Source: an uncultured Fibrobacterota bacterium (GTDB lineage: Bacteria; Fibrobacterota; Chitinivibrionia; Chitinivibrionales; FEN-1185). From it: a stretch of 64,000 bases of DNA. The stretch covers positions 64,001-128,000 of the forward strand of contig CAVWBU010000016.1 in the NCBI GenBank assembly GCA_963753345.1, given 5' to 3'. This document shows positions 1-64,000 of the stretch, one piece after another. How positions within the stretch are numbered: the stretch's first letter is position 1; each line of letters starts with the position of its first letter. A model generated the notes under the pieces. That model was not told the DNA's origin and did no database searches. It saw only the letters and a list, made by a program, of their open reading frames with translations. The position numbers were made by a program, and so were the translations under genes.

Positions 1-550
1 TGCCGTAACCCCGGTATTCCCCGAAGGGAAGGGCGTGGCGCACCGCGTTGAGCGCCGCCCCGAGTCCTAGTTCGAAACGGCGTGAGAAAGGGAACGCGCG
101 GCCGTAGGCGGCGTGAAACGCGAGGATCGACTCGGTTGAATACGTAAAGCGCGTCGGGTCCCACACCGGCGTGCCGTCGGAAGCCACGTCGAGGTTCTGC
201 GTTCCGGGTATTCCCGGATCGTAAAGGTAGCTCAGCGAAACGCCGAATCCCGATACGCGATCGATGACGCCGGCGTACGAGAGGATCGATGTGCTGAACG
301 TGTTCTGATAGTAGGATGCGTACGAGAGCGTGAGGTCGTTCGCGGAATCGAACGGGGCGGCGGCCGCATTCGACTCGCTTGCGCCGTCCCTTGTAAACAC
401 AATGTCCGACGCGCCCAAAGAAGCCCCCCGCGGAAGAACGAACATTTCCCGCGTATTGTCGGAATAGTAGTTCCAGTCGGCCCCTAAAACGGACGTGACC
501 CCAAGAATCATAACCATGATGAGGTTAAGCGCCAATCTGCTGTAATTCAT
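1..550 (-). CDS. PorV/PorQ-like outer membrane beta-barrel protein (partial, runs off the window start)
   Basis: Translated by hand from ATG at 550: MNYSRLALNLIMVMILGVTSVLGADWNYYSDNTREMFVLPRGASLGASD... Signal peptide, a PRGASLG motif like the PorV 'ARxxxMG', then amphipathic strands. Not in the ORF track because there is no stop in the window. Confidence 0.55.
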   Translation of the reverse strand, partial: MNYSRLALNLIMVMILGVTSVLGADWNYYSDNTREMFVLPRGASLGASDIVFTRDGASESNAAAAPFDSANDLTLSYASYYQNTFSTSILSYAGVIDRVSGFGVSLSYLYDPGIPGTQNLDVASDGTPVWDPTRFTYSTESILAFHAAYGRAFPFSRRFELGLGAALNAVRHALPFGEYRGYG

Positions 551-774
551 ATGATATTTACGGATAGACACTAACGATTATTTTCGTTTGCCAAAAGAAA
601 ACCTCGCGCAGGGACCGCGTTTTTTCGCGTTTCTTTGCGGATGAAAATAGTTTATTCGTCACGGGTTGTGGGCGCAGTAATTATGCGGAACGCCAAACGC
701 GCGGCGGAAAACAGCAGGCGGGAACCAAACTCCTTGAATTGAACGCTTTCACTCTTCTATATTCTATGCTCGAT

Positions 775-848
775 GGGCGTATGGCTCAGCTGGTTAAAGC
801 GCTGCGTTCACATCGCAGAGATCCCTGGTTCGAATCCAGGTGCGCCCA
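775..848 (+). tRNA. tRNA-Val (anticodon CAC)
   Basis: Acceptor stem GGGCGTA/TGCGCCC plus discriminator A; D arm GCTCAGCTGGTTAAAGC; anticodon arm CTGCG-TTCACAT-CGCAG; T arm CCTGG-TTCGAAT-CCAGG. CCA is not encoded. Confidence 0.96.
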
Positions 849-920
849 CGTTCGTTTTGTGCCGCCCGTTGCGGCCCGTCACGTGCCACCTCCTCGAATG
901 CAGACCGGCAACATCATACC

Positions 921-2363
921 ATGATACGCATTTTTTCCGCACTCGTCTGCATCCTCGCCGCCGGTTTTTTCCTGCACGTCAACTCCGCCGCCGATTCTTC
1001 GTGCATCACCATCGACTCGCCGCGCCAGGGCATGGTCATCACAACCCCCCTGTGCACCGTTGCGGTCACGGCCTGCGACCGGGTGAGCGCCATCAGCTTC
1101 GCCGCGCATTTCCTCGCCGCCGGCGGCGCGGGCGACACGTCCCTCTTTCTCGGGCGGATCACCCACCCTCCGTTCAAGCTCATCTGGAACACCGACGCCG
1201 TGCCCAACCAGCTTTACAAAGGAATGTCGTTTTCCGTAGACGCCGTTCTCCGGGGCGGCGAGCGGATTTCCCCTACGGTAAGCGGCGTGTTTCTCGCCAA
1301 CAAACCGGCCGTCACACCCCTCGCCACCATACCTTGGTCGTCAAGCGACGGATACCCGCTGTTCGCCAGGACCATGTCCGACGGCCGCGGTCCTCTCGGC
1401 ATCCACGTGTCCGCCTGGTGGAACCGCGACGGCATCCGGTTTATCGCACGGGCCGAGGCGCCTGCCGTTTTCAAGCCCGGCATGAAGGAGAAACTCGGCG
1501 ACGCAGGGATTGAAATCTGCATCGACCCGCGACTTTCGCGCAACCCCTTTCCCCCGCCGGATGCGTTTTCGCTGGTGTTTCCGCTGGCCGGGAAACCCTT
1601 TACAACACGCTATCGTCCCCTGCAGGGACCCCAAGGTTCCTTCGACATCGCAACAACCAAAGAACCGTGCGAATGTCCGTTCGAAATCACCATGGACAAC
1701 CGCAAGGGATTCACCGCCTCCGTCCTGGTCCCGGCATCGCTGTTCGGTTCGTATCTTCCCGATTCCTTCGGGTGCAACGTGATCGCCCGTCTGCCCGGCG
1801 ACAACGACCAGATCGTGCGGCTCTCCTGGATTGACGCGCCGTCATTCATGGCGTTCAGCCCGTTTGTGTGGGCATCCGTGGTACGACTCGAGGGGCCTTT
1901 ATACGGCGACATTCCCGTGCTCGGGCTTCTGTCCTTTGGCGCGGGGCTCGCTCTGGCGCTTGTGGTGGGGCTTGTGGTGCGGTTCATGCGGAGACGGTCG
2001 CTGTCCTTTGCCGAATTCGAGCAGTCGGAGGAAGAGAAGACCATGTCAGACCAGATCTACCAGGTGATTGACGAAACGGTGACAACCAGCGGCCTCACCC
2101 TTGCACAGGTTGCGGAAAAACTCGGCATGCCGCCCCGCAGGGTGGAGAAGCTCATTCGGAAACACAAGGGCAAAACGTTCAGGGAATTCATCCTGTTTCT
2201 TCGCACGGAGATCGCCAAGGAGCGCCTCCGCTCGTCACATTCGAATGCGCCCTCGATAGCCGAATCGTGCGGGTTCAAGAACGTTGCGGAGATGGAGAAA
2301 TGCTTCAAGAAATTCTGCCGGACCACGCCGGCCCGCTTCCGGAGGGAAAACCAGGTGACGTGA
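921..2363 (+). CDS. Membrane-spanning AraC-family regulator with N-terminal extracytoplasmic domains
   Basis: Signal peptide MIRIFSALVCILAAGFFL, Ig-like start (ITIDSPRQG...PPFKLIWNT), TM helix (VLGLLSFGAGLALALVVGLVV), C-terminal AraC HTH (IAESCGFKNVAEMEKCFKKFCRTTPARFR). Confidence 0.8.
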   Translation: MIRIFSALVCILAAGFFLHVNSAADSSCITIDSPRQGMVITTPLCTVAVTACDRVSAISFAAHFLAAGGAGDTSLFLGRITHPPFKLIWNTDAVPNQLYKGMSFSVDAVLRGGERISPTVSGVFLANKPAVTPLATIPWSSSDGYPLFARTMSDGRGPLGIHVSAWWNRDGIRFIARAEAPAVFKPGMKEKLGDAGIEICIDPRLSRNPFPPPDAFSLVFPLAGKPFTTRYRPLQGPQGSFDIATTKEPCECPFEITMDNRKGFTASVLVPASLFGSYLPDSFGCNVIARLPGDNDQIVRLSWIDAPSFMAFSPFVWASVVRLEGPLYGDIPVLGLLSFGAGLALALVVGLVVRFMRRRSLSFAEFEQSEEEKTMSDQIYQVIDETVTTSGLTLAQVAEKLGMPPRRVEKLIRKHKGKTFREFILFLRTEIAKERLRSSHSNAPSIAESCGFKNVAEMEKCFKKFCRTTPARFRRENQVT

Positions 2364-2375
2364 CGCCTGCGGCGC

Positions 2376-4472
2376 CTACTCGATGCGCTGTTTGCGGGAA
2401 ACGGGGCCTTTTTTCGAAGAGTAAAGGGCTTTCTGAATTTCGAGATCGAGCTGGTTTTTGTCGTACGGTTTTGTGATCCACTTCCAGATCTTGAGCTCCT
2501 CCACGGCCTTCTCTTCGGCCGGATACCCCGACACCACGATTACAATAAGCGCCGGTTTGATTCCGCGCAGCCGGCCGATAGCCTCGTGAGGATCGTCGGT
2601 GCCCAGCTTCCAGTCCATCACGACGACTTCGCATTCGTCAATATGCTTCTGCAGTTCGCGCGCCCCTTCGTCGAGCGTCGACGCCTCGCACACCGAATAC
2701 TTGAACTCTTTCATGAAGAACCTGAGGATGGCGCGTATCTTGGGATCGTCGTCGAGCAACAGCACCATGGTGGGCGTGCGGTTGAGCATCACCACGGTGG
2801 TGTCGTGGTCCACGGCGCCGCCTTCGCTTTCCGGTATTTCGATCCTGAACGTCGTGCCGTGGCTGTCGGTCTTCTCGACGGCTATCCGGCCGTTGTGGAG
2901 CGACACGATCCGCTGGACAAGCGCGAGCCCCAGACCGGTGCCCTTGCCGGGTTTCTTTGTTGTAAAGAACGGGTCGAACACCTTCTCGATGATGTCGTGC
3001 GGGATGCCGGTGCCGGTGTCGGCGACCCGGATGACGGCCGTGCCGAGTGTGCCGTCGGCGCCCTCGCGAAAGCATTCGACGGTGATGGTGCCGCCTTCGG
3101 GCATGGCGTCGCGCGAATTGCCGATAAGGTTCTGGAATATCCGTTTGAAGTAGCCGGCGTCCCCCTGGATCCACAGCGGTTCGTCGGGCACCTTGAGCGC
3201 GACCTCAAACTGCGCACCGAGCTGCGCGCCGTACAGGGGAATTATTTCCTCGAAAAATTTCTGCAGGTGTATCGACTGGTAGTCGAGGAGCTTTTTCTTG
3301 CCGAGCGCCAGCAGCTCGGAGATAAGGATTCTCGCTTCGACAAGCGTCTCCGAGACCACCTCCATTCGCGTCTTCGTTTCGGCCTCGTCCGTGTCCTTTT
3401 CCACCAGCTGCGTGATGTCGCCGATGGTCTGAAGGATGTTGTTGAAGTCGTGCGCCATGCCGCTTGCCAGCGTTCCCAGCGATTCCATCTTCTGGTACTG
3501 GTGGAGGCGGCTCACCATTTCTTCGCGCTGGGCAAGCGCGAGTTCGCGGTCGCTCACGTCGGCCATGATGCCCTCGTACACAATCCCCTTGTCGTCTTCC
3601 TCGCGCGGCTGAAGAACGCAGTCAACATACTTTGTCCGGCCGTTAAAGTCCTTTATCTGCATGGTGCTCTTGAACTCCGTCTTGTCAAGTTTGAGATTTT
3701 CCGGCTTCACGCAATAGTCGAAGATGCTCCTTCCGGGCACCACCTTGGCCGGCAGCCCGAGCAAGGCGTAGGCGGTGTTGTTTGCCCACAAAAACCGTCC
3801 CCGTTCGTCGACGGTGAAGAGCATTTCCGGAAGCCGGTGCACGAGGTTCTGGTACCGAAGCTCGGAAGTGATCACCTTGCTGATGGTGGTGAAGTTCTTG
3901 CGGGAAGTGATCCCCGCAACCGTTGCGACGGCAAGCAGAAGCGCAACGCGGACCGTCATGTCGGAAATCCATGAATCCTGCGGCATGGCCTTGTGGTAAA
4001 CCGCGAACACATAATAAGCGGCATAGCATGCGGCGGACAACATGCCGCTGAAGATGGAGAGGCTCAGCTTGTTGTGAAGAGCGGTGAATATGATCGCGAT
4101 GAAATACACGCCGAACAGGGAACTCCGGTACGCAAGCGACTGCATCCCCATGAACGAATACGCCCACAGCGACGCGGTCAGAACGGCAACGTCGAGGCCG
4201 ACCAGGATGAACGACGAGAACGTGCGCGCCCGCGCCGTGCTGTACCGGGTGAGGTAGAACCCGCTGTAGCCGAGCAGCACAAGCACGGCCGCCATCTGCA
4301 CCGTGAACGCCTTTACCGAAAGTTCGTCAATGGTGTAGCAGTACAAGGCAAGGAACGAGTAGCCCAGCGCTATGGCGAGCCGGATCCACGAACTCCATCG
4401 CTCGGACTCTATCTCCGCCATGAGAATCGTCTGGGTCTTGCCGAGAAAATTCTTCTGGGTTTCTATTGCCAT
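2376..4472 (-). CDS. Hybrid sensor histidine kinase (TM region, PAS, HisKA, HATPase, receiver)
   Basis: QKMESLGTLASGMAHDFNN H-box, NLIGNSRDAM N-box, DTGTGI and GTGLGL G-boxes, C-terminal LLLDDD receiver. Confidence 0.93.
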   Translation of the reverse strand: MAIETQKNFLGKTQTILMAEIESERWSSWIRLAIALGYSFLALYCYTIDELSVKAFTVQMAAVLVLLGYSGFYLTRYSTARARTFSSFILVGLDVAVLTASLWAYSFMGMQSLAYRSSLFGVYFIAIIFTALHNKLSLSIFSGMLSAACYAAYYVFAVYHKAMPQDSWISDMTVRVALLLAVATVAGITSRKNFTTISKVITSELRYQNLVHRLPEMLFTVDERGRFLWANNTAYALLGLPAKVVPGRSIFDYCVKPENLKLDKTEFKSTMQIKDFNGRTKYVDCVLQPREEDDKGIVYEGIMADVSDRELALAQREEMVSRLHQYQKMESLGTLASGMAHDFNNILQTIGDITQLVEKDTDEAETKTRMEVVSETLVEARILISELLALGKKKLLDYQSIHLQKFFEEIIPLYGAQLGAQFEVALKVPDEPLWIQGDAGYFKRIFQNLIGNSRDAMPEGGTITVECFREGADGTLGTAVIRVADTGTGIPHDIIEKVFDPFFTTKKPGKGTGLGLALVQRIVSLHNGRIAVEKTDSHGTTFRIEIPESEGGAVDHDTTVVMLNRTPTMVLLLDDDPKIRAILRFFMKEFKYSVCEASTLDEGARELQKHIDECEVVVMDWKLGTDDPHEAIGRLRGIKPALIVIVVSGYPAEEKAVEELKIWKWITKPYDKNQLDLEIQKALYSSKKGPVSRKQRIE

Positions 4473-4643
4473 GCGTCAACTCCACGGATGCGTGCCGGCA
4501 CGCAGGAGAGGTTTGTCCGAATCAAGTATATTCGGATCAGGCCGTTGTGTTACATTTTACTATCAGGAGACGGGGAATTCCACACTTTTTGCGGCAGCGC
4601 GGCCGACCGCTTTTGGTCCCCGGAACGCTTACCGCGGAACACT

Positions 4644-5966
4644 ATGTCCTTTCGTGCGCTCGTCATTAATCCGTGGGTCGTCGATTTCAAGCTGTACGAC
4701 GAATGGATGCATCCCGTCGGGCTGTATTTCCTCATCGCCCTGCTCAGGCGCGGCGGCGCCGATGTCCGGTATGTAAACTGCCTTGACCGCCCGGGGAACG
4801 CGGGCGCGCGGCCCAACGGCACGGGGAGTTTCCCCGCCCGCACCTTTCCGAAACCGGCGCTTTACAAAAATGTAAAGCGCCGCTACAAGCTGTACGGCAT
4901 TCCGGAAGACGAACTGACCTCACGGCTCGCCTCACTTGCGGCGCCCGACGCCGTGTTCGTGGGCAGTTCCATGACGTACTGGCTGCCGGGCCTTGCGGAG
5001 ACCGTCCGGTTGGTGAAGAGCGTGTATCCGCGGGCGCCGGTTGTTGTGGGCGGAACCTCGGCGCAGCTGATCCCCGCCGCGGTTCACAACGCCTGTCCCG
5101 GCGCTCACCTCTTTCGCGGCACGCTGTTCGATCGACCGGCTATAAGGGCATCCGGAATTCCCCTTTTGTCATCCCTTCCGGCGCTCACGCCCGCCGATTC
5201 TCTGGTTCCGGCTTTTGAACTCCTCGCGCATCCTTGCCACGGCCCGGCGCTCGCTTCCCTGGGCTGCCCGTATTCCTGTTCCTACTGCGCCTCCCCTCTT
5301 CTGCACCGTGGCTATGTTTCCCGGCCTGAAGCGGTTGTTACGGAAGAGCTTGCGTTTTTGCAGGAACGCTTCGGCGTGGAAAATTTCGCGTGGTACGACG
5401 ATGCGCTTTTGTACGACAGGGGCCGGCATTTTCTCGGCCTTTCTCACGCAATGGAACGAGCCGGCATCCACGCTTCATTTCACGCACCGAACGGCCTGCA
5501 CGTCCGGTGGATCACGCCCGAGGTGCTTGACGCAATGAAACACGCGGGTTTCCGGACCCTGCGGTTCGGCTACGAAAGCGGCGCCGCGGCGTTTCGCCGT
5601 GACACGGGCGGAAAAACCACCGCCAGTGATCTGGCCGCCGCGGTGCTGCTCGCACGCAGAGCGGGCTTTGCGGGAACCGACGTCGGCGTCTACCTCATGG
5701 CGGGACTTCCCGGCCAGACTCCCGCCGACGTCGCGTCCGAGATCAAATTCGTCGCGTCTCTTTCTGTGAAGGCAAAGCCGGTGTTCCTCTCCCCCGTGCC
5801 CGGCACGCCGCTGTTCGAGCGCCATGCCGCGACGTTTCCGATTCTGCGACAGACGCCGCTCTCCCAGAACGACACGTTCTTCATCACGCTGCTTCCGGGC
5901 TGGGACGCGGAATCGGTGCAGCGGATAATGGACTTGGCAAAGGCTGAAAACGCCGCGGTGGCCTGA
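4644..5966 (+). CDS. B12-binding domain radical SAM protein
   Basis: HPVGLYFL N-terminal motif, VVVGGTSA, GCPYSCSYC (CxxxCxxC), YDDALL, HAPNGLH. Start placed at ATG 4644. Confidence 0.85.
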   Translation: MSFRALVINPWVVDFKLYDEWMHPVGLYFLIALLRRGGADVRYVNCLDRPGNAGARPNGTGSFPARTFPKPALYKNVKRRYKLYGIPEDELTSRLASLAAPDAVFVGSSMTYWLPGLAETVRLVKSVYPRAPVVVGGTSAQLIPAAVHNACPGAHLFRGTLFDRPAIRASGIPLLSSLPALTPADSLVPAFELLAHPCHGPALASLGCPYSCSYCASPLLHRGYVSRPEAVVTEELAFLQERFGVENFAWYDDALLYDRGRHFLGLSHAMERAGIHASFHAPNGLHVRWITPEVLDAMKHAGFRTLRFGYESGAAAFRRDTGGKTTASDLAAAVLLARRAGFAGTDVGVYLMAGLPGQTPADVASEIKFVASLSVKAKPVFLSPVPGTPLFERHAATFPILRQTPLSQNDTFFITLLPGWDAESVQRIMDLAKAENAAVA

Positions 5967-6019
5967 CCGCGCGGCTGCGCAACGCCGGTTCGGGGATATC
6001 AATTATTTTGCGCGTACCC

Positions 6020-6775
6020 ATGGTCTGCAGAACACACCACCTTCTTATCGTGCTGCTTGCGCTTTCGGCGGCGGAAGGCACGGTGCGCCCGCCGGGCCGC
6101 CTCCCTGCCTTCGACTACGGATTCGTGGAATCTCTCGTGCACACCGGCGCGGCCAATCATGTGGAATTCCAGCAGCTGTCGGACACGCCCGTGGTGTACC
6201 GCGCCTGGGGCGTCTGGAACCTTGCGCATCCTGCAAAGGCGGTCGCCGCCGTGGCACTCGACTTCGGACGCTACGACCAGGTATTCCGCTATGTCTACCG
6301 GTGCGCCCGCATTGCCGACCCCCGAGGCCGGGTCCGCGGCGGCTTGGGTACCTGGTACGTGGAGGGAAGGGCCGCCATTGCGCGCGTGTGGAGCATCGGC
6401 GCCATCGACACCATTGCCTGGCCCGACTCCTCACATCTCCGGTTTTTTGCAAGCCAGAATGAAGACGATGCGCTCGAAATCAAATGGGCACGGCAGCTTC
6501 CGGGGTGGATCAACTACAGGACCCGCGGCGTGCGTCTCGCTGCGTTCATCGCCGCGGCAGGCCCCGATTCGTGCAGGGTCGGCATCATCGCTCAGGGATG
6601 GGTGTGGCAGGCCATGCCGCAATGGCTCATCAACCTTGCTTCCGGCATCATCCTGCCGCGGCTGCTTTCCGATCTTGACAAAGAGGTAGTCCGGCAGATA
6701 GACGGGAAGCCGGCCGCCGCACCGGCGTGGTATAAATCATGGTACCGCGCAGTGCGGAGATTTTTTATTTTCTAG
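6020..6775 (+). CDS. Secreted hypothetical protein, possible START/SRPBCC-like fold
   Basis: Signal peptide; AVAAVALDFGRYDQVFRYV and MPQWLINLA resemble START-domain segments. Confidence 0.5.
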   Translation: MVCRTHHLLIVLLALSAAEGTVRPPGRLPAFDYGFVESLVHTGAANHVEFQQLSDTPVVYRAWGVWNLAHPAKAVAAVALDFGRYDQVFRYVYRCARIADPRGRVRGGLGTWYVEGRAAIARVWSIGAIDTIAWPDSSHLRFFASQNEDDALEIKWARQLPGWINYRTRGVRLAAFIAAAGPDSCRVGIIAQGWVWQAMPQWLINLASGIILPRLLSDLDKEVVRQIDGKPAAAPAWYKSWYRAVRRFFIF

Positions 6776-7308
6776 CGGCGGTCCGGGCTGCGTACGGTCT
6801 TGACGTGCTGCGCCCTCACTTTTTCAAGAAATTCGAGAAACGCCGGCTCCCGATAATCCGGAAACGTCCAGGAAAAAAAACGGTACTTCCCCTTCCGGTA
6901 GTGGAGCGTGACCTCCGCGAAAATCCCCTGCGACAGGTACATGCGGTGATAGAAGTCCTTGGTGCTTGCGAGCACGAGTTTGTCGGCCGCCACGTACCCG
7001 GGGTCAAGGTTCACCGTGCGCCTGCCGGACACGGCGTATTGGCGCTCCAGTTCGTTGGTGAAAACTTTGATCCCGGCCAGTGCCTCACGGTCTATCGCGG
7101 TTTCAAACGTCAAGTACGATTTGACAAGCCCCTCGCCCATTTCTTCGCGGTAATAGTCGGTGAAGCCGAAGGGAACCGGACCATAGGAGAACTCGACGGG
7201 CCCGAACGACCTCACCAGCGCGGCGGTCACGTCGCCGCTGCCGGTCTCCGGCCTGCCGGTGACCGCAACAAGCAGTCTCACCTTGTTCGGGATTGTCGGC
7301 TCCCCCAC
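6772..7308 (-). CDS. DUF4416 family protein
   Basis: TDYYREEMG, RTVNLDPGY, LVLASTKDFYHRMYLSQGIFAEVTL and WTFPDY are typical of DUF4416. Confidence 0.85.
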   Translation of the reverse strand: MGEPTIPNKVRLLVAVTGRPETGSGDVTAALVRSFGPVEFSYGPVPFGFTDYYREEMGEGLVKSYLTFETAIDREALAGIKVFTNELERQYAVSGRRTVNLDPGYVAADKLVLASTKDFYHRMYLSQGIFAEVTLHYRKGKYRFFSWTFPDYREPAFLEFLEKVRAQHVKTVRSPDRR

Positions 7309-7449
7309 GATTTTCCCCTTATTCCGGCCGGTTCATGTCGGCGACACAGAGAATATATACGCCGGATTTCCAAAAAGGAAACCGATTTTGTTTTTTCCCG
7401 CTCTGTGCAAATACGATTTTATAACCGTGGAAAGCACGGAGGACGCCGT

Positions 7450-7791
7450 ATGCAGTTCATTCTGACCTCGCTGGAAAAAAACGGCTGCTTCATTTTTTAT
7501 CTGAGCGGCGACCTTGATTACGAAGGCGCCCACAGGCTCCGGGATGCATTCGTCGAGCGCCTCGGCCTCGGCAGGAAATGTTTCCTGCTCAACATGGAGG
7601 GCCTCAAGATCATCGCGAGCTACTCCTTGTCAACAATTCTCAAGATGTCGTATCTCGCAAAGAAGGCCGATGCGACCCTGGCGATCGTGTGCCCCGCGGG
7701 AAACGTGTGGGACGTGTTTTACGTTCTTGAAATCGGAAAAGTGATCCCGCTGTTTCCATCGGAAGATGCGTTCTGGGAAAACGCAACGTAG
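7450..7791 (+). CDS. STAS domain protein (anti-sigma factor antagonist-like)
   Basis: 113 aa with LSGDLDYEGA and LLNMEGLKIIASYSL; GGAGG RBS before ATG 7450. Confidence 0.8.
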   Translation: MQFILTSLEKNGCFIFYLSGDLDYEGAHRLRDAFVERLGLGRKCFLLNMEGLKIIASYSLSTILKMSYLAKKADATLAIVCPAGNVWDVFYVLEIGKVIPLFPSEDAFWENAT

Positions 7792-7825
7792 ACGCTTCTC
7801 CACGCCGGACCGCTCGGGTTTTGTC

Positions 7826-7854
7826 TTGACTTCATTTTGCTCTGGACGTACTTT
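7826..7854 (+). promoter_or_regulatory. Putative sigma70 promoter of the rnf operon
   Basis: TTGACT-17 nt-TACTTT upstream of rnfC. Confidence 0.45.
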
Positions 7855-7938
7855 AAATTTTTCTAAAATTTCCGCACCGCCTGCCGCGGCGCGGGGGCTC
7901 GCATTTTCTCTCACCTCAAGGATCAAAGGACAACCGTA

Positions 7939-9273
7939 TTGTTCCGGTCACTTGGGTTTCGCGGCGGAATCCACCCTCCACGAGACAAGAATTCCACGGC
8001 CGATTCTCCCATTGAAGTGATGCCGTTGCCCGAAAGGGCGATAGTCCCCGTGCTTCAGCACGCTGGACCTGCCGCACGCCTGGTGGTAAAACGCGGCGAC
8101 AAGGTCCGCGTCGGCCAGAGTATCGCCGAGCCTTCAGGGCCCGATTCGGCGGCGGTCCACTCGCCCGTCTCAGGCACCGTTGTCAATGTCGGTGATTTCC
8201 CGCACCCGCGGGGTGGCCGCGGGCTGGCAGTGGAAATAGAAAACGACGGCGCGGACCTGGCCGTGGAAATGTCCGGCATGTACAAGCCGTGGAAGGATGC
8301 AGACCCGCTGGAAATCGTGGAGAAGATACGCGCATGCGGGGTCGTGGGAATGGGCGGCGCCGGCGTTCCCGTGCAGGCGAAGCTCCTGTTGGGCACCGGA
8401 AAACCGACGGAGACCTTGATCGTCAATTGCACGGAATGTGAACCGCTCACCACGGCTGATTTGCGCCTTGCAAAGGAGCATGCCGGGGAAATCCTGACCG
8501 GCGCGCTCATCATCAGGAAAATGCTCGGCGCACAGCGCGCACTTGTCGCCGTGGATGGCGGCCCGGGGGGTGCAATGGCCTCGCTCGCGGCCGCCTGCAA
8601 AAAACCCGAGTTCCGGGACCTGACCCTCGCACCCGTGATGCCGAAATACCCGCAGAGCGAGGAAAAAATTCTGGTGAGAACATTGACAAGACGCGAAGTG
8701 CCTTCCGGCGGGAACTGTGCCGATGCCGGCTGCGTAGTCTTCAACGCAGCCACGGTGTTTGCCGTCGCTCGGGCGGTTCTGAGCGGCATTCCCCTCTACG
8801 AGCGCATTCTCACGGCGGGCGGACCCTGTGCAGCCGCTCCGAAAAACCTGCAGGTGCGCGTGGGCACGCCGGCAAGTGCCGTGCTTGCATACTGCGGAAC
8901 CGACATGAAACGGGCAAGGAAAGTGGTCATGGGCGGGCCCATGCGCGGCTTTGCCCTGGCCGAACTCGACGCGCCGGTCATCAAGACAACCTACGGCGTC
9001 TTCGCTTTCGAATCGCTGCCGCCCGCCGTGCAGCAATACAACTGCATCGGCTGCGGCCGTTGCATGCGTGCATGCCCCATGCGGCTGGTCCCGACCTATC
9101 TCCGGCGGTTTGTTGACAAAAACATGATTGACGAGGCCGCTCAATGGGGCATTGCAGACTGCATCGAATGCGGCTCCTGCGCCTATGTTTGCCCTTCAAA
9201 AATCAATCTGGTCCACTACATGATGCTGGGAAAACACCGTCTCGCGGCCGTCGCCAAAGGAGAAACGGCATGA
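7939..9273 (+). CDS. rnfC: Rnf electron transport complex subunit C
   Basis: FRGGIHPP, VHSPVSGTV, GMGGAG, ECEP, MGGPMRG, CIGCGRC...CP and CIECGSCAYVCPS. Confidence 0.93.
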   Translation: MFRSLGFRGGIHPPRDKNSTADSPIEVMPLPERAIVPVLQHAGPAARLVVKRGDKVRVGQSIAEPSGPDSAAVHSPVSGTVVNVGDFPHPRGGRGLAVEIENDGADLAVEMSGMYKPWKDADPLEIVEKIRACGVVGMGGAGVPVQAKLLLGTGKPTETLIVNCTECEPLTTADLRLAKEHAGEILTGALIIRKMLGAQRALVAVDGGPGGAMASLAAACKKPEFRDLTLAPVMPKYPQSEEKILVRTLTRREVPSGGNCADAGCVVFNAATVFAVARAVLSGIPLYERILTAGGPCAAAPKNLQVRVGTPASAVLAYCGTDMKRARKVVMGGPMRGFALAELDAPVIKTTYGVFAFESLPPAVQQYNCIGCGRCMRACPMRLVPTYLRRFVDKNMIDEAAQWGIADCIECGSCAYVCPSKINLVHYMMLGKHRLAAVAKGETA

Positions 9274-10310
9274 ACGTACCCGTTGGCGGTTCCTCACAGC
9301 CGCTCCTGCACGTCTCGGCACCGCCCCACATCCGGCAGAACGAGAGCGTGCCCACCATCATGCTGTCGGTGGTTATCGCGCTCGTTCCGGCGTTTGCGGC
9401 GTCGATTGTCTTTTTCGGCGTCCGCGCCCTTGCGCTTGTCCTCGTATGCGTCGCTTCAACCATTGGAACCGAGGCTGCTCTGTGCCGCCTTTTTCGCAGA
9501 CCTCTGTCCATAGGTGACCTGAGTGCCGTGGTGACCGGGCTTCTTCTTGCGTTCATGCTTCCGCCCGGACTGTCCTACTGGATGGCGGCGTCGGGCGGCG
9601 TCTTCGCCATCGCCGTTGTCAAAATGGCCTTCGGCGGGCTGGGCGGCAACCTGGTGAATCCCGCGGCAGCGGCGCGGGCGTTTCTGATGGTGTCGTTCCC
9701 TGCGGCAATGACCGCGTTCACTCCGCCGGTCAACGGCACGCTGTTCGGCTTGTCAAGGGCTCTTGACGGCGTGACTTCCGCAACCCCGCTCGTGTACTTC
9801 AAGAACGCCATGGCAACGGGCAATTTTCATCCTCTTGACCTTCAGGATGCCATCGGCAGCATGTTTCTCGGCAACACAGGCGGGTGCCTCGGCGCGACGT
9901 CCGGGCTTGCTATATTCATCGGCGCGATTTTTCTTTTGTACAGGGGCATAATCCGATTCAGGACCCCGATTTCGTTTATCGGCAGCATGCTCGTTTTGAA
10001 CTGGGTTTTCAACGGCACAGGCGACATCTTTTCCACGGAAGCGTTCATCATCCCGCTGTACCAGGTGCTTGGAGGAGGGGTGATGCTTGGCGCGTTTTTT
10101 CTCGCGGCCGACCCTGTGACCTCGCCCATGACCCCTATCGGACGGGTCCTGTTCGGAACCGGGTGCGGCATAATCACTTTCTTTATCAGAAAATTCGGCG
10201 GCTACCCGGACGGCGTGTGCTGGGCCATCCTTCTGATGAACTTCTGCGTGCCGCTTCTCGACCGCAACCTGAGGCCGCGGCGCTTCGGAGAAAGGAAACG
10301 ACGTGAATGA
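9270..10310 (+). CDS. rnfD: Rnf subunit D
   Basis: DLSAVVTGLLLA, FGGLGGNLVNPA, FMN-attachment motif DGVTSATPL, GAFFLAADPVTSP; ATGA overlap with rnfC. Confidence 0.93.
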   Translation: MNVPVGGSSQPLLHVSAPPHIRQNESVPTIMLSVVIALVPAFAASIVFFGVRALALVLVCVASTIGTEAALCRLFRRPLSIGDLSAVVTGLLLAFMLPPGLSYWMAASGGVFAIAVVKMAFGGLGGNLVNPAAAARAFLMVSFPAAMTAFTPPVNGTLFGLSRALDGVTSATPLVYFKNAMATGNFHPLDLQDAIGSMFLGNTGGCLGATSGLAIFIGAIFLLYRGIIRFRTPISFIGSMLVLNWVFNGTGDIFSTEAFIIPLYQVLGGGVMLGAFFLAADPVTSPMTPIGRVLFGTGCGIITFFIRKFGGYPDGVCWAILLMNFCVPLLDRNLRPRRFGERKRRE

Positions 10311-10488
10311 AATGGTGAAATCGGCCCTTGCCATGATGAGCGTCGCGCTCCTGGGGGGACTTATCGTTATATTGACGCACGCGTGTGCCGGCGAGAGCCG
10401 GGCGAATTCCGGAGCCGGCTGGGCATTCTCGGCCGAAGCAGCCGCCCCGGCCGCAGGCACGGCGCAGAACCCGTCGGGGGCGCGGTGA
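10303..10488 (+). CDS. Truncated RnfG-like peptide (N-terminal anchor only, 61 aa)
   Basis: Occupies the rnfG slot between rnfD and rnfE. MNEMVKSALAMMSVALLGGLIVILTH resembles the RnfG anchor. It overlaps both neighbours and has no FMN-binding domain. Confidence 0.6.
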   Translation: MNEMVKSALAMMSVALLGGLIVILTHACAGESRANSGAGWAFSAEAAAPAAGTAQNPSGAR

Positions 10489-11087
10489 ACCAGAATGTCC
10501 AGACCGCCGGCGTTTTTGCACGCAACCCCGCGTTCCGGCTGGCGCTCGGCGCGTGCCCCGCGCTCGCGGTGACCGCCACTGCGGCCGACGCTCTTGCAAT
10601 GGGCGCGCTCACAGCCGCGGTTCTTGTTGCGTCAAGCCTTGCCGTATCGGTCACAAGAAGCCTTTTTCCGCAGAGCGTAAAGATTCCCTGCCATGTCATC
10701 ATTGTTGCGGCTTTTGCCTCCGTGGCCGCCATTCTACTCGCGGCCATTGCTCCAACAACATCCTCGAGCCTGGGAATCTATGTTCCTCTCATCGCGGTCA
10801 ACTGTCTTATCCTTAACAGAGTGGATATCTTTGCATCAAGAAATAAACCATTCGCCTCGCTTGCCGACGGCTTGGTCACGGGGATTGGATTCGCCATCCT
10901 GCTGCTGGCATGCGGCGCGGTGCGCGAGCTGCTGGGCAATTTCTCCCTCCTGGGATTTGCCGTGATCCCCGGCCGCCGGCCGTTTGTCGCATTTACAAGT
11001 GCGAGCGGCGGTTTTATCAGCATCGCAATCGTGCTCGGCATTTACAACTATGCAATTTCAAGGAAGGAAACTCCGGCGAAACCATGA
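10485..11087 (+). CDS. rnfE: Rnf subunit E
   Basis: NPAFRLALGACPALAVT, LGIYVPLIAVNCLIL, GAVRELLG; GTG start at 10485. Confidence 0.9.
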   Translation: MNQNVQTAGVFARNPAFRLALGACPALAVTATAADALAMGALTAAVLVASSLAVSVTRSLFPQSVKIPCHVIIVAAFASVAAILLAAIAPTTSSSLGIYVPLIAVNCLILNRVDIFASRNKPFASLADGLVTGIGFAILLLACGAVRELLGNFSLLGFAVIPGRRPFVAFTSASGGFISIAIVLGIYNYAISRKETPAKP

Positions 11088-11704
11088 ACGCGGGTGCGCT
11101 TCTCGAGCTTTCTGTCGCTTCGATTCTCGCGAACAACATCGTGCTTTCGCGCTGCATCGGCGTTTGTCCCCTGTGCGGCGCGACCGGCAGGCTGCGGGGG
11201 ACGCTCGGCATGGGGCTGTCGGCCATCGCGGTGATGTCCGTTTCGTCGGCCCTGGGCTGGGCAATCGACCGCGCCGTCCTTGGCCCGCTTGACGCACGGT
11301 ACCTGCAGACGTTCGTGTTTGTCATTTCGATCATGTCCCTCACGCTCGTGGCCGACTTTGCGCTGCGCGGCCTGCTCCCCTCTCTGCACCGATTGGCCGG
11401 ACCGCACCTGCCCGCGCTGGCGTCAAACTGCGCAATAATCGCCGCAGCGCTTCTCTCGGTTCAGCCGGATCCTGTCACGCATGGGCCGATGGGGTTCACT
11501 GCGGCGGTCGTCACGGGCTTTGCCACCGGAATCGGATTTGCTCTGGCGACCGTGCTTATGGCTTCGATACAGCAGAGGCTTGAGTTTTCCGTTGTGCCGA
11601 AATCCCTGAAGGGACTGCCCGCGAGCTTCCTGAGCGTCGGCCTGTTGTCGCTTGCCTTCATGGGATTCCGCAACCTTCACCTTTTCCGCGGCTTTGGATG
11701 GTGA
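11084..11704 (+). CDS. rnfA: Rnf subunit A
   Basis: NNIVLSRCIGVCP, YLQTFVFV, LASNCAI, VPKSLKGLP...LSLAFMGF. Confidence 0.9.
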   Translation: MNAGALLELSVASILANNIVLSRCIGVCPLCGATGRLRGTLGMGLSAIAVMSVSSALGWAIDRAVLGPLDARYLQTFVFVISIMSLTLVADFALRGLLPSLHRLAGPHLPALASNCAIIAAALLSVQPDPVTHGPMGFTAAVVTGFATGIGFALATVLMASIQQRLEFSVVPKSLKGLPASFLSVGLLSLAFMGFRNLHLFRGFGW

Positions 11705-12726
11705 CCGTGGCTGTCGCGCTTGTTCTTCTATTGCTCGGTCTTATCGGACTCCTGGCCGGCGCAGCGCTCGGCGCGGGTTCGGCGCTGTTCCTCAAACGCG
11801 ACGATGCCGTTGCCGGCAAAATCCGGCTCGTTCTTCCGGAGGTGGACTGCGGCGCGTGCGGGTTTGAAACCTGCGAAGAATTCGCAAAGGCCGTCGCAGG
11901 AAGAAAGGCTGAACCGGCGGGCTGTGTGCCTGGCGGGCCAAAGGTCGCACATGAGCTCGGCGACATCATGGGAATTCCAGTGACCACGCCGGACCCGGTG
12001 ATGGCGGTGGTACATTGCAAGGGCGGCATCAAGGAAGCGTCAAACCGCTGCGTGTATGACGGAATGCCGGATTGCCATGCCGCCATCCTGGCCGGCAACG
12101 GCCACAAGACCTGTTTCGACGGCTGCCTCGGACTCGGCAGTTGCGCGGCCGCATGCCCCTTCGGCGCAATCCGCATAAACGATAACGGAATCGCCGCAGC
12201 CGACCCGGATGCCTGCACCGGGTGCGGCCTGTGCGTACGCGCATGCCCCCGCGGTATCATAGAGCTTATCCCCCGTGTCCACAAGATATTCATCGCGTGC
12301 GTCAACCACGACCGGGGCGCACGCGTCGGCGCTTACTGCACCGTGGGCTGCACCGCGTGCACCCTGTGTGCCAAAGCGACGCCATCGGGCGCCATTACGA
12401 TGGAAGATAATCTGCCGGTGCTCAACTACTTGTCCGGCGAGAACTTCGTGGTTGCTGCGCACTCGTGTCCTTCGGAATGCTTTGTGGACCTTGTAAAATT
12501 CCGGCCCAAGGTGAACATCGACGCCAAATGCACCGGCTGCGGCGAATGCGTTCCTTCCTGTCCAACTGACGCGATCTCGGGCGAAAAAGGTCGCCGCCAT
12601 GTCGTTTCAAAGGAAAAGTGCATCGGCTGCGGCATGTGTCTCACCACCTGCCCGGTCCATGCAATTGCGATGTGGGGAGGTCTCGGATATGTTGAAGACA
12701 TCAGGCGAAGGGTAACAAGGGCATAG
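11698..12726 (+). CDS. rnfB: Rnf subunit B (polyferredoxin type)
   Basis: TM anchor, LPEVDCGACGFETC, CVPGG, GCLGLGSCAAACPF and several CxxCxxCxxxCP motifs. Confidence 0.92.
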   Translation: MVTVAVALVLLLLGLIGLLAGAALGAGSALFLKRDDAVAGKIRLVLPEVDCGACGFETCEEFAKAVAGRKAEPAGCVPGGPKVAHELGDIMGIPVTTPDPVMAVVHCKGGIKEASNRCVYDGMPDCHAAILAGNGHKTCFDGCLGLGSCAAACPFGAIRINDNGIAAADPDACTGCGLCVRACPRGIIELIPRVHKIFIACVNHDRGARVGAYCTVGCTACTLCAKATPSGAITMEDNLPVLNYLSGENFVVAAHSCPSECFVDLVKFRPKVNIDAKCTGCGECVPSCPTDAISGEKGRRHVVSKEKCIGCGMCLTTCPVHAIAMWGGLGYVEDIRRRVTRA

Positions 12727-12814
12727 CGCAGCCTCGTTCATGCCACCGCGATTCCGGCTTTCAAAATCGGTATTCTTGGCCAGAGAACATGGCATGAATA
12801 ACAGCGGAATGCTC

Positions 12815-12843
12815 TTGACTTTAGCCCGGAATTCATGTAATAT
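12815..12843 (+). promoter_or_regulatory. Putative sigma70 promoter of the pilin gene
   Basis: TTGACT-17 nt-TAATAT, about 140 nt upstream of the ATG. Confidence 0.55.
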
Positions 12844-12983
12844 ATAGGTGAGTCCTGAACTCCAGCGGAGCTGTGATGCTCAGGAAAGGGGGTTATCCGA
12901 GTTACATGATTATTTGAATTATGTAACCGATTGGTGATAAAGCAAGTTTCCAGAACGAAAATCCAACTATTGAGGAGCAGACT

Positions 12984-13412
12984 ATGAGAAAGCTTTTGCA
13001 GAAAACCAAAGGATTCACCCTTGTCGAATTGATGGTCGTGATTGTCATTATCGGTATTCTTGCTGCGGTTGCCATTCCAAAGTTCCTTGATGCCTCACAG
13101 AAGGCAAAGGCGTCGGAATTCCCCACGCAGCTGACAGCGATCTACACGGGCCAGCTTGCATTCCAGGCCGAACGCGGCTCCTACGTGACAGTCTTTCAGT
13201 ACCTGAAAGACTCCGCAGGTGTTGATGTTCCGTCCTCGAGCAGATGGTTCAACTACACCATGACCGCTCCCAATTCCACCTCATTCACGGGAAAGGCGAC
13301 CGTGGGGACTGCATTCGGAGATGCGCAACACCCCGACTACGGGCAGATAGACCAGACAAATTCAAAGTACTGCACATCCGTGCTGGCAAGATATTGCCCG
13401 AGCTGGAGGTAG
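12984..13412 (+). CDS. pilA: Type IV pilin (probable major pilin)
   Basis: Prepilin site KG|FTLVELMVVIVIIGILAAVAIPKF, C-terminal Cys pair, GAGGAG RBS, monocistronic with its own terminator. Confidence 0.88.
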   Translation: MRKLLQKTKGFTLVELMVVIVIIGILAAVAIPKFLDASQKAKASEFPTQLTAIYTGQLAFQAERGSYVTVFQYLKDSAGVDVPSSSRWFNYTMTAPNSTSFTGKATVGTAFGDAQHPDYGQIDQTNSKYCTSVLARYCPSWR

Positions 13413-13438
13413 TATCGTAGCAATTGGTATAGGTTAGG

Positions 13439-13474
13439 AAGCCCCGGTACCAATATACCGGGGCTTTCTTTTTT
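13439..13474 (+). terminator. Rho-independent terminator after the pilin gene
   Basis: AAGCCCCGGTA-loop-TACCGGGGCTT followed by TCTTTTTT. Confidence 0.88.
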
Positions 13475-13705
13475 GCAAAAAAACCAAGCCCTTACTCGTG
13501 TCAAGGCCTTGCCCGATCCCGCAAAAAGCAGTGATCATTCCGTACCCCGTGAATGGAAATACCTAACCCTGCCGCAGAGCATCGGCAAAAAAAACGCAAA
13601 GTAGTTGGCTCGGGAATGCAGGATATATATATTGTCAATGGACAATGGCCCCCAGGCCAATCCGCCTCATTTGAATTTGAAAACCCCCGGCAAAAGGAGG
13701 CACGC

Positions 13706-15274
13706 ATGATGTCTAAATCAGTTTCCCGAGCAGTTATTGCATTGCTGTGCGCTGCGGCTGCGGTCGCGGCCCAGGCAGGCGATTGGACGCCCATGCCCAC
13801 GACCACAGCATTCGGCACGCGGGGCCTTTCGCAGACCGCATCGGCCCAGGCGCTCGGCGCAGGACGCCTCAACCTGACCGTTCAGGGCGCCTGGTACCAG
13901 CAGAAGGACAATTTTCCTGGTGCGCCAAACTCCGGCACAAACATCGCCACAGGCGTTGGGGCCCTTGCATTCGGCGTCAGCAATTATTTCGACGTGTTCG
14001 GCGGCGCAGATGGCTTCAAACTCACAAAGTATACCGCGGGCAGCACCGCATCCGGTCTGGGCACGGTCACCGGCGGAGTGCAGGCATCGCTGCCGCTCCC
14101 CCAGGGTGTTCCCATCTTTCTTGCCGTACAAGGCGCGGTGCTGGCAGGCCAGTCCAAGAACCAGATCGACTCGAACCGCGCCGATGGATACAATTACTTT
14201 GAAACGCGGACCGGCTATGATGTCATGGGCAAACTGCTTCAGTCGCTGGTGCTCGGCAGCGACAGCCGGGGATTCGCGCTGCACCTCAATGAGGGCGCTG
14301 TGAAATCGACCCAGGCCGGTAAGGATATCATCATGGTGTTCGCAGGCGGCGTTCAAGCCAACATCATTCCTTACTTGTCCATTGGCGTGGAAGCAAACTC
14401 ACGCACGTTTGCCAAGAACACCGCCTTCAAAACCGATCCTGTCTGGATCACTCCCACGGTGATAGTGAGGACGCCGGCGCTTCTCTCCTTTACGGTCGGC
14501 TGCGACGTGGCCGCTTCCCAGAAACGCACGAGCGATCCGGCGCAAAAGTCGCTTGAACCTTACCGCATCTTCGGCAGCATGCAGCTGTCAATTGACTGTC
14601 TTGCCGGAAAGAGGCGCGCCATTGCCGAGAAAGCCAAGGCCGACTCTATGGAACACGCCCAGCTTGCAGAGTGCCAGACAAGCGTCCAGCGTGTCACCCT
14701 GTCCCGCGAGGCTGCCTTGAACCAGATGAAACTCGATTCGATCCAATGCAAACGGACAGCCGACTCGCTTGCCGCCGTTAGCGGCGCTCTCTTGCGCAAG
14801 ATTCAATTGGATTCCGCGGCGCTTCTTGCGGCGCAACTTGAATACAAGCGCCTGCTGGAAATCGAGAAGGACCGGCGCTCCGACATCGAGAAGAAACTGC
14901 TGACCACGGGCATGCTGATTCTTGATGCCGTTTACTTTGAGTCGGGCAAGACCGAAATTTCCATGAATTCAAAGCCCTATCTCAAGATCATCGGCAAGAT
15001 GCTTGAACGGTATCCAAAACTGGAACTCGAGGTGGGCGGCCATACCGACAACCTCGGGTCGGCGGACAAGAACCAGCAGCTCAGCCAGCTCCGGGCCGAG
15101 GCTGTGCGCAGTTACCTGATGCAGGTTGCGCCGGGTCTCACCGACAGGCTGTCGGCAATGGGCTACGGGGCGTCCGTACCGAAGGCGGACAACAGGAAGG
15201 CGGCCGGCCGCAAGGTCAACCGCAGGGTTGAGCTCAAGGTGCTCAATCCGGATGTGTTGAAGGAATACAATTAA
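13706..15274 (+). CDS. OmpA family outer membrane protein
   Basis: AAGGAGG RBS, signal peptide, barrel-like N-terminal half, coiled linker, OmpA domain (GGHTDNLG, LSQLRAEAV, NRRVE). Confidence 0.9.
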   Translation: MMSKSVSRAVIALLCAAAAVAAQAGDWTPMPTTTAFGTRGLSQTASAQALGAGRLNLTVQGAWYQQKDNFPGAPNSGTNIATGVGALAFGVSNYFDVFGGADGFKLTKYTAGSTASGLGTVTGGVQASLPLPQGVPIFLAVQGAVLAGQSKNQIDSNRADGYNYFETRTGYDVMGKLLQSLVLGSDSRGFALHLNEGAVKSTQAGKDIIMVFAGGVQANIIPYLSIGVEANSRTFAKNTAFKTDPVWITPTVIVRTPALLSFTVGCDVAASQKRTSDPAQKSLEPYRIFGSMQLSIDCLAGKRRAIAEKAKADSMEHAQLAECQTSVQRVTLSREAALNQMKLDSIQCKRTADSLAAVSGALLRKIQLDSAALLAAQLEYKRLLEIEKDRRSDIEKKLLTTGMLILDAVYFESGKTEISMNSKPYLKIIGKMLERYPKLELEVGGHTDNLGSADKNQQLSQLRAEAVRSYLMQVAPGLTDRLSAMGYGASVPKADNRKAAGRKVNRRVELKVLNPDVLKEYN

Positions 15275-15291
15275 GAATAATAATGTTCTTG

Positions 15292-15475
15292 GTGGGGGCA
15301 CCGCCTCGCGGCGGTTCCCCCTGGCCCCAAGCCTCCTCGTCCCGCAAATAGCGGGACTGCGGGGTCTCGGGGCACACCCCCTCCTGCGAATGGGCGCGCC
15401 AAAGTCGCTCGCTTGACGCTCGCGAGGCGTCGCCCCTTCGCAACGCAACCTCAGTGGAATGCCGCTTCGCGGCTG
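15292..15475. repeat. GC-rich multi-hairpin intergenic element (REP/MITE-like, family 2)
   Basis: Several hairpins (ACCGCC-TCGC-GGCGGT, GTCCCGC-AAATA-GCGGGAC). Shares GTGGGGG, TCCCCCTG and CACCCCCTCCTG in the same order with 49335-49450. Confidence 0.5.
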
Positions 15476-15657
15476 TAAAGACGAAGTCACCGAATCAACA
15501 ACAAATCACCCATCTCTTTTATGTTAGGTTTTAAACAGCCCACTCTCCCCCACCTATTCTTGCTCTTTGTATGATCAATACCCATTCCAATTTGCATTTC
15601 CTCTAAGTATTACGTAGTTTCCAAGTGTGGGGACAATCCTTTCTTAAAGGGGACACA

Positions 15658-16951
15658 ATGAACAGGCTCATGCTCGTTTCTCTCGCGGCACTCTCCTTTG
15701 TCATCTTGCCCGCCAACGCACGGACGATTCTCGTAGGTCCTTCCCGCACTTACAAAACTCCCTGCGATGCTTCAAGCGCGGTGCAGACCGGGGATACCGT
15801 TCAAATCGACACCGGCACCTACCTTGACCAGGCCTGCATCTGGGCAATGAGCAACACGGTCATCCGCGGGGCAACGGAATTCGCGCACCTCAAGGCGCCC
15901 GCCGTCATTCCAAACCAGAAGGCGATCCTTGTTATAAGCGGCAGCAACACCACCGTGGAGAACATCGAGTTTTCCAACGCGAGCGTTCCCGACCAGAACG
16001 GCGCGGGCATACGCCAGGAAGGCAGCAACGTGACCATCCGCCACTGCTACTTTCACAATTGCGAAGACGGCATTCTCGGCGGCAGCGGCAACGTGCTCAT
16101 CGAATATTCGGAGTTTGACTCCTGCGGCTTCGGCGACGGGTACAGCCACAACATGTACATTTCGGCCTGCGACACCTTCACGCTCAGGTTTTGCTACACC
16201 CACCGAGCGGATGAAGGGCACACAGTCAAGAGCAGAGCATTTCGCAATTACATTTTGTACAACCGCATCGCCTCGGAAAACAGCACCACCAGCTACGAAA
16301 TCAATCTTCCCAATGCGGGAACTTCATTTATAATAGGCAACCTGATACAGCAGGGACCGAACTCCGACAACTCGGCCATTATCGACTACGGCTCCGAAGG
16401 CCTTGCAAGCCACGACACCGCGCTCTACGTTGTCAACAACACCATCGTGAACGACCGCGGCTCGGGAACGTTCATCTCCATTTCCAATACCTCCAACCAG
16501 CCGAAGGTGTACAACAATTTCTTCGTGGGCGGCGGCACGGTGTGCACCCGGCAGATGGATTCGGCCGCGAACATCGTCACCAACACGCCGGCGTTCGTCG
16601 ACAGGGCGAATTACGATTACCACCTCACCTCGGCTTCGCCCGGGATCGACAAGGGAGCGAATCCGGGGAGTGTGGGAAGTTTCTCACTTGCGCCCGTGTT
16701 CCAATACGTTTACAATTGTTCAGGAGAGGCGCGGACGGTTGATTGGCAGCGCGCTTGACGTGGGGGCATTGGAGTTCGGAAGCGCGAGCACGTTGACATT
16801 TCGGCAACCGGTGATGATGACCAAGGGCCGAAAGGCATTCACGCTTGGAACTGATCCGGTGTATGATGTTCTTGGGAGGAGCATGCCGAAGGATATTGGA
16901 CACGGTCATGAAATTGCGAGGCAGATTGGGGTTGTGGAGGAGAATAAGTAG
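15658..16951 (+). pseudogene. Secreted right-handed beta-helix protein with a frameshift near 16740
   Basis: ORF 15658-16758 has a signal peptide, DQNGAGIR, GYSHNMYI and DYHLTSASPGIDKG. The expected ending (GSALDVGALEFG...YDVLGR) continues in another frame to 16951. Confidence 0.7.
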
Positions 16952-17502
16952 AGCAGGAGCATGCAGGCGTGAGGATATGATACAAAGGAAATACAAGAGT
17001 AAATCAAAACCAAAATCAAGATATGGAAAGGGCTCTGCCCTTTAGATCCCGCTGGGAAAATGCTTATCAGGATCCCCCACCCACCTCCCCCGGGGGAGGC
17101 TTTGACGGGTACAGCTTCCAGGACAACAATATAGGGAGCGGGATGATTGTGGATCAACCAATGCCAAGACGAGTATTCTCAAACCACACTCCTTGTTCGG
17201 ATTCAACCAGGTCAAACATTCGAGACCAATAAAGAAAAGGTAGAAACGTGAGACGGATGAGATACCTTATTGGGGTGAAAAGTTTATCCTGCGCCTAGTT
17301 CGTGTTCAATTGCCGTTTGTTAACTGACTAATAATTATATTCACGAGCGGGAAAAGACGAGATTTAGGATTGAATGTCTAAACTTATAGCCGCTCGCGAA
17401 TGAATTAAATCCGTTTTGCGCATGAAAGCACCGCCATGCTGGCGGTGCGAAAGGCAATAAAACAAATCTAAACACCCAGCGCAATTCGCATCCGCGAACT
17501 GC

Positions 17503-17563
17503 GCCCAACCTGCACATGGCCGTCATTCCATTGCTCAATGGAACAACGCCATCCGGGTTAAAA
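17503..17563 (+). mobile_element. Possible degenerate attC-like site
   Basis: GCCCAAC ... GTTAAAA enclosing an imperfect hairpin (ATGGC/GCCAT, TTCCATT/AATGGAA). Confidence 0.3.
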
Positions 17564-17708
17564 TGGCTGAAATATAATTGCTAAAATAGAATTAATTGAG
17601 GATGTAATAACTGTGCGCAAAACGGTTAAGGAATAAGAAACAAACGGCAACTCGGGGCCGAATTTGGCCCCGCCCTTTGCCTCACCGCAATGTACCGCAA
17701 GACGGGGA

Positions 17709-17802
17709 ACACAACAGCCGCAGCACAAAAGCGCGGCTGACCTGTCGGATTGTTGAATGTATTGATAGGCCGCGTCTTTGTGCAATGCGGCGCACGTTCG
17801 TG
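17709..17802 (+). mobile_element. attC-like integron cassette recombination site
   Basis: ACACAAC-A-GCCGCA-GCACAAAAG-CGCGGC ... GCCGCG-TCTTTGTGC-AA-TGCGGC-GCAC-GTTCGTG: AAC/GTT ends and a long imperfect palindrome with extra bases. Confidence 0.6.
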
Positions 17803-18042
17803 CAAAATTGCTGGCTTGCCCAGAATCTATTCTTGCGTTTTTCATTTCTTGTACTCATCAATACCGAATAAATATTTAACATCTCAAAACAAATCTCATT
17901 TGAGAAGTCGTATCTCACTTTAATTCAATATGTTATAAATACACAGAAACAATGTTGATAGAATAATAGTTTATCATGAAAAAGGAATGTGCCGAAAAAT
18001 AGCTGTAAAATGCGATATTCTTCAACTTCTCATAAATAATTC

Positions 18043-18071
18043 TTGCAACTTTTCTATTTTGAGATTATATT
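18043..18071 (+). promoter_or_regulatory. Putative sigma70 promoter for the wHTH-NYN gene pair
   Basis: TTGCAA-17 nt-TATATT; AGGAGG RBS before 18115. Confidence 0.55.
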
Positions 18072-18114
18072 ATTCAAGGAAGGATAAATTTAAATAATCA
18101 TCTTAGGAGGCAAG

Positions 18115-18816
18115 ATGGCCAAGATACCTCAAATCCCATCATATCCATTGGGACAGTGTTTTGAAGATGTAAGAAAGATTTATGACCAATATTCACATGC
18201 CACTTTTAGCAGAGCAGAAGTAGCGAATGCGTTGGGATATTCAGCTAGTTCGGGTCCTTTTGGAAGCAGGATGGCATCATTTAGGGTCTACAACTTGCTA
18301 GAAGAGAAGGATGGTGGTTATAAAGCAACAGATTTGTTCAAAGCCCTGAAAATCACTCAGAAAGGCACTCCAGAATTTAGTCAGTATTCCATTCAAGCCA
18401 TTAAGAGCTCAGCCCTTTTCGAAGAAATTTTAAGCGAATTCCGCCATAAAATTCCAGAAATGAAGATCTTGTCCCAGAGACTTGAAATCCAGAAAAAGTT
18501 TTCTGCTGAAAAGGCGAGGGATATCGCCTCCGTTTTCATAGAGTCTCTCAACTTTGCTGGTGTTCTGGATTCAAACAATAATTTCCTTGAGCCTAAAAAA
18601 ACTGACCCTGCAAACGCAAGTCCCTCAATAAGTATCTCAAGCCGGAGAGCCAACGATACTCAGGGTGGTTTAGATTCAAGCGTTACTGCTGGAAATAGCC
18701 TGCAAATTGAAATTGCACTGGCTAACAACAGAATAGCAAGGGTGGTCTATCCAAGAGACATTTCAAAAGATGATGCTGCTAAAATCGGAAATGTGTTAGG
18801 CGCAATAGCGGGATAG
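18115..18816 (+). CDS. Hypothetical protein, probable winged-helix N-terminus
   Basis: AT-rich ORF with strong RBS; SRAEVANALGYSASSGPFGSRMASFRVYNLLE resembles a wHTH. Confidence 0.7.
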   Translation: MAKIPQIPSYPLGQCFEDVRKIYDQYSHATFSRAEVANALGYSASSGPFGSRMASFRVYNLLEEKDGGYKATDLFKALKITQKGTPEFSQYSIQAIKSSALFEEILSEFRHKIPEMKILSQRLEIQKKFSAEKARDIASVFIESLNFAGVLDSNNNFLEPKKTDPANASPSISISSRRANDTQGGLDSSVTAGNSLQIEIALANNRIARVVYPRDISKDDAAKIGNVLGAIAG

Positions 18817-18825
18817 GGAGCAAAA

Positions 18826-19326
18826 ATGGAAAAAGTAAATTTTGCATTCATTGATGGTCAAAACCTGAATCTTGGAATTCAACGCCTTGGTTGGAAACTG
18901 GATCTAAAAAGGTTCCGTATATATTTGAAAGAAAAATATGGGATTTCAAAGGCTTACTATTTTATTGGCTATCTCCCTGAAAACCAAAATCTTTATAAAT
19001 CCCTTCAGGAATTCGGATACGTTTTGATTTTCAAGCCTACAATGAAAACCCCTGACGGGAAAATCAAAGGGAACTGTGATGCCGAACTTGTTCTTCAGGC
19101 TATGATTGATTTTCCACATTATGACAAAGCCGTAATTGTGACCAGTGACGGAGATTTCAGTTGTTTAGTTGAATATTTCTATAGACAAAACAAACTGGAA
19201 GTAATCTTGTCTCCCGGCAGGGAGCACTGCTCAAGCTTGCTAAGAAAAGCGGGGAGAGAAAAGATTCAATTTTTGGACGATTTGAGGAATAAACTCGAGT
19301 TTCTAAAAGAAAAAGCACCGCTATAG
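18826..19326 (+). CDS. NYN domain (LabA/DUF88, PIN-like) ribonuclease
   Basis: AFIDGQNL, KGNCDAELVLQAM and IVTSDGDFSCLV: the acidic PIN/NYN catalytic residues are present. Confidence 0.9.
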   Translation: MEKVNFAFIDGQNLNLGIQRLGWKLDLKRFRIYLKEKYGISKAYYFIGYLPENQNLYKSLQEFGYVLIFKPTMKTPDGKIKGNCDAELVLQAMIDFPHYDKAVIVTSDGDFSCLVEYFYRQNKLEVILSPGREHCSSLLRKAGREKIQFLDDLRNKLEFLKEKAPL

Positions 19327-19363
19327 GACGAAACCTATAGAAGTGCCTTTTCATCGTAATCTT
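19303..19363 (-). ncRNA. Candidate small antisense hairpin RNA overlapping the NYN stop codon
   Basis: Minus-strand promoter TTGAAT(19398-19393)-17 nt-TATATT(19375-19370); two-part hairpin at 19309-19352 ending in a U-rich run on the minus strand. Confidence 0.4.
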
Positions 19364-19437
19364 ACTTTTAATATACGCCTTTCTTCGCCAAAATTCAAGC
19401 TCTTTCATTGCCATTGATGTCCTGAGCCAGCAACAAT

Positions 19438-19563
19438 GCACAACAGCCACGTTACGCAAGGCCCTTCGGGCACATGGCCAGCGTTTGAATAAGACGTGTC
19501 ATGTCGCTTTGCTCCGTCACGTTTTCTAACGCTGGCCACGTCGTAACACGGCAAACGTTGAGC
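19438..19563 (+). mobile_element. attC-like integron cassette recombination site
   Basis: GCACAAC-A-GCCACGTTACG ... TGGCCAGCGTT ... AACGCTGGCCA ... CGTAACACGGC-AAAC-GTTGAGC. GTTRRRY core; the mismatches become G-T pairs on the bottom strand. Confidence 0.68.
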
Positions 19564-19682
19564 TTTTCATTCACTCACATGCCATCCAGATCCGTAATAA
19601 TGAACTACAATGAGCAATAAAGGAGTCCCCATGCTTCATCACCCTCTACCTTTTATCAACAACCTGATCCCCTAACGCTCCC

Positions 19683-20404
19683 ATGAGACTTCTCTTCCTC
19701 CTGATCCCGCTTTCCTTTCTTTATTCAATATGCTGGCCCCAGGAACCTGCTGCTGTTTCTCGGAACAGCGTTTTCCCGGTAGTGATCATTGTTTCCACAA
19801 CCGGAACATCGATCTCATGGTTCTCGGCACCATTGGCGCCGCCCACGCGCGCAATCCCCATTTCACCTGGGCGCATCTCGATTCCCTGCTGCAGCGAATC
19901 GCCCCGGAGCTGCTTCTGGTGCAGATCCGTCCCGACCATTGTGACAAACAGGAATTCTTCGACGGCGCGCCCGACATGGCGTATCTGGCGCACGCCGCTC
20001 AGAAAATGAAGATTGAATGCCGCGGCATCGACTGGTGGCTCGACATGCAGATCGTGAATTGGGACAAGGTGGACCCAAAAGAGCGGATCGGACATATCAA
20101 TGAGAACATACGCAACGTCCTCGGTTCAACGCGCGCCCAAATGATCCTTATCGCCGTCGACCTGTCGTTCGTGGATTCGGTCCGCAACTGCCTGATCCTC
20201 GACAGCCTCAGGGAATGGACCTGTCCGCAGACCCGGTTCGCCCTTGCGAAGCCCTCCGACCTCCCGCCCGAAACGATCGACTTCTTCAGGGACGGAATGG
20301 TGTACCTGTCGTATTTGCCCTATGCCAGTGCCGCACCAGTGCAAAAGAAAATCAATGATCTGCGCGAGATTGTAAAAGGCAAGGGATATTGTTTCGAGCG
20401 TTGA
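19683..20404 (+). pseudogene. Hypothetical secreted protein, probably frameshifted near 19760
   Basis: Signal-peptide-like MRLLFLLIPLSFLYSICWPQ lies in the frame of 19683; the globular body (MVLGTIGAAH...PELLLVQIRP...GIDWW) lies in the frame ending at 20404. Confidence 0.45.
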
Positions 20405-20434
20405 CTAAGCGGAAAAGACGGCACCGGACGGAAA

Positions 20435-21283
20435 TTAATACTTTGTCCCATACACCACCTGCAGCCGGACATCGGGCAGGCTGAGCATGGTAAAAGAAGT
20501 GTTGTCAGTCAAAAACCCCGCTACACCCATTGAAACAAGGTTTGTCGCAAGAACCACGGTGACTGGGCCTATCTCTTTGAACACTCCCGCCGATAGGGAA
20601 GCCCAGAGGAGCCTCACGTCAATATCCTCCTGATATCGGTACATCCAATAGAAGTACTGAACGTTCGGCGCCAGGAAATACTTGAGCCCCCCGTATTCCT
20701 TCATCGTGTTTATGGTCCCGTTGAATCCGATGGAAGGGCAGAACGACCCGCCATTGTCGCGTATCAGACTGTCGGTACTATTGCCGGAATAGAAAATAAG
20801 GGCGCGGTAGTCCGAGTTCCTGGTGCCGAACGTGAAATACAGTCTGGCGCCGATGACCGGATTCGAAAGGTGCGCGCCGACCCCGAGCATAACGTCATAG
20901 TACAAATTCCGGTTGTAATACGAGCCGTTGACGTTTGCCGTGAATGAAAAAGGCACTTTCGAATTGAAGGTGAGGAAAAGACCGGCCTTGGTTTCAGGCA
21001 CCGACCAGTTTACGTTGTTCGGGACCACGAGTGTATCGGCGGGATCGGTTGCCGCCGACTGCGGCCCGTCCTGGTAGTGGAGCCCGTAACCGCCGTTGTA
21101 TCCCAGAAAGCCGCCGACCTCAAAACTCTTGGAGGAATTCGGCCGTTCAACGTTGACCGGAGTGACCGGGGAGGTTGCGGTGAGTTCCAGATCCCGCAGG
21201 GAATACACCACGCAGCCGTCAAAAAACACTATCGCAATTGACGACAGAACAGTGCCGCAGATTGTTTTCGAAGGGTATTTCAT
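20435..21283 (-). CDS. Hypothetical outer membrane or lipoprotein
   Basis: Start MKYPSKTICG with possible lipobox FFDGC; aromatic-rich amphipathic strands. Confidence 0.6.
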   Translation of the reverse strand: MKYPSKTICGTVLSSIAIVFFDGCVVYSLRDLELTATSPVTPVNVERPNSSKSFEVGGFLGYNGGYGLHYQDGPQSAATDPADTLVVPNNVNWSVPETKAGLFLTFNSKVPFSFTANVNGSYYNRNLYYDVMLGVGAHLSNPVIGARLYFTFGTRNSDYRALIFYSGNSTDSLIRDNGGSFCPSIGFNGTINTMKEYGGLKYFLAPNVQYFYWMYRYQEDIDVRLLWASLSAGVFKEIGPVTVVLATNLVSMGVAGFLTDNTSFTMLSLPDVRLQVVYGTKY

Positions 21284-21396
21284 GGTTGCACCTTGACCTT
21301 TCGGAAACCTTTCGCAGACGCTTTTGCTCCAATGGTAATATAAATCCTCGCCGCTCCCGTTCCGCAAGTTGTGCCACCGTGATCTCCTTGCCCCTT

Positions 21397-22632
21397 TCAC
21401 TTTCTCAGCATGTCTCCCACCGCGAGCGCCTTTTCCGCATTCGCTATCACCAGCCTGTTTGTCAACGCCCTGTCCAGCCTGTTGCCTTCAAGATCGGTTA
21501 TTTCCCGGATTGCAGTCGCAAACGGCATTTTCTCCTTTCTCACCGGCAGGACGTTGAGAACGTCGCCTACACAGAACGGATTTTTCACGTCGACTACCGC
21601 GCCCCTGCCCGCGAGGATTTCACGCACCACCCCGACGATCCTCATTGTCGGGAGCGGCCTGCTGTCGGTCACGTCCTGAAGCGCGTATTCGCCCATATAG
21701 AACCCGGTGGTGTACGGCCGGTGGTCGAGCCGTTCGATCTCCTCGCGCCATTCCTGCCTCACCGCATACGCGCCGCCCGCGGCGACGGCGTCGAGCGCGG
21801 CGCGGTACACCTTGACAACCGACGAGACGTAATGCGCGCTCCGGTTGCGGCCCTCTATCTTCACCGATGCGACTCCCGTCCCGACGATGCGGTCGAGGAT
21901 GGGCAGGCAGCACAGGTCCTTTGAATTGAACAGGAACGCTTTCGCAGGCGCGTTGCCGTCTTCCTCCTCCACCGTGAACCACTCCCCTGTTTCCGTTTCG
22001 TTGTCGTACATGGGCGACACGCGGTACCGGAACCGGCACGGCTGGCGGCAGTCGCCCTGGTTGGGGTGCCGCCTGCCCGTATACACGCCGAGCAGGCACC
22101 TGCCGGACACCGACATGCACATGGCGCCGTGAACAAACGCTTCCATTTCTATTGGTGAGGAACGGCACATCTCTTCTATTTGCGCGAGCGTGAGTTCCCG
22201 CGGAAGCACGATGCGCGTTATCCCCTGGCCCGCCCAGAATGCAGCGGCTGCGCTGTTGAAAGTGCCGGTCTGGGTGCTCAGGTGAAGGGCGGTCGAAGGC
22301 GCGTACCTGCGGCACAGGGAAACAACACCCGGATCGCTCACGATGAACGCATGCGGCATTATTTCTTTTTTCGCAAGCCCTGCGAGAAGAGACTCGATGC
22401 CGGGCATGGTTTCGTCGACAGGCATGGTGTTGAGAGCGACGTAAACCTTGCTTCGCTTTTCATGTGCGAACGCCAGGAGTTCTCCAAGTTCCGAAGGCGC
22501 GGCGTTTTTCGATCGGGCGCGGAGGTTGTACGGACCCACGCCGATGTAGACCGCATCGGCGCCATGGCGCAACGCCGCGCGGGCGCATTCGGCGTCCGCG
22601 GCAGGCGCAAGAAGTTCCGGTAAATGGATCAT
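21397..22632 (-). CDS. U32 family protein, TrhP/YegQ-like (probable tRNA hydroxylation)
   Basis: PELLAPA, GADAVYIG, LHLSTQ, EAFVHGAMCMSVSGRCLL, GDCRQPCR, NSKDLC, KIEGR. Confidence 0.88.
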   Translation of the reverse strand: MIHLPELLAPAADAECARAALRHGADAVYIGVGPYNLRARSKNAAPSELGELLAFAHEKRSKVYVALNTMPVDETMPGIESLLAGLAKKEIMPHAFIVSDPGVVSLCRRYAPSTALHLSTQTGTFNSAAAAFWAGQGITRIVLPRELTLAQIEEMCRSSPIEMEAFVHGAMCMSVSGRCLLGVYTGRRHPNQGDCRQPCRFRYRVSPMYDNETETGEWFTVEEEDGNAPAKAFLFNSKDLCCLPILDRIVGTGVASVKIEGRNRSAHYVSSVVKVYRAALDAVAAGGAYAVRQEWREEIERLDHRPYTTGFYMGEYALQDVTDSRPLPTMRIVGVVREILAGRGAVVDVKNPFCVGDVLNVLPVRKEKMPFATAIREITDLEGNRLDRALTNRLVIANAEKALAVGDMLRK

Positions 22633-22669
22633 ATTCTAAGGTGGGCTGCGCCACGAAGCGATGATCATT

Positions 22670-23194
22670 TCATTGCTGTTTTTCGGCCTTTGCGCCTCTG
22701 TGCTGGTCGGCCGAGTCGTTGCCGGTCCCGGCGGACGAAGAAGACGGCTCCTGACGCTTTTTCTGCGCGGCGGTGTCGGACTGCGCCGGCTTCATGGTAA
22801 GCACCTGTTGTATCGCCGATTCGTAGTCTTCCTTCGGCCTCAGGCCCTGCAGATACAAGACCACGGCCCTATCCTTTACAAAAAACACCGCGGGAATCGC
22901 AGACACGTGGAAATAGGCCGATACCTTCACATTCACGTCAACGTTTACCTTCATCACCTTTATTCGGCCGGCATATTTCTTCCTGATGTCCTCCAGGGTG
23001 GGACTCAGCATCCTGCACGGCATGCACCAGGTTGCCCAGAAGTCAATAAGCACCGGCACCTTTGACTTGAGGAGCTGGTCGACGATGATGTCCGACGAGT
23101 CGAAGGGCGCCTTGCTTTCCATAACGGGAGGAGGAAACTGCCCGAACGCAAGGACGTACAGAAATAGGACGACAGCAAGGGGTTTGAACGTCAT
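22670..23194 (-). CDS. Thioredoxin with N-terminal signal peptide
   Basis: PVLIDFWATWCMPCRMLSP, cis-Pro motif SAIP, hydrophobic leader. Confidence 0.9.
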   Translation of the reverse strand: MTFKPLAVVLFLYVLAFGQFPPPVMESKAPFDSSDIIVDQLLKSKVPVLIDFWATWCMPCRMLSPTLEDIRKKYAGRIKVMKVNVDVNVKVSAYFHVSAIPAVFFVKDRAVVLYLQGLRPKEDYESAIQQVLTMKPAQSDTAAQKKRQEPSSSSAGTGNDSADQHRGAKAEKQQ

Positions 23195-23228
23195 TTTTCT
23201 CCAATGGTGATGTACGTTTACGCGGCGG

Positions 23229-24368
23229 CTACTTCGGTTTCCTCGCGGCCTCCGCCTTCCGCGCCTCGTTCATACGCCGTATCTGCATCTTTTTCTTTTC
23301 GTGCTCTTCGCCGGTCATTGAGAAATCGTGCGCGCCCGACCCGTCCCATTTTGCCACAAAGTAAAGCTCCTTCGTCTGCGCCGGCGACAGCGCCGCGCGC
23401 AGCGACGCAAGCCCTGGCGAACAGATGGGGCCGGGAGGCAGTCCCGCGTACCGCCGGGTGTTGTACGGGGAATTCACGGCAAGGTCCGAAGCGAGCAGCG
23501 GGCCTGAGAACTTCCGCAGCACATACCGCACCGTGGGATCGGCGCCGAGCGGTATCCTCTTTACAAGCCGGTTGCAAAACACACCCGCCACAAGAGGACG
23601 CTCGGAATCGAGCGTGGCCTCTTTTTCCACGATCGAGGCGAGAATGATTACCTCGTGCCGCGAACGCGCGGGCGCGGAAGAATCGCGCGTGATGGAGGCG
23701 TACTGTTCGGCGCCGTGATCCACCATGCGCTTTACAATATCGAAAACCGTGACGTCGGGGGCAAACCGGTAGGTATCGGGGAACAGGTATCCCTCGGCGG
23801 ACTGCGCGGGAATGCCGAGCCGCCGCAGCGTCTCCTGGTCCCCGCAGACGCGCACGAATTCCGAGGAATCAACCGCAAGCGAGCGGCCGATTATCCCGGC
23901 GGTCTGTTCTATGGTGAGTCCCTCCGGAACGGTGACGATATGCTCTATCGGCTCGGCATGGAGCAGCTTTTGCGCCGCGGAAACCATTCCTTCGCCTTTG
24001 TAAAGCGACACCTTTCCGGCTTGGACCTTTTTTTCCATTCCCAGCAGTCTCACCCAGAAAACAAACGCAGTCGACGACGGTATCACCCGTTCTGCCTTGA
24101 GCTTCCGGGCCACACTATGGATTGAGGCGCCTTTTTCAACCACGATTTCAACGGGGACAGCTTTATCCAAGCGAGGCACGAACAGGTACACCGCCGCCCC
24201 CGCGATGAAGATCGCGACCAGCGCCAGAGAGAGAAAAAGGATCTTCAATTTCTGCATTAATCGGATCGACCACAGCACGCCGTAAAAAAGATATCCCAGC
24301 GCCGCAAGAAAATAAAGAGCGCCGGTGCACCACGTGCGGACAAGCGCTCTCAAAAAGCTGTTTTTCAT
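23229..24368 (-). CDS. mltG: Endolytic transglycosylase MltG (start may be 24257)
   Basis: VTVPEGLT, EGYLFPDTY, LASIVEKE, LGADPTVRY, SPYNTRRYAGLPPGPICSPG. Confidence 0.93.
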   Translation of the reverse strand: MKNSFLRALVRTWCTGALYFLAALGYLFYGVLWSIRLMQKLKILFLSLALVAIFIAGAAVYLFVPRLDKAVPVEIVVEKGASIHSVARKLKAERVIPSSTAFVFWVRLLGMEKKVQAGKVSLYKGEGMVSAAQKLLHAEPIEHIVTVPEGLTIEQTAGIIGRSLAVDSSEFVRVCGDQETLRRLGIPAQSAEGYLFPDTYRFAPDVTVFDIVKRMVDHGAEQYASITRDSSAPARSRHEVIILASIVEKEATLDSERPLVAGVFCNRLVKRIPLGADPTVRYVLRKFSGPLLASDLAVNSPYNTRRYAGLPPGPICSPGLASLRAALSPAQTKELYFVAKWDGSGAHDFSMTGEEHEKKKMQIRRMNEARKAEAARKPK

Positions 24369-24429
24369 GGTGCATGAACTGCGACAGTATGAGGAAGCCG
24401 GCGCGCCGCCCGCGGTTCCCGCGTCGTCC

Positions 24430-27400
24430 TTACCAGTCGGTGTTGGCGTCCTGCTTTCCGGTTGTCGTCTTGCCGCCCGAGGCCTTCTGCAAAACGAAAT
24501 TGTAAAGACTCTTGATCTTTTCGTCGTCCTGCTTGAGCTTTTCCGCTTTTTCAAGCAGCGGCAGCGCATCCGTGAGCCTGTCGGTCTTGACGTATCCCCT
24601 GGCCAGCTGGTACATGTAATCGGGCGTATTGGCCTTCAGCGCGTTGGCCATCTCCAGAAACACCATCGCGTCATTGAAGAGACGCCTGTTGAGCAGGGTG
24701 ATGCCGATGTCCTCGCACGCGTCGGGATTGGTGGCGTCGTGTTGGATGTACGTCTGATACGCTTCCGTCTCAAGCTTCGGTTTCCCGAGTTTCCCGTATA
24801 TCTTGCCGATCTCGATCCACATGAGCGGGAGCGTGTCCTTGAGCGAGAGCCCTTTCTTGAGCAACATCGCCGCTTTTTCGAGATTCGCGGGCTGTTTCGC
24901 ATAAAGCAAGCCGGCGCCGAGGTAATTCCGGTAGTCCTTCGGATTCTTCGCCAGGTTCTCCTCGTAAATCCTGGCCGCGGAGGCCGGGTTGAGCGATTCC
25001 TCGATCTGGGCCCTTCGATAGGAAGCCTCGGGGTCGTTCACGTCCGGCAGCTTGACATAGGCTGCGTAGGCGCTTGCGGCGTTTGCATTGTCCCCTGTCT
25101 TTTCGTAGGAATCGGCGAGCATCCGAAGCGTCACGGCGTTGTGCGGGTTCTTCGCCTTGCCGCTCTTGCTCAGGCCATGCAGCCTCTCAAAAATGTCCGC
25201 GCTTTTCCTGTAGTCCTTGGCATAGTAGTAGGCGCGCCCGTAAAGGAAAAGAAATTCCACGTCCTCACCCTTCTCCTTCACCGCCTTGTTAAGCAGCTTG
25301 ATCGTCTCTTCGTAGTTCTTCTTCTTGAACTCGTCTTCGGCCACCAGCAGCGCGATATCGGGGTCGTTGGTGGTGGATTTGGCAAGGTATTTCTTGTATG
25401 CCTCGATCGCGTCATCCCGCTTTTGCTCTTTCATGTAAAGATCGCCAAGGACCTTGCATTCCTGGGTCGCGTCCGGGTTTATGGCGACCACCTGCTGATA
25501 TGAAACGATGGCGTCGGCGGTGTTGCCGCTCCTCAGCTGGCAGCGCGCAAGCGACGACAGGAGGGCGGTGTTCTTCTGGTCGAGCGACAGCGCCTTATTG
25601 TAGCTGGCCATCGCCTTGGGGTAGAGCATCTTCTTCTCGTAGATCGAACCGAGCGTCGCATAGGTGGACGCATCGGCCTCGCCCGAGGCCACCATCTTGG
25701 TGAGCACCGCGACCACCTCTTCGGGAGTTCCCCGGGCCACCACAAGCTCGGCATACCTTTTGTAAACTCCCTTGACGGACGGGTCTATCGACAGGGCCGT
25801 GCGGTACGCGAGGAAGGCGCCGCTCAGATCCTTCTGGTCGTAGAGATAGTCGCCCAGGTCCTTCTGGGCGTCCGCGTCGTGCGGGTTGATGGCGATGTAC
25901 TTCTTGAGGTAGGCTATCGCGGCTTCTTTTTCGTTGTTGTGCATGGCGATGTCGTACAGGCTCTTGTACGCGTCCGCGTTGGCGGGTTCAATGGCCGCGA
26001 CCTGCCGCAGCAGTTCCTTTGCCTTGTCGTAATCCTTTTTCTGGAGACAGGCCTGCGCATAGGCGTTAAGGAAGGAAACCTTTCTCGCATCTTCGCCCGC
26101 GACCATGCCGAAATACCGCACCGCATCGTCGTAGTTCTTGTTTTTAAACGCGTCCTGGCCCACAAAGACGGCGATCGCATAGTCTTTGGGCTGTTTTTCC
26201 AGGTACTTTTTGTAAACGGTCACCGCCTGGTCCTGTTTCTTCTGCTGCAGGTACATCTCGCCGAGCAGTTTGTACACCCGCATCTCCTGCGGATTGACGG
26301 CAATGACCTGCTCGTACGTGACGGCCGCCTCCGTGGTGTTGCCGGTCTTCACCTGGCAGGCGCCGAGCGCCATGAGCAGTGCGGTGTTCTTCGGATCGGA
26401 CGCAAGCGCCTTCTGGAACATCTGGATGGCCTGCGGGTACAGACCCTGCTTCTCGTAGACAATGCCCTGAGCGTTGTACATGGCGGCATCGGCCTCGCCC
26501 GCGGCAATCGCCCCCTTGACGGCTGCGGAAACCTCCGCGGAAAGCCCCTGCTCCGTGGCCATTTCAAAGTATCGTTTGTAAATTCCCTTGATGGTCGGAT
26601 CGAGCGCCAGCGCCTTCTTGTAGGCGGCGAGCGCACCGGGGAATTCCTTCCTCTCGTACAGAAGATCGCCCAGGTTCTTCTGCGCCGTTGCATCCGACGG
26701 CTTGAGAGCAAGGTATTTCCTGAGGTATCCCGCAGCGGCGGTTCTCTGGCTCGAGTCCTGCCACGCGATGGTGTACAGGATCCTGTAAACGTCCGGATTG
26801 TTCGGGGTGAGGATGGCGAGCTGGGCATACAGGTCTTTCGCCTTGTCGTAGTCCTTTTTCTGGTAGCACGAATACGCGTACATGGAAAGATAGGCGGACG
26901 TCTTTGTTTCGGTGCCCGCCACCATGCCGAGATATTTCGCGGCCTCGTCGTAGTTCTTGTTCGTGTACGCGTACTCGCCGATGGTGTACGCCACGGCATA
27001 GTCCTTAGGCTGTTTGTCAAGATATTTCTTGTACGTGGCGATCGCGAGGTCCTTCTTGTTCTGCGCAAGGTACATGTCGCCGAGCAACTTGTTCACGCGG
27101 GCGTCCTGGGGGCTTAGCGCGAGCACCTGTTCGTAGGTGACCGATGCCTCGGCGGAATTGCCGGCTTTCACCTGGCACGAAGCAAGCGCCATCAAAACCG
27201 CCGTGTTCTTGGGGTCCGTCGCAAGCGATTTCTGGAACATCTGGATGGCCTTGGCATACTGGGCTTCACGCTGGTAGGTGTTTCCCTGCGACGCGTACAT
27301 CCCCGCGTCGGCCTCGCCCGCGTTGATCGCGCCGGAAAGCGCCGCGCTGATGTCGGTCTGCACGCCGAGGGCGGTCGCGAGCTCGAAATACCTTTTGTAA

Positions 27401-30144
27401 ATTCCTTTGATGGACGGGTCGAGCGCCAGCGCCTTGCGGTATGCCGCAAGCGCGCCGGAATTTTCCTTCTGCGCATAGAGAAGGTCGCCCAGGCTTTTCT
27501 GTGCCGATGCATCGGACGGCTTGAGCGCAAGATATTTGCGCAGATACCCCGACGCCTCGGCGCCCTGCGAGGAGTCCTGCTGCGCAATGGTGTACAGGAG
27601 CTTGAACACTTCCGGATTGCCCGGCGTGAGGACAGCGAGCTGGTTGAGCGTGGCGGAGGCTTTCTTGTAGTTCTTTGCGAAGTAGCACGCCTGACCATAC
27701 TGCATGAGAAAACCCGTACGCTTGGTGTCTTCGCCGCTCACCATGGCAAAGTACTTTGCGGCCTCGTCGTAATTCTTCTGCTTGAAGGCGTACGATCCCA
27801 CGGCCAGCGCCACCTTGGAATCGTCTTTCCGCTTGTCAAGATACCTCTTGTAAATGGCCGCCGCCTCGGCCTCCTTGTTCTGCCTGGTGTACAGGTCGCC
27901 GAGAGCCTTGAGCTCGTCGACGGCCGCGGGATTGAGCGCGACCACCTGCTCGTAGGTGACCACCGCCGCGTCAATGGCGCCCGTTTTCGCCTGGCACTGC
28001 GCCAGACCGGCAAGCACCGGAACGTCCTTGGGATTCTTTGCAATGGCGCTCTGAAACAGATCTATCGCCTTGGTGCAGTTCCCCTGCCGCTGGTACGAAA
28101 GCGCGAGCGTCGCATACATGTTCGCATCGGCCTCGCCGGCGGCAACGGCACCGGCAAGGGCGGCGGTGAGCTCTTCACGCGGACCGCGCGTCATGATGAT
28201 TTCGGCGTACTGTTTGTAAAACCCCTTGATCGTCGGATCAAGCTTGATGGCGGCGTGGAACGCTGCGAGCGCCGCGTCGAAGTTCTTGACATCGTAGTAC
28301 AGGAGCCCGAGGTTCCGCTGCGCCACCGGGTCTGCGGCATTGAACGTGATGTACTTCTTGAGATACGTCGCCGCCGAGGCCTTGTCGCCGCTGTTGAGCG
28401 TTATCTCGTACAGGCTCTTGAACACCTCGGGGTTCTGCGGGGTGAGCGCGGAAAGCTCCTTGTAAATGTCGAACGCCGCCTTGTAGTCCCGCTGGGAAAG
28501 TTCGTACGCGCCCAGGCGCAGGCGCGACTCAACGTTGGTCTTGTCGAGCTCGATCACTTTCTTGTCGGCATAGGCCATATTGACCATGTCGTTGAGCTTT
28601 TTATAGCAGTAGGCAAGCTGTTTCCAGTACTCGACCTCGAACGGCTTTTTTCCCACGAGGACATCAAGCTGTTCCTTTGCCTCCTTGTATTTGTCGCTTC
28701 TCAGGTACCCCTTCGAAAGCACCATCCGCGGCTCCATGAGCGTGGGGTCGAGCCTGACTGCGGATTCCGCCGCGTCAATGGCCTTGTCCCACTGTTCGAG
28801 CGCGGACGCGGCCTGGGCGATGCCCGCCGCAGCCTTCACGTTTCTGTCGATGAGATAGCTCTTTTCGTAGTATTTCAGCGCGTCCGCGTACTTCTTCGCC
28901 TTGAGGTTGTAGTCGCCGAGCGTGATGAATATCTTGGGATCGTTGGGACTTATCGCAATTATTTTTTCGTACACTTTATTCGCCTTGTCGGGCATGCCGC
29001 TCTTCGTGTAGAAATCGGCAAGGTGCGCATATGCCTCGACGTTCTTGGTGTCGGTCGCGACGACCTTTTCCATGCACGCAATGGCCCTGGCGAAGTTGCC
29101 CGTACCGCTGTACGCATCTGCGAGCAGAAACTGAATGTCGGGAACCCGTGTTCCATCGGAATCCGCCGCTGCGATAAAGCGAAAATGGACAAGCGCGGAC
29201 TCGAAGTTTTTCTTTCCAAGGTCGTAGTTTCCCGCCTTGAGGTGCGACGTGATGGCCTCCGGGGACTTGTCACCCGCAAAGGCGTCCGCGGCCGCACGGT
29301 AGGCAGTAAGCGCGCTTTCTGCGCTGCCGGTTTTTTCCTGCGAAACCGCGCGGTAATACTGGTCCATCGCTTCAAGTTTTATCTTGCTGGCGATTTTCTC
29401 AAATTCATTCGCCGCGGCGAGGAACTTGTCCTTGAGGTAATATGCGCGCGCAAGCGCAAGGTTGGCGGCATACAGATTCGGGTTCCGGGCAATGGCGTCC
29501 TTGAGGTAGTAAATGGCCGAATCGAGCCGGTTCGCTTCAACGAGCGACCTGCCGATTCTGTATGCGTCGTCGGCGTTGGGCTGGGAAGCATAGGCAACCT
29601 TGAGCAGCGGTATTGCCTTCTTGTATTCCTGTTGCTGCCAGTAAATCTTGGCCAGTCCCCTGCTCGCGGCCGCGTTTGACGGATCTGATTGGATCACTCG
29701 TTCGAGCGCTTCCTTAGCCTCGTCCGTTTTCTTGAGCGCTATGCATGCCTTGGCGTATTCCCAGCTTGCCTCACCCGTGGCCTGAAGGTCCATGGCCTTT
29801 TTCGCGAACATCGCGGCGTTGTCGGGCTGGTTCAAATTATTGTAGACACGCGCCACGCCAAGCTGGGCGTCGTAGCTCTTGACGTCCATGCGCGACGCGA
29901 CCAGAAAACAGGCGAGCGCCTTTTCGGTGGTCCCGAGTTCCTCGTTGGCGATGCCGACCTTTACCCACACGTCTGCGGTGCGCACGTTGGACGGCAGCTT
30001 CGAGTCTGCATAGGCAATGGCGTCCTGGTACTTCTTCGACCGCACGAGCTGGTCGAGCGTAGAATCCGCAAATGCGGCAAACGCGACCGCCCCGATTCCG
30101 AATGAAAGGAAAAAAACGCGAATACTCCCCCGGCGTATCTTCAT
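24430..30144 (-). CDS. Giant secreted tetratricopeptide repeat protein (1904 aa)
   Basis: Signal peptide, continuous TPR motifs, and about four copies of a ~272-aa super-repeat. Confidence 0.9.
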   Translation of the reverse strand: MKIRRGSIRVFFLSFGIGAVAFAAFADSTLDQLVRSKKYQDAIAYADSKLPSNVRTADVWVKVGIANEELGTTEKALACFLVASRMDVKSYDAQLGVARVYNNLNQPDNAAMFAKKAMDLQATGEASWEYAKACIALKKTDEAKEALERVIQSDPSNAAASRGLAKIYWQQQEYKKAIPLLKVAYASQPNADDAYRIGRSLVEANRLDSAIYYLKDAIARNPNLYAANLALARAYYLKDKFLAAANEFEKIASKIKLEAMDQYYRAVSQEKTGSAESALTAYRAAADAFAGDKSPEAITSHLKAGNYDLGKKNFESALVHFRFIAAADSDGTRVPDIQFLLADAYSGTGNFARAIACMEKVVATDTKNVEAYAHLADFYTKSGMPDKANKVYEKIIAISPNDPKIFITLGDYNLKAKKYADALKYYEKSYLIDRNVKAAAGIAQAASALEQWDKAIDAAESAVRLDPTLMEPRMVLSKGYLRSDKYKEAKEQLDVLVGKKPFEVEYWKQLAYCYKKLNDMVNMAYADKKVIELDKTNVESRLRLGAYELSQRDYKAAFDIYKELSALTPQNPEVFKSLYEITLNSGDKASAATYLKKYITFNAADPVAQRNLGLLYYDVKNFDAALAAFHAAIKLDPTIKGFYKQYAEIIMTRGPREELTAALAGAVAAGEADANMYATLALSYQRQGNCTKAIDLFQSAIAKNPKDVPVLAGLAQCQAKTGAIDAAVVTYEQVVALNPAAVDELKALGDLYTRQNKEAEAAAIYKRYLDKRKDDSKVALAVGSYAFKQKNYDEAAKYFAMVSGEDTKRTGFLMQYGQACYFAKNYKKASATLNQLAVLTPGNPEVFKLLYTIAQQDSSQGAEASGYLRKYLALKPSDASAQKSLGDLLYAQKENSGALAAYRKALALDPSIKGIYKRYFELATALGVQTDISAALSGAINAGEADAGMYASQGNTYQREAQYAKAIQMFQKSLATDPKNTAVLMALASCQVKAGNSAEASVTYEQVLALSPQDARVNKLLGDMYLAQNKKDLAIATYKKYLDKQPKDYAVAYTIGEYAYTNKNYDEAAKYLGMVAGTETKTSAYLSMYAYSCYQKKDYDKAKDLYAQLAILTPNNPDVYRILYTIAWQDSSQRTAAAGYLRKYLALKPSDATAQKNLGDLLYERKEFPGALAAYKKALALDPTIKGIYKRYFEMATEQGLSAEVSAAVKGAIAAGEADAAMYNAQGIVYEKQGLYPQAIQMFQKALASDPKNTALLMALGACQVKTGNTTEAAVTYEQVIAVNPQEMRVYKLLGEMYLQQKKQDQAVTVYKKYLEKQPKDYAIAVFVGQDAFKNKNYDDAVRYFGMVAGEDARKVSFLNAYAQACLQKKDYDKAKELLRQVAAIEPANADAYKSLYDIAMHNNEKEAAIAYLKKYIAINPHDADAQKDLGDYLYDQKDLSGAFLAYRTALSIDPSVKGVYKRYAELVVARGTPEEVVAVLTKMVASGEADASTYATLGSIYEKKMLYPKAMASYNKALSLDQKNTALLSSLARCQLRSGNTADAIVSYQQVVAINPDATQECKVLGDLYMKEQKRDDAIEAYKKYLAKSTTNDPDIALLVAEDEFKKKNYEETIKLLNKAVKEKGEDVEFLFLYGRAYYYAKDYRKSADIFERLHGLSKSGKAKNPHNAVTLRMLADSYEKTGDNANAASAYAAYVKLPDVNDPEASYRRAQIEESLNPASAARIYEENLAKNPKDYRNYLGAGLLYAKQPANLEKAAMLLKKGLSLKDTLPLMWIEIGKIYGKLGKPKLETEAYQTYIQHDATNPDACEDIGITLLNRRLFNDAMVFLEMANALKANTPDYMYQLARGYVKTDRLTDALPLLEKAEKLKQDDEKIKSLYNFVLQKASGGKTTTGKQDANTDW

Positions 30145-30360
30145 GGCTCTCCCCTTATGTATAACTGCTGGAAGCTGACATCACCCATTGCACGGCGCAA
30201 AACGGAAAGAAACTCAGAAAAGGCATTACCTGTAAAATTACTTTTTATACCGCTTAACTCCCACTGGAAAATAACGGAAAGGCAAAATTGCATGTTTTGC
30301 AATATTTCCAAGCCGCATGACGTATGTATCGTGGACACCAGCAAAGATTATTTTAGGTCG

Positions 30361-30742
30361 GGAAAGAAGGTCGGGCAATCGCTCCTATTCATCGGAGAGG
30401 AAAGTCCGGGCACCACAGGACAGGATACCTTGCGTCAAGCAAGGGACTCCGGGAAACCGGGGTACGGAAAGTGTCACAGAGACCAGACCGCCCTTCGCGC
30501 GGAGCAATCCGTGCGGGGAGTGAGATGTGAAAAGGCGGGGTAAGAGCCCACCGCGCTTCCTGGTAACAGGGAGCGGCTGAAAAACCCTATCCGGTGCAAG
30601 ACCAAGCATGAAGGAGGCGCCCGTAAGGGCGCGGAAGCTGTCCGTTTCCAATTCCTTCGGGTAGGTCGCTCAATGCCCAGGTGAAAGCCCGGGCCAGACA
30701 AATGATTGCTAAAACAGAACCCGGCTTACGGACCTTCTTTCC
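30361..30742 (+). ncRNA. rnpB: RNase P RNA (bacterial type A)
   Basis: P1 GGAAAGAAGGTC/GACCTTCTTTCC; GAGGAAAGTCCGGGC; GGAAAGTGTCACAGA; GGTAAGAGCCCACC; AACAGAACCCGGCTTAC; followed by a T run. Confidence 0.96.
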
Positions 30743-30820
30743 TTTTTTTTCCGGCCGGCAGCGCCCGCAGAGCTCGTTTTCGATGACATCTTTTTTTCAC
30801 GGCGGCCGCCCAATCACCCA

Positions 30821-32227
30821 ATGAACCATCTCCCCGCGAAAATCCTCCTCCTGTGCCTCGCGATGCCGCCATGCGCGTTCTTCTCCGTCAAGGCGGATAC
30901 GCTCGAGCTGCTCGAACCGGCCGTGCCGGCCGATTCCATGCTCTCTTTTCCCAAGAAAATCGTGGAAATCAATTACTGCGGCAACCGCGTCACCAATCCC
31001 CGGATGCTGCGGCTGTACCTCGGCATCGACACGGGCATGGTCTACGACTCCGTCCTCATCGCGGCGGGAAAAAAGCGGCTCATGGACACCTACCTTTTCT
31101 CAAAAGTCGAGGTTCTCCGCCTGCAGAATGCCGACGGCGTGCATGTGTGGATTCTCGTGACCGAATTCTTCTACTGGGTTCCCACCGGCGGCGGCGAAAT
31201 AATTTCGGGAAGGTACGGCGATTCAAGCCAGGTCTGGTACCGGCTGCGCCTCGGCGTGAGCCTGCTGAACTTCCGGGGGCTTTTCGAAACATTTACGGTA
31301 AGCGGTTCGGTATGGGACGACAAGGCGCTCTCCCTGTCATGGAGCAAGCCGTTGGTCCCCTCCCCGTACAATTTCAGCATCGGCGCCGCGGTGGAAGAAT
31401 ACCCCGACGTGAGTTTTCCACGGAGAAGGTTCGTGGCAAACAGCAGGGTGTCGTTCGGACGAAGGTTCTTCTCGAATTCGAGATCGTATTTGTCAATAGC
31501 ACCCACCTACAACAAGATCACCCGCATCGACTCGACCGACGTTTCGAACAGCCGGGTGAGCTACGAGGAAGTTGTTACGCAGTGGGGATGGGTGACGGAC
31601 AGGAGAAACACCTCCTTTGACCCCACCGCGGGCTGGTCCATCCATACCGCGCTCAACACGAACGCTGTCTACGCCGGACTCAACAACCCCTATCTTCAAT
31701 GGATGAACGACCTGAAACTGTACCACGGCGGTTTTTTCTCTGCAGACCGTTTTGCATGCCGTCTCACCTTGACGCTCCGGACCAACGACGCCGGACCGTA
31801 CCGGGCCCTGTACATCGGCGGCGACGGGTCGGTGCGCGGGTGGGCGCGCGACGAACTCGGGCGGTCCGCCGTCATGAACGACTTCGCTGTTGCGTCGGGC
31901 GAATACCGCTTCCCGATCTGGCGACCCACACCGTCCTTCGACGTGCCGATGCTCTGCGACTACGCCCCGAGTCTCAGGGGCTTCTATCTCCGCGCGGACG
32001 GGGCGGTCATCCTTGACGGAGGCAGCATCTGGAGGGACATTGAACACCCCTTTGACGTCCACGAAAACGGCGAAGGCGTGGGGTTCGGGCTCAGAATCAT
32101 GGCGCCAACGCTCCTCCGCTGTGCATGCTTCGACGTTGTCTGGCCATTGCAGGGAAGCGAAAATCCCCTGCACATCCGGTATTCCCTCACCCCCGCCTTG
32201 TACTTGTATCTTGACATGTACTATTAA
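30821..32227 (+). CDS. Omp85/BamA-TamA family protein with a single POTRA domain
   Basis: Signal peptide, GNRVTNP POTRA, NFRG, loop-6 motif SVRGW, SGEYRFP, GVGFGLR. Confidence 0.85.
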   Translation: MNHLPAKILLLCLAMPPCAFFSVKADTLELLEPAVPADSMLSFPKKIVEINYCGNRVTNPRMLRLYLGIDTGMVYDSVLIAAGKKRLMDTYLFSKVEVLRLQNADGVHVWILVTEFFYWVPTGGGEIISGRYGDSSQVWYRLRLGVSLLNFRGLFETFTVSGSVWDDKALSLSWSKPLVPSPYNFSIGAAVEEYPDVSFPRRRFVANSRVSFGRRFFSNSRSYLSIAPTYNKITRIDSTDVSNSRVSYEEVVTQWGWVTDRRNTSFDPTAGWSIHTALNTNAVYAGLNNPYLQWMNDLKLYHGGFFSADRFACRLTLTLRTNDAGPYRALYIGGDGSVRGWARDELGRSAVMNDFAVASGEYRFPIWRPTPSFDVPMLCDYAPSLRGFYLRADGAVILDGGSIWRDIEHPFDVHENGEGVGFGLRIMAPTLLRCACFDVVWPLQGSENPLHIRYSLTPALYLYLDMYY

Positions 32228-32330
32228 AGTTGAGAAGTTGATGAGGGAATCCGTGTATGCGTTGATGCGTAAATGCGTGAATAAAGTGAGGGAGCGGCGA
32301 GTTGATGGTTATAAAAGCGATACCAACGGT

Positions 32331-32359
32331 TTGACATGCTGCTCCGGAAACTGTATTTT
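32331..32359 (+). promoter_or_regulatory. Putative sigma70 promoter of the U32-reductase-cyclase operon
   Basis: TTGACA-17 nt-TATTTT, then GGAGG RBS before ATG 32386. Confidence 0.55.
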
Positions 32360-32385
32360 CTTGAGGCTCCTACGGAGGCTCCTTA

Positions 32386-33684
32386 ATGAAATTCTCGGTT
32401 GCGTGCAACTTCGATGTCGCCCTGCTGGAAGGCCTGAGGCCCTATCCTGTCTACGAACTTTTCGGCAAGTTGACCGTCGATCACTTCGGCGGTGGGCGGC
32501 CGTCATTCTATCTTCCGGCGGTGAATTCCAACAGGCTGAAGGCATACGTCGACGCCTGCCATTGCCAAAAAATCGCCTTCAATTATCTGCTCAACGCGTC
32601 AACCATGGGCAACGTGGAATTTACGCGACAGGGGCAGCGAAAGTTTACCGAGATGCTCGAGTGGCTCGACGCCATGGGCGTCGACTCGATAACCGTATCG
32701 AGCCTGTTCTTCCTCAAGATCATCAAGAAGCGGTGCCCGCGGATCAAGGTGCGAATAAGTTCTCACAGCTTCACGGACACGCCGCGGAAGATACGGTTCT
32801 GGGCAGACTCGGGCGCGGACTACATCGTGATTTCCGAAGTGGGCATCTACCGTGAATTCAAGGTGCTCGAGGCCATGCGGAAAGCTGCGGGCGACGCGGT
32901 CGAACTGCAGCTCATCGTCAACAACTGGTGCAGGCAGGACTGCGCCATTGCCGGCATTCACGCGGCCGCTCTCAACGCCGCCTCGCAGAAGAATTCGCGC
33001 GGATTCCCGCTTGACTACTGCTTCATCTACTGCAATTATCTTCGTTTCACCGAGCCGGTCAATTTTGTGCGCGCCAACTGGATACGCCCCGAAGACCTTC
33101 ATTATTACGAGGACATCGGATACGAGAATTTCAAAATCGTCGAGCGCAACACCCCCACCAAGATCCTTGTGGAGCGCGTCAAGGCCTACTACAACCGGCG
33201 CTACGACGGGAACCTTCTCGATATGCTCCAGAACTACGCCTACCCCCACGAGAAGTTCTCGGAACGCGAGCTGGAATACTTTTCGACCTGGCGCCTGATC
33301 AAATATTTCCTGAAGCCGGCGGCCGTAAACCTTTTCAAGTTCATAAAGGTGATCAAGATCGGAAAGACCGCCAGCATTCTGTATCCGCTGCATGGCCCGA
33401 ACCCCGTTTTCATTGACAACCGGAAGCTCGACGGTTTTCTGGAGCGGTTCCAAGCAAGCGGCTGCGCGTCCCGCGATTGCAACGAGTGCCGGCACTGCCA
33501 TTCGTGGGCCGACAAGGCGGTGGCCATCGACCCGCAGTGGAATTCCGCACTCAAGGAAGTTTTCGACGAACTCCTGGGCGAATTGCACTCCGGCGCGTTC
33601 TGGGAACCGTATTACAAGTCGGCCGTCGGGTTCACCAAGAAGATGTCCAAGAATCTGCTGCGGCGCGCCGTGCGTTCCGCGTGA
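32386..33684 (+). CDS. U32 family protein (Fe-S, divergent subfamily)
   Basis: FGGGRP, FNYLLNA, GVDSITVS, LQLIVNNWCRQDC...H...YCFIYC Cys set, WIRPEDLHYYEDIGYENFKIVER (equivalent to the U32 KIEGR). Confidence 0.82.
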   Translation: MKFSVACNFDVALLEGLRPYPVYELFGKLTVDHFGGGRPSFYLPAVNSNRLKAYVDACHCQKIAFNYLLNASTMGNVEFTRQGQRKFTEMLEWLDAMGVDSITVSSLFFLKIIKKRCPRIKVRISSHSFTDTPRKIRFWADSGADYIVISEVGIYREFKVLEAMRKAAGDAVELQLIVNNWCRQDCAIAGIHAAALNAASQKNSRGFPLDYCFIYCNYLRFTEPVNFVRANWIRPEDLHYYEDIGYENFKIVERNTPTKILVERVKAYYNRRYDGNLLDMLQNYAYPHEKFSERELEYFSTWRLIKYFLKPAAVNLFKFIKVIKIGKTASILYPLHGPNPVFIDNRKLDGFLERFQASGCASRDCNECRHCHSWADKAVAIDPQWNSALKEVFDELLGELHSGAFWEPYYKSAVGFTKKMSKNLLRRAVRSA

Positions 33685-34787
33685 TGAAAAGCGACATCCC
33701 GATTTGCGTCATAGGCGCCGGGCCGTGCGGCTCGACAGCGGCACGGTTGCTCTCGGAGAACGGCTGCCGATGTGTCAAGCTCCTTGAAAAGAAGTCCTGG
33801 CCAAGGCCCAAGACGTGCGCCGGCGGTATCGGCCCCCGCGCACGTGCGTGGCTTTCCCGGCAGGGTCTGCTCGCGGATCTCACGCCCATGGCAGCGAGAA
33901 TTTCGAGTCTCTATTTCACGGCGCCGTCGGGCAGGAGCGCCCGCCTCGTCTCCCCGGGCGAGATGGCGCTGGTGGTTCCCCGTGACCGTTTCGACGACTT
34001 CCTGGTACAGCGAGCCGTACATGCCGGCGTCGATTTCAGGCCGTCCGTGAAAGTTACGGCAATTACTCGCCGCAAGGACGGCGTCGTTCTTTCGACTTCA
34101 GAGGGCGACATCGAAGCCGCCGCGGTCGTTGTTGCCGCCGGTGCGATAAGCGGCATTCCTGGAGCGAGCCCTTCCGACGGCCGCACCCTCTCCTCGATCA
34201 TGGTGCGCTATGCCGATTTTCCGCACAATCCTTCCGAGATGGAGATGATCTTTCCCTCAATTATTTCGCCGTTCTATGCATGGCTTTTCCCCGAGCCGGG
34301 CGGCAGCGTTAACATTGGAATGATCACGCGTGGTACGTTAGGGGCCTCGTCGCTGCATGAGGTGTTCGACGGTATCCTCGAACGGTATTTCGGTTCCCGT
34401 ATTTCTAACGCCCGGCTGGTGGGCCATCGGACAGGCGCGCCGGTCCGATGCTCTGGCCGTGTTGGACCGATGGTTGACGGCCGCGTATTGTGGGCGGGCG
34501 AAAACGCGGGGCTCGTTAACGGCGCGACCTGCGAGGGAATTCCCTATGCCCTGGAAAGCGGTGAGCTTGCCGCTGCCGCGATCGCCAGGGCGGCACCCGG
34601 GAACCTTTTCGACCAGAAATCCCTATGCTCCTACCAACGCGCGGCGCAACGCCGATTTTCCATGCCGCTTGGTCTTGCCGCGGCCTTCAGGGCCTTTATT
34701 GGAAGCGCGGCGTTTCCTCCGGCCGCCGACCTGGGCACACTTCCCCTATTCCAACGCCTCTCGGCTTTCGTGCTTGCAAAGGTATAG
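33684..34787 (+). CDS. Geranylgeranyl reductase-like FAD-dependent oxidoreductase
   Basis: VIGAGPCGSTAA, LLEK..WPRPKTCAGGI, RDRFDDFL, YAWLFP, GENAGLVNGATCEGIPYALESG; TGATG overlap with the U32 gene. Confidence 0.85.
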   Translation: MKSDIPICVIGAGPCGSTAARLLSENGCRCVKLLEKKSWPRPKTCAGGIGPRARAWLSRQGLLADLTPMAARISSLYFTAPSGRSARLVSPGEMALVVPRDRFDDFLVQRAVHAGVDFRPSVKVTAITRRKDGVVLSTSEGDIEAAAVVVAAGAISGIPGASPSDGRTLSSIMVRYADFPHNPSEMEMIFPSIISPFYAWLFPEPGGSVNIGMITRGTLGASSLHEVFDGILERYFGSRISNARLVGHRTGAPVRCSGRVGPMVDGRVLWAGENAGLVNGATCEGIPYALESGELAAAAIARAAPGNLFDQKSLCSYQRAAQRRFSMPLGLAAAFRAFIGSAAFPPAADLGTLPLFQRLSAFVLAKV

Positions 34788-34790
34788 AAC

Positions 34791-36737
34791 ATGCCTTCAA
34801 CCGTCGCAACGGCCCGCGCAGCAATCGATCGCTCCCTGCGCCGTTTGGCCGAAATTCAAACCAGCCGGGGAGCGTGGGAAGGCGAGGTGGTGTGGTCTCC
34901 CGTTGTGTTGGCTCAATACCTCATCACGCGCACCATTGTTGGAAAACCGGCCCCGGCCGACTTGCACGCGGAATACCTGCGCCACTTTACAGCATGGCAA
35001 ACGCCGGACGGCGGATGGGGCTTGCATGCCGAGTCGCCGGCGTACCTATTCGTCACCACGCTCGCCTATGTTGCGCTGCGCATGATCGGCGTTCCGTCGG
35101 ATGATGCTCGCCTCGTGAGGGCCAGAACTCTAGTCCGCGCGCTCGGTACGCCGCTTGCCATTCCAACATGGGGCAAGGTCTGGCTCGCATTCTGCAATTT
35201 GTATGAATATGGGGGCATATATCCTCTTCCGCCCGAGCTGTGGCTGTTCCCCCGATTTTTTCCCGTTCATCCATCGCGTTTGTACTGCCACACGCGGCTC
35301 ATCTACCTGGGCATGAGTTACCTCTACGCTAAGCGGTTTCGTCGTCCCGCCGACCCGCTCTGCTACGCATTGCGCGATGAGCTTTACGGCCGGCCCTATG
35401 AGAGCATCGACTTTCGCACAGAAGGAAGACGGCTGTCGCAGCGCGACCTTTTCAAGGCGCCGTCCCGATCGCTCGCCGCGGGTTATGCGGTTTTGCGATG
35501 TGTGGAGCGATGGAGCCCGGCTGCTCTACGGAAGCGCGCTTGTGCGGTGGCGCTCTCAAGAATCGAATACGAGCAGCGGTCGACCAACTATGCAGCGCTA
35601 TCCCCTGTCAACGGTCTGCTCAACATCCTCGCTCTGTATGCGGCCGACGCGCGCCACCCCGATCTCGAGCCGTCGCTCGACGGAATGGAGCATTGGAAGT
35701 GGAGCGATGAAAAGGAAGGCGTGCGGTACAACGGGGCACGCAGCCAGACATGGGACACCGCATTCGTGGTGCAGGCGGTCGCGGCGGCAAACGCGGACGA
35801 TTCTTTTTCTCCTGCGCTCTCCAGGGCCGGAGCCTTTCTTCGCGAAAATCAATTGCGCGACGAGATCCCTAATGGACCGGCCTTCTACCGTGATACGTGT
35901 GCAGGCGGCTGGTGCTTTTCCGATGCGCGTCACGGGTGGCCGGTAAGTGACACCACCGCCGAAGCGCTGTGCGCGGCCCTTGCGCTGCGCGAGCGCGGGT
36001 TGGAAACCCTCGACGAACCCGCTCTAAAAGACGCGGTGCGGTTCATCCTCTCCCGCCAGAATCCCGGGGGCGGCTGGGGATCATACGAACGAAAACGCGC
36101 CGGCCTTGCGCTCGAACGCATTAATCCCTCCGAGATGTTCGGCAATTGCATGGTTGAGCATTCGTACGTCGAATGCAGCGCATCGGCCCTCGATGCGCTC
36201 GCCCGGTTTCGACGGGCATTCCCCTCGACGGAATTGACAAAAGCGATTAGCGCTTCAATGAAACGCGGCGAGCGCTTCCTTGTAAGGGCGCAGATGTCCG
36301 ACGGATCGTGGCCTGGATTCTGGGGCCTCAATTACACGTATGGCACGTTCTTCGCCGTGCGCGGCCTCCTGGCCTGCGGACGTCAGTCGAGCGACGGCGC
36401 GATCCGCCGCGCCTGCGACTGGCTCATTGCGCACCAGAAGTCCGACGGCGGCTGGGGGGAGCACTGGACCAGTACTGTTCAGGGACGCTATATAGAGCAC
36501 CCGCAAAGTCAGGTGATAATGACCGCTTGGGCGCTTTTGACCTTGCTTCTCGCAAAGGACCCGCGTCGCGCCGCAATCAATCGCGGTGCCGACCTGCTTA
36601 TTGCGCGACAACTGCACAACGGCTCCTGGCCCAAGGAAGGCGTCGCCGGCGTCTTTTTCAACACCGCCATGCTTCATTACGAGCTATACCGCGATTATTT
36701 CCCTCTCTGGGCGCTCGGTCTTTTCGAAAGGGAATGA
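34791..36737 (+). CDS. 2,3-oxidosqualene cyclase-like triterpene cyclase
   Basis: Five QW motifs; IPTWGKVWL; LPPELWL; LYCHTR; SQTWDTAF; catalytic GWPVSDTTAE (OSC DCTAE type, not SHC DxDD); NPSEMFG; YVEC; YTYGTFF; YRDYFPLWALG. Confidence 0.9.
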   Translation: MPSTVATARAAIDRSLRRLAEIQTSRGAWEGEVVWSPVVLAQYLITRTIVGKPAPADLHAEYLRHFTAWQTPDGGWGLHAESPAYLFVTTLAYVALRMIGVPSDDARLVRARTLVRALGTPLAIPTWGKVWLAFCNLYEYGGIYPLPPELWLFPRFFPVHPSRLYCHTRLIYLGMSYLYAKRFRRPADPLCYALRDELYGRPYESIDFRTEGRRLSQRDLFKAPSRSLAAGYAVLRCVERWSPAALRKRACAVALSRIEYEQRSTNYAALSPVNGLLNILALYAADARHPDLEPSLDGMEHWKWSDEKEGVRYNGARSQTWDTAFVVQAVAAANADDSFSPALSRAGAFLRENQLRDEIPNGPAFYRDTCAGGWCFSDARHGWPVSDTTAEALCAALALRERGLETLDEPALKDAVRFILSRQNPGGGWGSYERKRAGLALERINPSEMFGNCMVEHSYVECSASALDALARFRRAFPSTELTKAISASMKRGERFLVRAQMSDGSWPGFWGLNYTYGTFFAVRGLLACGRQSSDGAIRRACDWLIAHQKSDGGWGEHWTSTVQGRYIEHPQSQVIMTAWALLTLLLAKDPRRAAINRGADLLIARQLHNGSWPKEGVAGVFFNTAMLHYELYRDYFPLWALGLFERE

Positions 36738-36762
36738 AATGACAATGCGCTCGCTTTGGGAT

Positions 36763-37455
36763 TCACTCACCTACCGGCATCCGGTACCCGACGCCGGATT
36801 CGGTAATAAACAATTTCGGCCGGGCAGGATCGGTTTCCAACTTCTTGCGGAGCTGAGCGATGTATACGCGAAGGTACTGGGTTTCTTCTGCACGGAATGG
36901 CCCCCAGATTTCCTTCATGAGGTGCCGATGCGTCAGGACCTTTCCGGCATTCTTGACGAATTGGATTAAAAGAGAATATTCCGTGGCGGTCAGCTTTGCA
37001 GGCGAACCGCCGACCTTTACCGTCCGGTTGACAAGATCTACAAACAAATCACCGTTTTTGAATTCCTTGACCTCATCGGCGCCCTCGCGGCCGCGCCGCA
37101 GGGCGACCCGGAGCCTCGCAATCAGCTCGTTGACGCCGAACGGCTTGACGACATAATCGTCAGCGCCCGCATCGAGCGCCGCAACCTTGCCTTTTTCATC
37201 GTCCCGTACGGAAAGTATGATGACGGGCACCATGCTCCATTCCCGTACCTGCTTGAGAACGGCGCCGCCGTCCATGTCCGGCAGGCCGAGATCGAGAACA
37301 ATGGCATCCGGGCGGTCGGTTGCCGCTTTGTAAATCCCTTCCTTGGCGGTCGGCGCCTCAAGGATCTGGTATCCGTTTGCCTCAAGCGCGACCCTGAGAA
37401 AACGCCGGATCTGGAGTTCGTCATCAATGATGAGTATTTTCTTTCCTTCAGCCAT
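36763..37455 (-). CDS. kdpE: Response regulator KdpE
   Basis: ILIIDDE, LDLGLPDMDG, ALDAGADDY, YLRVYIAQLRKKLE, TESGVGYR; follows kdpD. Confidence 0.93.
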   Translation of the reverse strand: MAEGKKILIIDDELQIRRFLRVALEANGYQILEAPTAKEGIYKAATDRPDAIVLDLGLPDMDGGAVLKQVREWSMVPVIILSVRDDEKGKVAALDAGADDYVVKPFGVNELIARLRVALRRGREGADEVKEFKNGDLFVDLVNRTVKVGGSPAKLTATEYSLLIQFVKNAGKVLTHRHLMKEIWGPFRAEETQYLRVYIAQLRKKLETDPARPKLFITESGVGYRMPVGE

Positions 37456-40148
37456 CACGGCGCCTCTTCCGCTGAGAGCGGTTTGTGCTCGACGGGCAGC
37501 CGGATCAGGAACTGCGCCCCTTTGCCCGGCCGGTTCGCGGCCTCGACCGACCCGCCGTGCAATTCGACGAATCCTTTGACAATAGATAATCCGAGCCCAG
37601 TGCCGCCGGCCCTGGTGCCCGGGACCCGGAAGAATTTGTCGAAAATCCGGTGAATCGATTCTTCCGGCAGGCCCGGGCCTTCATCTTCAATGGCAAACAC
37701 CAGCGTCCCGGAGTCGTAAAAAGCTCTCATGTGGATCGATGTCCCCGGCTGCGTGTACTGCGCGGCATTAAGCACGATGTTGGAAAGAACCTGTTCCATG
37801 ATAATGCCGTCGAGTTTTACGAGCGGCACATCATCGGCAACCGTCACGCGAACCGTGTGCCCTGCGAGCTCCTCGGCAAGGTCGCCCAGGACCGCATTGA
37901 TGATGTCATGAACATCGCACCAATCCTTCGCAATCGTCAATCCGCCGGATTCGATCCGGGTCATGTCGAGCAGGTTTTCAACGAGCCTGTTCAATCGCGA
38001 AGAGGCAACCCTGATGTCTCCGACAAGAACGTTGCGCGATCGTTCGTCTTGGGCGACCGCAGCCTCCAGGAGGCTGCTTGACGCACCGGTAATTGCGGCA
38101 AGAGGAGTGCGCAATTCGTGGGAAATCGAATTGAGCAGGGTCTTGTTCAGACGTTCGGATTCCTCAAGCAGCCTCGTTTTTGCAGCCTGTTCCCTAAGAA
38201 CCGCCCGGTCCAGTGCGAAGGCCCACTGGTGCAGGAACATCATCAACAGGCCCTCCTGCTCTACGGGCATTTCCTTTGCGCCGGACGAAACAAGTCCGAC
38301 AACGCCCCTGCACGCCCCGTGCATCAGCAACGGATAGTATGCAGCCGTAGCGAACGGAAGGGTCGCCATGGCGTGCCCGGCCGGTTTCTTATTGGAAAAG
38401 ACCCATTTTGCGACACTCCACTCCTTGTCGTTGTCCGGGGCGAACGTACTCAAGTGATGCGGTTTTCGTCCCATCGATTCGGCCGTTTCGGGAAGAAACA
38501 ACGCGGCGCGCGCGCCAAAAACCGATGTCATGTTCTCCATGCCCGCCCGTGCAATGTCGTCGGTCGTTTCGGCGGCCGCGAGCTCTTTGACAAATGAATA
38601 AAGCGCGGCGGTGAGACGCTCGCGGCGCCGGACGACCGTCTCCTTGGTCCGTACCCGTGAGGTGAGCGTGCCGCTCACGAGCGCAACAATAAAATAGAGC
38701 GACACCAACAGAACATCGGACGCATGCGAAATCGAAAACGTGAAGACCGGAGGGATAAAGAAGAAATCCCAGAAAACCGCGCTTAAGCCCGCGGCAGCGA
38801 AAAGCGGTCCAAGTCCGGCGATAAGCGAAAGAAGCGAAATAATAAAGAGGAGAAACATGCCGACCGACCGGTAATCGATGTACGGTGAGGCCAGAAAACA
38901 GGCTGCGGTGGCGACGCAAACGGCAAGACAGGAGACCACATAGTCGCGCAACGGGGACGCGATCCCCGAAAGCATACCCAACCGGAAGGGCCTTTTCGGC
39001 GGAGCTCCGGCATCGCTCTTTACAACGTAGATATCGATCGCTCCGCTATCACGGATAAGTTTATTGACCAGGGACCCGCCATGCACAAGGTCGAGCACGG
39101 GGTTTGGCATCGATTTACCAATGACAATTTGCGTTGCATTGTTCTGGCGCGCGGCCCTCAGAAGGGCCCGCGCAATATCGTCGTCCGCGGTGGTGACCAG
39201 GGTCGCGCCGAGTTCCTGGGCGAGTTCGATGTTTTTCTTGAGTCGCTTTTCAGCCGTTGCGGACAGCGGCCGCGATGCCTGCACGTACACCGCAGTCCAC
39301 GGCGCCTCCATGGTGGCGGCGATGCGACGCGTCCATCGGATGAGCTGTTCGGAATACGGGCTGGGCCCGATGGCCACCATGAGCCTCTCCTTGGTTTTCC
39401 ATGGCCCGCTGATCCGGTTTTCCTCCATGTAATCCTTGAGTTGGAGGTTTACCCGGTCCGCGGTCTTGCGAAGCGCGATCTCCCGGAGCGCGGTGAGATT
39501 GCCTTTCTGGAAGAAATGCTGTGCCGCGGCTTCGGAACGCTCCGCGGTATATACTTTGCCTTCCCTGAGGCGGGCCAAAAGGTCGTCCGGCGGCAGGTCG
39601 ACAAGCTCGATTTCATCCGCCATGTCAAGAACACTGTCGGGCACCGTCTCGCGAACCGTGACACCGGTGATCTGGCGGACCGAGTCCACAAGACTTTCCA
39701 CATGCTGCACATTGAGGGTGGTGAGGACATTTATCCCATTGTCAAGCAATTCGAGCGTGTCCTGATATCTCTTGGTGTGGCGCATGCCTTCGGCATTGGT
39801 ATGCGCAAGCTCGTCGACAAGCACATACGCCGGCCTTGCGGACAGTACTGCGTCCAGGTCCAGGTCCGAAAGTCCTTTACCTTTGTAGGTTGTCTGCAAG
39901 CGTGGAAAAACGTTCAGTCCTGAGAGCAGGGCTTCAGTTTCTTCCCGGCCATGGGTCTCGACAATCCCGACGCAAACAGAAATGCCTCGTGCCTTTAAAG
40001 CCTGCGCGGCCTTGAGCATGGCATAGGTCTTTCCCACGCCGGCGCACATGCCGAAGAAGACTTTCAGCGTGCCCCGCAGTTTCGCCTGTTCGCTTTTTTG
40101 CATGGAAGCGAGCAGAACATCGGGATTTGGTCGATCAGGTCCGCTCAT
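37455..40148 (-). CDS. kdpD: Sensor histidine kinase KdpD
   Basis: GMCAGVGKTYAML, LVDELAHTN, TTLNVQHVES, USP domain, 4 TM helices, SISHELRTPL. Confidence 0.95.
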   Translation of the reverse strand: MSGPDRPNPDVLLASMQKSEQAKLRGTLKVFFGMCAGVGKTYAMLKAAQALKARGISVCVGIVETHGREETEALLSGLNVFPRLQTTYKGKGLSDLDLDAVLSARPAYVLVDELAHTNAEGMRHTKRYQDTLELLDNGINVLTTLNVQHVESLVDSVRQITGVTVRETVPDSVLDMADEIELVDLPPDDLLARLREGKVYTAERSEAAAQHFFQKGNLTALREIALRKTADRVNLQLKDYMEENRISGPWKTKERLMVAIGPSPYSEQLIRWTRRIAATMEAPWTAVYVQASRPLSATAEKRLKKNIELAQELGATLVTTADDDIARALLRAARQNNATQIVIGKSMPNPVLDLVHGGSLVNKLIRDSGAIDIYVVKSDAGAPPKRPFRLGMLSGIASPLRDYVVSCLAVCVATAACFLASPYIDYRSVGMFLLFIISLLSLIAGLGPLFAAAGLSAVFWDFFFIPPVFTFSISHASDVLLVSLYFIVALVSGTLTSRVRTKETVVRRRERLTAALYSFVKELAAAETTDDIARAGMENMTSVFGARAALFLPETAESMGRKPHHLSTFAPDNDKEWSVAKWVFSNKKPAGHAMATLPFATAAYYPLLMHGACRGVVGLVSSGAKEMPVEQEGLLMMFLHQWAFALDRAVLREQAAKTRLLEESERLNKTLLNSISHELRTPLAAITGASSSLLEAAVAQDERSRNVLVGDIRVASSRLNRLVENLLDMTRIESGGLTIAKDWCDVHDIINAVLGDLAEELAGHTVRVTVADDVPLVKLDGIIMEQVLSNIVLNAAQYTQPGTSIHMRAFYDSGTLVFAIEDEGPGLPEESIHRIFDKFFRVPGTRAGGTGLGLSIVKGFVELHGGSVEAANRPGKGAQFLIRLPVEHKPLSAEEAP

Positions 40149-40504
40149 TTTTTGCAGATCCATTGCGACATGATAATGATGCAGGCGATTGATCCTTTTT
40201 TTGCGATATCACCCGCATTAATTTCCCCGCTCAGTATCTTTCCTGATAAATAGTATCTTCCACCGAACGAAACCACTTCAATTCTTCCGGCTTCCTCCAA
40301 TTCGCAGGATTGTCCCGACCGAAATACGGTAAGGGTGTCGTGAATGGAAATTTCCTTTCTGATTTCTTGAGTGCCGCTCTGAAATAAGTGAACAACGCTG
40401 CCAAGGGGAAGATACCCGCTTTCCGCAAAATAGGACGTTGCGGCAATAGAGAAGAAAACGGCAAGAACCAATAGCATTACTATTGCTGACAAAATCTTTT
40501 TCAT
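40145..40504 (-). CDS. Hypothetical secreted protein within the kdp operon
   Basis: GGAGGG RBS, signal peptide MKKILSAIVMLLVLAV, ATGA overlap with kdpD. Confidence 0.65.
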   Translation of the reverse strand: MKKILSAIVMLLVLAVFFSIAATSYFAESGYLPLGSVVHLFQSGTQEIRKEISIHDTLTVFRSGQSCELEEAGRIEVVSFGGRYYLSGKILSGEINAGDIAKKGSIACIIIMSQWICKK

Positions 40505-40514
40505 AGCCACCCTC

Positions 40515-41111
40515 CTACCGGTGATGTGCTACACTGTCTACCATACGGTTCAGCCTGAGAACATTGACCCGCGGCATTCCCAATATTCCCAACTGGGGTT
40601 GTTCAATCGCTCTTTCGACCATTGCCGAAAGAGCCTCTTTCTGCAGCAGGGTCATGTGCCGCTGCTCTGCGACTCTGTTTATCTGCAAACGTGCGGCTTC
40701 GGGGCTGCTATGAGGATCCAATCCGCTGGCCGAAGAAAAGAGCATGTCGGGCGGCACGGCGGAATCCAACGCAATGCCGAACGTGTTCCGGAATTCTTTG
40801 CGCCGCGCCGCAACCGAATCTCTAAGCTGGAGACTTACCGAGCCCAGGTTGCTGGCGCCAGAAGGAAGCGGATCATACGAAATCGATGACGGACGGGATC
40901 TGAAGTATTTGGGTGTTGCAAAGGTCTGTCCAAGCAATTCCGATCCGACAATCTTTTCCCCAGCGGTAACAAGGCTCCCATTTGCCCGGAACGGAAAAAG
41001 ACATTGGGCAAGAGCCGTAACCGTCACCGTGTAGAGCACACCGCACGCCACGGTAAAAACAACATACATCCGTACCGCACCAATCAGATTTTTCATCATG
41101 CTTCCTGTCAT
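40515..41111 (-). CDS. kdpC: K+-transporting ATPase subunit C
   Basis: [42 protein letters not shown]. Confidence 0.95.
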
Positions 41112-43204
41112 ACAAGGCGAATGGCAGTAATCACCATATCGAGAAGTTTAATTCCCGCAAACGGCGCAATAAGACCTCCGCATCCGTACAGCCAGAGGTT
41201 GCGCGTAAGGATTTTCGCCGCAGCCATGGGCTTGTATCCGACACCCTTTACGGCAAGTGGAATGAGCGCAACAATGATGAGCGCATTGAAGATCACTGCG
41301 CTCAGTATCGCACTGTGAGGCGACGAAAGCCTCATGATATTCAAGACCGAAAGCGGTCCCGTGTGACCGCCCATCGCGAACAATCCCGAAAACATCGCAG
41401 GAAGTATCGCAAAATATTTTGCAACATCGTTTGCAATGCTGAACGTCGTGAGCGACCCGCGGGTCATGAGAAGCTGTTTGCCGATTTCGACCACTTCGAG
41501 GAGTTTCGTCGGATTGCTGTCGAGGTCGACCATGTTTCCGGCTTCGCGGGCAGCCTGCGTTCCGGAGTTCATGGCAACTCCCACATCGGCCTGTGCCAGG
41601 GCAGGCGCATCGTTGGTGCCGTCGCCAATCATGGCAACAAGGTGTCCCTGGGCCTGTTCTTCACGGATGCGAGCAAGCTTCGCTTCGGGTTTTGCCTCGG
41701 CAAGAAAATCGTCAACGCCCGCCTCGGCTGCGATTGCCGCGGCGGTAACAGCATTGTCACCGGTTATCATTACTGTTTTGATGCCCATGGTTCTCAGCCG
41801 TTCAAACCGTTCGCGAATGCCGCCTTTTACCGCGTCCTTAAGACGGATGACCCCGAGCGCATGATTGTTTTCGGCAACCACCAGCGGCGTGCCGCCCTGC
41901 TCGGCAACATTCTTCACAATGGAAAAAACCTGCAGCGGATACAAGCCGTCGTTTTCGAGAACGAATTTCAGTATTGATTCGGCGGAGCCCTTCCGGATCC
42001 TCCGCATGCCGCTGCCGGATGGGTCCGGAATATCCACGCCGCTCATTTGTGATTGCGCGGAAAAGGGCAGGAACTTTGCACGCGTCCCCGCTATGTCATG
42101 GCCTCGGATATTGAATTCATTCTTGACAAGAACAACAATGGAGCGGCCTTCGGGGGTTTCGTCGGCCAGCGACGCGAGCTGCGCGGCTTCCGCGAGGCGT
42201 TCGATTGTAGTGCCGGGCCCGGGGATGAGTTCGGCCGCCATCCGGTTGCCGATGGTGATCGTTCCTGTTTTATCAAGCATCAGCACATCCACGTCGCCCG
42301 CTGCCTCTATGGCCCTGCCGCTTGTGGCAAGCACGTTGTGGCGCAGAAGCCTGTTCATGCCGCTAATGCCGATGGCGCTGAGCAGCCCGCCGATGGTCGT
42401 GGGAATCAGGCACACCAGAAGCGACACGAGGACAGGGATCGACATGTCGGTTGCGCCCGTCTGACCCGTGGACTGCTCGATATAGCGGGCAAATGCCGGC
42501 AGTGTGGCCACGACGACGAGAAATACCAGTGTCAAGCTTGACAAAAGAATCGTCAGGGCTATCTCGTTGGGCGTCTTCTGGCGCACCGCCCCTTCCACCA
42601 GGGCAATCATTCTGTCAAGAAACGAGGTGCCTGCAGCGGACGTAACCCGTATCACAATGCGGTCGCTGATCACTTTGGTGCCGCCGGTCACCGCGCTGCG
42701 GTCGCCACCTGACTCCCGGATCACGGGCGCACTCTCGCCGGTCACCGCAGATTCGTCCACGCTGGCGATCCCCTCGACCACTTCCCCGTCCGCAGGAATG
42801 ATATCACCGGTTTCGCACACGACAACATCACCGGGTTTAAGGTCTGCCGCACTCACGGTCGCTTCTCCGCTCCCGTCCAATTTTCGGGCCATGGTCTGCT
42901 TCCGTGTTTTTCTCAGCGCGGCAGCCTGCGCCTTGCCCCTTCCCTCTGCGACCGCTTCGGCGAAATTGGCAAACAGCACCGTGAACCAGAGCCACAGGCA
43001 TATCTGGACGTCAAAAAAGATGGGCCTGCGGTGAATCATGTCCGACAGCGCCGAAAACGATGAAAGCAATGCTCCGACACCGACGATGAAAATCACGGGG
43101 TTCTTATACAGCACCCGGGGATCGCATTTTCTCAATGAGTCTGCAATCGCACCCCTGAGAATTGATGGAGAAACCGTCTTTATTTCTTGCGCCTGCTTTG
43201 TCAT
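41108..43204 (-). CDS. kdpB: K+-transporting ATPase subunit B
   Basis: [39 protein letters not shown]. Confidence 0.97.
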
Positions 43205-43207
43205 AGG

Positions 43208-44899
43208 TCACATGCCCTTACCACTAAGAAGCATCAGGTGCTCGATGACCGGCCCGAGGCACAACGCCGGGAAGAAATTAAGCGCGCCCACAATGATCAC
43301 GACACCGATCAAGAGAACCACAAACAGCGCGCCGTCCGTGGGAAATGTTCCGCTTGACAATGCCATGGTTTTCTTCGAGCTCACCGAGCCTGCCACGGCG
43401 AGCATGGGGACAATCACGGAAAACCGCCCTGCAATCATAGCGAAAGCAGTTGTCAGGTTATAAAAAAGCGTGTTTGCGTTGAGACCTGCAAATGCGCTTC
43501 CGTTGTTGTTTGACGTGGAGGAAAATGCGTACAGGATTTCTCCGAACCCGTGCGTGCCGCCCGTGGAAAGCCCGGCAAGCCCTGCTTTGGTGTCACAGGC
43601 AAGTGCAGACAGCCCGAGCACCGTGATCGAAGAAAGTAACACGGCGATAACGGACATTTTTACTTCAAAGGAATCGATTTTCTTTCCGAGATATTCGGGC
43701 GTGCGGCCCACCATCAGGCCCGCGATAAACACCGCAAGAATCGCATAGGCTATCATGCCGTACATTCCCGAGCCCACGCCGCCGAAAACAACTTCACCGA
43801 CCATCATGTTGAACATGGCAACCATACCGGCCACGGGGGAAAGGCTTTCGTGCATTGCATTGACCGATCCGTTTGACGCAGCCGTGGTCGCGGTTGACCA
43901 GATTACGCTGTTTGTCACGCCGAACCGCAATTCCTTTCCTTCAAGCGAGACCGTTGTCCCGAGGACCTGATTGTAATGGAATTCACCATAGAGAGACGCG
44001 GCAAGGCCCAAAATAAATATTAATAGCATTGCAGTGAAAAGCGCCCAGCCCTGCCGCTGTGAACCGACCATTGTTCCAAATGAATAAGTCAACGCTGCAG
44101 GCAGCAGAAGAATCGCAAGCATTTCAAGGAAATTGGAAAGCGGCGTCGGGTTTTCAAAGGGATGTGCGCTGTTGACATTAAAGAACCCGCCGCCGTTCGT
44201 GCCGAGTTGTTTTATTGCTATCTGTGAAGCTGCCGGTCCGCGCGGGATCGTCTGTTTCTGTCCCTCCACCGTTGTTGCCGTCGCATACGGTGCAAATGTC
44301 TGGACGACCCCCTGGCTTGCGAGCACCAGGGCCAACACGAGAGAAAGCGGCAGCAGAATGTACACGGTCGACCGCACAAGATCGGCCCAGAAATTCCCAA
44401 TGGTCGACATTGACCGGCGCGACAGCCCCCGGGCCAGAGCCGCGAACACCGCCATGCCGGTCGCGGCGCTGAGAAAGTTCTGCACGGCCAGTCCCAGCAT
44501 CTGCGTGCAATAGGACAAGGTCGTCTCCCCCGCGTACGCCTGCCAGTTTGTATTCGTGACAAAGCTCACGGCGGTATTCAGACTCAAAGACCATGGGACG
44601 CCGGAAAGATGTTGCGGGTTGAGCGGCAATGACTTTTGAAATACCTGCAGGAGAAAAAGCGCAAGTACCGCGATTCCGTTAAACCACAGGAGGGCCCTAC
44701 AATACTGTTTCCAGGTCATCTCTTCTTGACTGTCAATTCCGCCTAGTTTATAAATGGCCTTTTCTAAATGAGAAAACGCAGGCGAAAGGAATGTCTTCTT
44801 GCCCATCAGAACCTTTGCCATAAAGGAGCCAAGGGGCGGGGTCAGAATACAGATCAATCCGATGTAAAGGGCAACCTGGATAACATCAGCAAAGTGCAT
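43208..44899 (-). CDS. kdpA: K+-transporting ATPase subunit A
   Basis: NTAVSFVTNTNWQAY, KQLGTNGGGFF, SNGSVNAMH, GLMVGRTPEYLGKK, NNGSAFAG. Confidence 0.97.
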   Translation of the reverse strand: MHFADVIQVALYIGLICILTPPLGSFMAKVLMGKKTFLSPAFSHLEKAIYKLGGIDSQEEMTWKQYCRALLWFNGIAVLALFLLQVFQKSLPLNPQHLSGVPWSLSLNTAVSFVTNTNWQAYAGETTLSYCTQMLGLAVQNFLSAATGMAVFAALARGLSRRSMSTIGNFWADLVRSTVYILLPLSLVLALVLASQGVVQTFAPYATATTVEGQKQTIPRGPAASQIAIKQLGTNGGGFFNVNSAHPFENPTPLSNFLEMLAILLLPAALTYSFGTMVGSQRQGWALFTAMLLIFILGLAASLYGEFHYNQVLGTTVSLEGKELRFGVTNSVIWSTATTAASNGSVNAMHESLSPVAGMVAMFNMMVGEVVFGGVGSGMYGMIAYAILAVFIAGLMVGRTPEYLGKKIDSFEVKMSVIAVLLSSITVLGLSALACDTKAGLAGLSTGGTHGFGEILYAFSSTSNNNGSAFAGLNANTLFYNLTTAFAMIAGRFSVIVPMLAVAGSVSSKKTMALSSGTFPTDGALFVVLLIGVVIIVGALNFFPALCLGPVIEHLMLLSGKGM

Positions 44900-44910
44900 T
44901 GTTGTCTCCG

Positions 44911-44997
44911 CTAGAATTTCTCAGGATAGAGAATGGAATAAACAAGGTACATGCCCAGCAGGAATACGACCATAATAATGAGCACCGTCCCGACCAT
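44911..44997 (-). CDS. kdpF: K+-transporting ATPase subunit F (28 aa)
   Basis: Translated by hand: MVGTVLIIMVVFLLGMYLVYSILYPEKF; AGGAGG RBS; directly upstream of kdpA; below the ORF-track length cutoff. Confidence 0.88.
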   Translation of the reverse strand: MVGTVLIIMVVFLLGMYLVYSILYPEKF

Positions 44998-45065
44998 GAT
45001 GTCCTCCTGTTTATGAAAATTACGGAATAATGTATTGGGAAAATCTAAAAATGCAGGCTAAACCT

Positions 45066-45084
45066 ATAAGGAAAACATAAGGAA
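45066..45084 (-). promoter_or_regulatory. Candidate KdpE operator
   Basis: Direct repeat ATAAGGAA x2 at 11-bp spacing upstream of kdpF, typical spacing for OmpR-family sites. Confidence 0.5.
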
Positions 45085-45171
45085 GGTTGGCACAAGGACT
45101 ATCGGACTACACATGTATGATCGAGGCCCTGAAAATGGCAATCGAAAAGCAGGCAGCCGCGTATGACCTGA

Positions 45172-46887
45172 TCACAGACGGATCTTCCGCATACCGCACA
45201 TTGTCGCACCGGAAATCTTGATTATGTAAACTCCCCTGGACAACGCACGCAGATCAAGCCGGGTCTGCCGTGCCGTCATCTGTTGCCGCATCAGCAAAAC
45301 GCCATTCAAGGCGTAGATGGACGCCGTGCCCGGTTGATTAACGGTTATCACGCCGTTGACAGGACCGGAAAACAGTCCGGCATTATTGTATTGTTTCGCC
45401 GGTGCGGCGGTTGTCACTGCGGTGTTGTTCGTGATAATCACGCAGCCGGATGCCGGCACGGAAATCTGCGTGCCGACCGGGGTGAAGGTGATTGACTGCT
45501 GCGCAATGCTCCCACTGTTGGTGACGCTGCCGCCGCCGCTCGTATTGACCACGTTCCAGCCGGTGCCGCTCAGCGCGTAATTCATCGCCGCGCCCGATGT
45601 GTTGCACAGGACCATCCCGTTCTGATAGTCCCTCTTGAAAAGGGACGCGGAACCGGAGCCGGCCACGCGCAAGCTGTCGATGACCGACGGGACCCGGCTC
45701 TGGTCGCCGAGGTTGATTTCGTATTCCGGGAACCAGCTCGGCGCGCCCGGACCGAGAATATTGACAAAACTGTTTTCGTTCTTCACCAGCATGTACATGC
45801 CGGTGCGCCGGTATCGCTCGGCCTGTGTTGTGTCGTAAAATTGCGCAATAAGAATCTTGCCCCTGCCGGTAAGATGCTTGACGGCCCGCGAGAGGGTGAG
45901 ATACATGTCCGACCCCGTGGCGTTGCCGAAGCTTTCCAGCATCGCACCGTCGATCGTTTCACCGCCCGCATCGCCTTCCATCCAGGCCGGATCGTACCAG
46001 CCGGTGGTCATCTGGTCAACGTTGGGAATGATGAGATAATCAACGGACGACGTATGAAATCTTTTGTAAATTGACTTCCAGTACCCGAGGTACTGGGCGT
46101 TCATCCAGACGGCAAAGTCGCCAAGCGAGGCAATGGTGTAACCCGCGGGCCCGAACGGGCTCAGGTACCAGTTGAAATTGTGCGGCGCCGGATCGCCCGC
46201 GGCCGGATTGTAGAGTCCGGGAACCATGGTCTCCACGCACACGTCAAAGAAGCACCCTTCGTCCTGCTCGCCGGCCATCCAGTTGATCGTGACGTCGGCA
46301 ACGTACTTCTGCCAGTCCGCATTTTCCAGACACATCGTCCATTGCGGATCGGTGTGCCAGACCCGGTTGTTCGGATCCACGCTCGTGTAATGCTGGAACA
46401 TCTGTTCGAACCGCGTGCTACCCTGCGCTATGCCCGCGGCCGCGAGCCAGGGCGCAAAACAGCTGTCCCATTCCGACACCCATCCTTTGGGCGTGCACGA
46501 GGTGATGAGCGCGGTGCCGTGCGGAAGCGGACAGTCATTGTCGTTCTGGGGATTGATGCCGTTTGACAGATGGTAGATCACGCAGAGAAAATTGGCATTG
46601 TACGCGCGGTAATCGGCGACCTGATTCGCCGCCATTTTCTGGCTCGCCACATAGTTCTGGGCAATGAACTGGATTTTTCCGGCAGGCTGACCGAACAGCT
46701 CATCGGCCCATACCAGGTTGTATTTCTTTGTTGACGGCACGTAACGATTTGCCGGCAGTTTCATGGCGGCGGTGATGGGAGACGCCGACGTGCCGCCCGG
46801 AGGCCAGGACTGCACCTGGGAAAAAGACGGCTTGGCAAGAGAACTCATCATCAACACCGCGGCTGCAAGAACTGCGGCTGTTTTCAT
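45172..46887 (-). CDS. Secreted putative glycoside hydrolase-like protein with T9SS-type C-terminal domain
   Basis: Signal peptide; EGCFFD, IIPNV, IDGAMLE and FKRDYQNGMVLCN resemble putative GH TIM-barrel families; tail IYALNGVLL...LSRGVYIIKI. Confidence 0.65.
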   Translation of the reverse strand: MKTAAVLAAAVLMMSSLAKPSFSQVQSWPPGGTSASPITAAMKLPANRYVPSTKKYNLVWADELFGQPAGKIQFIAQNYVASQKMAANQVADYRAYNANFLCVIYHLSNGINPQNDNDCPLPHGTALITSCTPKGWVSEWDSCFAPWLAAAGIAQGSTRFEQMFQHYTSVDPNNRVWHTDPQWTMCLENADWQKYVADVTINWMAGEQDEGCFFDVCVETMVPGLYNPAAGDPAPHNFNWYLSPFGPAGYTIASLGDFAVWMNAQYLGYWKSIYKRFHTSSVDYLIIPNVDQMTTGWYDPAWMEGDAGGETIDGAMLESFGNATGSDMYLTLSRAVKHLTGRGKILIAQFYDTTQAERYRRTGMYMLVKNENSFVNILGPGAPSWFPEYEINLGDQSRVPSVIDSLRVAGSGSASLFKRDYQNGMVLCNTSGAAMNYALSGTGWNVVNTSGGGSVTNSGSIAQQSITFTPVGTQISVPASGCVIITNNTAVTTAAPAKQYNNAGLFSGPVNGVITVNQPGTASIYALNGVLLMRQQMTARQTRLDLRALSRGVYIIKISGATMCGMRKIRL

Positions 46888-46902
46888 GACGGTTGCCTCT
46901 TT

Positions 46903-47559
46903 CTATTTCACGGGCTTTGCATTGACCAGCGTTCTCAGCGTTTCCAGCGGAACAAGGCCGTCAAAACGCTTGCCATTAATATAAAGCGTCGGCGTCACCG
47001 ATATACCCATTTTCCCCGCGTCCCTTACCTCACCGGCAATGGCGTCGCCATGTTTTCCGGCACGCAGACAATTTTCAAAGGATGCGGCGTCGAGACCCAT
47101 CTGCCGGGCCAAAGCAACAAATGTCTCATCCGTCAAATCCGCCTTGAGTCCGAACATGGCGTCACTGTATTCCCAGAACTTTCCCTGATCTCCGGCGCAC
47201 TCGGAAGCTTCAGCCGCTTTCGGAGCAAACGGGTGATTGCTGAGCGGGAAATGACGGTACACCCATCGAACGTCCGCCTCGTTGATGATCGTGCGCATGG
47301 ACTGATGGAATTGCGCGCAAAAAGGGCATTGAAAATCGGCATACTCAATCACCGTGTATTTGGCGTTCGGGTTGCCGCGAACATGATCGGAGGGTACAAC
47401 CTTCGGCGCCGGTGTGAACGCAAATCGAATCCCGGCGAGTGCATTCGGGTTCCGCTGCTGTATCACGAGGATGACATTGGTGAGGACACTGAAGATCAAC
47501 AGGACTAAAAGGAAGTTCTTTGAGAAGATTTCTGTTTTCTTTACCTCCGGCTGTTTCAC
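46903..47559 (-). CDS. DsbA family thiol-disulfide oxidoreductase
   Basis: IEYADFQCPFC, YRHFPL, AAEASECAGDQGKFWEY, VTPTLYING. Confidence 0.92.
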   Translation of the reverse strand: MKQPEVKKTEIFSKNFLLVLLIFSVLTNVILVIQQRNPNALAGIRFAFTPAPKVVPSDHVRGNPNAKYTVIEYADFQCPFCAQFHQSMRTIINEADVRWVYRHFPLSNHPFAPKAAEASECAGDQGKFWEYSDAMFGLKADLTDETFVALARQMGLDAASFENCLRAGKHGDAIAGEVRDAGKMGISVTPTLYINGKRFDGLVPLETLRTLVNAKPVK

Positions 47560-47672
47560 GGTTCCGCCTTGGAATCAACATCAGCTTGACAAAGGCCGAC
47601 ATTGGGTCACGTCAATTGCAATGGTAACACGGCGCTTTCGGCACGTATGGCATACGCTCCGGTCGGAGATAT

Positions 47673-47954
47673 CTATGACCCGCTGCAATAGTCGTATGTC
47701 GTGCATGGAGGATTGGTCGGGAGGCTCTGATAGCATTTGCCTGAGGCGCTTCCCGAATTGCAATGATACGGGTATCCGTTGGGACAGCACTTTGACGAAC
47801 CGCTGCAATACGTGTACCCTGAATTGCAGCCGGTTACGCCGGCAAGCGGGTTTGTGCAACTGATGCAGGCGATGGCAAACAGCCCCAGAACCGGTAACGC
47901 CACCACTGCGCGAACATATAACCTGATTGCAGACCTGGATTTCAAGTACGACAT
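47673..47954 (-). CDS. Small cysteine-rich lipoprotein
   Basis: CAGGAGG RBS, lipoprotein-type leader ending ACISC, 8 further Cys in about 60 aa. Confidence 0.65.
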   Translation of the reverse strand: MSYLKSRSAIRLYVRAVVALPVLGLFAIACISCTNPLAGVTGCNSGYTYCSGSSKCCPNGYPYHCNSGSASGKCYQSLPTNPPCTTYDYCSGS

Positions 47955-48181
47955 AACCACTGCCTCCTGTTCTTGGTGATCGAATTTGTCTATCCCTGGG
48001 ACGGGCCTTCGCAGCCCCGTTCCCCGCTTACGCCGGCTTTCGAGCCGGTGTTCCCCATTGGGATTATACGGTCCATGGGGCTCGGTGTCAAATTAAAAAG
48101 AGTGACGGAACGTTTTCGGCGGATGGGGAAAAGAGGAGGAGCCTTCCAACACGGGCCATCTTGATAAATGCATCATTTTCA

Positions 48182-49285
48182 TCACGGAAATACCACTCTC
48201 AATCCCGGCACTTTCCTCATCACCACCGTCACGGTCACGCACACCACGAGCGTGAGAACGGCGGTCATCGGAATTCCGAGTATCGGATGCACGAATGTCG
48301 CGTCAAGAGTAAAACCCGGAAGGTGTCCCTTGAGGATCTCCAGGACCAGAATGTGCATCAGGTAAACGCTGAAACTCGCGCCGCTCACCGCCGGCACAAT
48401 CCCGTAGAGCCGGGGCGCGGCGCGGCGCACGGCGTCGAACGGAAGGGATTTACAGACAAGAAATATACAGGCCGCGGCGACGACAACAGTGGGGCTCAGA
48501 AAATCCTGGAACGTGGCGTCGTAGGCGCTGCGCAGTCCGTGCGAAAGCATGTAGCCGGACAGGGTCGTTGCGACAAGGCATAGCGCTGCGACGAGCGCGA
48601 GCCACGCCGCTGTTCTTTTGCCCGGCCGCAGGTCGCGCAAAAAGTTTCCAAGCAGGAACGCGCCGAGGAACCCTCCGGCGACCATGATGGGAATGCCGAT
48701 TGCTATTCCCCAGAAATGGCGGACCAGCGGATACAGGCACGCGCCCGCGAACCACAGCGCAAGCAGATACGTGTAATTCGAGCGCGATGCGTGTTTCGCG
48801 TAAACGCGGAACACCGGCGTTGCAAGATAGATGCCGGCGATCGTATAGATGAACCACAGGTGATAGTAAACCGGGCCTTCGACGAACTCGCGCGCCAAGC
48901 GGGCAAACGAATGGGCCGAGACATGTCCGTGCGTCTTCCAGAAAAAGTACACGCTCCCCCACACGACAAACGGCACGACAATCCTCAGAAACCGCTTCCG
49001 GAAGAAAAGCATCATGCTTTCGTCCTTTGACGGCGACAGGAGAAGGAGCCCGCTCACCATAACAAACAGGGCAATGCTGGGACGTGCGAACGAATAGATG
49101 ATGTTTGCCGTCCACCACCAGCCGAGAGAATACTCCGCCGGGTGCTGCGCGATGGGCGAAGCGACGTGCAGGAACACGATTGACACTGCGGCAAAAGCGC
49201 GGAGCGCGTCGGCAAATTCGATGCGCTTATCCACGGAGACGGCGTTCTTCTCTTGACCCGGGATGTCGGTGATGATGATGTTCAT
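48182..49285 (-). CDS. Acyltransferase family 3 (WecH/OafA-like) membrane protein
   Basis: DALRAFAAVSIVFLH, LFVMVSG, YYHLWF, SFSVYLMH. Confidence 0.9.
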   Translation of the reverse strand: MNIIITDIPGQEKNAVSVDKRIEFADALRAFAAVSIVFLHVASPIAQHPAEYSLGWWWTANIIYSFARPSIALFVMVSGLLLLSPSKDESMMLFFRKRFLRIVVPFVVWGSVYFFWKTHGHVSAHSFARLAREFVEGPVYYHLWFIYTIAGIYLATPVFRVYAKHASRSNYTYLLALWFAGACLYPLVRHFWGIAIGIPIMVAGGFLGAFLLGNFLRDLRPGKRTAAWLALVAALCLVATTLSGYMLSHGLRSAYDATFQDFLSPTVVVAAACIFLVCKSLPFDAVRRAAPRLYGIVPAVSGASFSVYLMHILVLEILKGHLPGFTLDATFVHPILGIPMTAVLTLVVCVTVTVVMRKVPGLRVVFP

Positions 49286-49334
49286 GGCTTATTATTATTA
49301 TTCGTTTTTCTTCGTACAAAAATAAATATAGCTT

Positions 49335-49450
49335 GTGGGGGAGGTATCCCCCTGCCTGCGGCCGCCTTCGGCGTCCTCCGTCACCCCCTCCTGGGTGCAC
49401 CCCAAGTGGGAGCAATGGCAGAACCAGATACCTGTGTGGGGGCACCCACG
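49335..49450. repeat. Multi-hairpin intergenic element (family 2, related to 15292-15475)
   Basis: GTGGGGGA-GGTA-TCCCCCTG, GCC-TTC-GGC hairpin, CACCCCCTCCTG. Confidence 0.45.
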
Positions 49451-49544
49451 AAGAATAGTTGAGGAGTTGAGAGGAAAAAGCGTTGAAAAGTTGAAGCGTT
49501 GAAAAGCAATGCAAATGATATTGGTTGATATCTGCGAATGCGGT

Positions 49545-49788
49545 TTGGCGCGAGAAGAAGATTGACTTAATAGAATTCCTCTGCTGCGCGTTAGGTGGAC
49601 CGCAGGGTGCGCACGAGCGCAGGGCCGGCCGACCCCGGCCGAAGGCCATAGGGGCGGACCGGCACCGAGGCCGAACGGCCGAGCCCGGAGGGAGACCGAC
49701 CCACCAATGTAGCGACGTAGCGCGCTACATTGGCGGGGAACGCCCAACTCCTGTCATGACTTGTAGCGTGGCGGGGCGCCCAACTCCT
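49545..49788 (+). repeat. Dispersed structured repeat, family 1 copy A
   Basis: Collinear with the reverse complement of 63063-63288: TTGGCGCGAGA, TTGACT, GCGCGTTAGGTGGACCG, GCCGAAGGC, GCCGAGCCCG, AACGCCCAACTC. The 3' end is locally duplicated. Confidence 0.8.
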
Positions 49789-49837
49789 TTCTCTTGTTGT
49801 GGTTATAATCCCCAGCGCATTTGATATATTTATCATT

Positions 49838-50542
49838 ATGAAAATCGCAGTGCACCAGCCGCAGTACATGCCCGGACCCGCGTACTTCCACAAGATGGCC
49901 TCGGCCGACCTTTTCGTTTTTCTCAATGACGTGCAGTTTGAAAAGAACGGGCTGCAGAACCGCAACCGGATCCGAAACGCCGAATCTCGGCAGTGGTTCA
50001 CCGTGCCCACCCTGTACCGTTTCCCGCAGAAAATAAACGAGGTCGAGGCCGATTTCACGCACAACTGGCAGAGAAACCACCTGCATTCTCTTGACGCATG
50101 CTACGGCGCCGCCCCGTTTTACCGGAACTACATTCCGCTGTTTGCCGAGTTCTTCTGCGCTCCGGCAAGCCGGATCGACAGGATCGGCATCGATTCGGTG
50201 CGGCTGCTTGCAGGCATCCTAGGCATCAAGACCGAAACCGTGCTGTCCTCCGATTACCGTTTTAAGGGAAAGGGAACGGAACGACTGGTCGCCATGTGCC
50301 GGCACTTCAAGGCCGGCACCTACCTTGCGGACCAGGACGAGGGCGATTACGTGGACATGACGCTGGTGGAAAGCGCGGGCGTCAAGGTGGAATTTCTTGA
50401 TTTCAAATGCCCGGCGTATCCCCAGCACCGTTCAAAAGGGCACGAGGACTTTATGCCCGACCTGTCGGCCGTGGACCTTGTCTTCAACTGCGGCCCCAGG
50501 AGCCTCGGGATCATCATGGGCGCGCTGGGCGCGCAATCATGA
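49838..50542 (+). CDS. WbqC family protein
   Basis: MKIAVHQPQYMP, ADLFVFLNDVQFEK, QNRNRI, YPQ, DLSAVDLVFNCGP. Confidence 0.9.
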   Translation: MKIAVHQPQYMPGPAYFHKMASADLFVFLNDVQFEKNGLQNRNRIRNAESRQWFTVPTLYRFPQKINEVEADFTHNWQRNHLHSLDACYGAAPFYRNYIPLFAEFFCAPASRIDRIGIDSVRLLAGILGIKTETVLSSDYRFKGKGTERLVAMCRHFKAGTYLADQDEGDYVDMTLVESAGVKVEFLDFKCPAYPQHRSKGHEDFMPDLSAVDLVFNCGPRSLGIIMGALGAQS

Positions 50543-51225
50543 CAAAAGGGAAACGGCCCGTCGACATAAGGGCGGTGTTCGGCGCGGTGAAAAAGGAATT
50601 CGCGCGGCATCGCGTCCCCGTGGTCGACCTCGTGGAGATGCAGACCAAAGACCCGTTCAAGGTGCTCGTGACGACCATCCTCAGCGCGCGCACCAAGGAC
50701 GAGACCACCACCCAGGCCTCCCGCAGGCTGTATTCCCGGGTTGCCGATCTTGACGAACTGGAAAAGGTCCCGCAAAGAGGGCTGGAAAAACTCATATTCC
50801 CGGTCGGGTTCTACAGGACCAAGGCGCGCCACCTTAAACAGCTGCCGGGCGCCATACGGCGCCTGTTCGGCGGCAGGATTCCGGATTCCGTGGACGAGCT
50901 TGTCCAGCTGCCGGGCGTCGGCAGGAAGACCGCCAACCTCGTGGTCGCTGTGGCGTTCGGCAAGCCGGCAATCTGCGTGGACGTCCACGTTCACAGGATA
51001 TGCAACAGGCTCGGGTATCTCTCGACAAGGAACCCGTTTGAAACGGAAATGAAGCTCCGCGCAATCCTTCCGCCGGACCTGTGGATCATGTTCAACTCGT
51101 ACCTTGTTTCATTCGGCCAGCACACGTGCTTTCCGGTGAACCCGCGCTGCGACCGGTGCGCCGTTGCCGCGCACTGCAACCGGGTGGGCGTGCGCACCAA
51201 ATACCCTCCGAAATCCTTTGCATAG
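50539..51225 (+). CDS. nth: Endonuclease III
   Basis: TILSARTKD, HhH LPGVGRKTANLV, CVDVHVHRI, CFPVNPRCDRCAVAAHC Fe-S loop. Confidence 0.93.
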   Translation: MTKGKRPVDIRAVFGAVKKEFARHRVPVVDLVEMQTKDPFKVLVTTILSARTKDETTTQASRRLYSRVADLDELEKVPQRGLEKLIFPVGFYRTKARHLKQLPGAIRRLFGGRIPDSVDELVQLPGVGRKTANLVVAVAFGKPAICVDVHVHRICNRLGYLSTRNPFETEMKLRAILPPDLWIMFNSYLVSFGQHTCFPVNPRCDRCAVAAHCNRVGVRTKYPPKSFA

Positions 51226-51307
51226 CGCTGCGGCTTTTGTATTTTGATGGTTGCGGTCCGGCCCTTGTCGGCCGCGGCGCATTTCTTCAATACTACTGGA
51301 GGACGTC

Positions 51308-51970
51308 ATGGCAGACCTACCGAAAAAAGGATTTTCCGCTGCGGACCCGGACGACGAAATCGACCTTGAAGCGCTTGTCAAGAAAGCTCCGCCGCCGCAG
51401 GCAGCTCCCGTGAAACAGGCCGCGCCCCAAAGCATCCAGCCTCCGAGACAGGAAAAACCGCGGGCGCCCGCTCCGCAGGCGGAAGAATTCGACGTCCGGA
51501 GCTTCCCTCATGCCGCGCCCGCCGAACCGAAAAAACAACCAGGGCCTGCGCAGCCTTTGCGGATGGAACCTGAGGACTCGGCCGGCTACGACCAGGAAAC
51601 CGAATTCGATCATCCGGCGCACCGGCAGAAGGTCCGAGTGCTTCCCTCTCTCCCTACTCTTATCCTCATCATCATCGTTTCGGTGGCCACCGCTTTCGTT
51701 ACCGGAATCATCGTCCACCTGACAGCGCCCACGCTCGACACCAAGATGCAGGAGATCCTCTCAAACCAGGAAAACAACAGCGTCAAGGTGAACAACCTGG
51801 ATCAAACAGTGTCCAGAATGGCCGACGACATTAAAGCCCTTCAGACCAAGCCCCAGCCCGCGCCCGCACCCGCCGCGCCAAAGAAGCATGCGGCCAGACC
51901 AAAGCCAGCTCCCGAGACAGCTCCTCCTGCGCCCGAACCCGCCGCAGAGACCCCGACCCCGGCGGAGTAG
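51308..51970 (+). CDS. Proline-rich single-pass membrane protein
   Basis: GGAGG RBS, Pro/Ala-rich ends, one TM helix, short coiled coil. Confidence 0.65.
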   Translation: MADLPKKGFSAADPDDEIDLEALVKKAPPPQAAPVKQAAPQSIQPPRQEKPRAPAPQAEEFDVRSFPHAAPAEPKKQPGPAQPLRMEPEDSAGYDQETEFDHPAHRQKVRVLPSLPTLILIIIVSVATAFVTGIIVHLTAPTLDTKMQEILSNQENNSVKVNNLDQTVSRMADDIKALQTKPQPAPAPAAPKKHAARPKPAPETAPPAPEPAAETPTPAE

Positions 51971-52043
51971 ACTTGGGTATGCGTCTCAGCGACGGCGCTG
52001 AGACGCCATGCCATCCTGCAGAACCGTTTCGTGAAAGCCGCCG

Positions 52044-53060
52044 ATGAAGGAAGCCGCCTACTATTCCGTGGTGTCGGCCGAGGGCAAGAAACTCCGGTGT
52101 GACCTGTGCCCCCACCGTTGTCTCTTGACAGACGGCAAGACCGGCATCTGTCTCGCCCGAAGGAACACGGGCGGCATCCTGTATTCCCTCGTGCACCTCA
52201 GGCCCGTTTCCGCCGCCATAGACCCCATCGAAAAGAAACCGCTGTACCATTTTCATCCGGGAACGCGGATTTTCTCAAGCGGGCCCAACGGCTGCACGTT
52301 TAAGTGCCGGTTCTGCCAGAACTGCGAGATTTCGCAGACCGTGCTTTCGGTGCGGGAAATCGCCGCTGCCGCATTTGTCAAATCGATCCTGGACAGCGGG
52401 ACCATCGGCATCGCGTACACCTATTCGGAGCCGTTCGTATGGTTCGAAACCATCATGGAAATAGGCGCCGTTGTCCGGGAGCACGGCCTCGTTAACGTCA
52501 TGGTCACCAACGGTTTCATGGAGCAGAAGCCGCTTTCGGACCTTCTCACGCTTGTTGACGCAATGAACATCGACATCAAGTCGATGAACCCGGCGTTCTA
52601 CCGGCGGCTGTGCAAGGCGCGGCTCGAACCGGTTCTTGCGGCATGCGAAACAGTCAAGAAGAAATGCCATCTCGAAATCACCAACCTTCTCATCCCGGGC
52701 GAGAACGATTCCGAGAAAGACATTTGCCAGCTTGTGGACTGGGTCGCCGCCAATCTCGGGCGCGACACTCCCCTGCACTTCTCGCGGTACTTTCCGCGCT
52801 ACCAAATGGATGCGCCGCCGACGCCGGCCGCAACCCTGCTGCGCGCCCACGCCATAGCGATCCGGAAGCTCGACTACGTCTACCTGGGAAACATGGATTC
52901 ACAAATCGGAAGCGACACCCGCTGCCCGTCGTGCGGCACGGTACTGGTCCAAAGGAACGGATATTCCATATCTGTCAACAAGTCGCTCAGAAAAGAGACA
53001 TCAACCGGGAAAGCGTCTTGCCCTTCCTGCAACCGCGCCACGAACATCATTCTCGACTGA
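52044..53060 (+). CDS. amrS: AmmeMemoRadiSam system radical SAM enzyme
   Basis: CDLCPHRC, IDPIEKKPLYHFHPG, GCTFKCRFCQN, AYTYSEP, PLHFSRYFP. Confidence 0.92.
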   Translation: MKEAAYYSVVSAEGKKLRCDLCPHRCLLTDGKTGICLARRNTGGILYSLVHLRPVSAAIDPIEKKPLYHFHPGTRIFSSGPNGCTFKCRFCQNCEISQTVLSVREIAAAAFVKSILDSGTIGIAYTYSEPFVWFETIMEIGAVVREHGLVNVMVTNGFMEQKPLSDLLTLVDAMNIDIKSMNPAFYRRLCKARLEPVLAACETVKKKCHLEITNLLIPGENDSEKDICQLVDWVAANLGRDTPLHFSRYFPRYQMDAPPTPAATLLRAHAIAIRKLDYVYLGNMDSQIGSDTRCPSCGTVLVQRNGYSISVNKSLRKETSTGKASCPSCNRATNIILD

Positions 53061-53157
53061 CTGCGTTCCCGTTAGCTCCCCCGCTCCGTCCACAGAATGT
53101 ATTGGCGCGTCCGGCGCGTGAGCACGCTAAGCAGGGCCGCGATGCCGGCGGTAAAAA

Positions 53158-53823
53158 CTACGGGGTGGTTCCGAGATCGAACCATTTCGCGATGACCCAG
53201 AGGGACGGGTTCTGCGGGTCCTTTTCGAGATAGAACACCTGTTCTCCTATGTCAACATAATAGTCGGCGACCGTCTGGTCTCCGGTGTTGACGCGCACCA
53301 GGAACTCGCCGTCGCGTACGATAACCTCGGCGTACTGGGTGCCGTCCGGAGCTTTGAAGTAATTGATGGCGTTGGTGTCGATGGGTTGCGGATTCACCTG
53401 CAGGCTGATATCTATCGCGTCGGCAAAGAGATTCTCGTGGATCTCAATCTCGTCATCGTAGGTCCAATAGTACATCTGCGAAATTCCCTTTACCTCCCGC
53501 ACGTAACTGAACATCGAATCGATGGTCTCGAGCAGCGCGTCCCCATGCTCCTTGGCGTAATCGGCCTGGAAACTGGGGGACACGTAGAATCGGAAATCCT
53601 TCAAGGGAGAAAACAGGTCCATAAAGAGGCCGATCTGGCGGGTTTCGTACGCCGTGAAAAGCTGCTGGATCGTGCCCGCCGGTGTGCTTCTCCCGATACC
53701 GGCGGTCTGCGGTTCCCCGGTCTGCGGAAAAAACGGGTCGAAGCATCCGTGCAGGAGCAGGCACAGCGCCACCGCGGCTGCAGCCCGCCCTCCGAACGAT
53801 TTCCTATGGTTCGCCTTCGCCAT
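53158..53823 (-). CDS. Hypothetical lipoprotein
   Basis: Lipobox LHGC-FDPFFP; C-terminal WVIAKWFD as in the upstream paralog-like gene. Confidence 0.7.
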   Translation of the reverse strand: MAKANHRKSFGGRAAAAVALCLLLHGCFDPFFPQTGEPQTAGIGRSTPAGTIQQLFTAYETRQIGLFMDLFSPLKDFRFYVSPSFQADYAKEHGDALLETIDSMFSYVREVKGISQMYYWTYDDEIEIHENLFADAIDISLQVNPQPIDTNAINYFKAPDGTQYAEVIVRDGEFLVRVNTGDQTVADYYVDIGEQVFYLEKDPQNPSLWVIAKWFDLGTTP

Positions 53824-53836
53824 TTTCAATCCCGCG

Positions 53837-54361
53837 CTAGTATTCGGGTACAAAAAGCGGATGGAAGATGGATCTGCCCGGATACTTGTCTTTCCAATAA
53901 ACGATGCACCATGTGTTCTTGCTGGCATTAAAGATGAATTTGAACGACGCGTTGTCGTCGAACGTGTATGATTTCGGCGGGATCATCAGCGTATCCCGCG
54001 CCGCGACATGATAGGCGCGGTCCACATAGAACGTGTCGCCGATGGTGAAATCGGACAGGGAATCCGGCGTCCACGATACCGCATCGATGGCAAACCTGTT
54101 CCAGACGTCATGGAGATGGTCGATGAGCATCTTCCTGTCGAAAATATTGTCGTTGATATCAACATAGATCGCCGTGTCGTAGAAAATGTCGTTGTAGTCC
54201 ACCTTGGTGATCTGTTTCCCCGTGTTCCACAGGATCGAGGCGAAATTGAACGGGTCCACGATTGCTGTGCTCGAAGGGTACTCGGCCGGACGCGGATCGA
54301 ATAGGCCGCAAGAGACGATTGAAAGCACGCCGGCGGCAAGGAGAAGTACGGTCTTACGCAT
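53837..54361 (-). CDS. Hypothetical lipoprotein
   Basis: Lipobox IVSC-GLFDPRPAEYP; C-terminal WCIVYWKD. Confidence 0.72.
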   Translation of the reverse strand: MRKTVLLLAAGVLSIVSCGLFDPRPAEYPSSTAIVDPFNFASILWNTGKQITKVDYNDIFYDTAIYVDINDNIFDRKMLIDHLHDVWNRFAIDAVSWTPDSLSDFTIGDTFYVDRAYHVAARDTLMIPPKSYTFDDNASFKFIFNASKNTWCIVYWKDKYPGRSIFHPLFVPEY

Positions 54362-54362
54362 G

Positions 54363-56387
54363 CTAAAAGACCCCGGTTAGAGAAACATGTATGTCCCAGA
54401 TGTTTTCGTGGACGTCGAAGGTCCTTCCGAATGCGGCATGGAATTGCAGCCGGCGCTCGAGCATGTACGATACCGATGCGAACGGCGTCACGCGCGAGCC
54501 GGCAGTGGGAAGAAGCGAATAATCCCGATTGAGCACGTTGAACTCCCTCAGATCATTGTACTCATAGGAAAACCCCGCGGCCAGCTGCCCGGTGTTCTGC
54601 ACGGTTGCCGCCGCCGTGAGTTTGATCCCGTGTTGCCATGACTTGTCGACAATGGCATAATAGTCCCCCTCGGTGGATGCCGCCGGTGAATTTGCAAGCA
54701 CGGAGGAATCGATGTACTCCCTTGCGTTCCACCAGCCGAAGTCACAGTAGGTTTCCTTCCATTCGGCCATGAAGGTGAGCCATGAGGCGGCGGCAACATC
54801 GAACAGAAACAGCGACGTCCATTTGCGGGAGTACGGCGGCGGCGAGCCCCGTTTGGTTTCGGGAAATTCGTAACTCGTCACCTTTGCGTCCGCGCTCATG
54901 GCCTCCGAGAGCGTGCACCGCTGCGCCACAACGAAACCGGCGCTTCCGCCCACGCGGTAAAACTGGTCGATGGTGTTGTCGCCGCTCTTTTCCTTCTTAA
55001 TATAGTTCGTAAGATTCTTTGAATACTCTCCAAACAGCGACGCCTTGCCCCACGACGAGGGAATCGGCACGAGCGTGAGTCTCTGCCTGTTGACAATGAT
55101 GTCGTTGTCGAGCGGCGGGTCGGGACGGATGGTATCGCGGCCCGAAACGTAGAAAACCGGATAGTCTTTTGAGTACCTCGAAATGTCGAACGTGTATTCG
55201 GCGCCGATGCCGTTCTTGAAGTACTTCTGGAGCGTATGGATCATCGCGGCGCGAAATCCCGTGTAATCGTCGAGGCTGGCCAGCTGCCCTTCGAGGTTCA
55301 TCAGCTGAAGCTGCGGGGTGAGCGTGGCGGACCCGCCTTCATCGGCGGTAAGCGAATGCTTTTCCTCACGTTCCCAGTCGATCTTTATCCCTCCCGCATA
55401 GGTCACCGGGAACATGGAATCCGTTCCGAGGAGAAAATTGACCGAATTATCGGTGTTCTTCTTGTCGCCCCATACGTCGCGGTACGACAGCGTGTGCTCG
55501 GCGTACGTATATACCGCTTCCGGAATAAGAAACAGCCTCGGCTTTCCCTTGATGCCGGCGCTTACCTGATACGAACGCTCGGTCTTCTCCGGATCGTCGA
55601 TGAACTGCGGCTTGCCCTGGGCCTGACCGAGGAACGCGTCTCTCCCGTTTGTCAATGAGTCGGCATACGCCACGAAACAGCTGTCGCCGGTGGGAAGGGA
55701 CGCGTGAAAAAAGGCGAAACCCGTTCCGGACACCAGGCGGGACGTCCCCATGGACCTGCCATAGCCGCGCACGTTTACAATGAGGGGGATTAACGGGAGC
55801 GGTTTCGTCGGAGAGCCGATTTCCCCCCCGGCATAAAACCCCTTGTCGCGGGAAATAGCGTCGTATTCGGCGGCGTTCACCACGCCGAGGCTGTCCGTCC
55901 ATGCCCTCGCCGTTCCGCCGCCGTGCACGCTCACCGGTATGCCGAAGGGGTTCGCCTCAAGAACAGGCCCGGCTTCTATTGAACCGAGAATGCCCTCCCG
56001 CGACGTGCGCTGGTTCAGGATGAGCACGGGCGTCCATTCGAGCCCGGCCGACAGGCCCAGCGGAAACCGCTTTCTGACAAAGCGGCCCGAAAGGTCATAA
56101 AACTGATCCTCGGTGTTGAATCTTGAATCGTTGATCAATTCGTAATCGACGTTCTGATCCACGCCCAAGGACGCGCTGTTGCTTGTTATGGTCACCGAAT
56201 CTTTCGATTTGAACGTGCGGATATACAGATTCTGGTCCGATCCGTAGGCGGTGCGGTTTGAATCGGCCTGCGGAACCGGCGTGGGAACGACCAGTATCTG
56301 CGGCCACGAATTAACCTGGCAGGGTGCGGGAAGCGCGGCAAACGCTGCACAGGCGGCGGCAGCGACAGGGATCAGGGCTTTTCGCAT
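54363..56387 (-). CDS. Hypothetical outer membrane beta-barrel protein
   Basis: Signal peptide MRKALIPVAAAACAAFA; strand pattern; terminal Phe (IHVSLTGVF). Confidence 0.65.
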   Translation of the reverse strand: MRKALIPVAAAACAAFAALPAPCQVNSWPQILVVPTPVPQADSNRTAYGSDQNLYIRTFKSKDSVTITSNSASLGVDQNVDYELINDSRFNTEDQFYDLSGRFVRKRFPLGLSAGLEWTPVLILNQRTSREGILGSIEAGPVLEANPFGIPVSVHGGGTARAWTDSLGVVNAAEYDAISRDKGFYAGGEIGSPTKPLPLIPLIVNVRGYGRSMGTSRLVSGTGFAFFHASLPTGDSCFVAYADSLTNGRDAFLGQAQGKPQFIDDPEKTERSYQVSAGIKGKPRLFLIPEAVYTYAEHTLSYRDVWGDKKNTDNSVNFLLGTDSMFPVTYAGGIKIDWEREEKHSLTADEGGSATLTPQLQLMNLEGQLASLDDYTGFRAAMIHTLQKYFKNGIGAEYTFDISRYSKDYPVFYVSGRDTIRPDPPLDNDIIVNRQRLTLVPIPSSWGKASLFGEYSKNLTNYIKKEKSGDNTIDQFYRVGGSAGFVVAQRCTLSEAMSADAKVTSYEFPETKRGSPPPYSRKWTSLFLFDVAAASWLTFMAEWKETYCDFGWWNAREYIDSSVLANSPAASTEGDYYAIVDKSWQHGIKLTAAATVQNTGQLAAGFSYEYNDLREFNVLNRDYSLLPTAGSRVTPFASVSYMLERRLQFHAAFGRTFDVHENIWDIHVSLTGVF

Positions 56388-57157
56388 GACAGCCTGTACA
56401 GTTCGAGCCATTGGTCCGCACTCAGGTCTTCGGCGCGCGCGCCGGCAGGGATTCCCATGCCGCACAACAACCCTGTCCAGCGGTCGCGGCCGCCCTCCCT
56501 GCCCAGCACATTCGCGAGCATCTTTCTTCTCATTCTGAAACCGCGGTCCACAAAGGAAAAATAGTCCTGCCATCGCGACACGCGAAGTTTGGTATCCAGG
56601 TCCTTTTCGACAAGGATCTGAAAGACGGTGGAATCGACCTTCGGCTTGGGAAAAAACGCCCCGGCCGGAACATGGAACAGGATCTGCGGCTTCCCGAAAA
56701 ACCGGCAGAACACCGTAAGAAACCCGTTTTCTTTGGTATGCGGGCCGGCCGCGATCCTCTGCGCAACCTCGCGCTGAACCATGAAGGTGCACGATAGAAT
56801 ATTGTTTCCGTGCAAAAGCGTCTTGCGGAGTATCATGGCGCCGATTGAGTACGGCAGATTCCCCACCACGTGAAGAGGGAACCCCGCGGCGCCGAAATCA
56901 AAACCAAGCACGTCGCATTGGTGGATAGTCCACGCTCCCGGCCCGAGCGCGGCGGAAAGCGCGGAGGCTGCGTCCGGATCGATTTCCACGCAATGCACAC
57001 CGGGAAACCGCTTGACAAGATGGAACGTGAGCGCGCCCTTCCCCGCACCGATTTCGAGCACGTTCTCCTGCCCGGAGGCGGGAACGCTTGCGGCAATGCG
57101 CCGTGCGTGCGAGACCGACGTGAGAAAATGCTGGCCGAGGTGTTTCTTGGGACCCAT
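56372..57157 (-). CDS. rsmA: 16S rRNA dimethyladenosine transferase
   Basis: PKKHLGQHFL, VLEIGAGKG, VVGNLPY, MVQREVAQR, FFPKPKVDS, RAEDLS. Confidence 0.95.
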   Translation of the reverse strand: MGPKKHLGQHFLTSVSHARRIAASVPASGQENVLEIGAGKGALTFHLVKRFPGVHCVEIDPDAASALSAALGPGAWTIHQCDVLGFDFGAAGFPLHVVGNLPYSIGAMILRKTLLHGNNILSCTFMVQREVAQRIAAGPHTKENGFLTVFCRFFGKPQILFHVPAGAFFPKPKVDSTVFQILVEKDLDTKLRVSRWQDYFSFVDRGFRMRRKMLANVLGREGGRDRWTGLLCGMGIPAGARAEDLSADQWLELYRLSCEKP

Positions 57158-57241
57158 GGAACATCACCCGCATCCCGATCCATCACACGCGATCAATTTG
57201 ACAATGGCCGTCATACAACGTAGTTTTCAAGTACGTCATCG

Positions 57242-57667
57242 TTGAAGAAAAAGGAGAACCCCGTGAAGAAAACAGCATGCATTGCCGCGGTATGCGCCCT
57301 CTTGATCTGCGCCCTGTCGTGCCAGAAAAAAGAACCCGCCGCACAGACCGCCCCGGCCGCCGAGCCTTCGAAGGTCGAATTCGTGCCTCCCGCGGATTCC
57401 TCGGTGACGATCGACCAGATGAAGAAATGGATCGTGTGCAACGTATACCTCGATTCGCTCAGCCTCCTGTACAAGGATTCTTTTTCGGTAAACGACCCCG
57501 CGAAGCAGATGGCCTGTCAGGACCGCTTTGTGAAATCGGAAGACAGGATCTGCGTCCGCCTCGGCATCACCGGCGGCTACGCGGAATACCTGTGGATACT
57601 CCGGAATCTCGGCAACCCGAAAAACAAGCGGATCGTCGACTCGCTCAAACTGGCGACCTACAAATAA
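57242..57667 (+). CDS. Hypothetical lipoprotein (start may be GTG 57263)
   Basis: Lipobox ALSC after a hydrophobic stretch; host-like codon usage. Confidence 0.7.
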   Translation: MKKKENPVKKTACIAAVCALLICALSCQKKEPAAQTAPAAEPSKVEFVPPADSSVTIDQMKKWIVCNVYLDSLSLLYKDSFSVNDPAKQMACQDRFVKSEDRICVRLGITGGYAEYLWILRNLGNPKNKRIVDSLKLATYK

Positions 57668-57694
57668 CCTTGTCGCACGCGGTGCGCAGGCCGC

Positions 57695-59317
57695 TCAGAA
57701 ATACACCCCGCCGTTCACCTGGACTATCGACCTGCCGTCGAATTCGTAGTCGTACCTGACATTGACGCGAAACAACCCGAACTGGTCGAAGGTCCAGAAC
57801 AGCCCGAGCCGCGTGACGGCTTCGAGGCCGTCCTTCTGAAGAAACACCCTGTGCGGAGAATCCGGCGGGTTCACCGTCCCCGAGTCCTGGAACACGTCGG
57901 TGATGTTTCCGCCGCGCTGTTTGTGGTTGGTCCTCGCGTTTGTGAAGCTGATGCCGAGCGAGTTCCGCTGTGACAACCGCGTTTCGCACGAAAGCGCGAG
58001 CAGGTCGGAGTTGGGGCCGAGCGGCGCGCCGAGGCACACGTTGAAATTATCGTAGCGGTGGCTGCCGCCGTAGAAGTGCGTGTAGACCCACGGTTCCACC
58101 CGGCAGTATTCCGCGGACGCAGTCAACTCGCGCGAAAGCAGGCTCGTAAAGTACTGTCCGCCCACGTCGAACGCCCACTTGTTGCCCCAATCGTCGGAAA
58201 ACAGCGTCCACGGGGCGGTCATATCGTCGATAAAAAACTCTCCGTACCATCTGAAGTCGTCCGGAAAAGCAATATTGCAGTCGAACGACAGCGCCTTGTT
58301 GTCCCTGTCGCCCAGGTAGTGCTCCGTAAAGACATAGGGAACAAACGGAATCATATAGGCGATTTCCCAGTCACGGGTCACGCCGTAATAGTCTTTTCGC
58401 AACGCATTGGGAGACGTGGAATCCTGCTGATTGGTGGTGCTTCCGTTGATCACCACTTCCGTGAGCCCGAGGGTGAGCCGGTTCTTGAGCAACGGCACGT
58501 TGATCCTGTGCGTGTAGAAAAACTTGGGTTTGTCGCTCTCGCTCTCCAGCTTCCCCACGGTCTGCGTGTAGTCCATGATGCCGAACGACAATTGACCCCG
58601 CACATACGTTTCCGGAGGCGCATACCCCGAGAACGTGAGCGGGCTCACCAGAGCGGGCCCCTGCTTTATTTTGTCAATCCCGGCGTCAAGACGGAACGGC
58701 GGAGCAATGTACACCACCCCGCCCCGCAGCATATCGGACGACCGCACCCTGCTTGAGTCGGCCCTTCCATACAGGTTGTACGGCACGCCGTCGTACGGCT
58801 CGTAGGTGCTGGGATGGTACATGGTGTCGGACCTGTAGTCGGTCCAGACCTCGACGCCCGAGTAGAACGACAGGCTTAACAGGTTCGCATTGAGCGTGGG
58901 CGCGGCCGTGCCGCGGACGTATCCGGCGTTGTTCGCTCCCACCGAAACGGCGTCGGTGTCGGTGAGGTCGAGATGCACGTTTACATGCGCGTCGGTTTTC
59001 TTCGACTTCCATTTGAGCAGCCCGCCGCCGGAAGAAATCCGCTTCCTGAGCGCCGCTGCGTCGAACGTTTCGGCCGGAAGCAGCCTGCCCGCGGCGGCAA
59101 GGGAATCTGTTTTGTCAAGAAAGGCGAGCGCGTCGCACACGGTCATGGGCTGGCAGAAGAACGACGCGGGAAGCGCCACGCCGTACCTGCTCGAAATGCG
59201 GTACATGAAGTTGTCGGCGGCGGGGTCTATCTTGAGCGCGGGACAGAACTCGGCGCGCAGCGGCAGCACGCACGCGACGACGGCAATCACGAGTGAAGGA
59301 AGCCTGGCGGTGGCCAT
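57695..59317 (-). CDS. Capsule assembly Wzi-like outer membrane protein
   Basis: Signal peptide, LTFSGYAPP, HRIN, GDRDNKALSFD, YGEFFIDD, EYCRVEPWVYTH, LGAPLGPNSD, terminal Phe. Confidence 0.7.
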   Translation of the reverse strand: MATARLPSLVIAVVACVLPLRAEFCPALKIDPAADNFMYRISSRYGVALPASFFCQPMTVCDALAFLDKTDSLAAAGRLLPAETFDAAALRKRISSGGGLLKWKSKKTDAHVNVHLDLTDTDAVSVGANNAGYVRGTAAPTLNANLLSLSFYSGVEVWTDYRSDTMYHPSTYEPYDGVPYNLYGRADSSRVRSSDMLRGGVVYIAPPFRLDAGIDKIKQGPALVSPLTFSGYAPPETYVRGQLSFGIMDYTQTVGKLESESDKPKFFYTHRINVPLLKNRLTLGLTEVVINGSTTNQQDSTSPNALRKDYYGVTRDWEIAYMIPFVPYVFTEHYLGDRDNKALSFDCNIAFPDDFRWYGEFFIDDMTAPWTLFSDDWGNKWAFDVGGQYFTSLLSRELTASAEYCRVEPWVYTHFYGGSHRYDNFNVCLGAPLGPNSDLLALSCETRLSQRNSLGISFTNARTNHKQRGGNITDVFQDSGTVNPPDSPHRVFLQKDGLEAVTRLGLFWTFDQFGLFRVNVRYDYEFDGRSIVQVNGGVYF

Positions 59318-59372
59318 GGTCTAAAAATACTCCCGAGAAAACCTCACCGACGCGGGAATCGCGAACCCGCGC

Positions 59373-60386
59373 TCAGTTCGCGTACTTCTTCTGAATGTCG
59401 GCGATATACCTGAGGTGCTTCTTCACATAGGAGATTTTCGTATACGGCTCGGGCACGGGGCTGGCAAGCGCCTTTCTGCAGTACGCAAGGCATTCGTTCC
59501 TTCTGCCTGCCGCATCGCTTCCGCCGACCAGGATCTGATACCCGGAAAGAAGGTCGGACCAGTTCACGGGAACGCGCTTCTCCGACATCGCGACAAGCTT
59601 CCTCGCCCACGTCATCGCCGCGGGATAGTCCTTCTGCCAATAGGCGATGCGCGCCTTGAGCCGTATGAAGATCGTGTTCGCCGGGAGTTCGGCAAGCACG
59701 GCGGATGCGATGGAATCCGCCGCACGATATTCGTTCCGTTCGATCAGGACCCAGCACAGCGAGTTCTTTGCAGAATAGGAATAGGGAAACTCAGCACCCG
59801 TGGCGAGGCGAATCTGTTCCAGCCCTTCTTCCCGCCGGTCCTGAAAAAAGGGCAGCCATTTGAGGTTCTGGCTGATGTAATAGTTAAAGATGCCGAGCCC
59901 CAGATAGGCCGGATAATATTCCGGCATCGCCTTGATGACGCGCTTGAACGCGCCGATCGAAGACGCGCCGCTCTTGACGGCTGCGGGCCAATTTCCCACT
60001 TTTGCCTGTATCACGCTGACGCCGCCCTGGATGTTGCCGATGTAAAAGAGGCACAGCAGGGAGTCCCGTCCGTTCTTCCCCGCCAGCAGCCCGGAAAGGT
60101 TCTTTACGGCGGCATTTGCCCTTTCCAAATAGTAATCGGCATCAATCGTGTAGGACTCGTAATCGAGTATCCTGGTCTGTTCGGCGGCCAGCAGAAGATA
60201 GGCGGCTTCGGCATTGCGGGGGTCGACCCGAAGGATTTTCTCAAGGGAGTTTTCGGCCGACGCGTACTGCTGATTCACCAGGTAGATCTTGGCGGAATCA
60301 AGAATTCGGCCGGTATTCACCGGCTGGCCCGCAACATGGAACCACGCCGCCAGGACAGCCAGGACGGCGCATGAACTCTTTCTCAT
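59373..60386 (-). CDS. Secreted TPR protein
   Basis: Signal peptide MRKSSCAVLAVLAAW; TPR-like helices (AYLGLGIFNYY). Confidence 0.72.
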   Translation of the reverse strand: MRKSSCAVLAVLAAWFHVAGQPVNTGRILDSAKIYLVNQQYASAENSLEKILRVDPRNAEAAYLLLAAEQTRILDYESYTIDADYYLERANAAVKNLSGLLAGKNGRDSLLCLFYIGNIQGGVSVIQAKVGNWPAAVKSGASSIGAFKRVIKAMPEYYPAYLGLGIFNYYISQNLKWLPFFQDRREEGLEQIRLATGAEFPYSYSAKNSLCWVLIERNEYRAADSIASAVLAELPANTIFIRLKARIAYWQKDYPAAMTWARKLVAMSEKRVPVNWSDLLSGYQILVGGSDAAGRRNECLAYCRKALASPVPEPYTKISYVKKHLRYIADIQKKYAN

Positions 60387-60663
60387 CGTCTGAGCGTCGA
60401 TTAGGAAGCAGCGCATGGGAATGAAAAGAAGGTTTCGGGCATGGCCCCTAAAATATGATATGCAGGCAGCGGTTGAACACAAACGCTCACCTCCAACTAA
60501 TAATATTTTTATTCGGGCGGTTACAATACTATATTATTCTCAGAAGTTATCGGTTCTCTCCGAGAGCCTGGTTCATCGTTTTTCTTCGTTCCACAGGAGT
60601 TGAAACGTTAAAATAGAGGAACCATCCTTTCACCCCCATCCAAGACTCAAAAGGACCTCCCGT

Positions 60664-63042
60664 ATGAAAATCACACCCGTATTGTCAAGACATGTGCGAT
60701 CCGCGGTTCTCTCTCTTGCGGTGTTCGGATACCTGTGCCCGTTGCTCGCGCAGGGTCTGTCGGGCGAGTACCTCGTAACCCAGCGGTGGCGGGACATGTT
60801 CTCGCGGTATTCGCCGCTCACCAACCCGGCATTGTTGACGGAAGATAATTACATCGACGTGCGGGCGTGCGGCGCATTTCCGCTGCAGGGAGCCTATCAG
60901 CTCGGCGAGGTGGGCGTCACCATCCCGAGAGGTCTGTACGAATCGTGGGGCGTCACGGTGGCTGCCCTGGGATCGGGCGGCGTGCAGCAGACCCAGGCCG
61001 TGGGAAACGAGATCCAGGTGGTGGACAGCGCCCTGCTCTACGACGAAAAATTCCTTGTCATGGGCACCTATGCAAACAACATCTGGGGCGGCCTGAGCAT
61101 CGGAGCGAACCTCGGATTCACCATGAGCACCAATTACGGCTCTCCGTATTACAATCTCAGCGGCGACGTGGGGCTCACCTATAGGCTCCTCAGGAGCCCC
61201 GTCTTCGGCGATCACGTGGTCGGACTCGCCCTGCAGAATATTCTGGAACCCATTCTCGACAACCTGAAAGATTCGGCGCTGAGCGAACCGAGCTACACCA
61301 ACAACCTCAAGCTGACGTGGCTCGGCTATTTTCTGGAGAAGCAGATCGACGCCGGCCTTGACATAAGCGTAAAGAACATCTACAGCACCCTGGCGCACGC
61401 GAGCCAGGTCCTCCACACCGACAGCGGCGACGTGATCGGCAAGAACAGTCTGGAATACGACTACAATTTCCGGGTGGGAGGATGGATCCTGCGCATCCTC
61501 AACATCTACTTCCTCATGGGAAATATCCGCCAGCCCAACGAATACTACGGGTTTGCCGCGGGTGTCAATGTGCCCCACCTCAACCAGGGACGCGATCTCC
61601 AGTTTCTGTTCCAGTACATCGGCATGCCGTACACCGAAGACGTCTCCACCTATTCCTTCTATCTGCGCGGCGAAGTCGGCATGCACCGCGAGGAAGTGTA
61701 TGCCCGCAAAATGGCGCGCGTTCTCGACCTGGCCCCCAACGAGCTTTACAACCGCGCCTGCAAGCTGTACTTCGAGGCGAAATACTGGGACGCCTTCTTC
61801 CTTTTCAGCCAGATTCTTGTCCAGTTTCCCACGTTCTTCAAGAACGACTGGGTGCAGTACTATCGCGGGGCCTGTCTGGAAAAACTTGACATGAGAGACC
61901 AATCGAGCCAGAACTATCAGGCGACCAAGAAGGACTACCCGAAAAGCTCGGTGGTCCCCTATGCCGATCTGGGGCTCATGCGTCTCGCCTACCGAGACGA
62001 GAATTCGGCCGTGGTGGGAAGCCAATTCCAGTTGCTCAGCGCGCCGGGCGTGCCCGACTCGCTCAAGTTCCACGCTTACTACCTCATGGCCGAGCAGAAC
62101 ATGAGAGACAAGAACTATCCGCAGGCGATCCAGATGTTTTCGCTCATTCCGGACAACCACCCGGAATATCCGTTCGCGCAGCACTCGCTCGCCATCGCCT
62201 ATGTGCTCACCTACAACATGGAAGAGGCGCTCAACGCGCTCGGCAACTGCATCGAGGCCAAGGTGCAGACCAACGAGCAGCGCGAAATCGTGAACAGGTC
62301 CTACGTGTTCCTCGGTTACATGTTCTACGAGCAGCTGGCGCTGTCCAAGGCGGTCACCGCGCTCCGGTCGGTTTCAAACATGAGCTATTACTACGAGGAC
62401 GCGCTGCTCGGCATGGCCTGGACCGCGCTTCGCGCGCGCCAGTGGGCCGACTGCATCTCGTACGGCCAGGCACTGCAGAAGACAAGCGCGAAGCCCACGC
62501 TCCAGTGCGAAGGCGCGCTCCTGGAGGCATACGCCCACCTCATGCAGAAGGACTACGGCCAGGCGCTCTCGGTGCTCACCGCGGCCTCGGCAAAAGCCAA
62601 GGCGCTCAGGTCGATGACGGTGGACACGCTCGAAGCAGAGCAGGTGAAATACCGGGTGAACAGGAAGACCTACGAGGTGCTCGCCTTCGACGTGAACAAG
62701 ATTTCGCTGGAGCTGCCCTCGTCCACCGTACTGCACGAGGTCGACAGCCTGCACAAGGTGCAGGGAGACGGCAAGGGCAAAATCGACAAGTACATGATCT
62801 TTGCAAACGAGTATTACCGGTCTTCGTTCTTCGCCCGGAACCTCGATGTTGTCAAGAGCGACATCGAATACGCGCTCGCGATCGTGCAGAAGATTTCGCA
62901 GCAGTCGAACAAGGCCGAATCGGAGCAGAAGATGGAGCAGAAGCAGAAGGAGCTCGACAGCCAGATCAATAAGTTGAAAGAGCAAATGAAGAATCTGGAG
63001 CCGGGGAAACAGGAAAAGCCTGGGACGGAAGAGAAGAAGTAG
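60664..63042 (+). CDS. PorV-like barrel fused to TPR repeats and a C-terminal coiled coil
   Basis: Signal peptide, TNPALL, GLSIGANL, SGDVGLTY, GLALQNI barrel motifs, then TPRs and a K/Q/E-rich tail. Confidence 0.7.
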   Translation: MKITPVLSRHVRSAVLSLAVFGYLCPLLAQGLSGEYLVTQRWRDMFSRYSPLTNPALLTEDNYIDVRACGAFPLQGAYQLGEVGVTIPRGLYESWGVTVAALGSGGVQQTQAVGNEIQVVDSALLYDEKFLVMGTYANNIWGGLSIGANLGFTMSTNYGSPYYNLSGDVGLTYRLLRSPVFGDHVVGLALQNILEPILDNLKDSALSEPSYTNNLKLTWLGYFLEKQIDAGLDISVKNIYSTLAHASQVLHTDSGDVIGKNSLEYDYNFRVGGWILRILNIYFLMGNIRQPNEYYGFAAGVNVPHLNQGRDLQFLFQYIGMPYTEDVSTYSFYLRGEVGMHREEVYARKMARVLDLAPNELYNRACKLYFEAKYWDAFFLFSQILVQFPTFFKNDWVQYYRGACLEKLDMRDQSSQNYQATKKDYPKSSVVPYADLGLMRLAYRDENSAVVGSQFQLLSAPGVPDSLKFHAYYLMAEQNMRDKNYPQAIQMFSLIPDNHPEYPFAQHSLAIAYVLTYNMEEALNALGNCIEAKVQTNEQREIVNRSYVFLGYMFYEQLALSKAVTALRSVSNMSYYYEDALLGMAWTALRARQWADCISYGQALQKTSAKPTLQCEGALLEAYAHLMQKDYGQALSVLTAASAKAKALRSMTVDTLEAEQVKYRVNRKTYEVLAFDVNKISLELPSSTVLHEVDSLHKVQGDGKGKIDKYMIFANEYYRSSFFARNLDVVKSDIEYALAIVQKISQQSNKAESEQKMEQKQKELDSQINKLKEQMKNLEPGKQEKPGTEEKK

Positions 63043-63062
63043 TTCTTTTAAATCAAGACATA

Positions 63063-63288
63063 GAGTTGGGCGTTTCCCTCCCCCTCGACAAGCTCGGGGT
63101 CGGGCCGGTCCACCCCTTCGGGTGCTTCCAAGGGTCGTCCCTGCGGGCTCGGCTGTTCGCCTCGTTGCCGCCTGTCCTTAGTCGCCTTCGGCGAAGGATC
63201 AGGGCGGCAATTCGCTTTGGCTCACCCTCCGGTCCACCTAACGCGCGGCAGAAGAAATCCTTCCAGTCAAATTTATCTCTCGCGCCAA
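63063..63288 (-). repeat. Dispersed structured repeat, family 1 copy B
   Basis: Inverted homolog of 49545-49750, lying between convergent genes. Confidence 0.8.
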
Positions 63289-63453
63289 TTCGAATCCTCA
63301 GGAAGAAATCCGCGGCATAATCATTAAACCTCACTCCTTCTCCTAGCGGAGACAGCGAAGCTGAGGCGAGTAGGACCGCATGATGAGCCGCGAGCCAACG
63401 GGACGGGGGATGAGGTCAAACAATCACAAGATAAATGGCGGCTGTCGGAACTG

Positions 63454-64000
63454 TTACTTCACAATAGCAACCTTCGAAGCTTCAAATTCCTTCCCCGCCT
63501 CAAGTACGCAGCAATATATTCCCAGCTTGACTTTCCTTCCGTTTTTTAATGAAATCTCCGCTTCGTAAACTCCCGCACTTTTGTATCCGTCAACAATCCG
63601 CGCCGCCATCCTTCCGCGGGCATCATACAGTGAAACCGTAATGCGGGACGGAAGCGGAACGCGGTATTGTATGATCAGGCATGACGCGTCGGACCGTGCG
63701 GAAATGGAATATCCCGCTGGAACAAGAGTCTTCCCTGCTCCCCTTAAAACAACTCCCGCTCCCGGCGGATCAAACCCGTTGACAAACCGGTATCCCGCCG
63801 GTATCCTGCTCAGGTTCGCGTTGTTGAACGCGCCGGGCGGCGACGCCGGATCAAAGGGCGGCCAGGCAAGGGTGCCGAAGAACCAGGGCTTGGACGTCCG
63901 GTAATAACTTGACGGTATCGAATGGTCGGTTATCGTGGAGTCCCACAGAATGCTCTTTGTCAAATAGTCGTAGTTGCCGTGCCGGATCATGGTGTTCTTT
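63454..64000 (-). CDS. C-terminal part of a secreted protein with T9SS/FlgD-type tail (partial)
   Basis: RHGNYDY...SYYRTSKPWFFG..WPPFDP, then ITVSLYDARGR...GIYCCVLEAG; the reading frame enters from the window end. Confidence 0.7.
   Translation of the reverse strand, partial: KNTMIRHGNYDYLTKSILWDSTITDHSIPSSYYRTSKPWFFGTLAWPPFDPASPPGAFNNANLSRIPAGYRFVNGFDPPGAGVVLRGAGKTLVPAGYSISARSDASCLIIQYRVPLPSRITVSLYDARGRMAARIVDGYKSAGVYEAEISLKNGRKVKLGIYCCVLEAGKEFEASKVAIVK

What the first reader, a model, noticed from the sequence alone, without database searches (positions are those of the whole stretch)
32331..36737. U32 protein + GGR-like flavoprotein + oxidosqualene cyclase operon: candidate O2-independent sterol/triterpenol pathway
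Seen: three co-oriented genes behind one TTGACA-17-TATTTT promoter, joined by a TGATG overlap and a 3-nt gap. The third gene has oxidosqualene-cyclase signatures (VSDTTAE, YCHTR, NPSEMFG, YVEC) and lacks the DxDD motif of squalene-hopene cyclases. Established: OSCs need 2,3-oxidosqualene, normally made by an O2-dependent squalene epoxidase that is often encoded next to bacterial osc. Characterised U32 proteins (UbiU/UbiV, RlhA, TrhP) are Fe-S enzymes for O2-independent, prephenate-linked hydroxylation, including of a prenylated substrate in ubiquinone synthesis. Inference: no epoxidase is recognisable in this window and the host looks anaerobic, so the U32 protein may supply oxygen to squalene (or to the cyclised product) without O2, while the flavoprotein reduces a prenyl or side-chain double bond. 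I know of no described pathway of this kind, and it would bear on the use of steranes as O2 or eukaryote biomarkers.
Basis: partly seen in the sequence, partly recalled or inferred. Interest (0 to 1): 0.93.

Follow-up and report, generated by a model that had tools for sequence, protein, structure and literature searches.

The report
Candidate oxygen-free sterol pathway operon
A three-gene operon joins a sterol-type cyclase to an iron-sulfur enzyme of the family that inserts oxygen atoms without O2, and the same pairing recurs in many bacteria that lack the usual O2-requiring squalene epoxidase, so sterol-like lipids may be made without molecular oxygen.

Summary
Three co-oriented genes at 32386-36737 encode a divergent U32-family Fe-S protein, a geranylgeranyl-reductase (GGR) family flavoprotein and an oxidosqualene-cyclase (OSC) type cyclase.

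The 94%-complete genome has no squalene epoxidase (SE). The U32-OSC linkage is strongly conserved. The cyclase follows the U32 gene directly in 39 of 80 related loci from Fibrobacterota, Spirochaetota, Myxococcota and others. 75 of 80 genomes with this U32 orthologue hold an OSC. SE is present in only 5 of the 39 cyclase-adjacent cases, against 20 of 28 non-adjacent ones.

New support: a chorismate-mutase/DAHP-synthase fusion, which makes prephenate, lies next to the U32 gene in 44 of 80 loci. Prephenate is the O donor of UbiU/V. hpnCDE, FPP synthase and MEP or mevalonate genes share these clusters.

The GGR protein resembles the published sterol C-24 reductase Bsr.

Caveats:
- The host has a heme-copper oxidase, so it is not a proven anaerobe.
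- No SQS_PSY squalene synthase and no chorismate mutase was found in this genome.
- The chemistry is untested.

My library searches found no paper on this. An earlier scan note (e1-4539247) reported the same coupling in another genome.

The parts
32331..32359 (+). sigma-70-like promoter TTGACA-17-TATTTT, 27 nt upstream of the first start codon
   Evidence: read; best match of the region (10 of 12). It is a consensus match only; function is not shown.
32386..33684 (+). divergent U32-family Fe-S protein (432 aa), the candidate prephenate-dependent, O2-independent oxygenase of the triterpenoid pathway
   Evidence: PF01136 over residues 86-150. AF2 model has pLDDT 84.7, and the top PDB fold match is the U32 protein Mk0906, 5d88, E 3e-9. 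Invariant Cys182/186/216 (Cys212 nearly invariant) and Cys360/365/368/371 in 29 sequences. Orthologues of 55-87% identity in 80 loci.
33684..34787 (+). GGR-family flavoprotein (367 aa), probably a Bsr-like sterol side-chain (C-24) reductase
   Evidence: TIGR02032 at 166.5 bits, above its cut-off. Invariant Cys45 and the YAWLFP motif are the features named for Bsr and GGR in PMC12004948. It lies directly after the U32 gene in 12 of 80 loci.
34791..36737 (+). oxidosqualene-cyclase type triterpene cyclase (648 aa), catalytic motif VSDTTAE
   Evidence: TIGR03463 at 814 bits against hopene cyclase at 246.5. 489 bits to human lanosterol synthase against 166 to SHC. It is the only cyclase in the genome.

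Best explanation
The operon is a compact module for a sterol-type (3-oxygenated, OSC-derived) triterpenoid in which the usual O2-dependent squalene epoxidase is replaced. Shown: the three genes form one operon-like unit, and the third is an epoxide-type cyclase, with a single catalytic Asp and no DxDD. The first gene belongs to a tight orthologous group of divergent U32 Fe-S TIM-barrel proteins. That group is found almost only in OSC-bearing genomes. It lies directly upstream of the cyclase mainly where SE is absent, and it sits beside a chorismate-mutase/DAHP-synthase fusion. Inferred: the U32 protein uses prephenate as oxygen donor, as shown genetically and by 18O labelling for UbiU/UbiV. 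It carries out a two-electron oxidation of the terminal double bond of squalene, or of the equivalent C30 precursor, to give the 2,3-epoxide without O2. Its two Cys clusters pass the electrons on. The cyclase then opens the epoxide and forms a tetracyclic or pentacyclic 3-ol. The GGR-family protein saturates the side-chain double bond, as Bsr does. In organisms that also keep SE, the U32 gene would be the low-oxygen alternative, as UbiU/V are to UbiI/H/F.
For: (1) Adjacency. The cyclase follows the U32 gene within 1.5 kb on the same strand in 39 of 80 loci, that is 39 of the 67 with at least 1.5 kb of downstream sequence; 13 are cut by contig ends. The record titles of these MAGs name Fibrobacterota, Spirochaetota, Myxococcota and Deltaproteobacteria.
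(2) Co-occurrence. An OSC-type cyclase is found in 75 of 80 genomes that carry the orthologue (39 adjacent; 36 of 40 elsewhere; none in G035, whose contig ends inside the operon). In an even sample of 301 Myxococcota genomes the orthologue is in 11 of 33 OSC-positive and 3 of 268 OSC-negative genomes (Fisher p 1.5e-9, uncorrected for phylogeny).
(3) Replacement pattern. SE (PF08491) is present in 5 of 39 cyclase-adjacent genomes and in 20 of 28 non-adjacent ones (p 1.6e-6). In 3 of those 5, SE lies in the same cluster as U32 and OSC (coordinates). The own genome has no SE and no FA_hydroxylase/AltSQE-family gene.
(4) Prephenate link. A co-oriented DAHP-synthase gene lies within 400 nt of the U32 gene in 44 of 80 loci. 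41 of the 44 scanned carry a CM_2 chorismate-mutase domain. Two different domain orders occur: CM-DAHPS upstream, and DAHPS-CM downstream in Bacteroidota.
(5) Pathway context. hpnC/D/E-like genes, FPP-type synthase, DXS, DXR, type-2 IDI and thiolase/HMGS/DUF35 genes share the clusters.
(6) The cyclases need an epoxide. All 37 U32-adjacent cyclases in the tree alignment carry a single Asp in an xxD(C/T)T(A/S/G)E motif, while the outgroups have DxDD. Characterised early-branching bacterial OSCs do not accept squalene (PMC12414744, passages read).
(7) Modularity. Fibrobacterota and Spirochaetota U32 proteins are sisters (SH-aLRT 95), but their cyclases lie in different OSC clades. Adjacency needs at least 3 changes on the cyclase tree.
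(8) Fold and family.
Against: No experiment exists for any member. All 80 loci are titled as MAGs, and the names listed for the best 120 of 897 relatives are generic.
Known U32 reactions are hydroxylations of aromatic or heteroaromatic rings (PMC10990095, passages read). Epoxidation of an isolated alkene is a different reaction.
The orthologue is also present in 33 of 80 genomes that do have SE.
Among 8 SE-less OSC-positive Myxococcota, 3 lack the orthologue (p 0.08).
This genome has no SQS_PSY homologue (custom HMM on six-frame ORFs, nothing at E<10). Nor do 13 of 40 related genomes, so the C30 substrate is not accounted for here.
No CM_1 or CM_2 chorismate mutase was found in this genome, although a prephenate dehydratase is present.
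In G005, G007 and G017 the cluster's CM is the only CM_2 in the genome, so it may be the housekeeping copy.
The host has a COX1-family oxidase, and 28 of 35 SE-less relatives have COX1 or cytochrome bd. O2 may therefore be available, and an unrecognised O2-dependent epoxidase cannot be excluded.
The Cys spacing (CX3C...CX3C) differs from the U32 motif as I recall it, and a profile alignment to a canonical U32 protein did not reach that region.
Confidence: 0.55

Rival explanations
1. The U32 protein acts after cyclisation. It performs an O2-independent hydroxylation or oxidation of the triterpenol, for example of a methyl group or the side chain. The epoxide comes from an unrecognised enzyme.
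For: The orthologue is kept in 33 of 80 genomes that already have SE, where an epoxidase substitute is not needed. There it lies away from the cyclase but still beside CM-DAHPS. Characterised U32 enzymes are hydroxylases.
Against: It leaves 34 of 39 adjacent-type genomes with an epoxide-dependent cyclase and no epoxidase. FA_hydroxylase-family genes are absent from 20 of 36 of them. Hydroxylating unactivated sp3 carbon does not fit the cation-quench mechanism proposed for U32 enzymes. Dual O2-dependent and O2-independent systems are the rule for ubiquinone.
Confidence: 0.2
2. The cyclase of this genome does not use squalene-derived substrate at all. The module oxidises and cyclises another polyprenoid, because the genome lacks squalene synthase.
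For: No SQS_PSY in this genome, nor in the 3 other Fibrobacterota, 7 Spirochaetota MAGs and 3 more. Chain linkage of cyclase substrates is evolutionarily labile (PMC12414744).
Against: The cyclase is a full-length OSC with the sterol-type catalytic residues, and 27 of 40 related clusters or genomes do have SQS/HpnCD. The single polyprenyl synthase of this genome and those in the clusters have an aromatic residue five positions before the first DD motif, which by a recalled rule marks short-chain (C15/C20) products. A head-to-head step is therefore still needed. DUF116 tracks the SQS-poor genomes and could belong to an unknown route to squalene.
Confidence: 0.15
3. The GGR-family flavoprotein is a divergent O2-dependent squalene epoxidase, and the U32 protein is accessory.
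For: SE and GGR both belong to the FAD-dependent two-dinucleotide-binding-domain flavoproteins. The protein gives weak hits to flavin monooxygenase families. The host has an oxidase, so O2 may be present.
Against: It passes the GGR family cut-off and keeps the GGR signature Cys and YxWxFP. It gives no PF08491 hit. It is present in only 12 of 80 loci and 7 of the 39 cyclase-adjacent ones. A GGR homologue in sterol clusters has a demonstrated C-24 reductase activity.
Confidence: 0.05
4. The linkage has no functional meaning: a housekeeping U32 protease or RNA hydroxylase, or a shikimate-pathway gene, that happens to sit beside the cyclase.
For: Databases name it peptidase or collagenase. The CM-DAHPS neighbour may be the housekeeping copy.
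Against: Adjacency is kept across at least four phylum-level labels in the record titles, with reassorted partners. There is a 44-fold enrichment in OSC genomes. A canonical U32 protein with a U32_C domain is encoded separately in the same window.
Confidence: 0.03

Closest known systems
UbiU-UbiV (E. coli YhbU/YhbV), the O2-independent, prephenate-dependent hydroxylases of ubiquinone biosynthesis
   Same: U32 superfamily TIM-barrel with conserved Cys for Fe-S. It acts (by inference) on a membrane isoprenoid lipid. It replaces or doubles an O2-dependent flavin monooxygenase. It has a genomic tie to prephenate supply.
   Different: Only residues 86-150 match PF01136. It is a single protein, not a heterodimer pair. 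It has an extra C-terminal CX4CX2CX2C cluster and a different spacing of the first four Cys. The proposed substrate is an alkene and the proposed reaction is epoxidation, not ring hydroxylation. No UbiT-like carrier gene was looked for.
Squalene epoxidase (SQMO/ERG1, PF08491) and the alternative di-iron epoxidase AltSQE
   Same: The same place in the pathway and often the same place in the gene cluster, directly next to bacterial osc.
   Different: Unrelated fold and cofactors. Both known epoxidases need O2. Neither family is found in this genome.
Bsr, the GGR-family bacterial sterol C-24 reductase of Sandaracinus amylolyticus (Lee and Welander 2025, PMC12004948)
   Same: GGR family, conserved Cys and YxWxFP, and encoded inside sterol gene clusters.
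   Different: Orthology to Bsr was not tested by a tree, because no Bsr sequence was at hand. The published clusters are those of aerobic cholesterol producers with SE. The paper does not mention U32.
Bacterial oxidosqualene cyclases (lanosterol, cycloartenol, parkeol and arborinol synthases)
   Same: Full-length OSC architecture and catalytic residues. It falls in the OSC clade against an SHC-like outgroup.
   Different: DTTAE instead of DCTAE, shared with its two closest Fibrobacterota relatives and with one SE-positive Myxococcota genome. It scores 814 bits against the 851 cut-off of TIGR03463. The product cannot be predicted.
TrhP and RlhA, U32 proteins of O2-independent tRNA and rRNA hydroxylation
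   Same: Family and prephenate dependence (PMC10990095).
   Different: Those act on RNA. A canonical member with the U32_C domain is encoded separately at window 21397-22632.

Membership tests
U32 family (PF01136) Fe-S oxidases | Significant match to the Peptidase_U32 profile | tested here: met
   38.3 bits against a cut-off of 22.4, but only residues 86-150 (profile positions 3-67 of 233). There is no NCBIfam hit.
U32 family (PF01136) Fe-S oxidases | TIM-barrel fold of solved U32 proteins | tested here: met
   The AF2 model has pLDDT 84.7 and pTM 0.85. The best PDB match is 5d88, U32 Mk0906, with E 3.2e-9 and TM 0.74 on the target. The next hits are generic TIM barrels at E 2e-5 or worse.
U32 family (PF01136) Fe-S oxidases | Four conserved Cys that bind a 4Fe-4S cluster (motif recalled as CX6CX15CX3-4C) | tested here: inconclusive
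   Cys182, 186 and 216 are invariant and Cys212 is nearly so, but the spacing is CX3C-X25-CX3C. The profile alignment to a canonical U32 protein stops before this region. Metal binding cannot be tested here.
U32 family (PF01136) Fe-S oxidases | Prephenate-dependent, O2-independent oxygen insertion | not testable with these tools
   Only indirect evidence: a CM_2-DAHPS fusion lies beside the gene in 44 of 80 loci.
Oxidosqualene cyclase (TIGR03463) | Profile score over the curated cut-off | tested here: not met
   814 bits against a cut-off of 851. The score is far above hopene cyclase (246.5) and over the cut-off of the wider TIGR01787 family (529.5 against 322.7). Most bacterial OSC-type genes found here also score below 851.
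Oxidosqualene cyclase (TIGR03463) | A single catalytic Asp in xxDCTAE and no DxDD | tested here: met
   VSDTTAE aligns with VSDCTAE of 1W6K. The Asp is kept and the neighbouring Cys is Thr.
Oxidosqualene cyclase (TIGR03463) | Cyclises 2,3-oxidosqualene and not squalene | not testable with these tools
   Inferred from the motif and from published assays of early-branching bacterial OSCs (PMC12414744).
GGR family / Bsr sterol C-24 reductase | GGR family profile, active-site Cys and YxWxFP | tested here: met
   TIGR02032 gives 166.5 bits against a cut-off of 158.8. Cys45 and Y198-A-W-L-F-P203 are invariant or conserved in 11 sequences. The motif is as named in PMC12004948.
GGR family / Bsr sterol C-24 reductase | Falls in the Bsr clade of the GGR tree | not tested
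   No Bsr sequence was available to me, and the lists of homologues are in supplements that are closed.
Squalene epoxidase (PF08491) | SE domain in any operon protein or anywhere in the genome | tested here: not met
   No PF08491 hit for the three proteins or in the genome, which is 94.3% complete.

The most novel reading that the evidence does not exclude
Bacteria of peat, sediment and other low-oxygen habitats make the 2,3-epoxide needed for sterol-type cyclisation without O2. They use a dedicated U32 Fe-S enzyme that takes its oxygen atom from prephenate. If so, the first supposedly obligatory oxygen-requiring step of sterol and arborinol biosynthesis is not obligatory. OSC-derived triterpenoids, and the sterane and arborane fossils derived from them, would not by themselves record free oxygen. 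The OSC lineage could be older than the rise of O2. A second open piece is an SQS_PSY-independent route to the C30 substrate, possibly involving DUF116.
Probability: 0.45. Interest if true: 0.95.

Novelty: new variant of a known kind. Interest (0 to 1): 0.88.

Why it matters
Current literature treats squalene epoxidation as requiring molecular oxygen. PMC12414744 says so explicitly when weighing scenarios for cyclase evolution (passage read), and PMC8364164 does so in its abstract. That premise underlies the use of steranes as markers of oxygenated settings and the dating of sterol synthesis relative to the Great Oxidation Event.

This finding gives a conserved, testable gene set: U32, chorismate mutase and OSC, with or without a Bsr-like reductase, in many SE-less genomes. 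It makes the question directly answerable with an anoxic heterologous expression and an 18O-shikimate label that already exists (PMC10990095).

It would also extend U32/prephenate chemistry from ring hydroxylation to alkene oxygenation. It would give a function to a tight orthologous group now annotated as peptidase or collagenase.

Tried and rejected
- Complex prediction of the U32 protein with the GGR protein (alignments A1 and A3) gave no support: score 0.00, mark 0.32. It is no evidence either way.
- Sequencing runs: no RNA holder was listed. Near-identical DNA is held by peat, freshwater-sediment and soil metagenome runs of 3 studies, one possibly the source. I did not lay reads.
- A PDB sequence search with the U32 protein found nothing meaningful.
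- A profile-profile comparison of A1 with the window's canonical U32 protein was weak: probability 7%, residues 48-177 only.
- My first greedy ORF caller mis-called genes in high-GC loci. I replaced it and based the counts on tblastn.
- The first cyclase tree held 9 rows translated in the wrong frame. It was rebuilt, and only one search is used.
- DUF116: the AF2 model is mediocre (pLDDT 72, pTM 0.48) and has no PDB fold match at E<=0.001. A paper search for DUF116 returned only DUF1162/VPS13 papers.
- A custom HMM search for HpnC/D found nothing in the own genome.
- AltSQE as the missing epoxidase is rejected for this genome: no FA_hydroxylase gene.
- A dedicated extra chorismate mutase as a general rule is not upheld: the cluster copy is the only CM_2 in 3 of 5 genomes tested.
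- Eight literature searches looked for U32/prephenate combined with sterol, squalene or OSC, or for bacterial sterol genomics. None returned a paper describing the linkage. PMC12329461 held 'U32' only as a slide coordinate.


Full report
**1. What is in the sequence**

Three genes lie on the + strand:
- 32386-33684 (432 aa);
- 33684-34787 (367 aa; its ATG shares one base with the preceding TGA);
- 34791-36737 (648 aa; three bases after the preceding stop).

TTGACA-17-TATTTT at 32331-32359 is the best sigma-70-like match in the 8 kb around the operon. The flanks are unrelated. Upstream lie a 1904-aa TPR protein on the other strand and an Omp85-like gene. Downstream lie kdpE, kdpD and kdpCBA on the other strand. 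The unit is therefore self-contained.

**2. The three proteins**

*Gene 3* is an oxidosqualene-cyclase type enzyme.
- It scores 814 bits to TIGR03463 against 246.5 to hopene cyclase.
- It scores 489 bits to human lanosterol synthase 1W6K against 166 to A. acidocaldarius SHC.
- It has the catalytic Asp and the equivalents of His232, Cys533 and Tyr503 (residue numbers recalled).
- The Cys next to the Asp is Thr (VSDTTAE). Its two closest Fibrobacterota relatives and one SE-positive Myxococcota genome share this change, so it is compatible with an ordinary epoxide pathway.
- It is the only cyclase in the genome.

*Gene 2* passes the GGR family cut-off. It keeps the GGR Cys and the YxWxFP motif. 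Lee and Welander (J Bacteriol 2025, PMC12004948; abstract and section 6 read) showed that a GGR homologue encoded in myxobacterial sterol clusters, Bsr, reduces the sterol C-24 double bond. That is the most likely role here. Orthology was not tested.

*Gene 1* matches Pfam Peptidase_U32 only over residues 86-150.
- A good AF2 model (pLDDT 84.7) has the U32 protein Mk0906 (5d88) as its top PDB match, at E 3e-9. That is four orders of magnitude ahead of generic TIM barrels.
- Twenty-nine homologues share invariant Cys182, 186 and 216 (Cys212 nearly invariant), and a second invariant set, Cys360, 365, 368 and 371.
- Against 1.84 billion representatives, the profile finds one cluster at 762 bits and then drops to 540 and below. 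There are 666 clusters at E<1e-30. This is a tight orthologous group inside a wider family of about 390-aa U32-like proteins.
- Source names are only 'U32 family peptidase' or 'collagenase-like PrtC'.

**3.

Neither condition is met.
- The genome (55 contigs, 94.3% complete) has no PF08491 and no FA_hydroxylase/AltSQE-family gene.
- A scan of species-representative genomes found 92 relatives of the U32 protein. The best 80 loci, at 55-87% identity, were kept.
- By tblastn, a cyclase follows the U32 gene on the same strand within 1.5 kb in 39 of the 80.
- Another 28 loci have at least 1.5 kb of downstream sequence without a cyclase. Thirteen are cut by contig ends.
- The GGR gene sits directly after U32 in 12 of the 80.

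Whole-genome searches give the following.
- An OSC-type gene is in 36 of the 40 genomes whose locus lacked one. None was found in G035, whose contig ends inside the operon. In all, 75 of 80 genomes have one.
- SE is in 5 of the 40 first-group genomes and 28 of the 40 second-group genomes.
- By locus type, SE is in 5 of 39 adjacent cases and 20 of 28 non-adjacent cases (p 1.6e-6, uncorrected for phylogeny).
- In G022, G028 and G031, SE lies in the same cluster as U32 and OSC. That is a dual arrangement like UbiU/V plus UbiI/H/F.

**4. An independent sample**

Of 301 evenly drawn Myxococcota genomes, 33 have an OSC and 14 have the U32 orthologue at 50% identity or more.
- The orthologue is in 11 of the 33 OSC-positive genomes and 3 of the 268 others (p 1.5e-9).
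- Of the 33, 8 lack SE, and 5 of those 8 have the orthologue. The three exceptions are one genome with only a partial cyclase, one with a divergent cyclase and one 3.1-Mb genome.
- Of the 25 with SE, 6 have the orthologue (p 0.08).

The replacement pattern is therefore clear for adjacency but only a trend for mere presence.

**5. The prephenate link (new)**

A co-oriented DAHP-synthase gene lies within 400 nt of the U32 gene in 44 of 80 loci.
- Of the 44 scanned (L025 was left out for an internal stop), 41 carry a CM_2 chorismate-mutase domain.
- Two fusion orders occur: CM-DAHPS upstream, and DAHPS-CM downstream in Bacteroidota.
- Prephenate, the product of chorismate mutase, is the oxygen donor for UbiU/V. 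The authors propose the same for U32 proteins in general (PMC10990095, passages read).

Sixty-nine of 80 loci have a cyclase or a CM-DAHPS gene, or both, next to the U32 gene.

Two caveats apply.
- In 3 of 5 genomes checked, the cluster copy is the only CM_2.
- This window's own genome shows no CM_1 or CM_2 at all, although it has a prephenate dehydratase. Its DAHPS carries a ferredoxin-like regulatory domain instead.

**6. Cluster types (Pfam)**

- A: hpnE, hpnD and hpnC divergent from FPPS, CM-DAHPS, U32, optional GGR and cyclase.
- B (Spirochaetota): TetR, then U32, cyclase, DXS, FPPS-like, type-2 IDI, DUF116 and DXR.
- C (Fibrobacterota, this window): U32, GGR and cyclase.
- D: DUF3419, U32 and cyclase, with divergent DUF35, thiolase and HMGS, plus or minus DUF116.
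- E (SE genomes): CM-DAHPS with U32 alone.

The company is isoprenoid and squalene supply throughout.

**7. Trees**

On the corrected cyclase tree, 33 of 37 U32-adjacent cyclases fall in one supported clade. The Fibrobacterota cyclases and L034 lie elsewhere, and adjacency needs at least 3 changes. All OSC-clade rows have a single Asp where the SHC-like outgroups have DxDD.

On the U32 tree (L040 and L071 skipped), the Fibrobacterota and Spirochaetota proteins are sisters (SH-aLRT 95). The U32 gene has therefore been combined with different OSC lineages. This argues for a functional module rather than one inherited accident.

**8. What does not fit**

(a) *Oxygen.* The own genome has a COX1-family oxidase, no cytochrome bd, an anaerobic ribonucleotide reductase and no FeFe hydrogenase. 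Of 35 SE-less relatives, 20 have COX1, 25 have cytochrome bd and 7 have neither. These are low-oxygen or facultative organisms rather than proven strict anaerobes.

(b) *Squalene.* No SQS_PSY gene is found in the own genome or in 13 of 40 relatives, among them all Fibrobacterota and 7 Spirochaetota MAGs. The polyprenyl synthases look short-chain (the rule is recalled). DUF116 is present in 13 of 14 SQS-less genomes, in 9 of 9 genomes with one SQS_PSY hit, and in 0 of 18 with two or more. In Spirochaetota it lies inside the cluster. Its fold gave no lead. This remains unexplained.

(c) *Chemistry.* No U32 enzyme is known to epoxidise an alkene.

**9. Verdict**

The functional coupling of this U32 orthologue to the OSC pathway is, in my judgement, about 0.9 likely. 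I put its role as the O2-independent, prephenate-fed substitute for squalene epoxidase at about 0.55. A downstream O2-independent modification is the main rival, at about 0.2.

I found no paper that describes the linkage in the eight searches of the held library aimed at it. Supplements were closed.

The scan's own notebook holds one earlier AI note of the same coupling in another genome, within a sigma-54 regulon (e1-4539247). It is not independent evidence.

Noticed in passing
own genome contig C40, L098:3074-8606 (U32 paralogue at L098:7392-8606, minus strand): A 35%-identical paralogue of the U32 protein lies with a type III polyketide synthase, a UbiE-like methyltransferase and a ketoacyl synthase. 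This looks like an alkylresorcinol or alkylquinone cluster with a U32 protein where an O2-dependent hydroxylase would be expected. An earlier scan note (e1-1234190) describes the same kind of cluster elsewhere.
   Followed up: partly
L096:8771-9628 (own genome C46); Spirochaetota loci such as L009:7427-7969: DUF116 (PF01976) is distributed complementarily to hpnC/hpnD among 41 U32-OSC genomes. It is in 13 of 14 genomes without SQS_PSY, 9 of 9 with one hit and 0 of 18 with two or more. It lies inside the Spirochaetota isoprenoid-U32-cyclase cluster. Among the 14 control genomes it is found only in the two methanogens, which also lack SQS_PSY. It may belong to an unknown route to the C30 substrate.
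   Followed up: partly
window 21397-22632 (-), with 22670-23194 and 23229-24569: A canonical U32 protein (PF01136 at 256 bits, plus U32_C) is encoded 10 kb upstream, next to a thioredoxin and a YceG/MltG-like gene. It is probably an RNA hydroxylase of the TrhP/RlhA kind. A third U32 gene on contig C32 shows one TGA inside the match.
   Followed up: no
loci L035, L045, L050 (genomes G022, G028, G031): The U32 gene, the cyclase, squalene epoxidase and an SQS_PSY gene all lie in one cluster (coordinates). This is a possible dual O2-dependent and O2-independent arrangement.
   Followed up: partly
own genome: C41:33070-33603; C27:166397-167479: Prephenate dehydratase is present, but no CM_1 or CM_2 chorismate mutase was found. 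The DAHP synthase carries a ferredoxin-like regulatory domain. The chorismate mutase of this organism is unidentified or unassembled.
   Followed up: partly
window 16001-20000: G+C falls to 0.43-0.50 against 0.55-0.62 elsewhere in the window. This may be an acquired island.
   Followed up: no
window 24430-30144 (-) and 30821-32227 (+): A 1904-aa protein made almost wholly of TPR repeats, and an Omp85/BamA-like outer-membrane protein, lie directly upstream of the operon. No link to the operon was seen in the related loci.
   Followed up: no
L025:6814-7851: The CM-DAHPS gene beside the U32 gene has an internal stop codon in this Myxococcales MAG. It is either a pseudogene or a sequencing error.
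   Followed up: no
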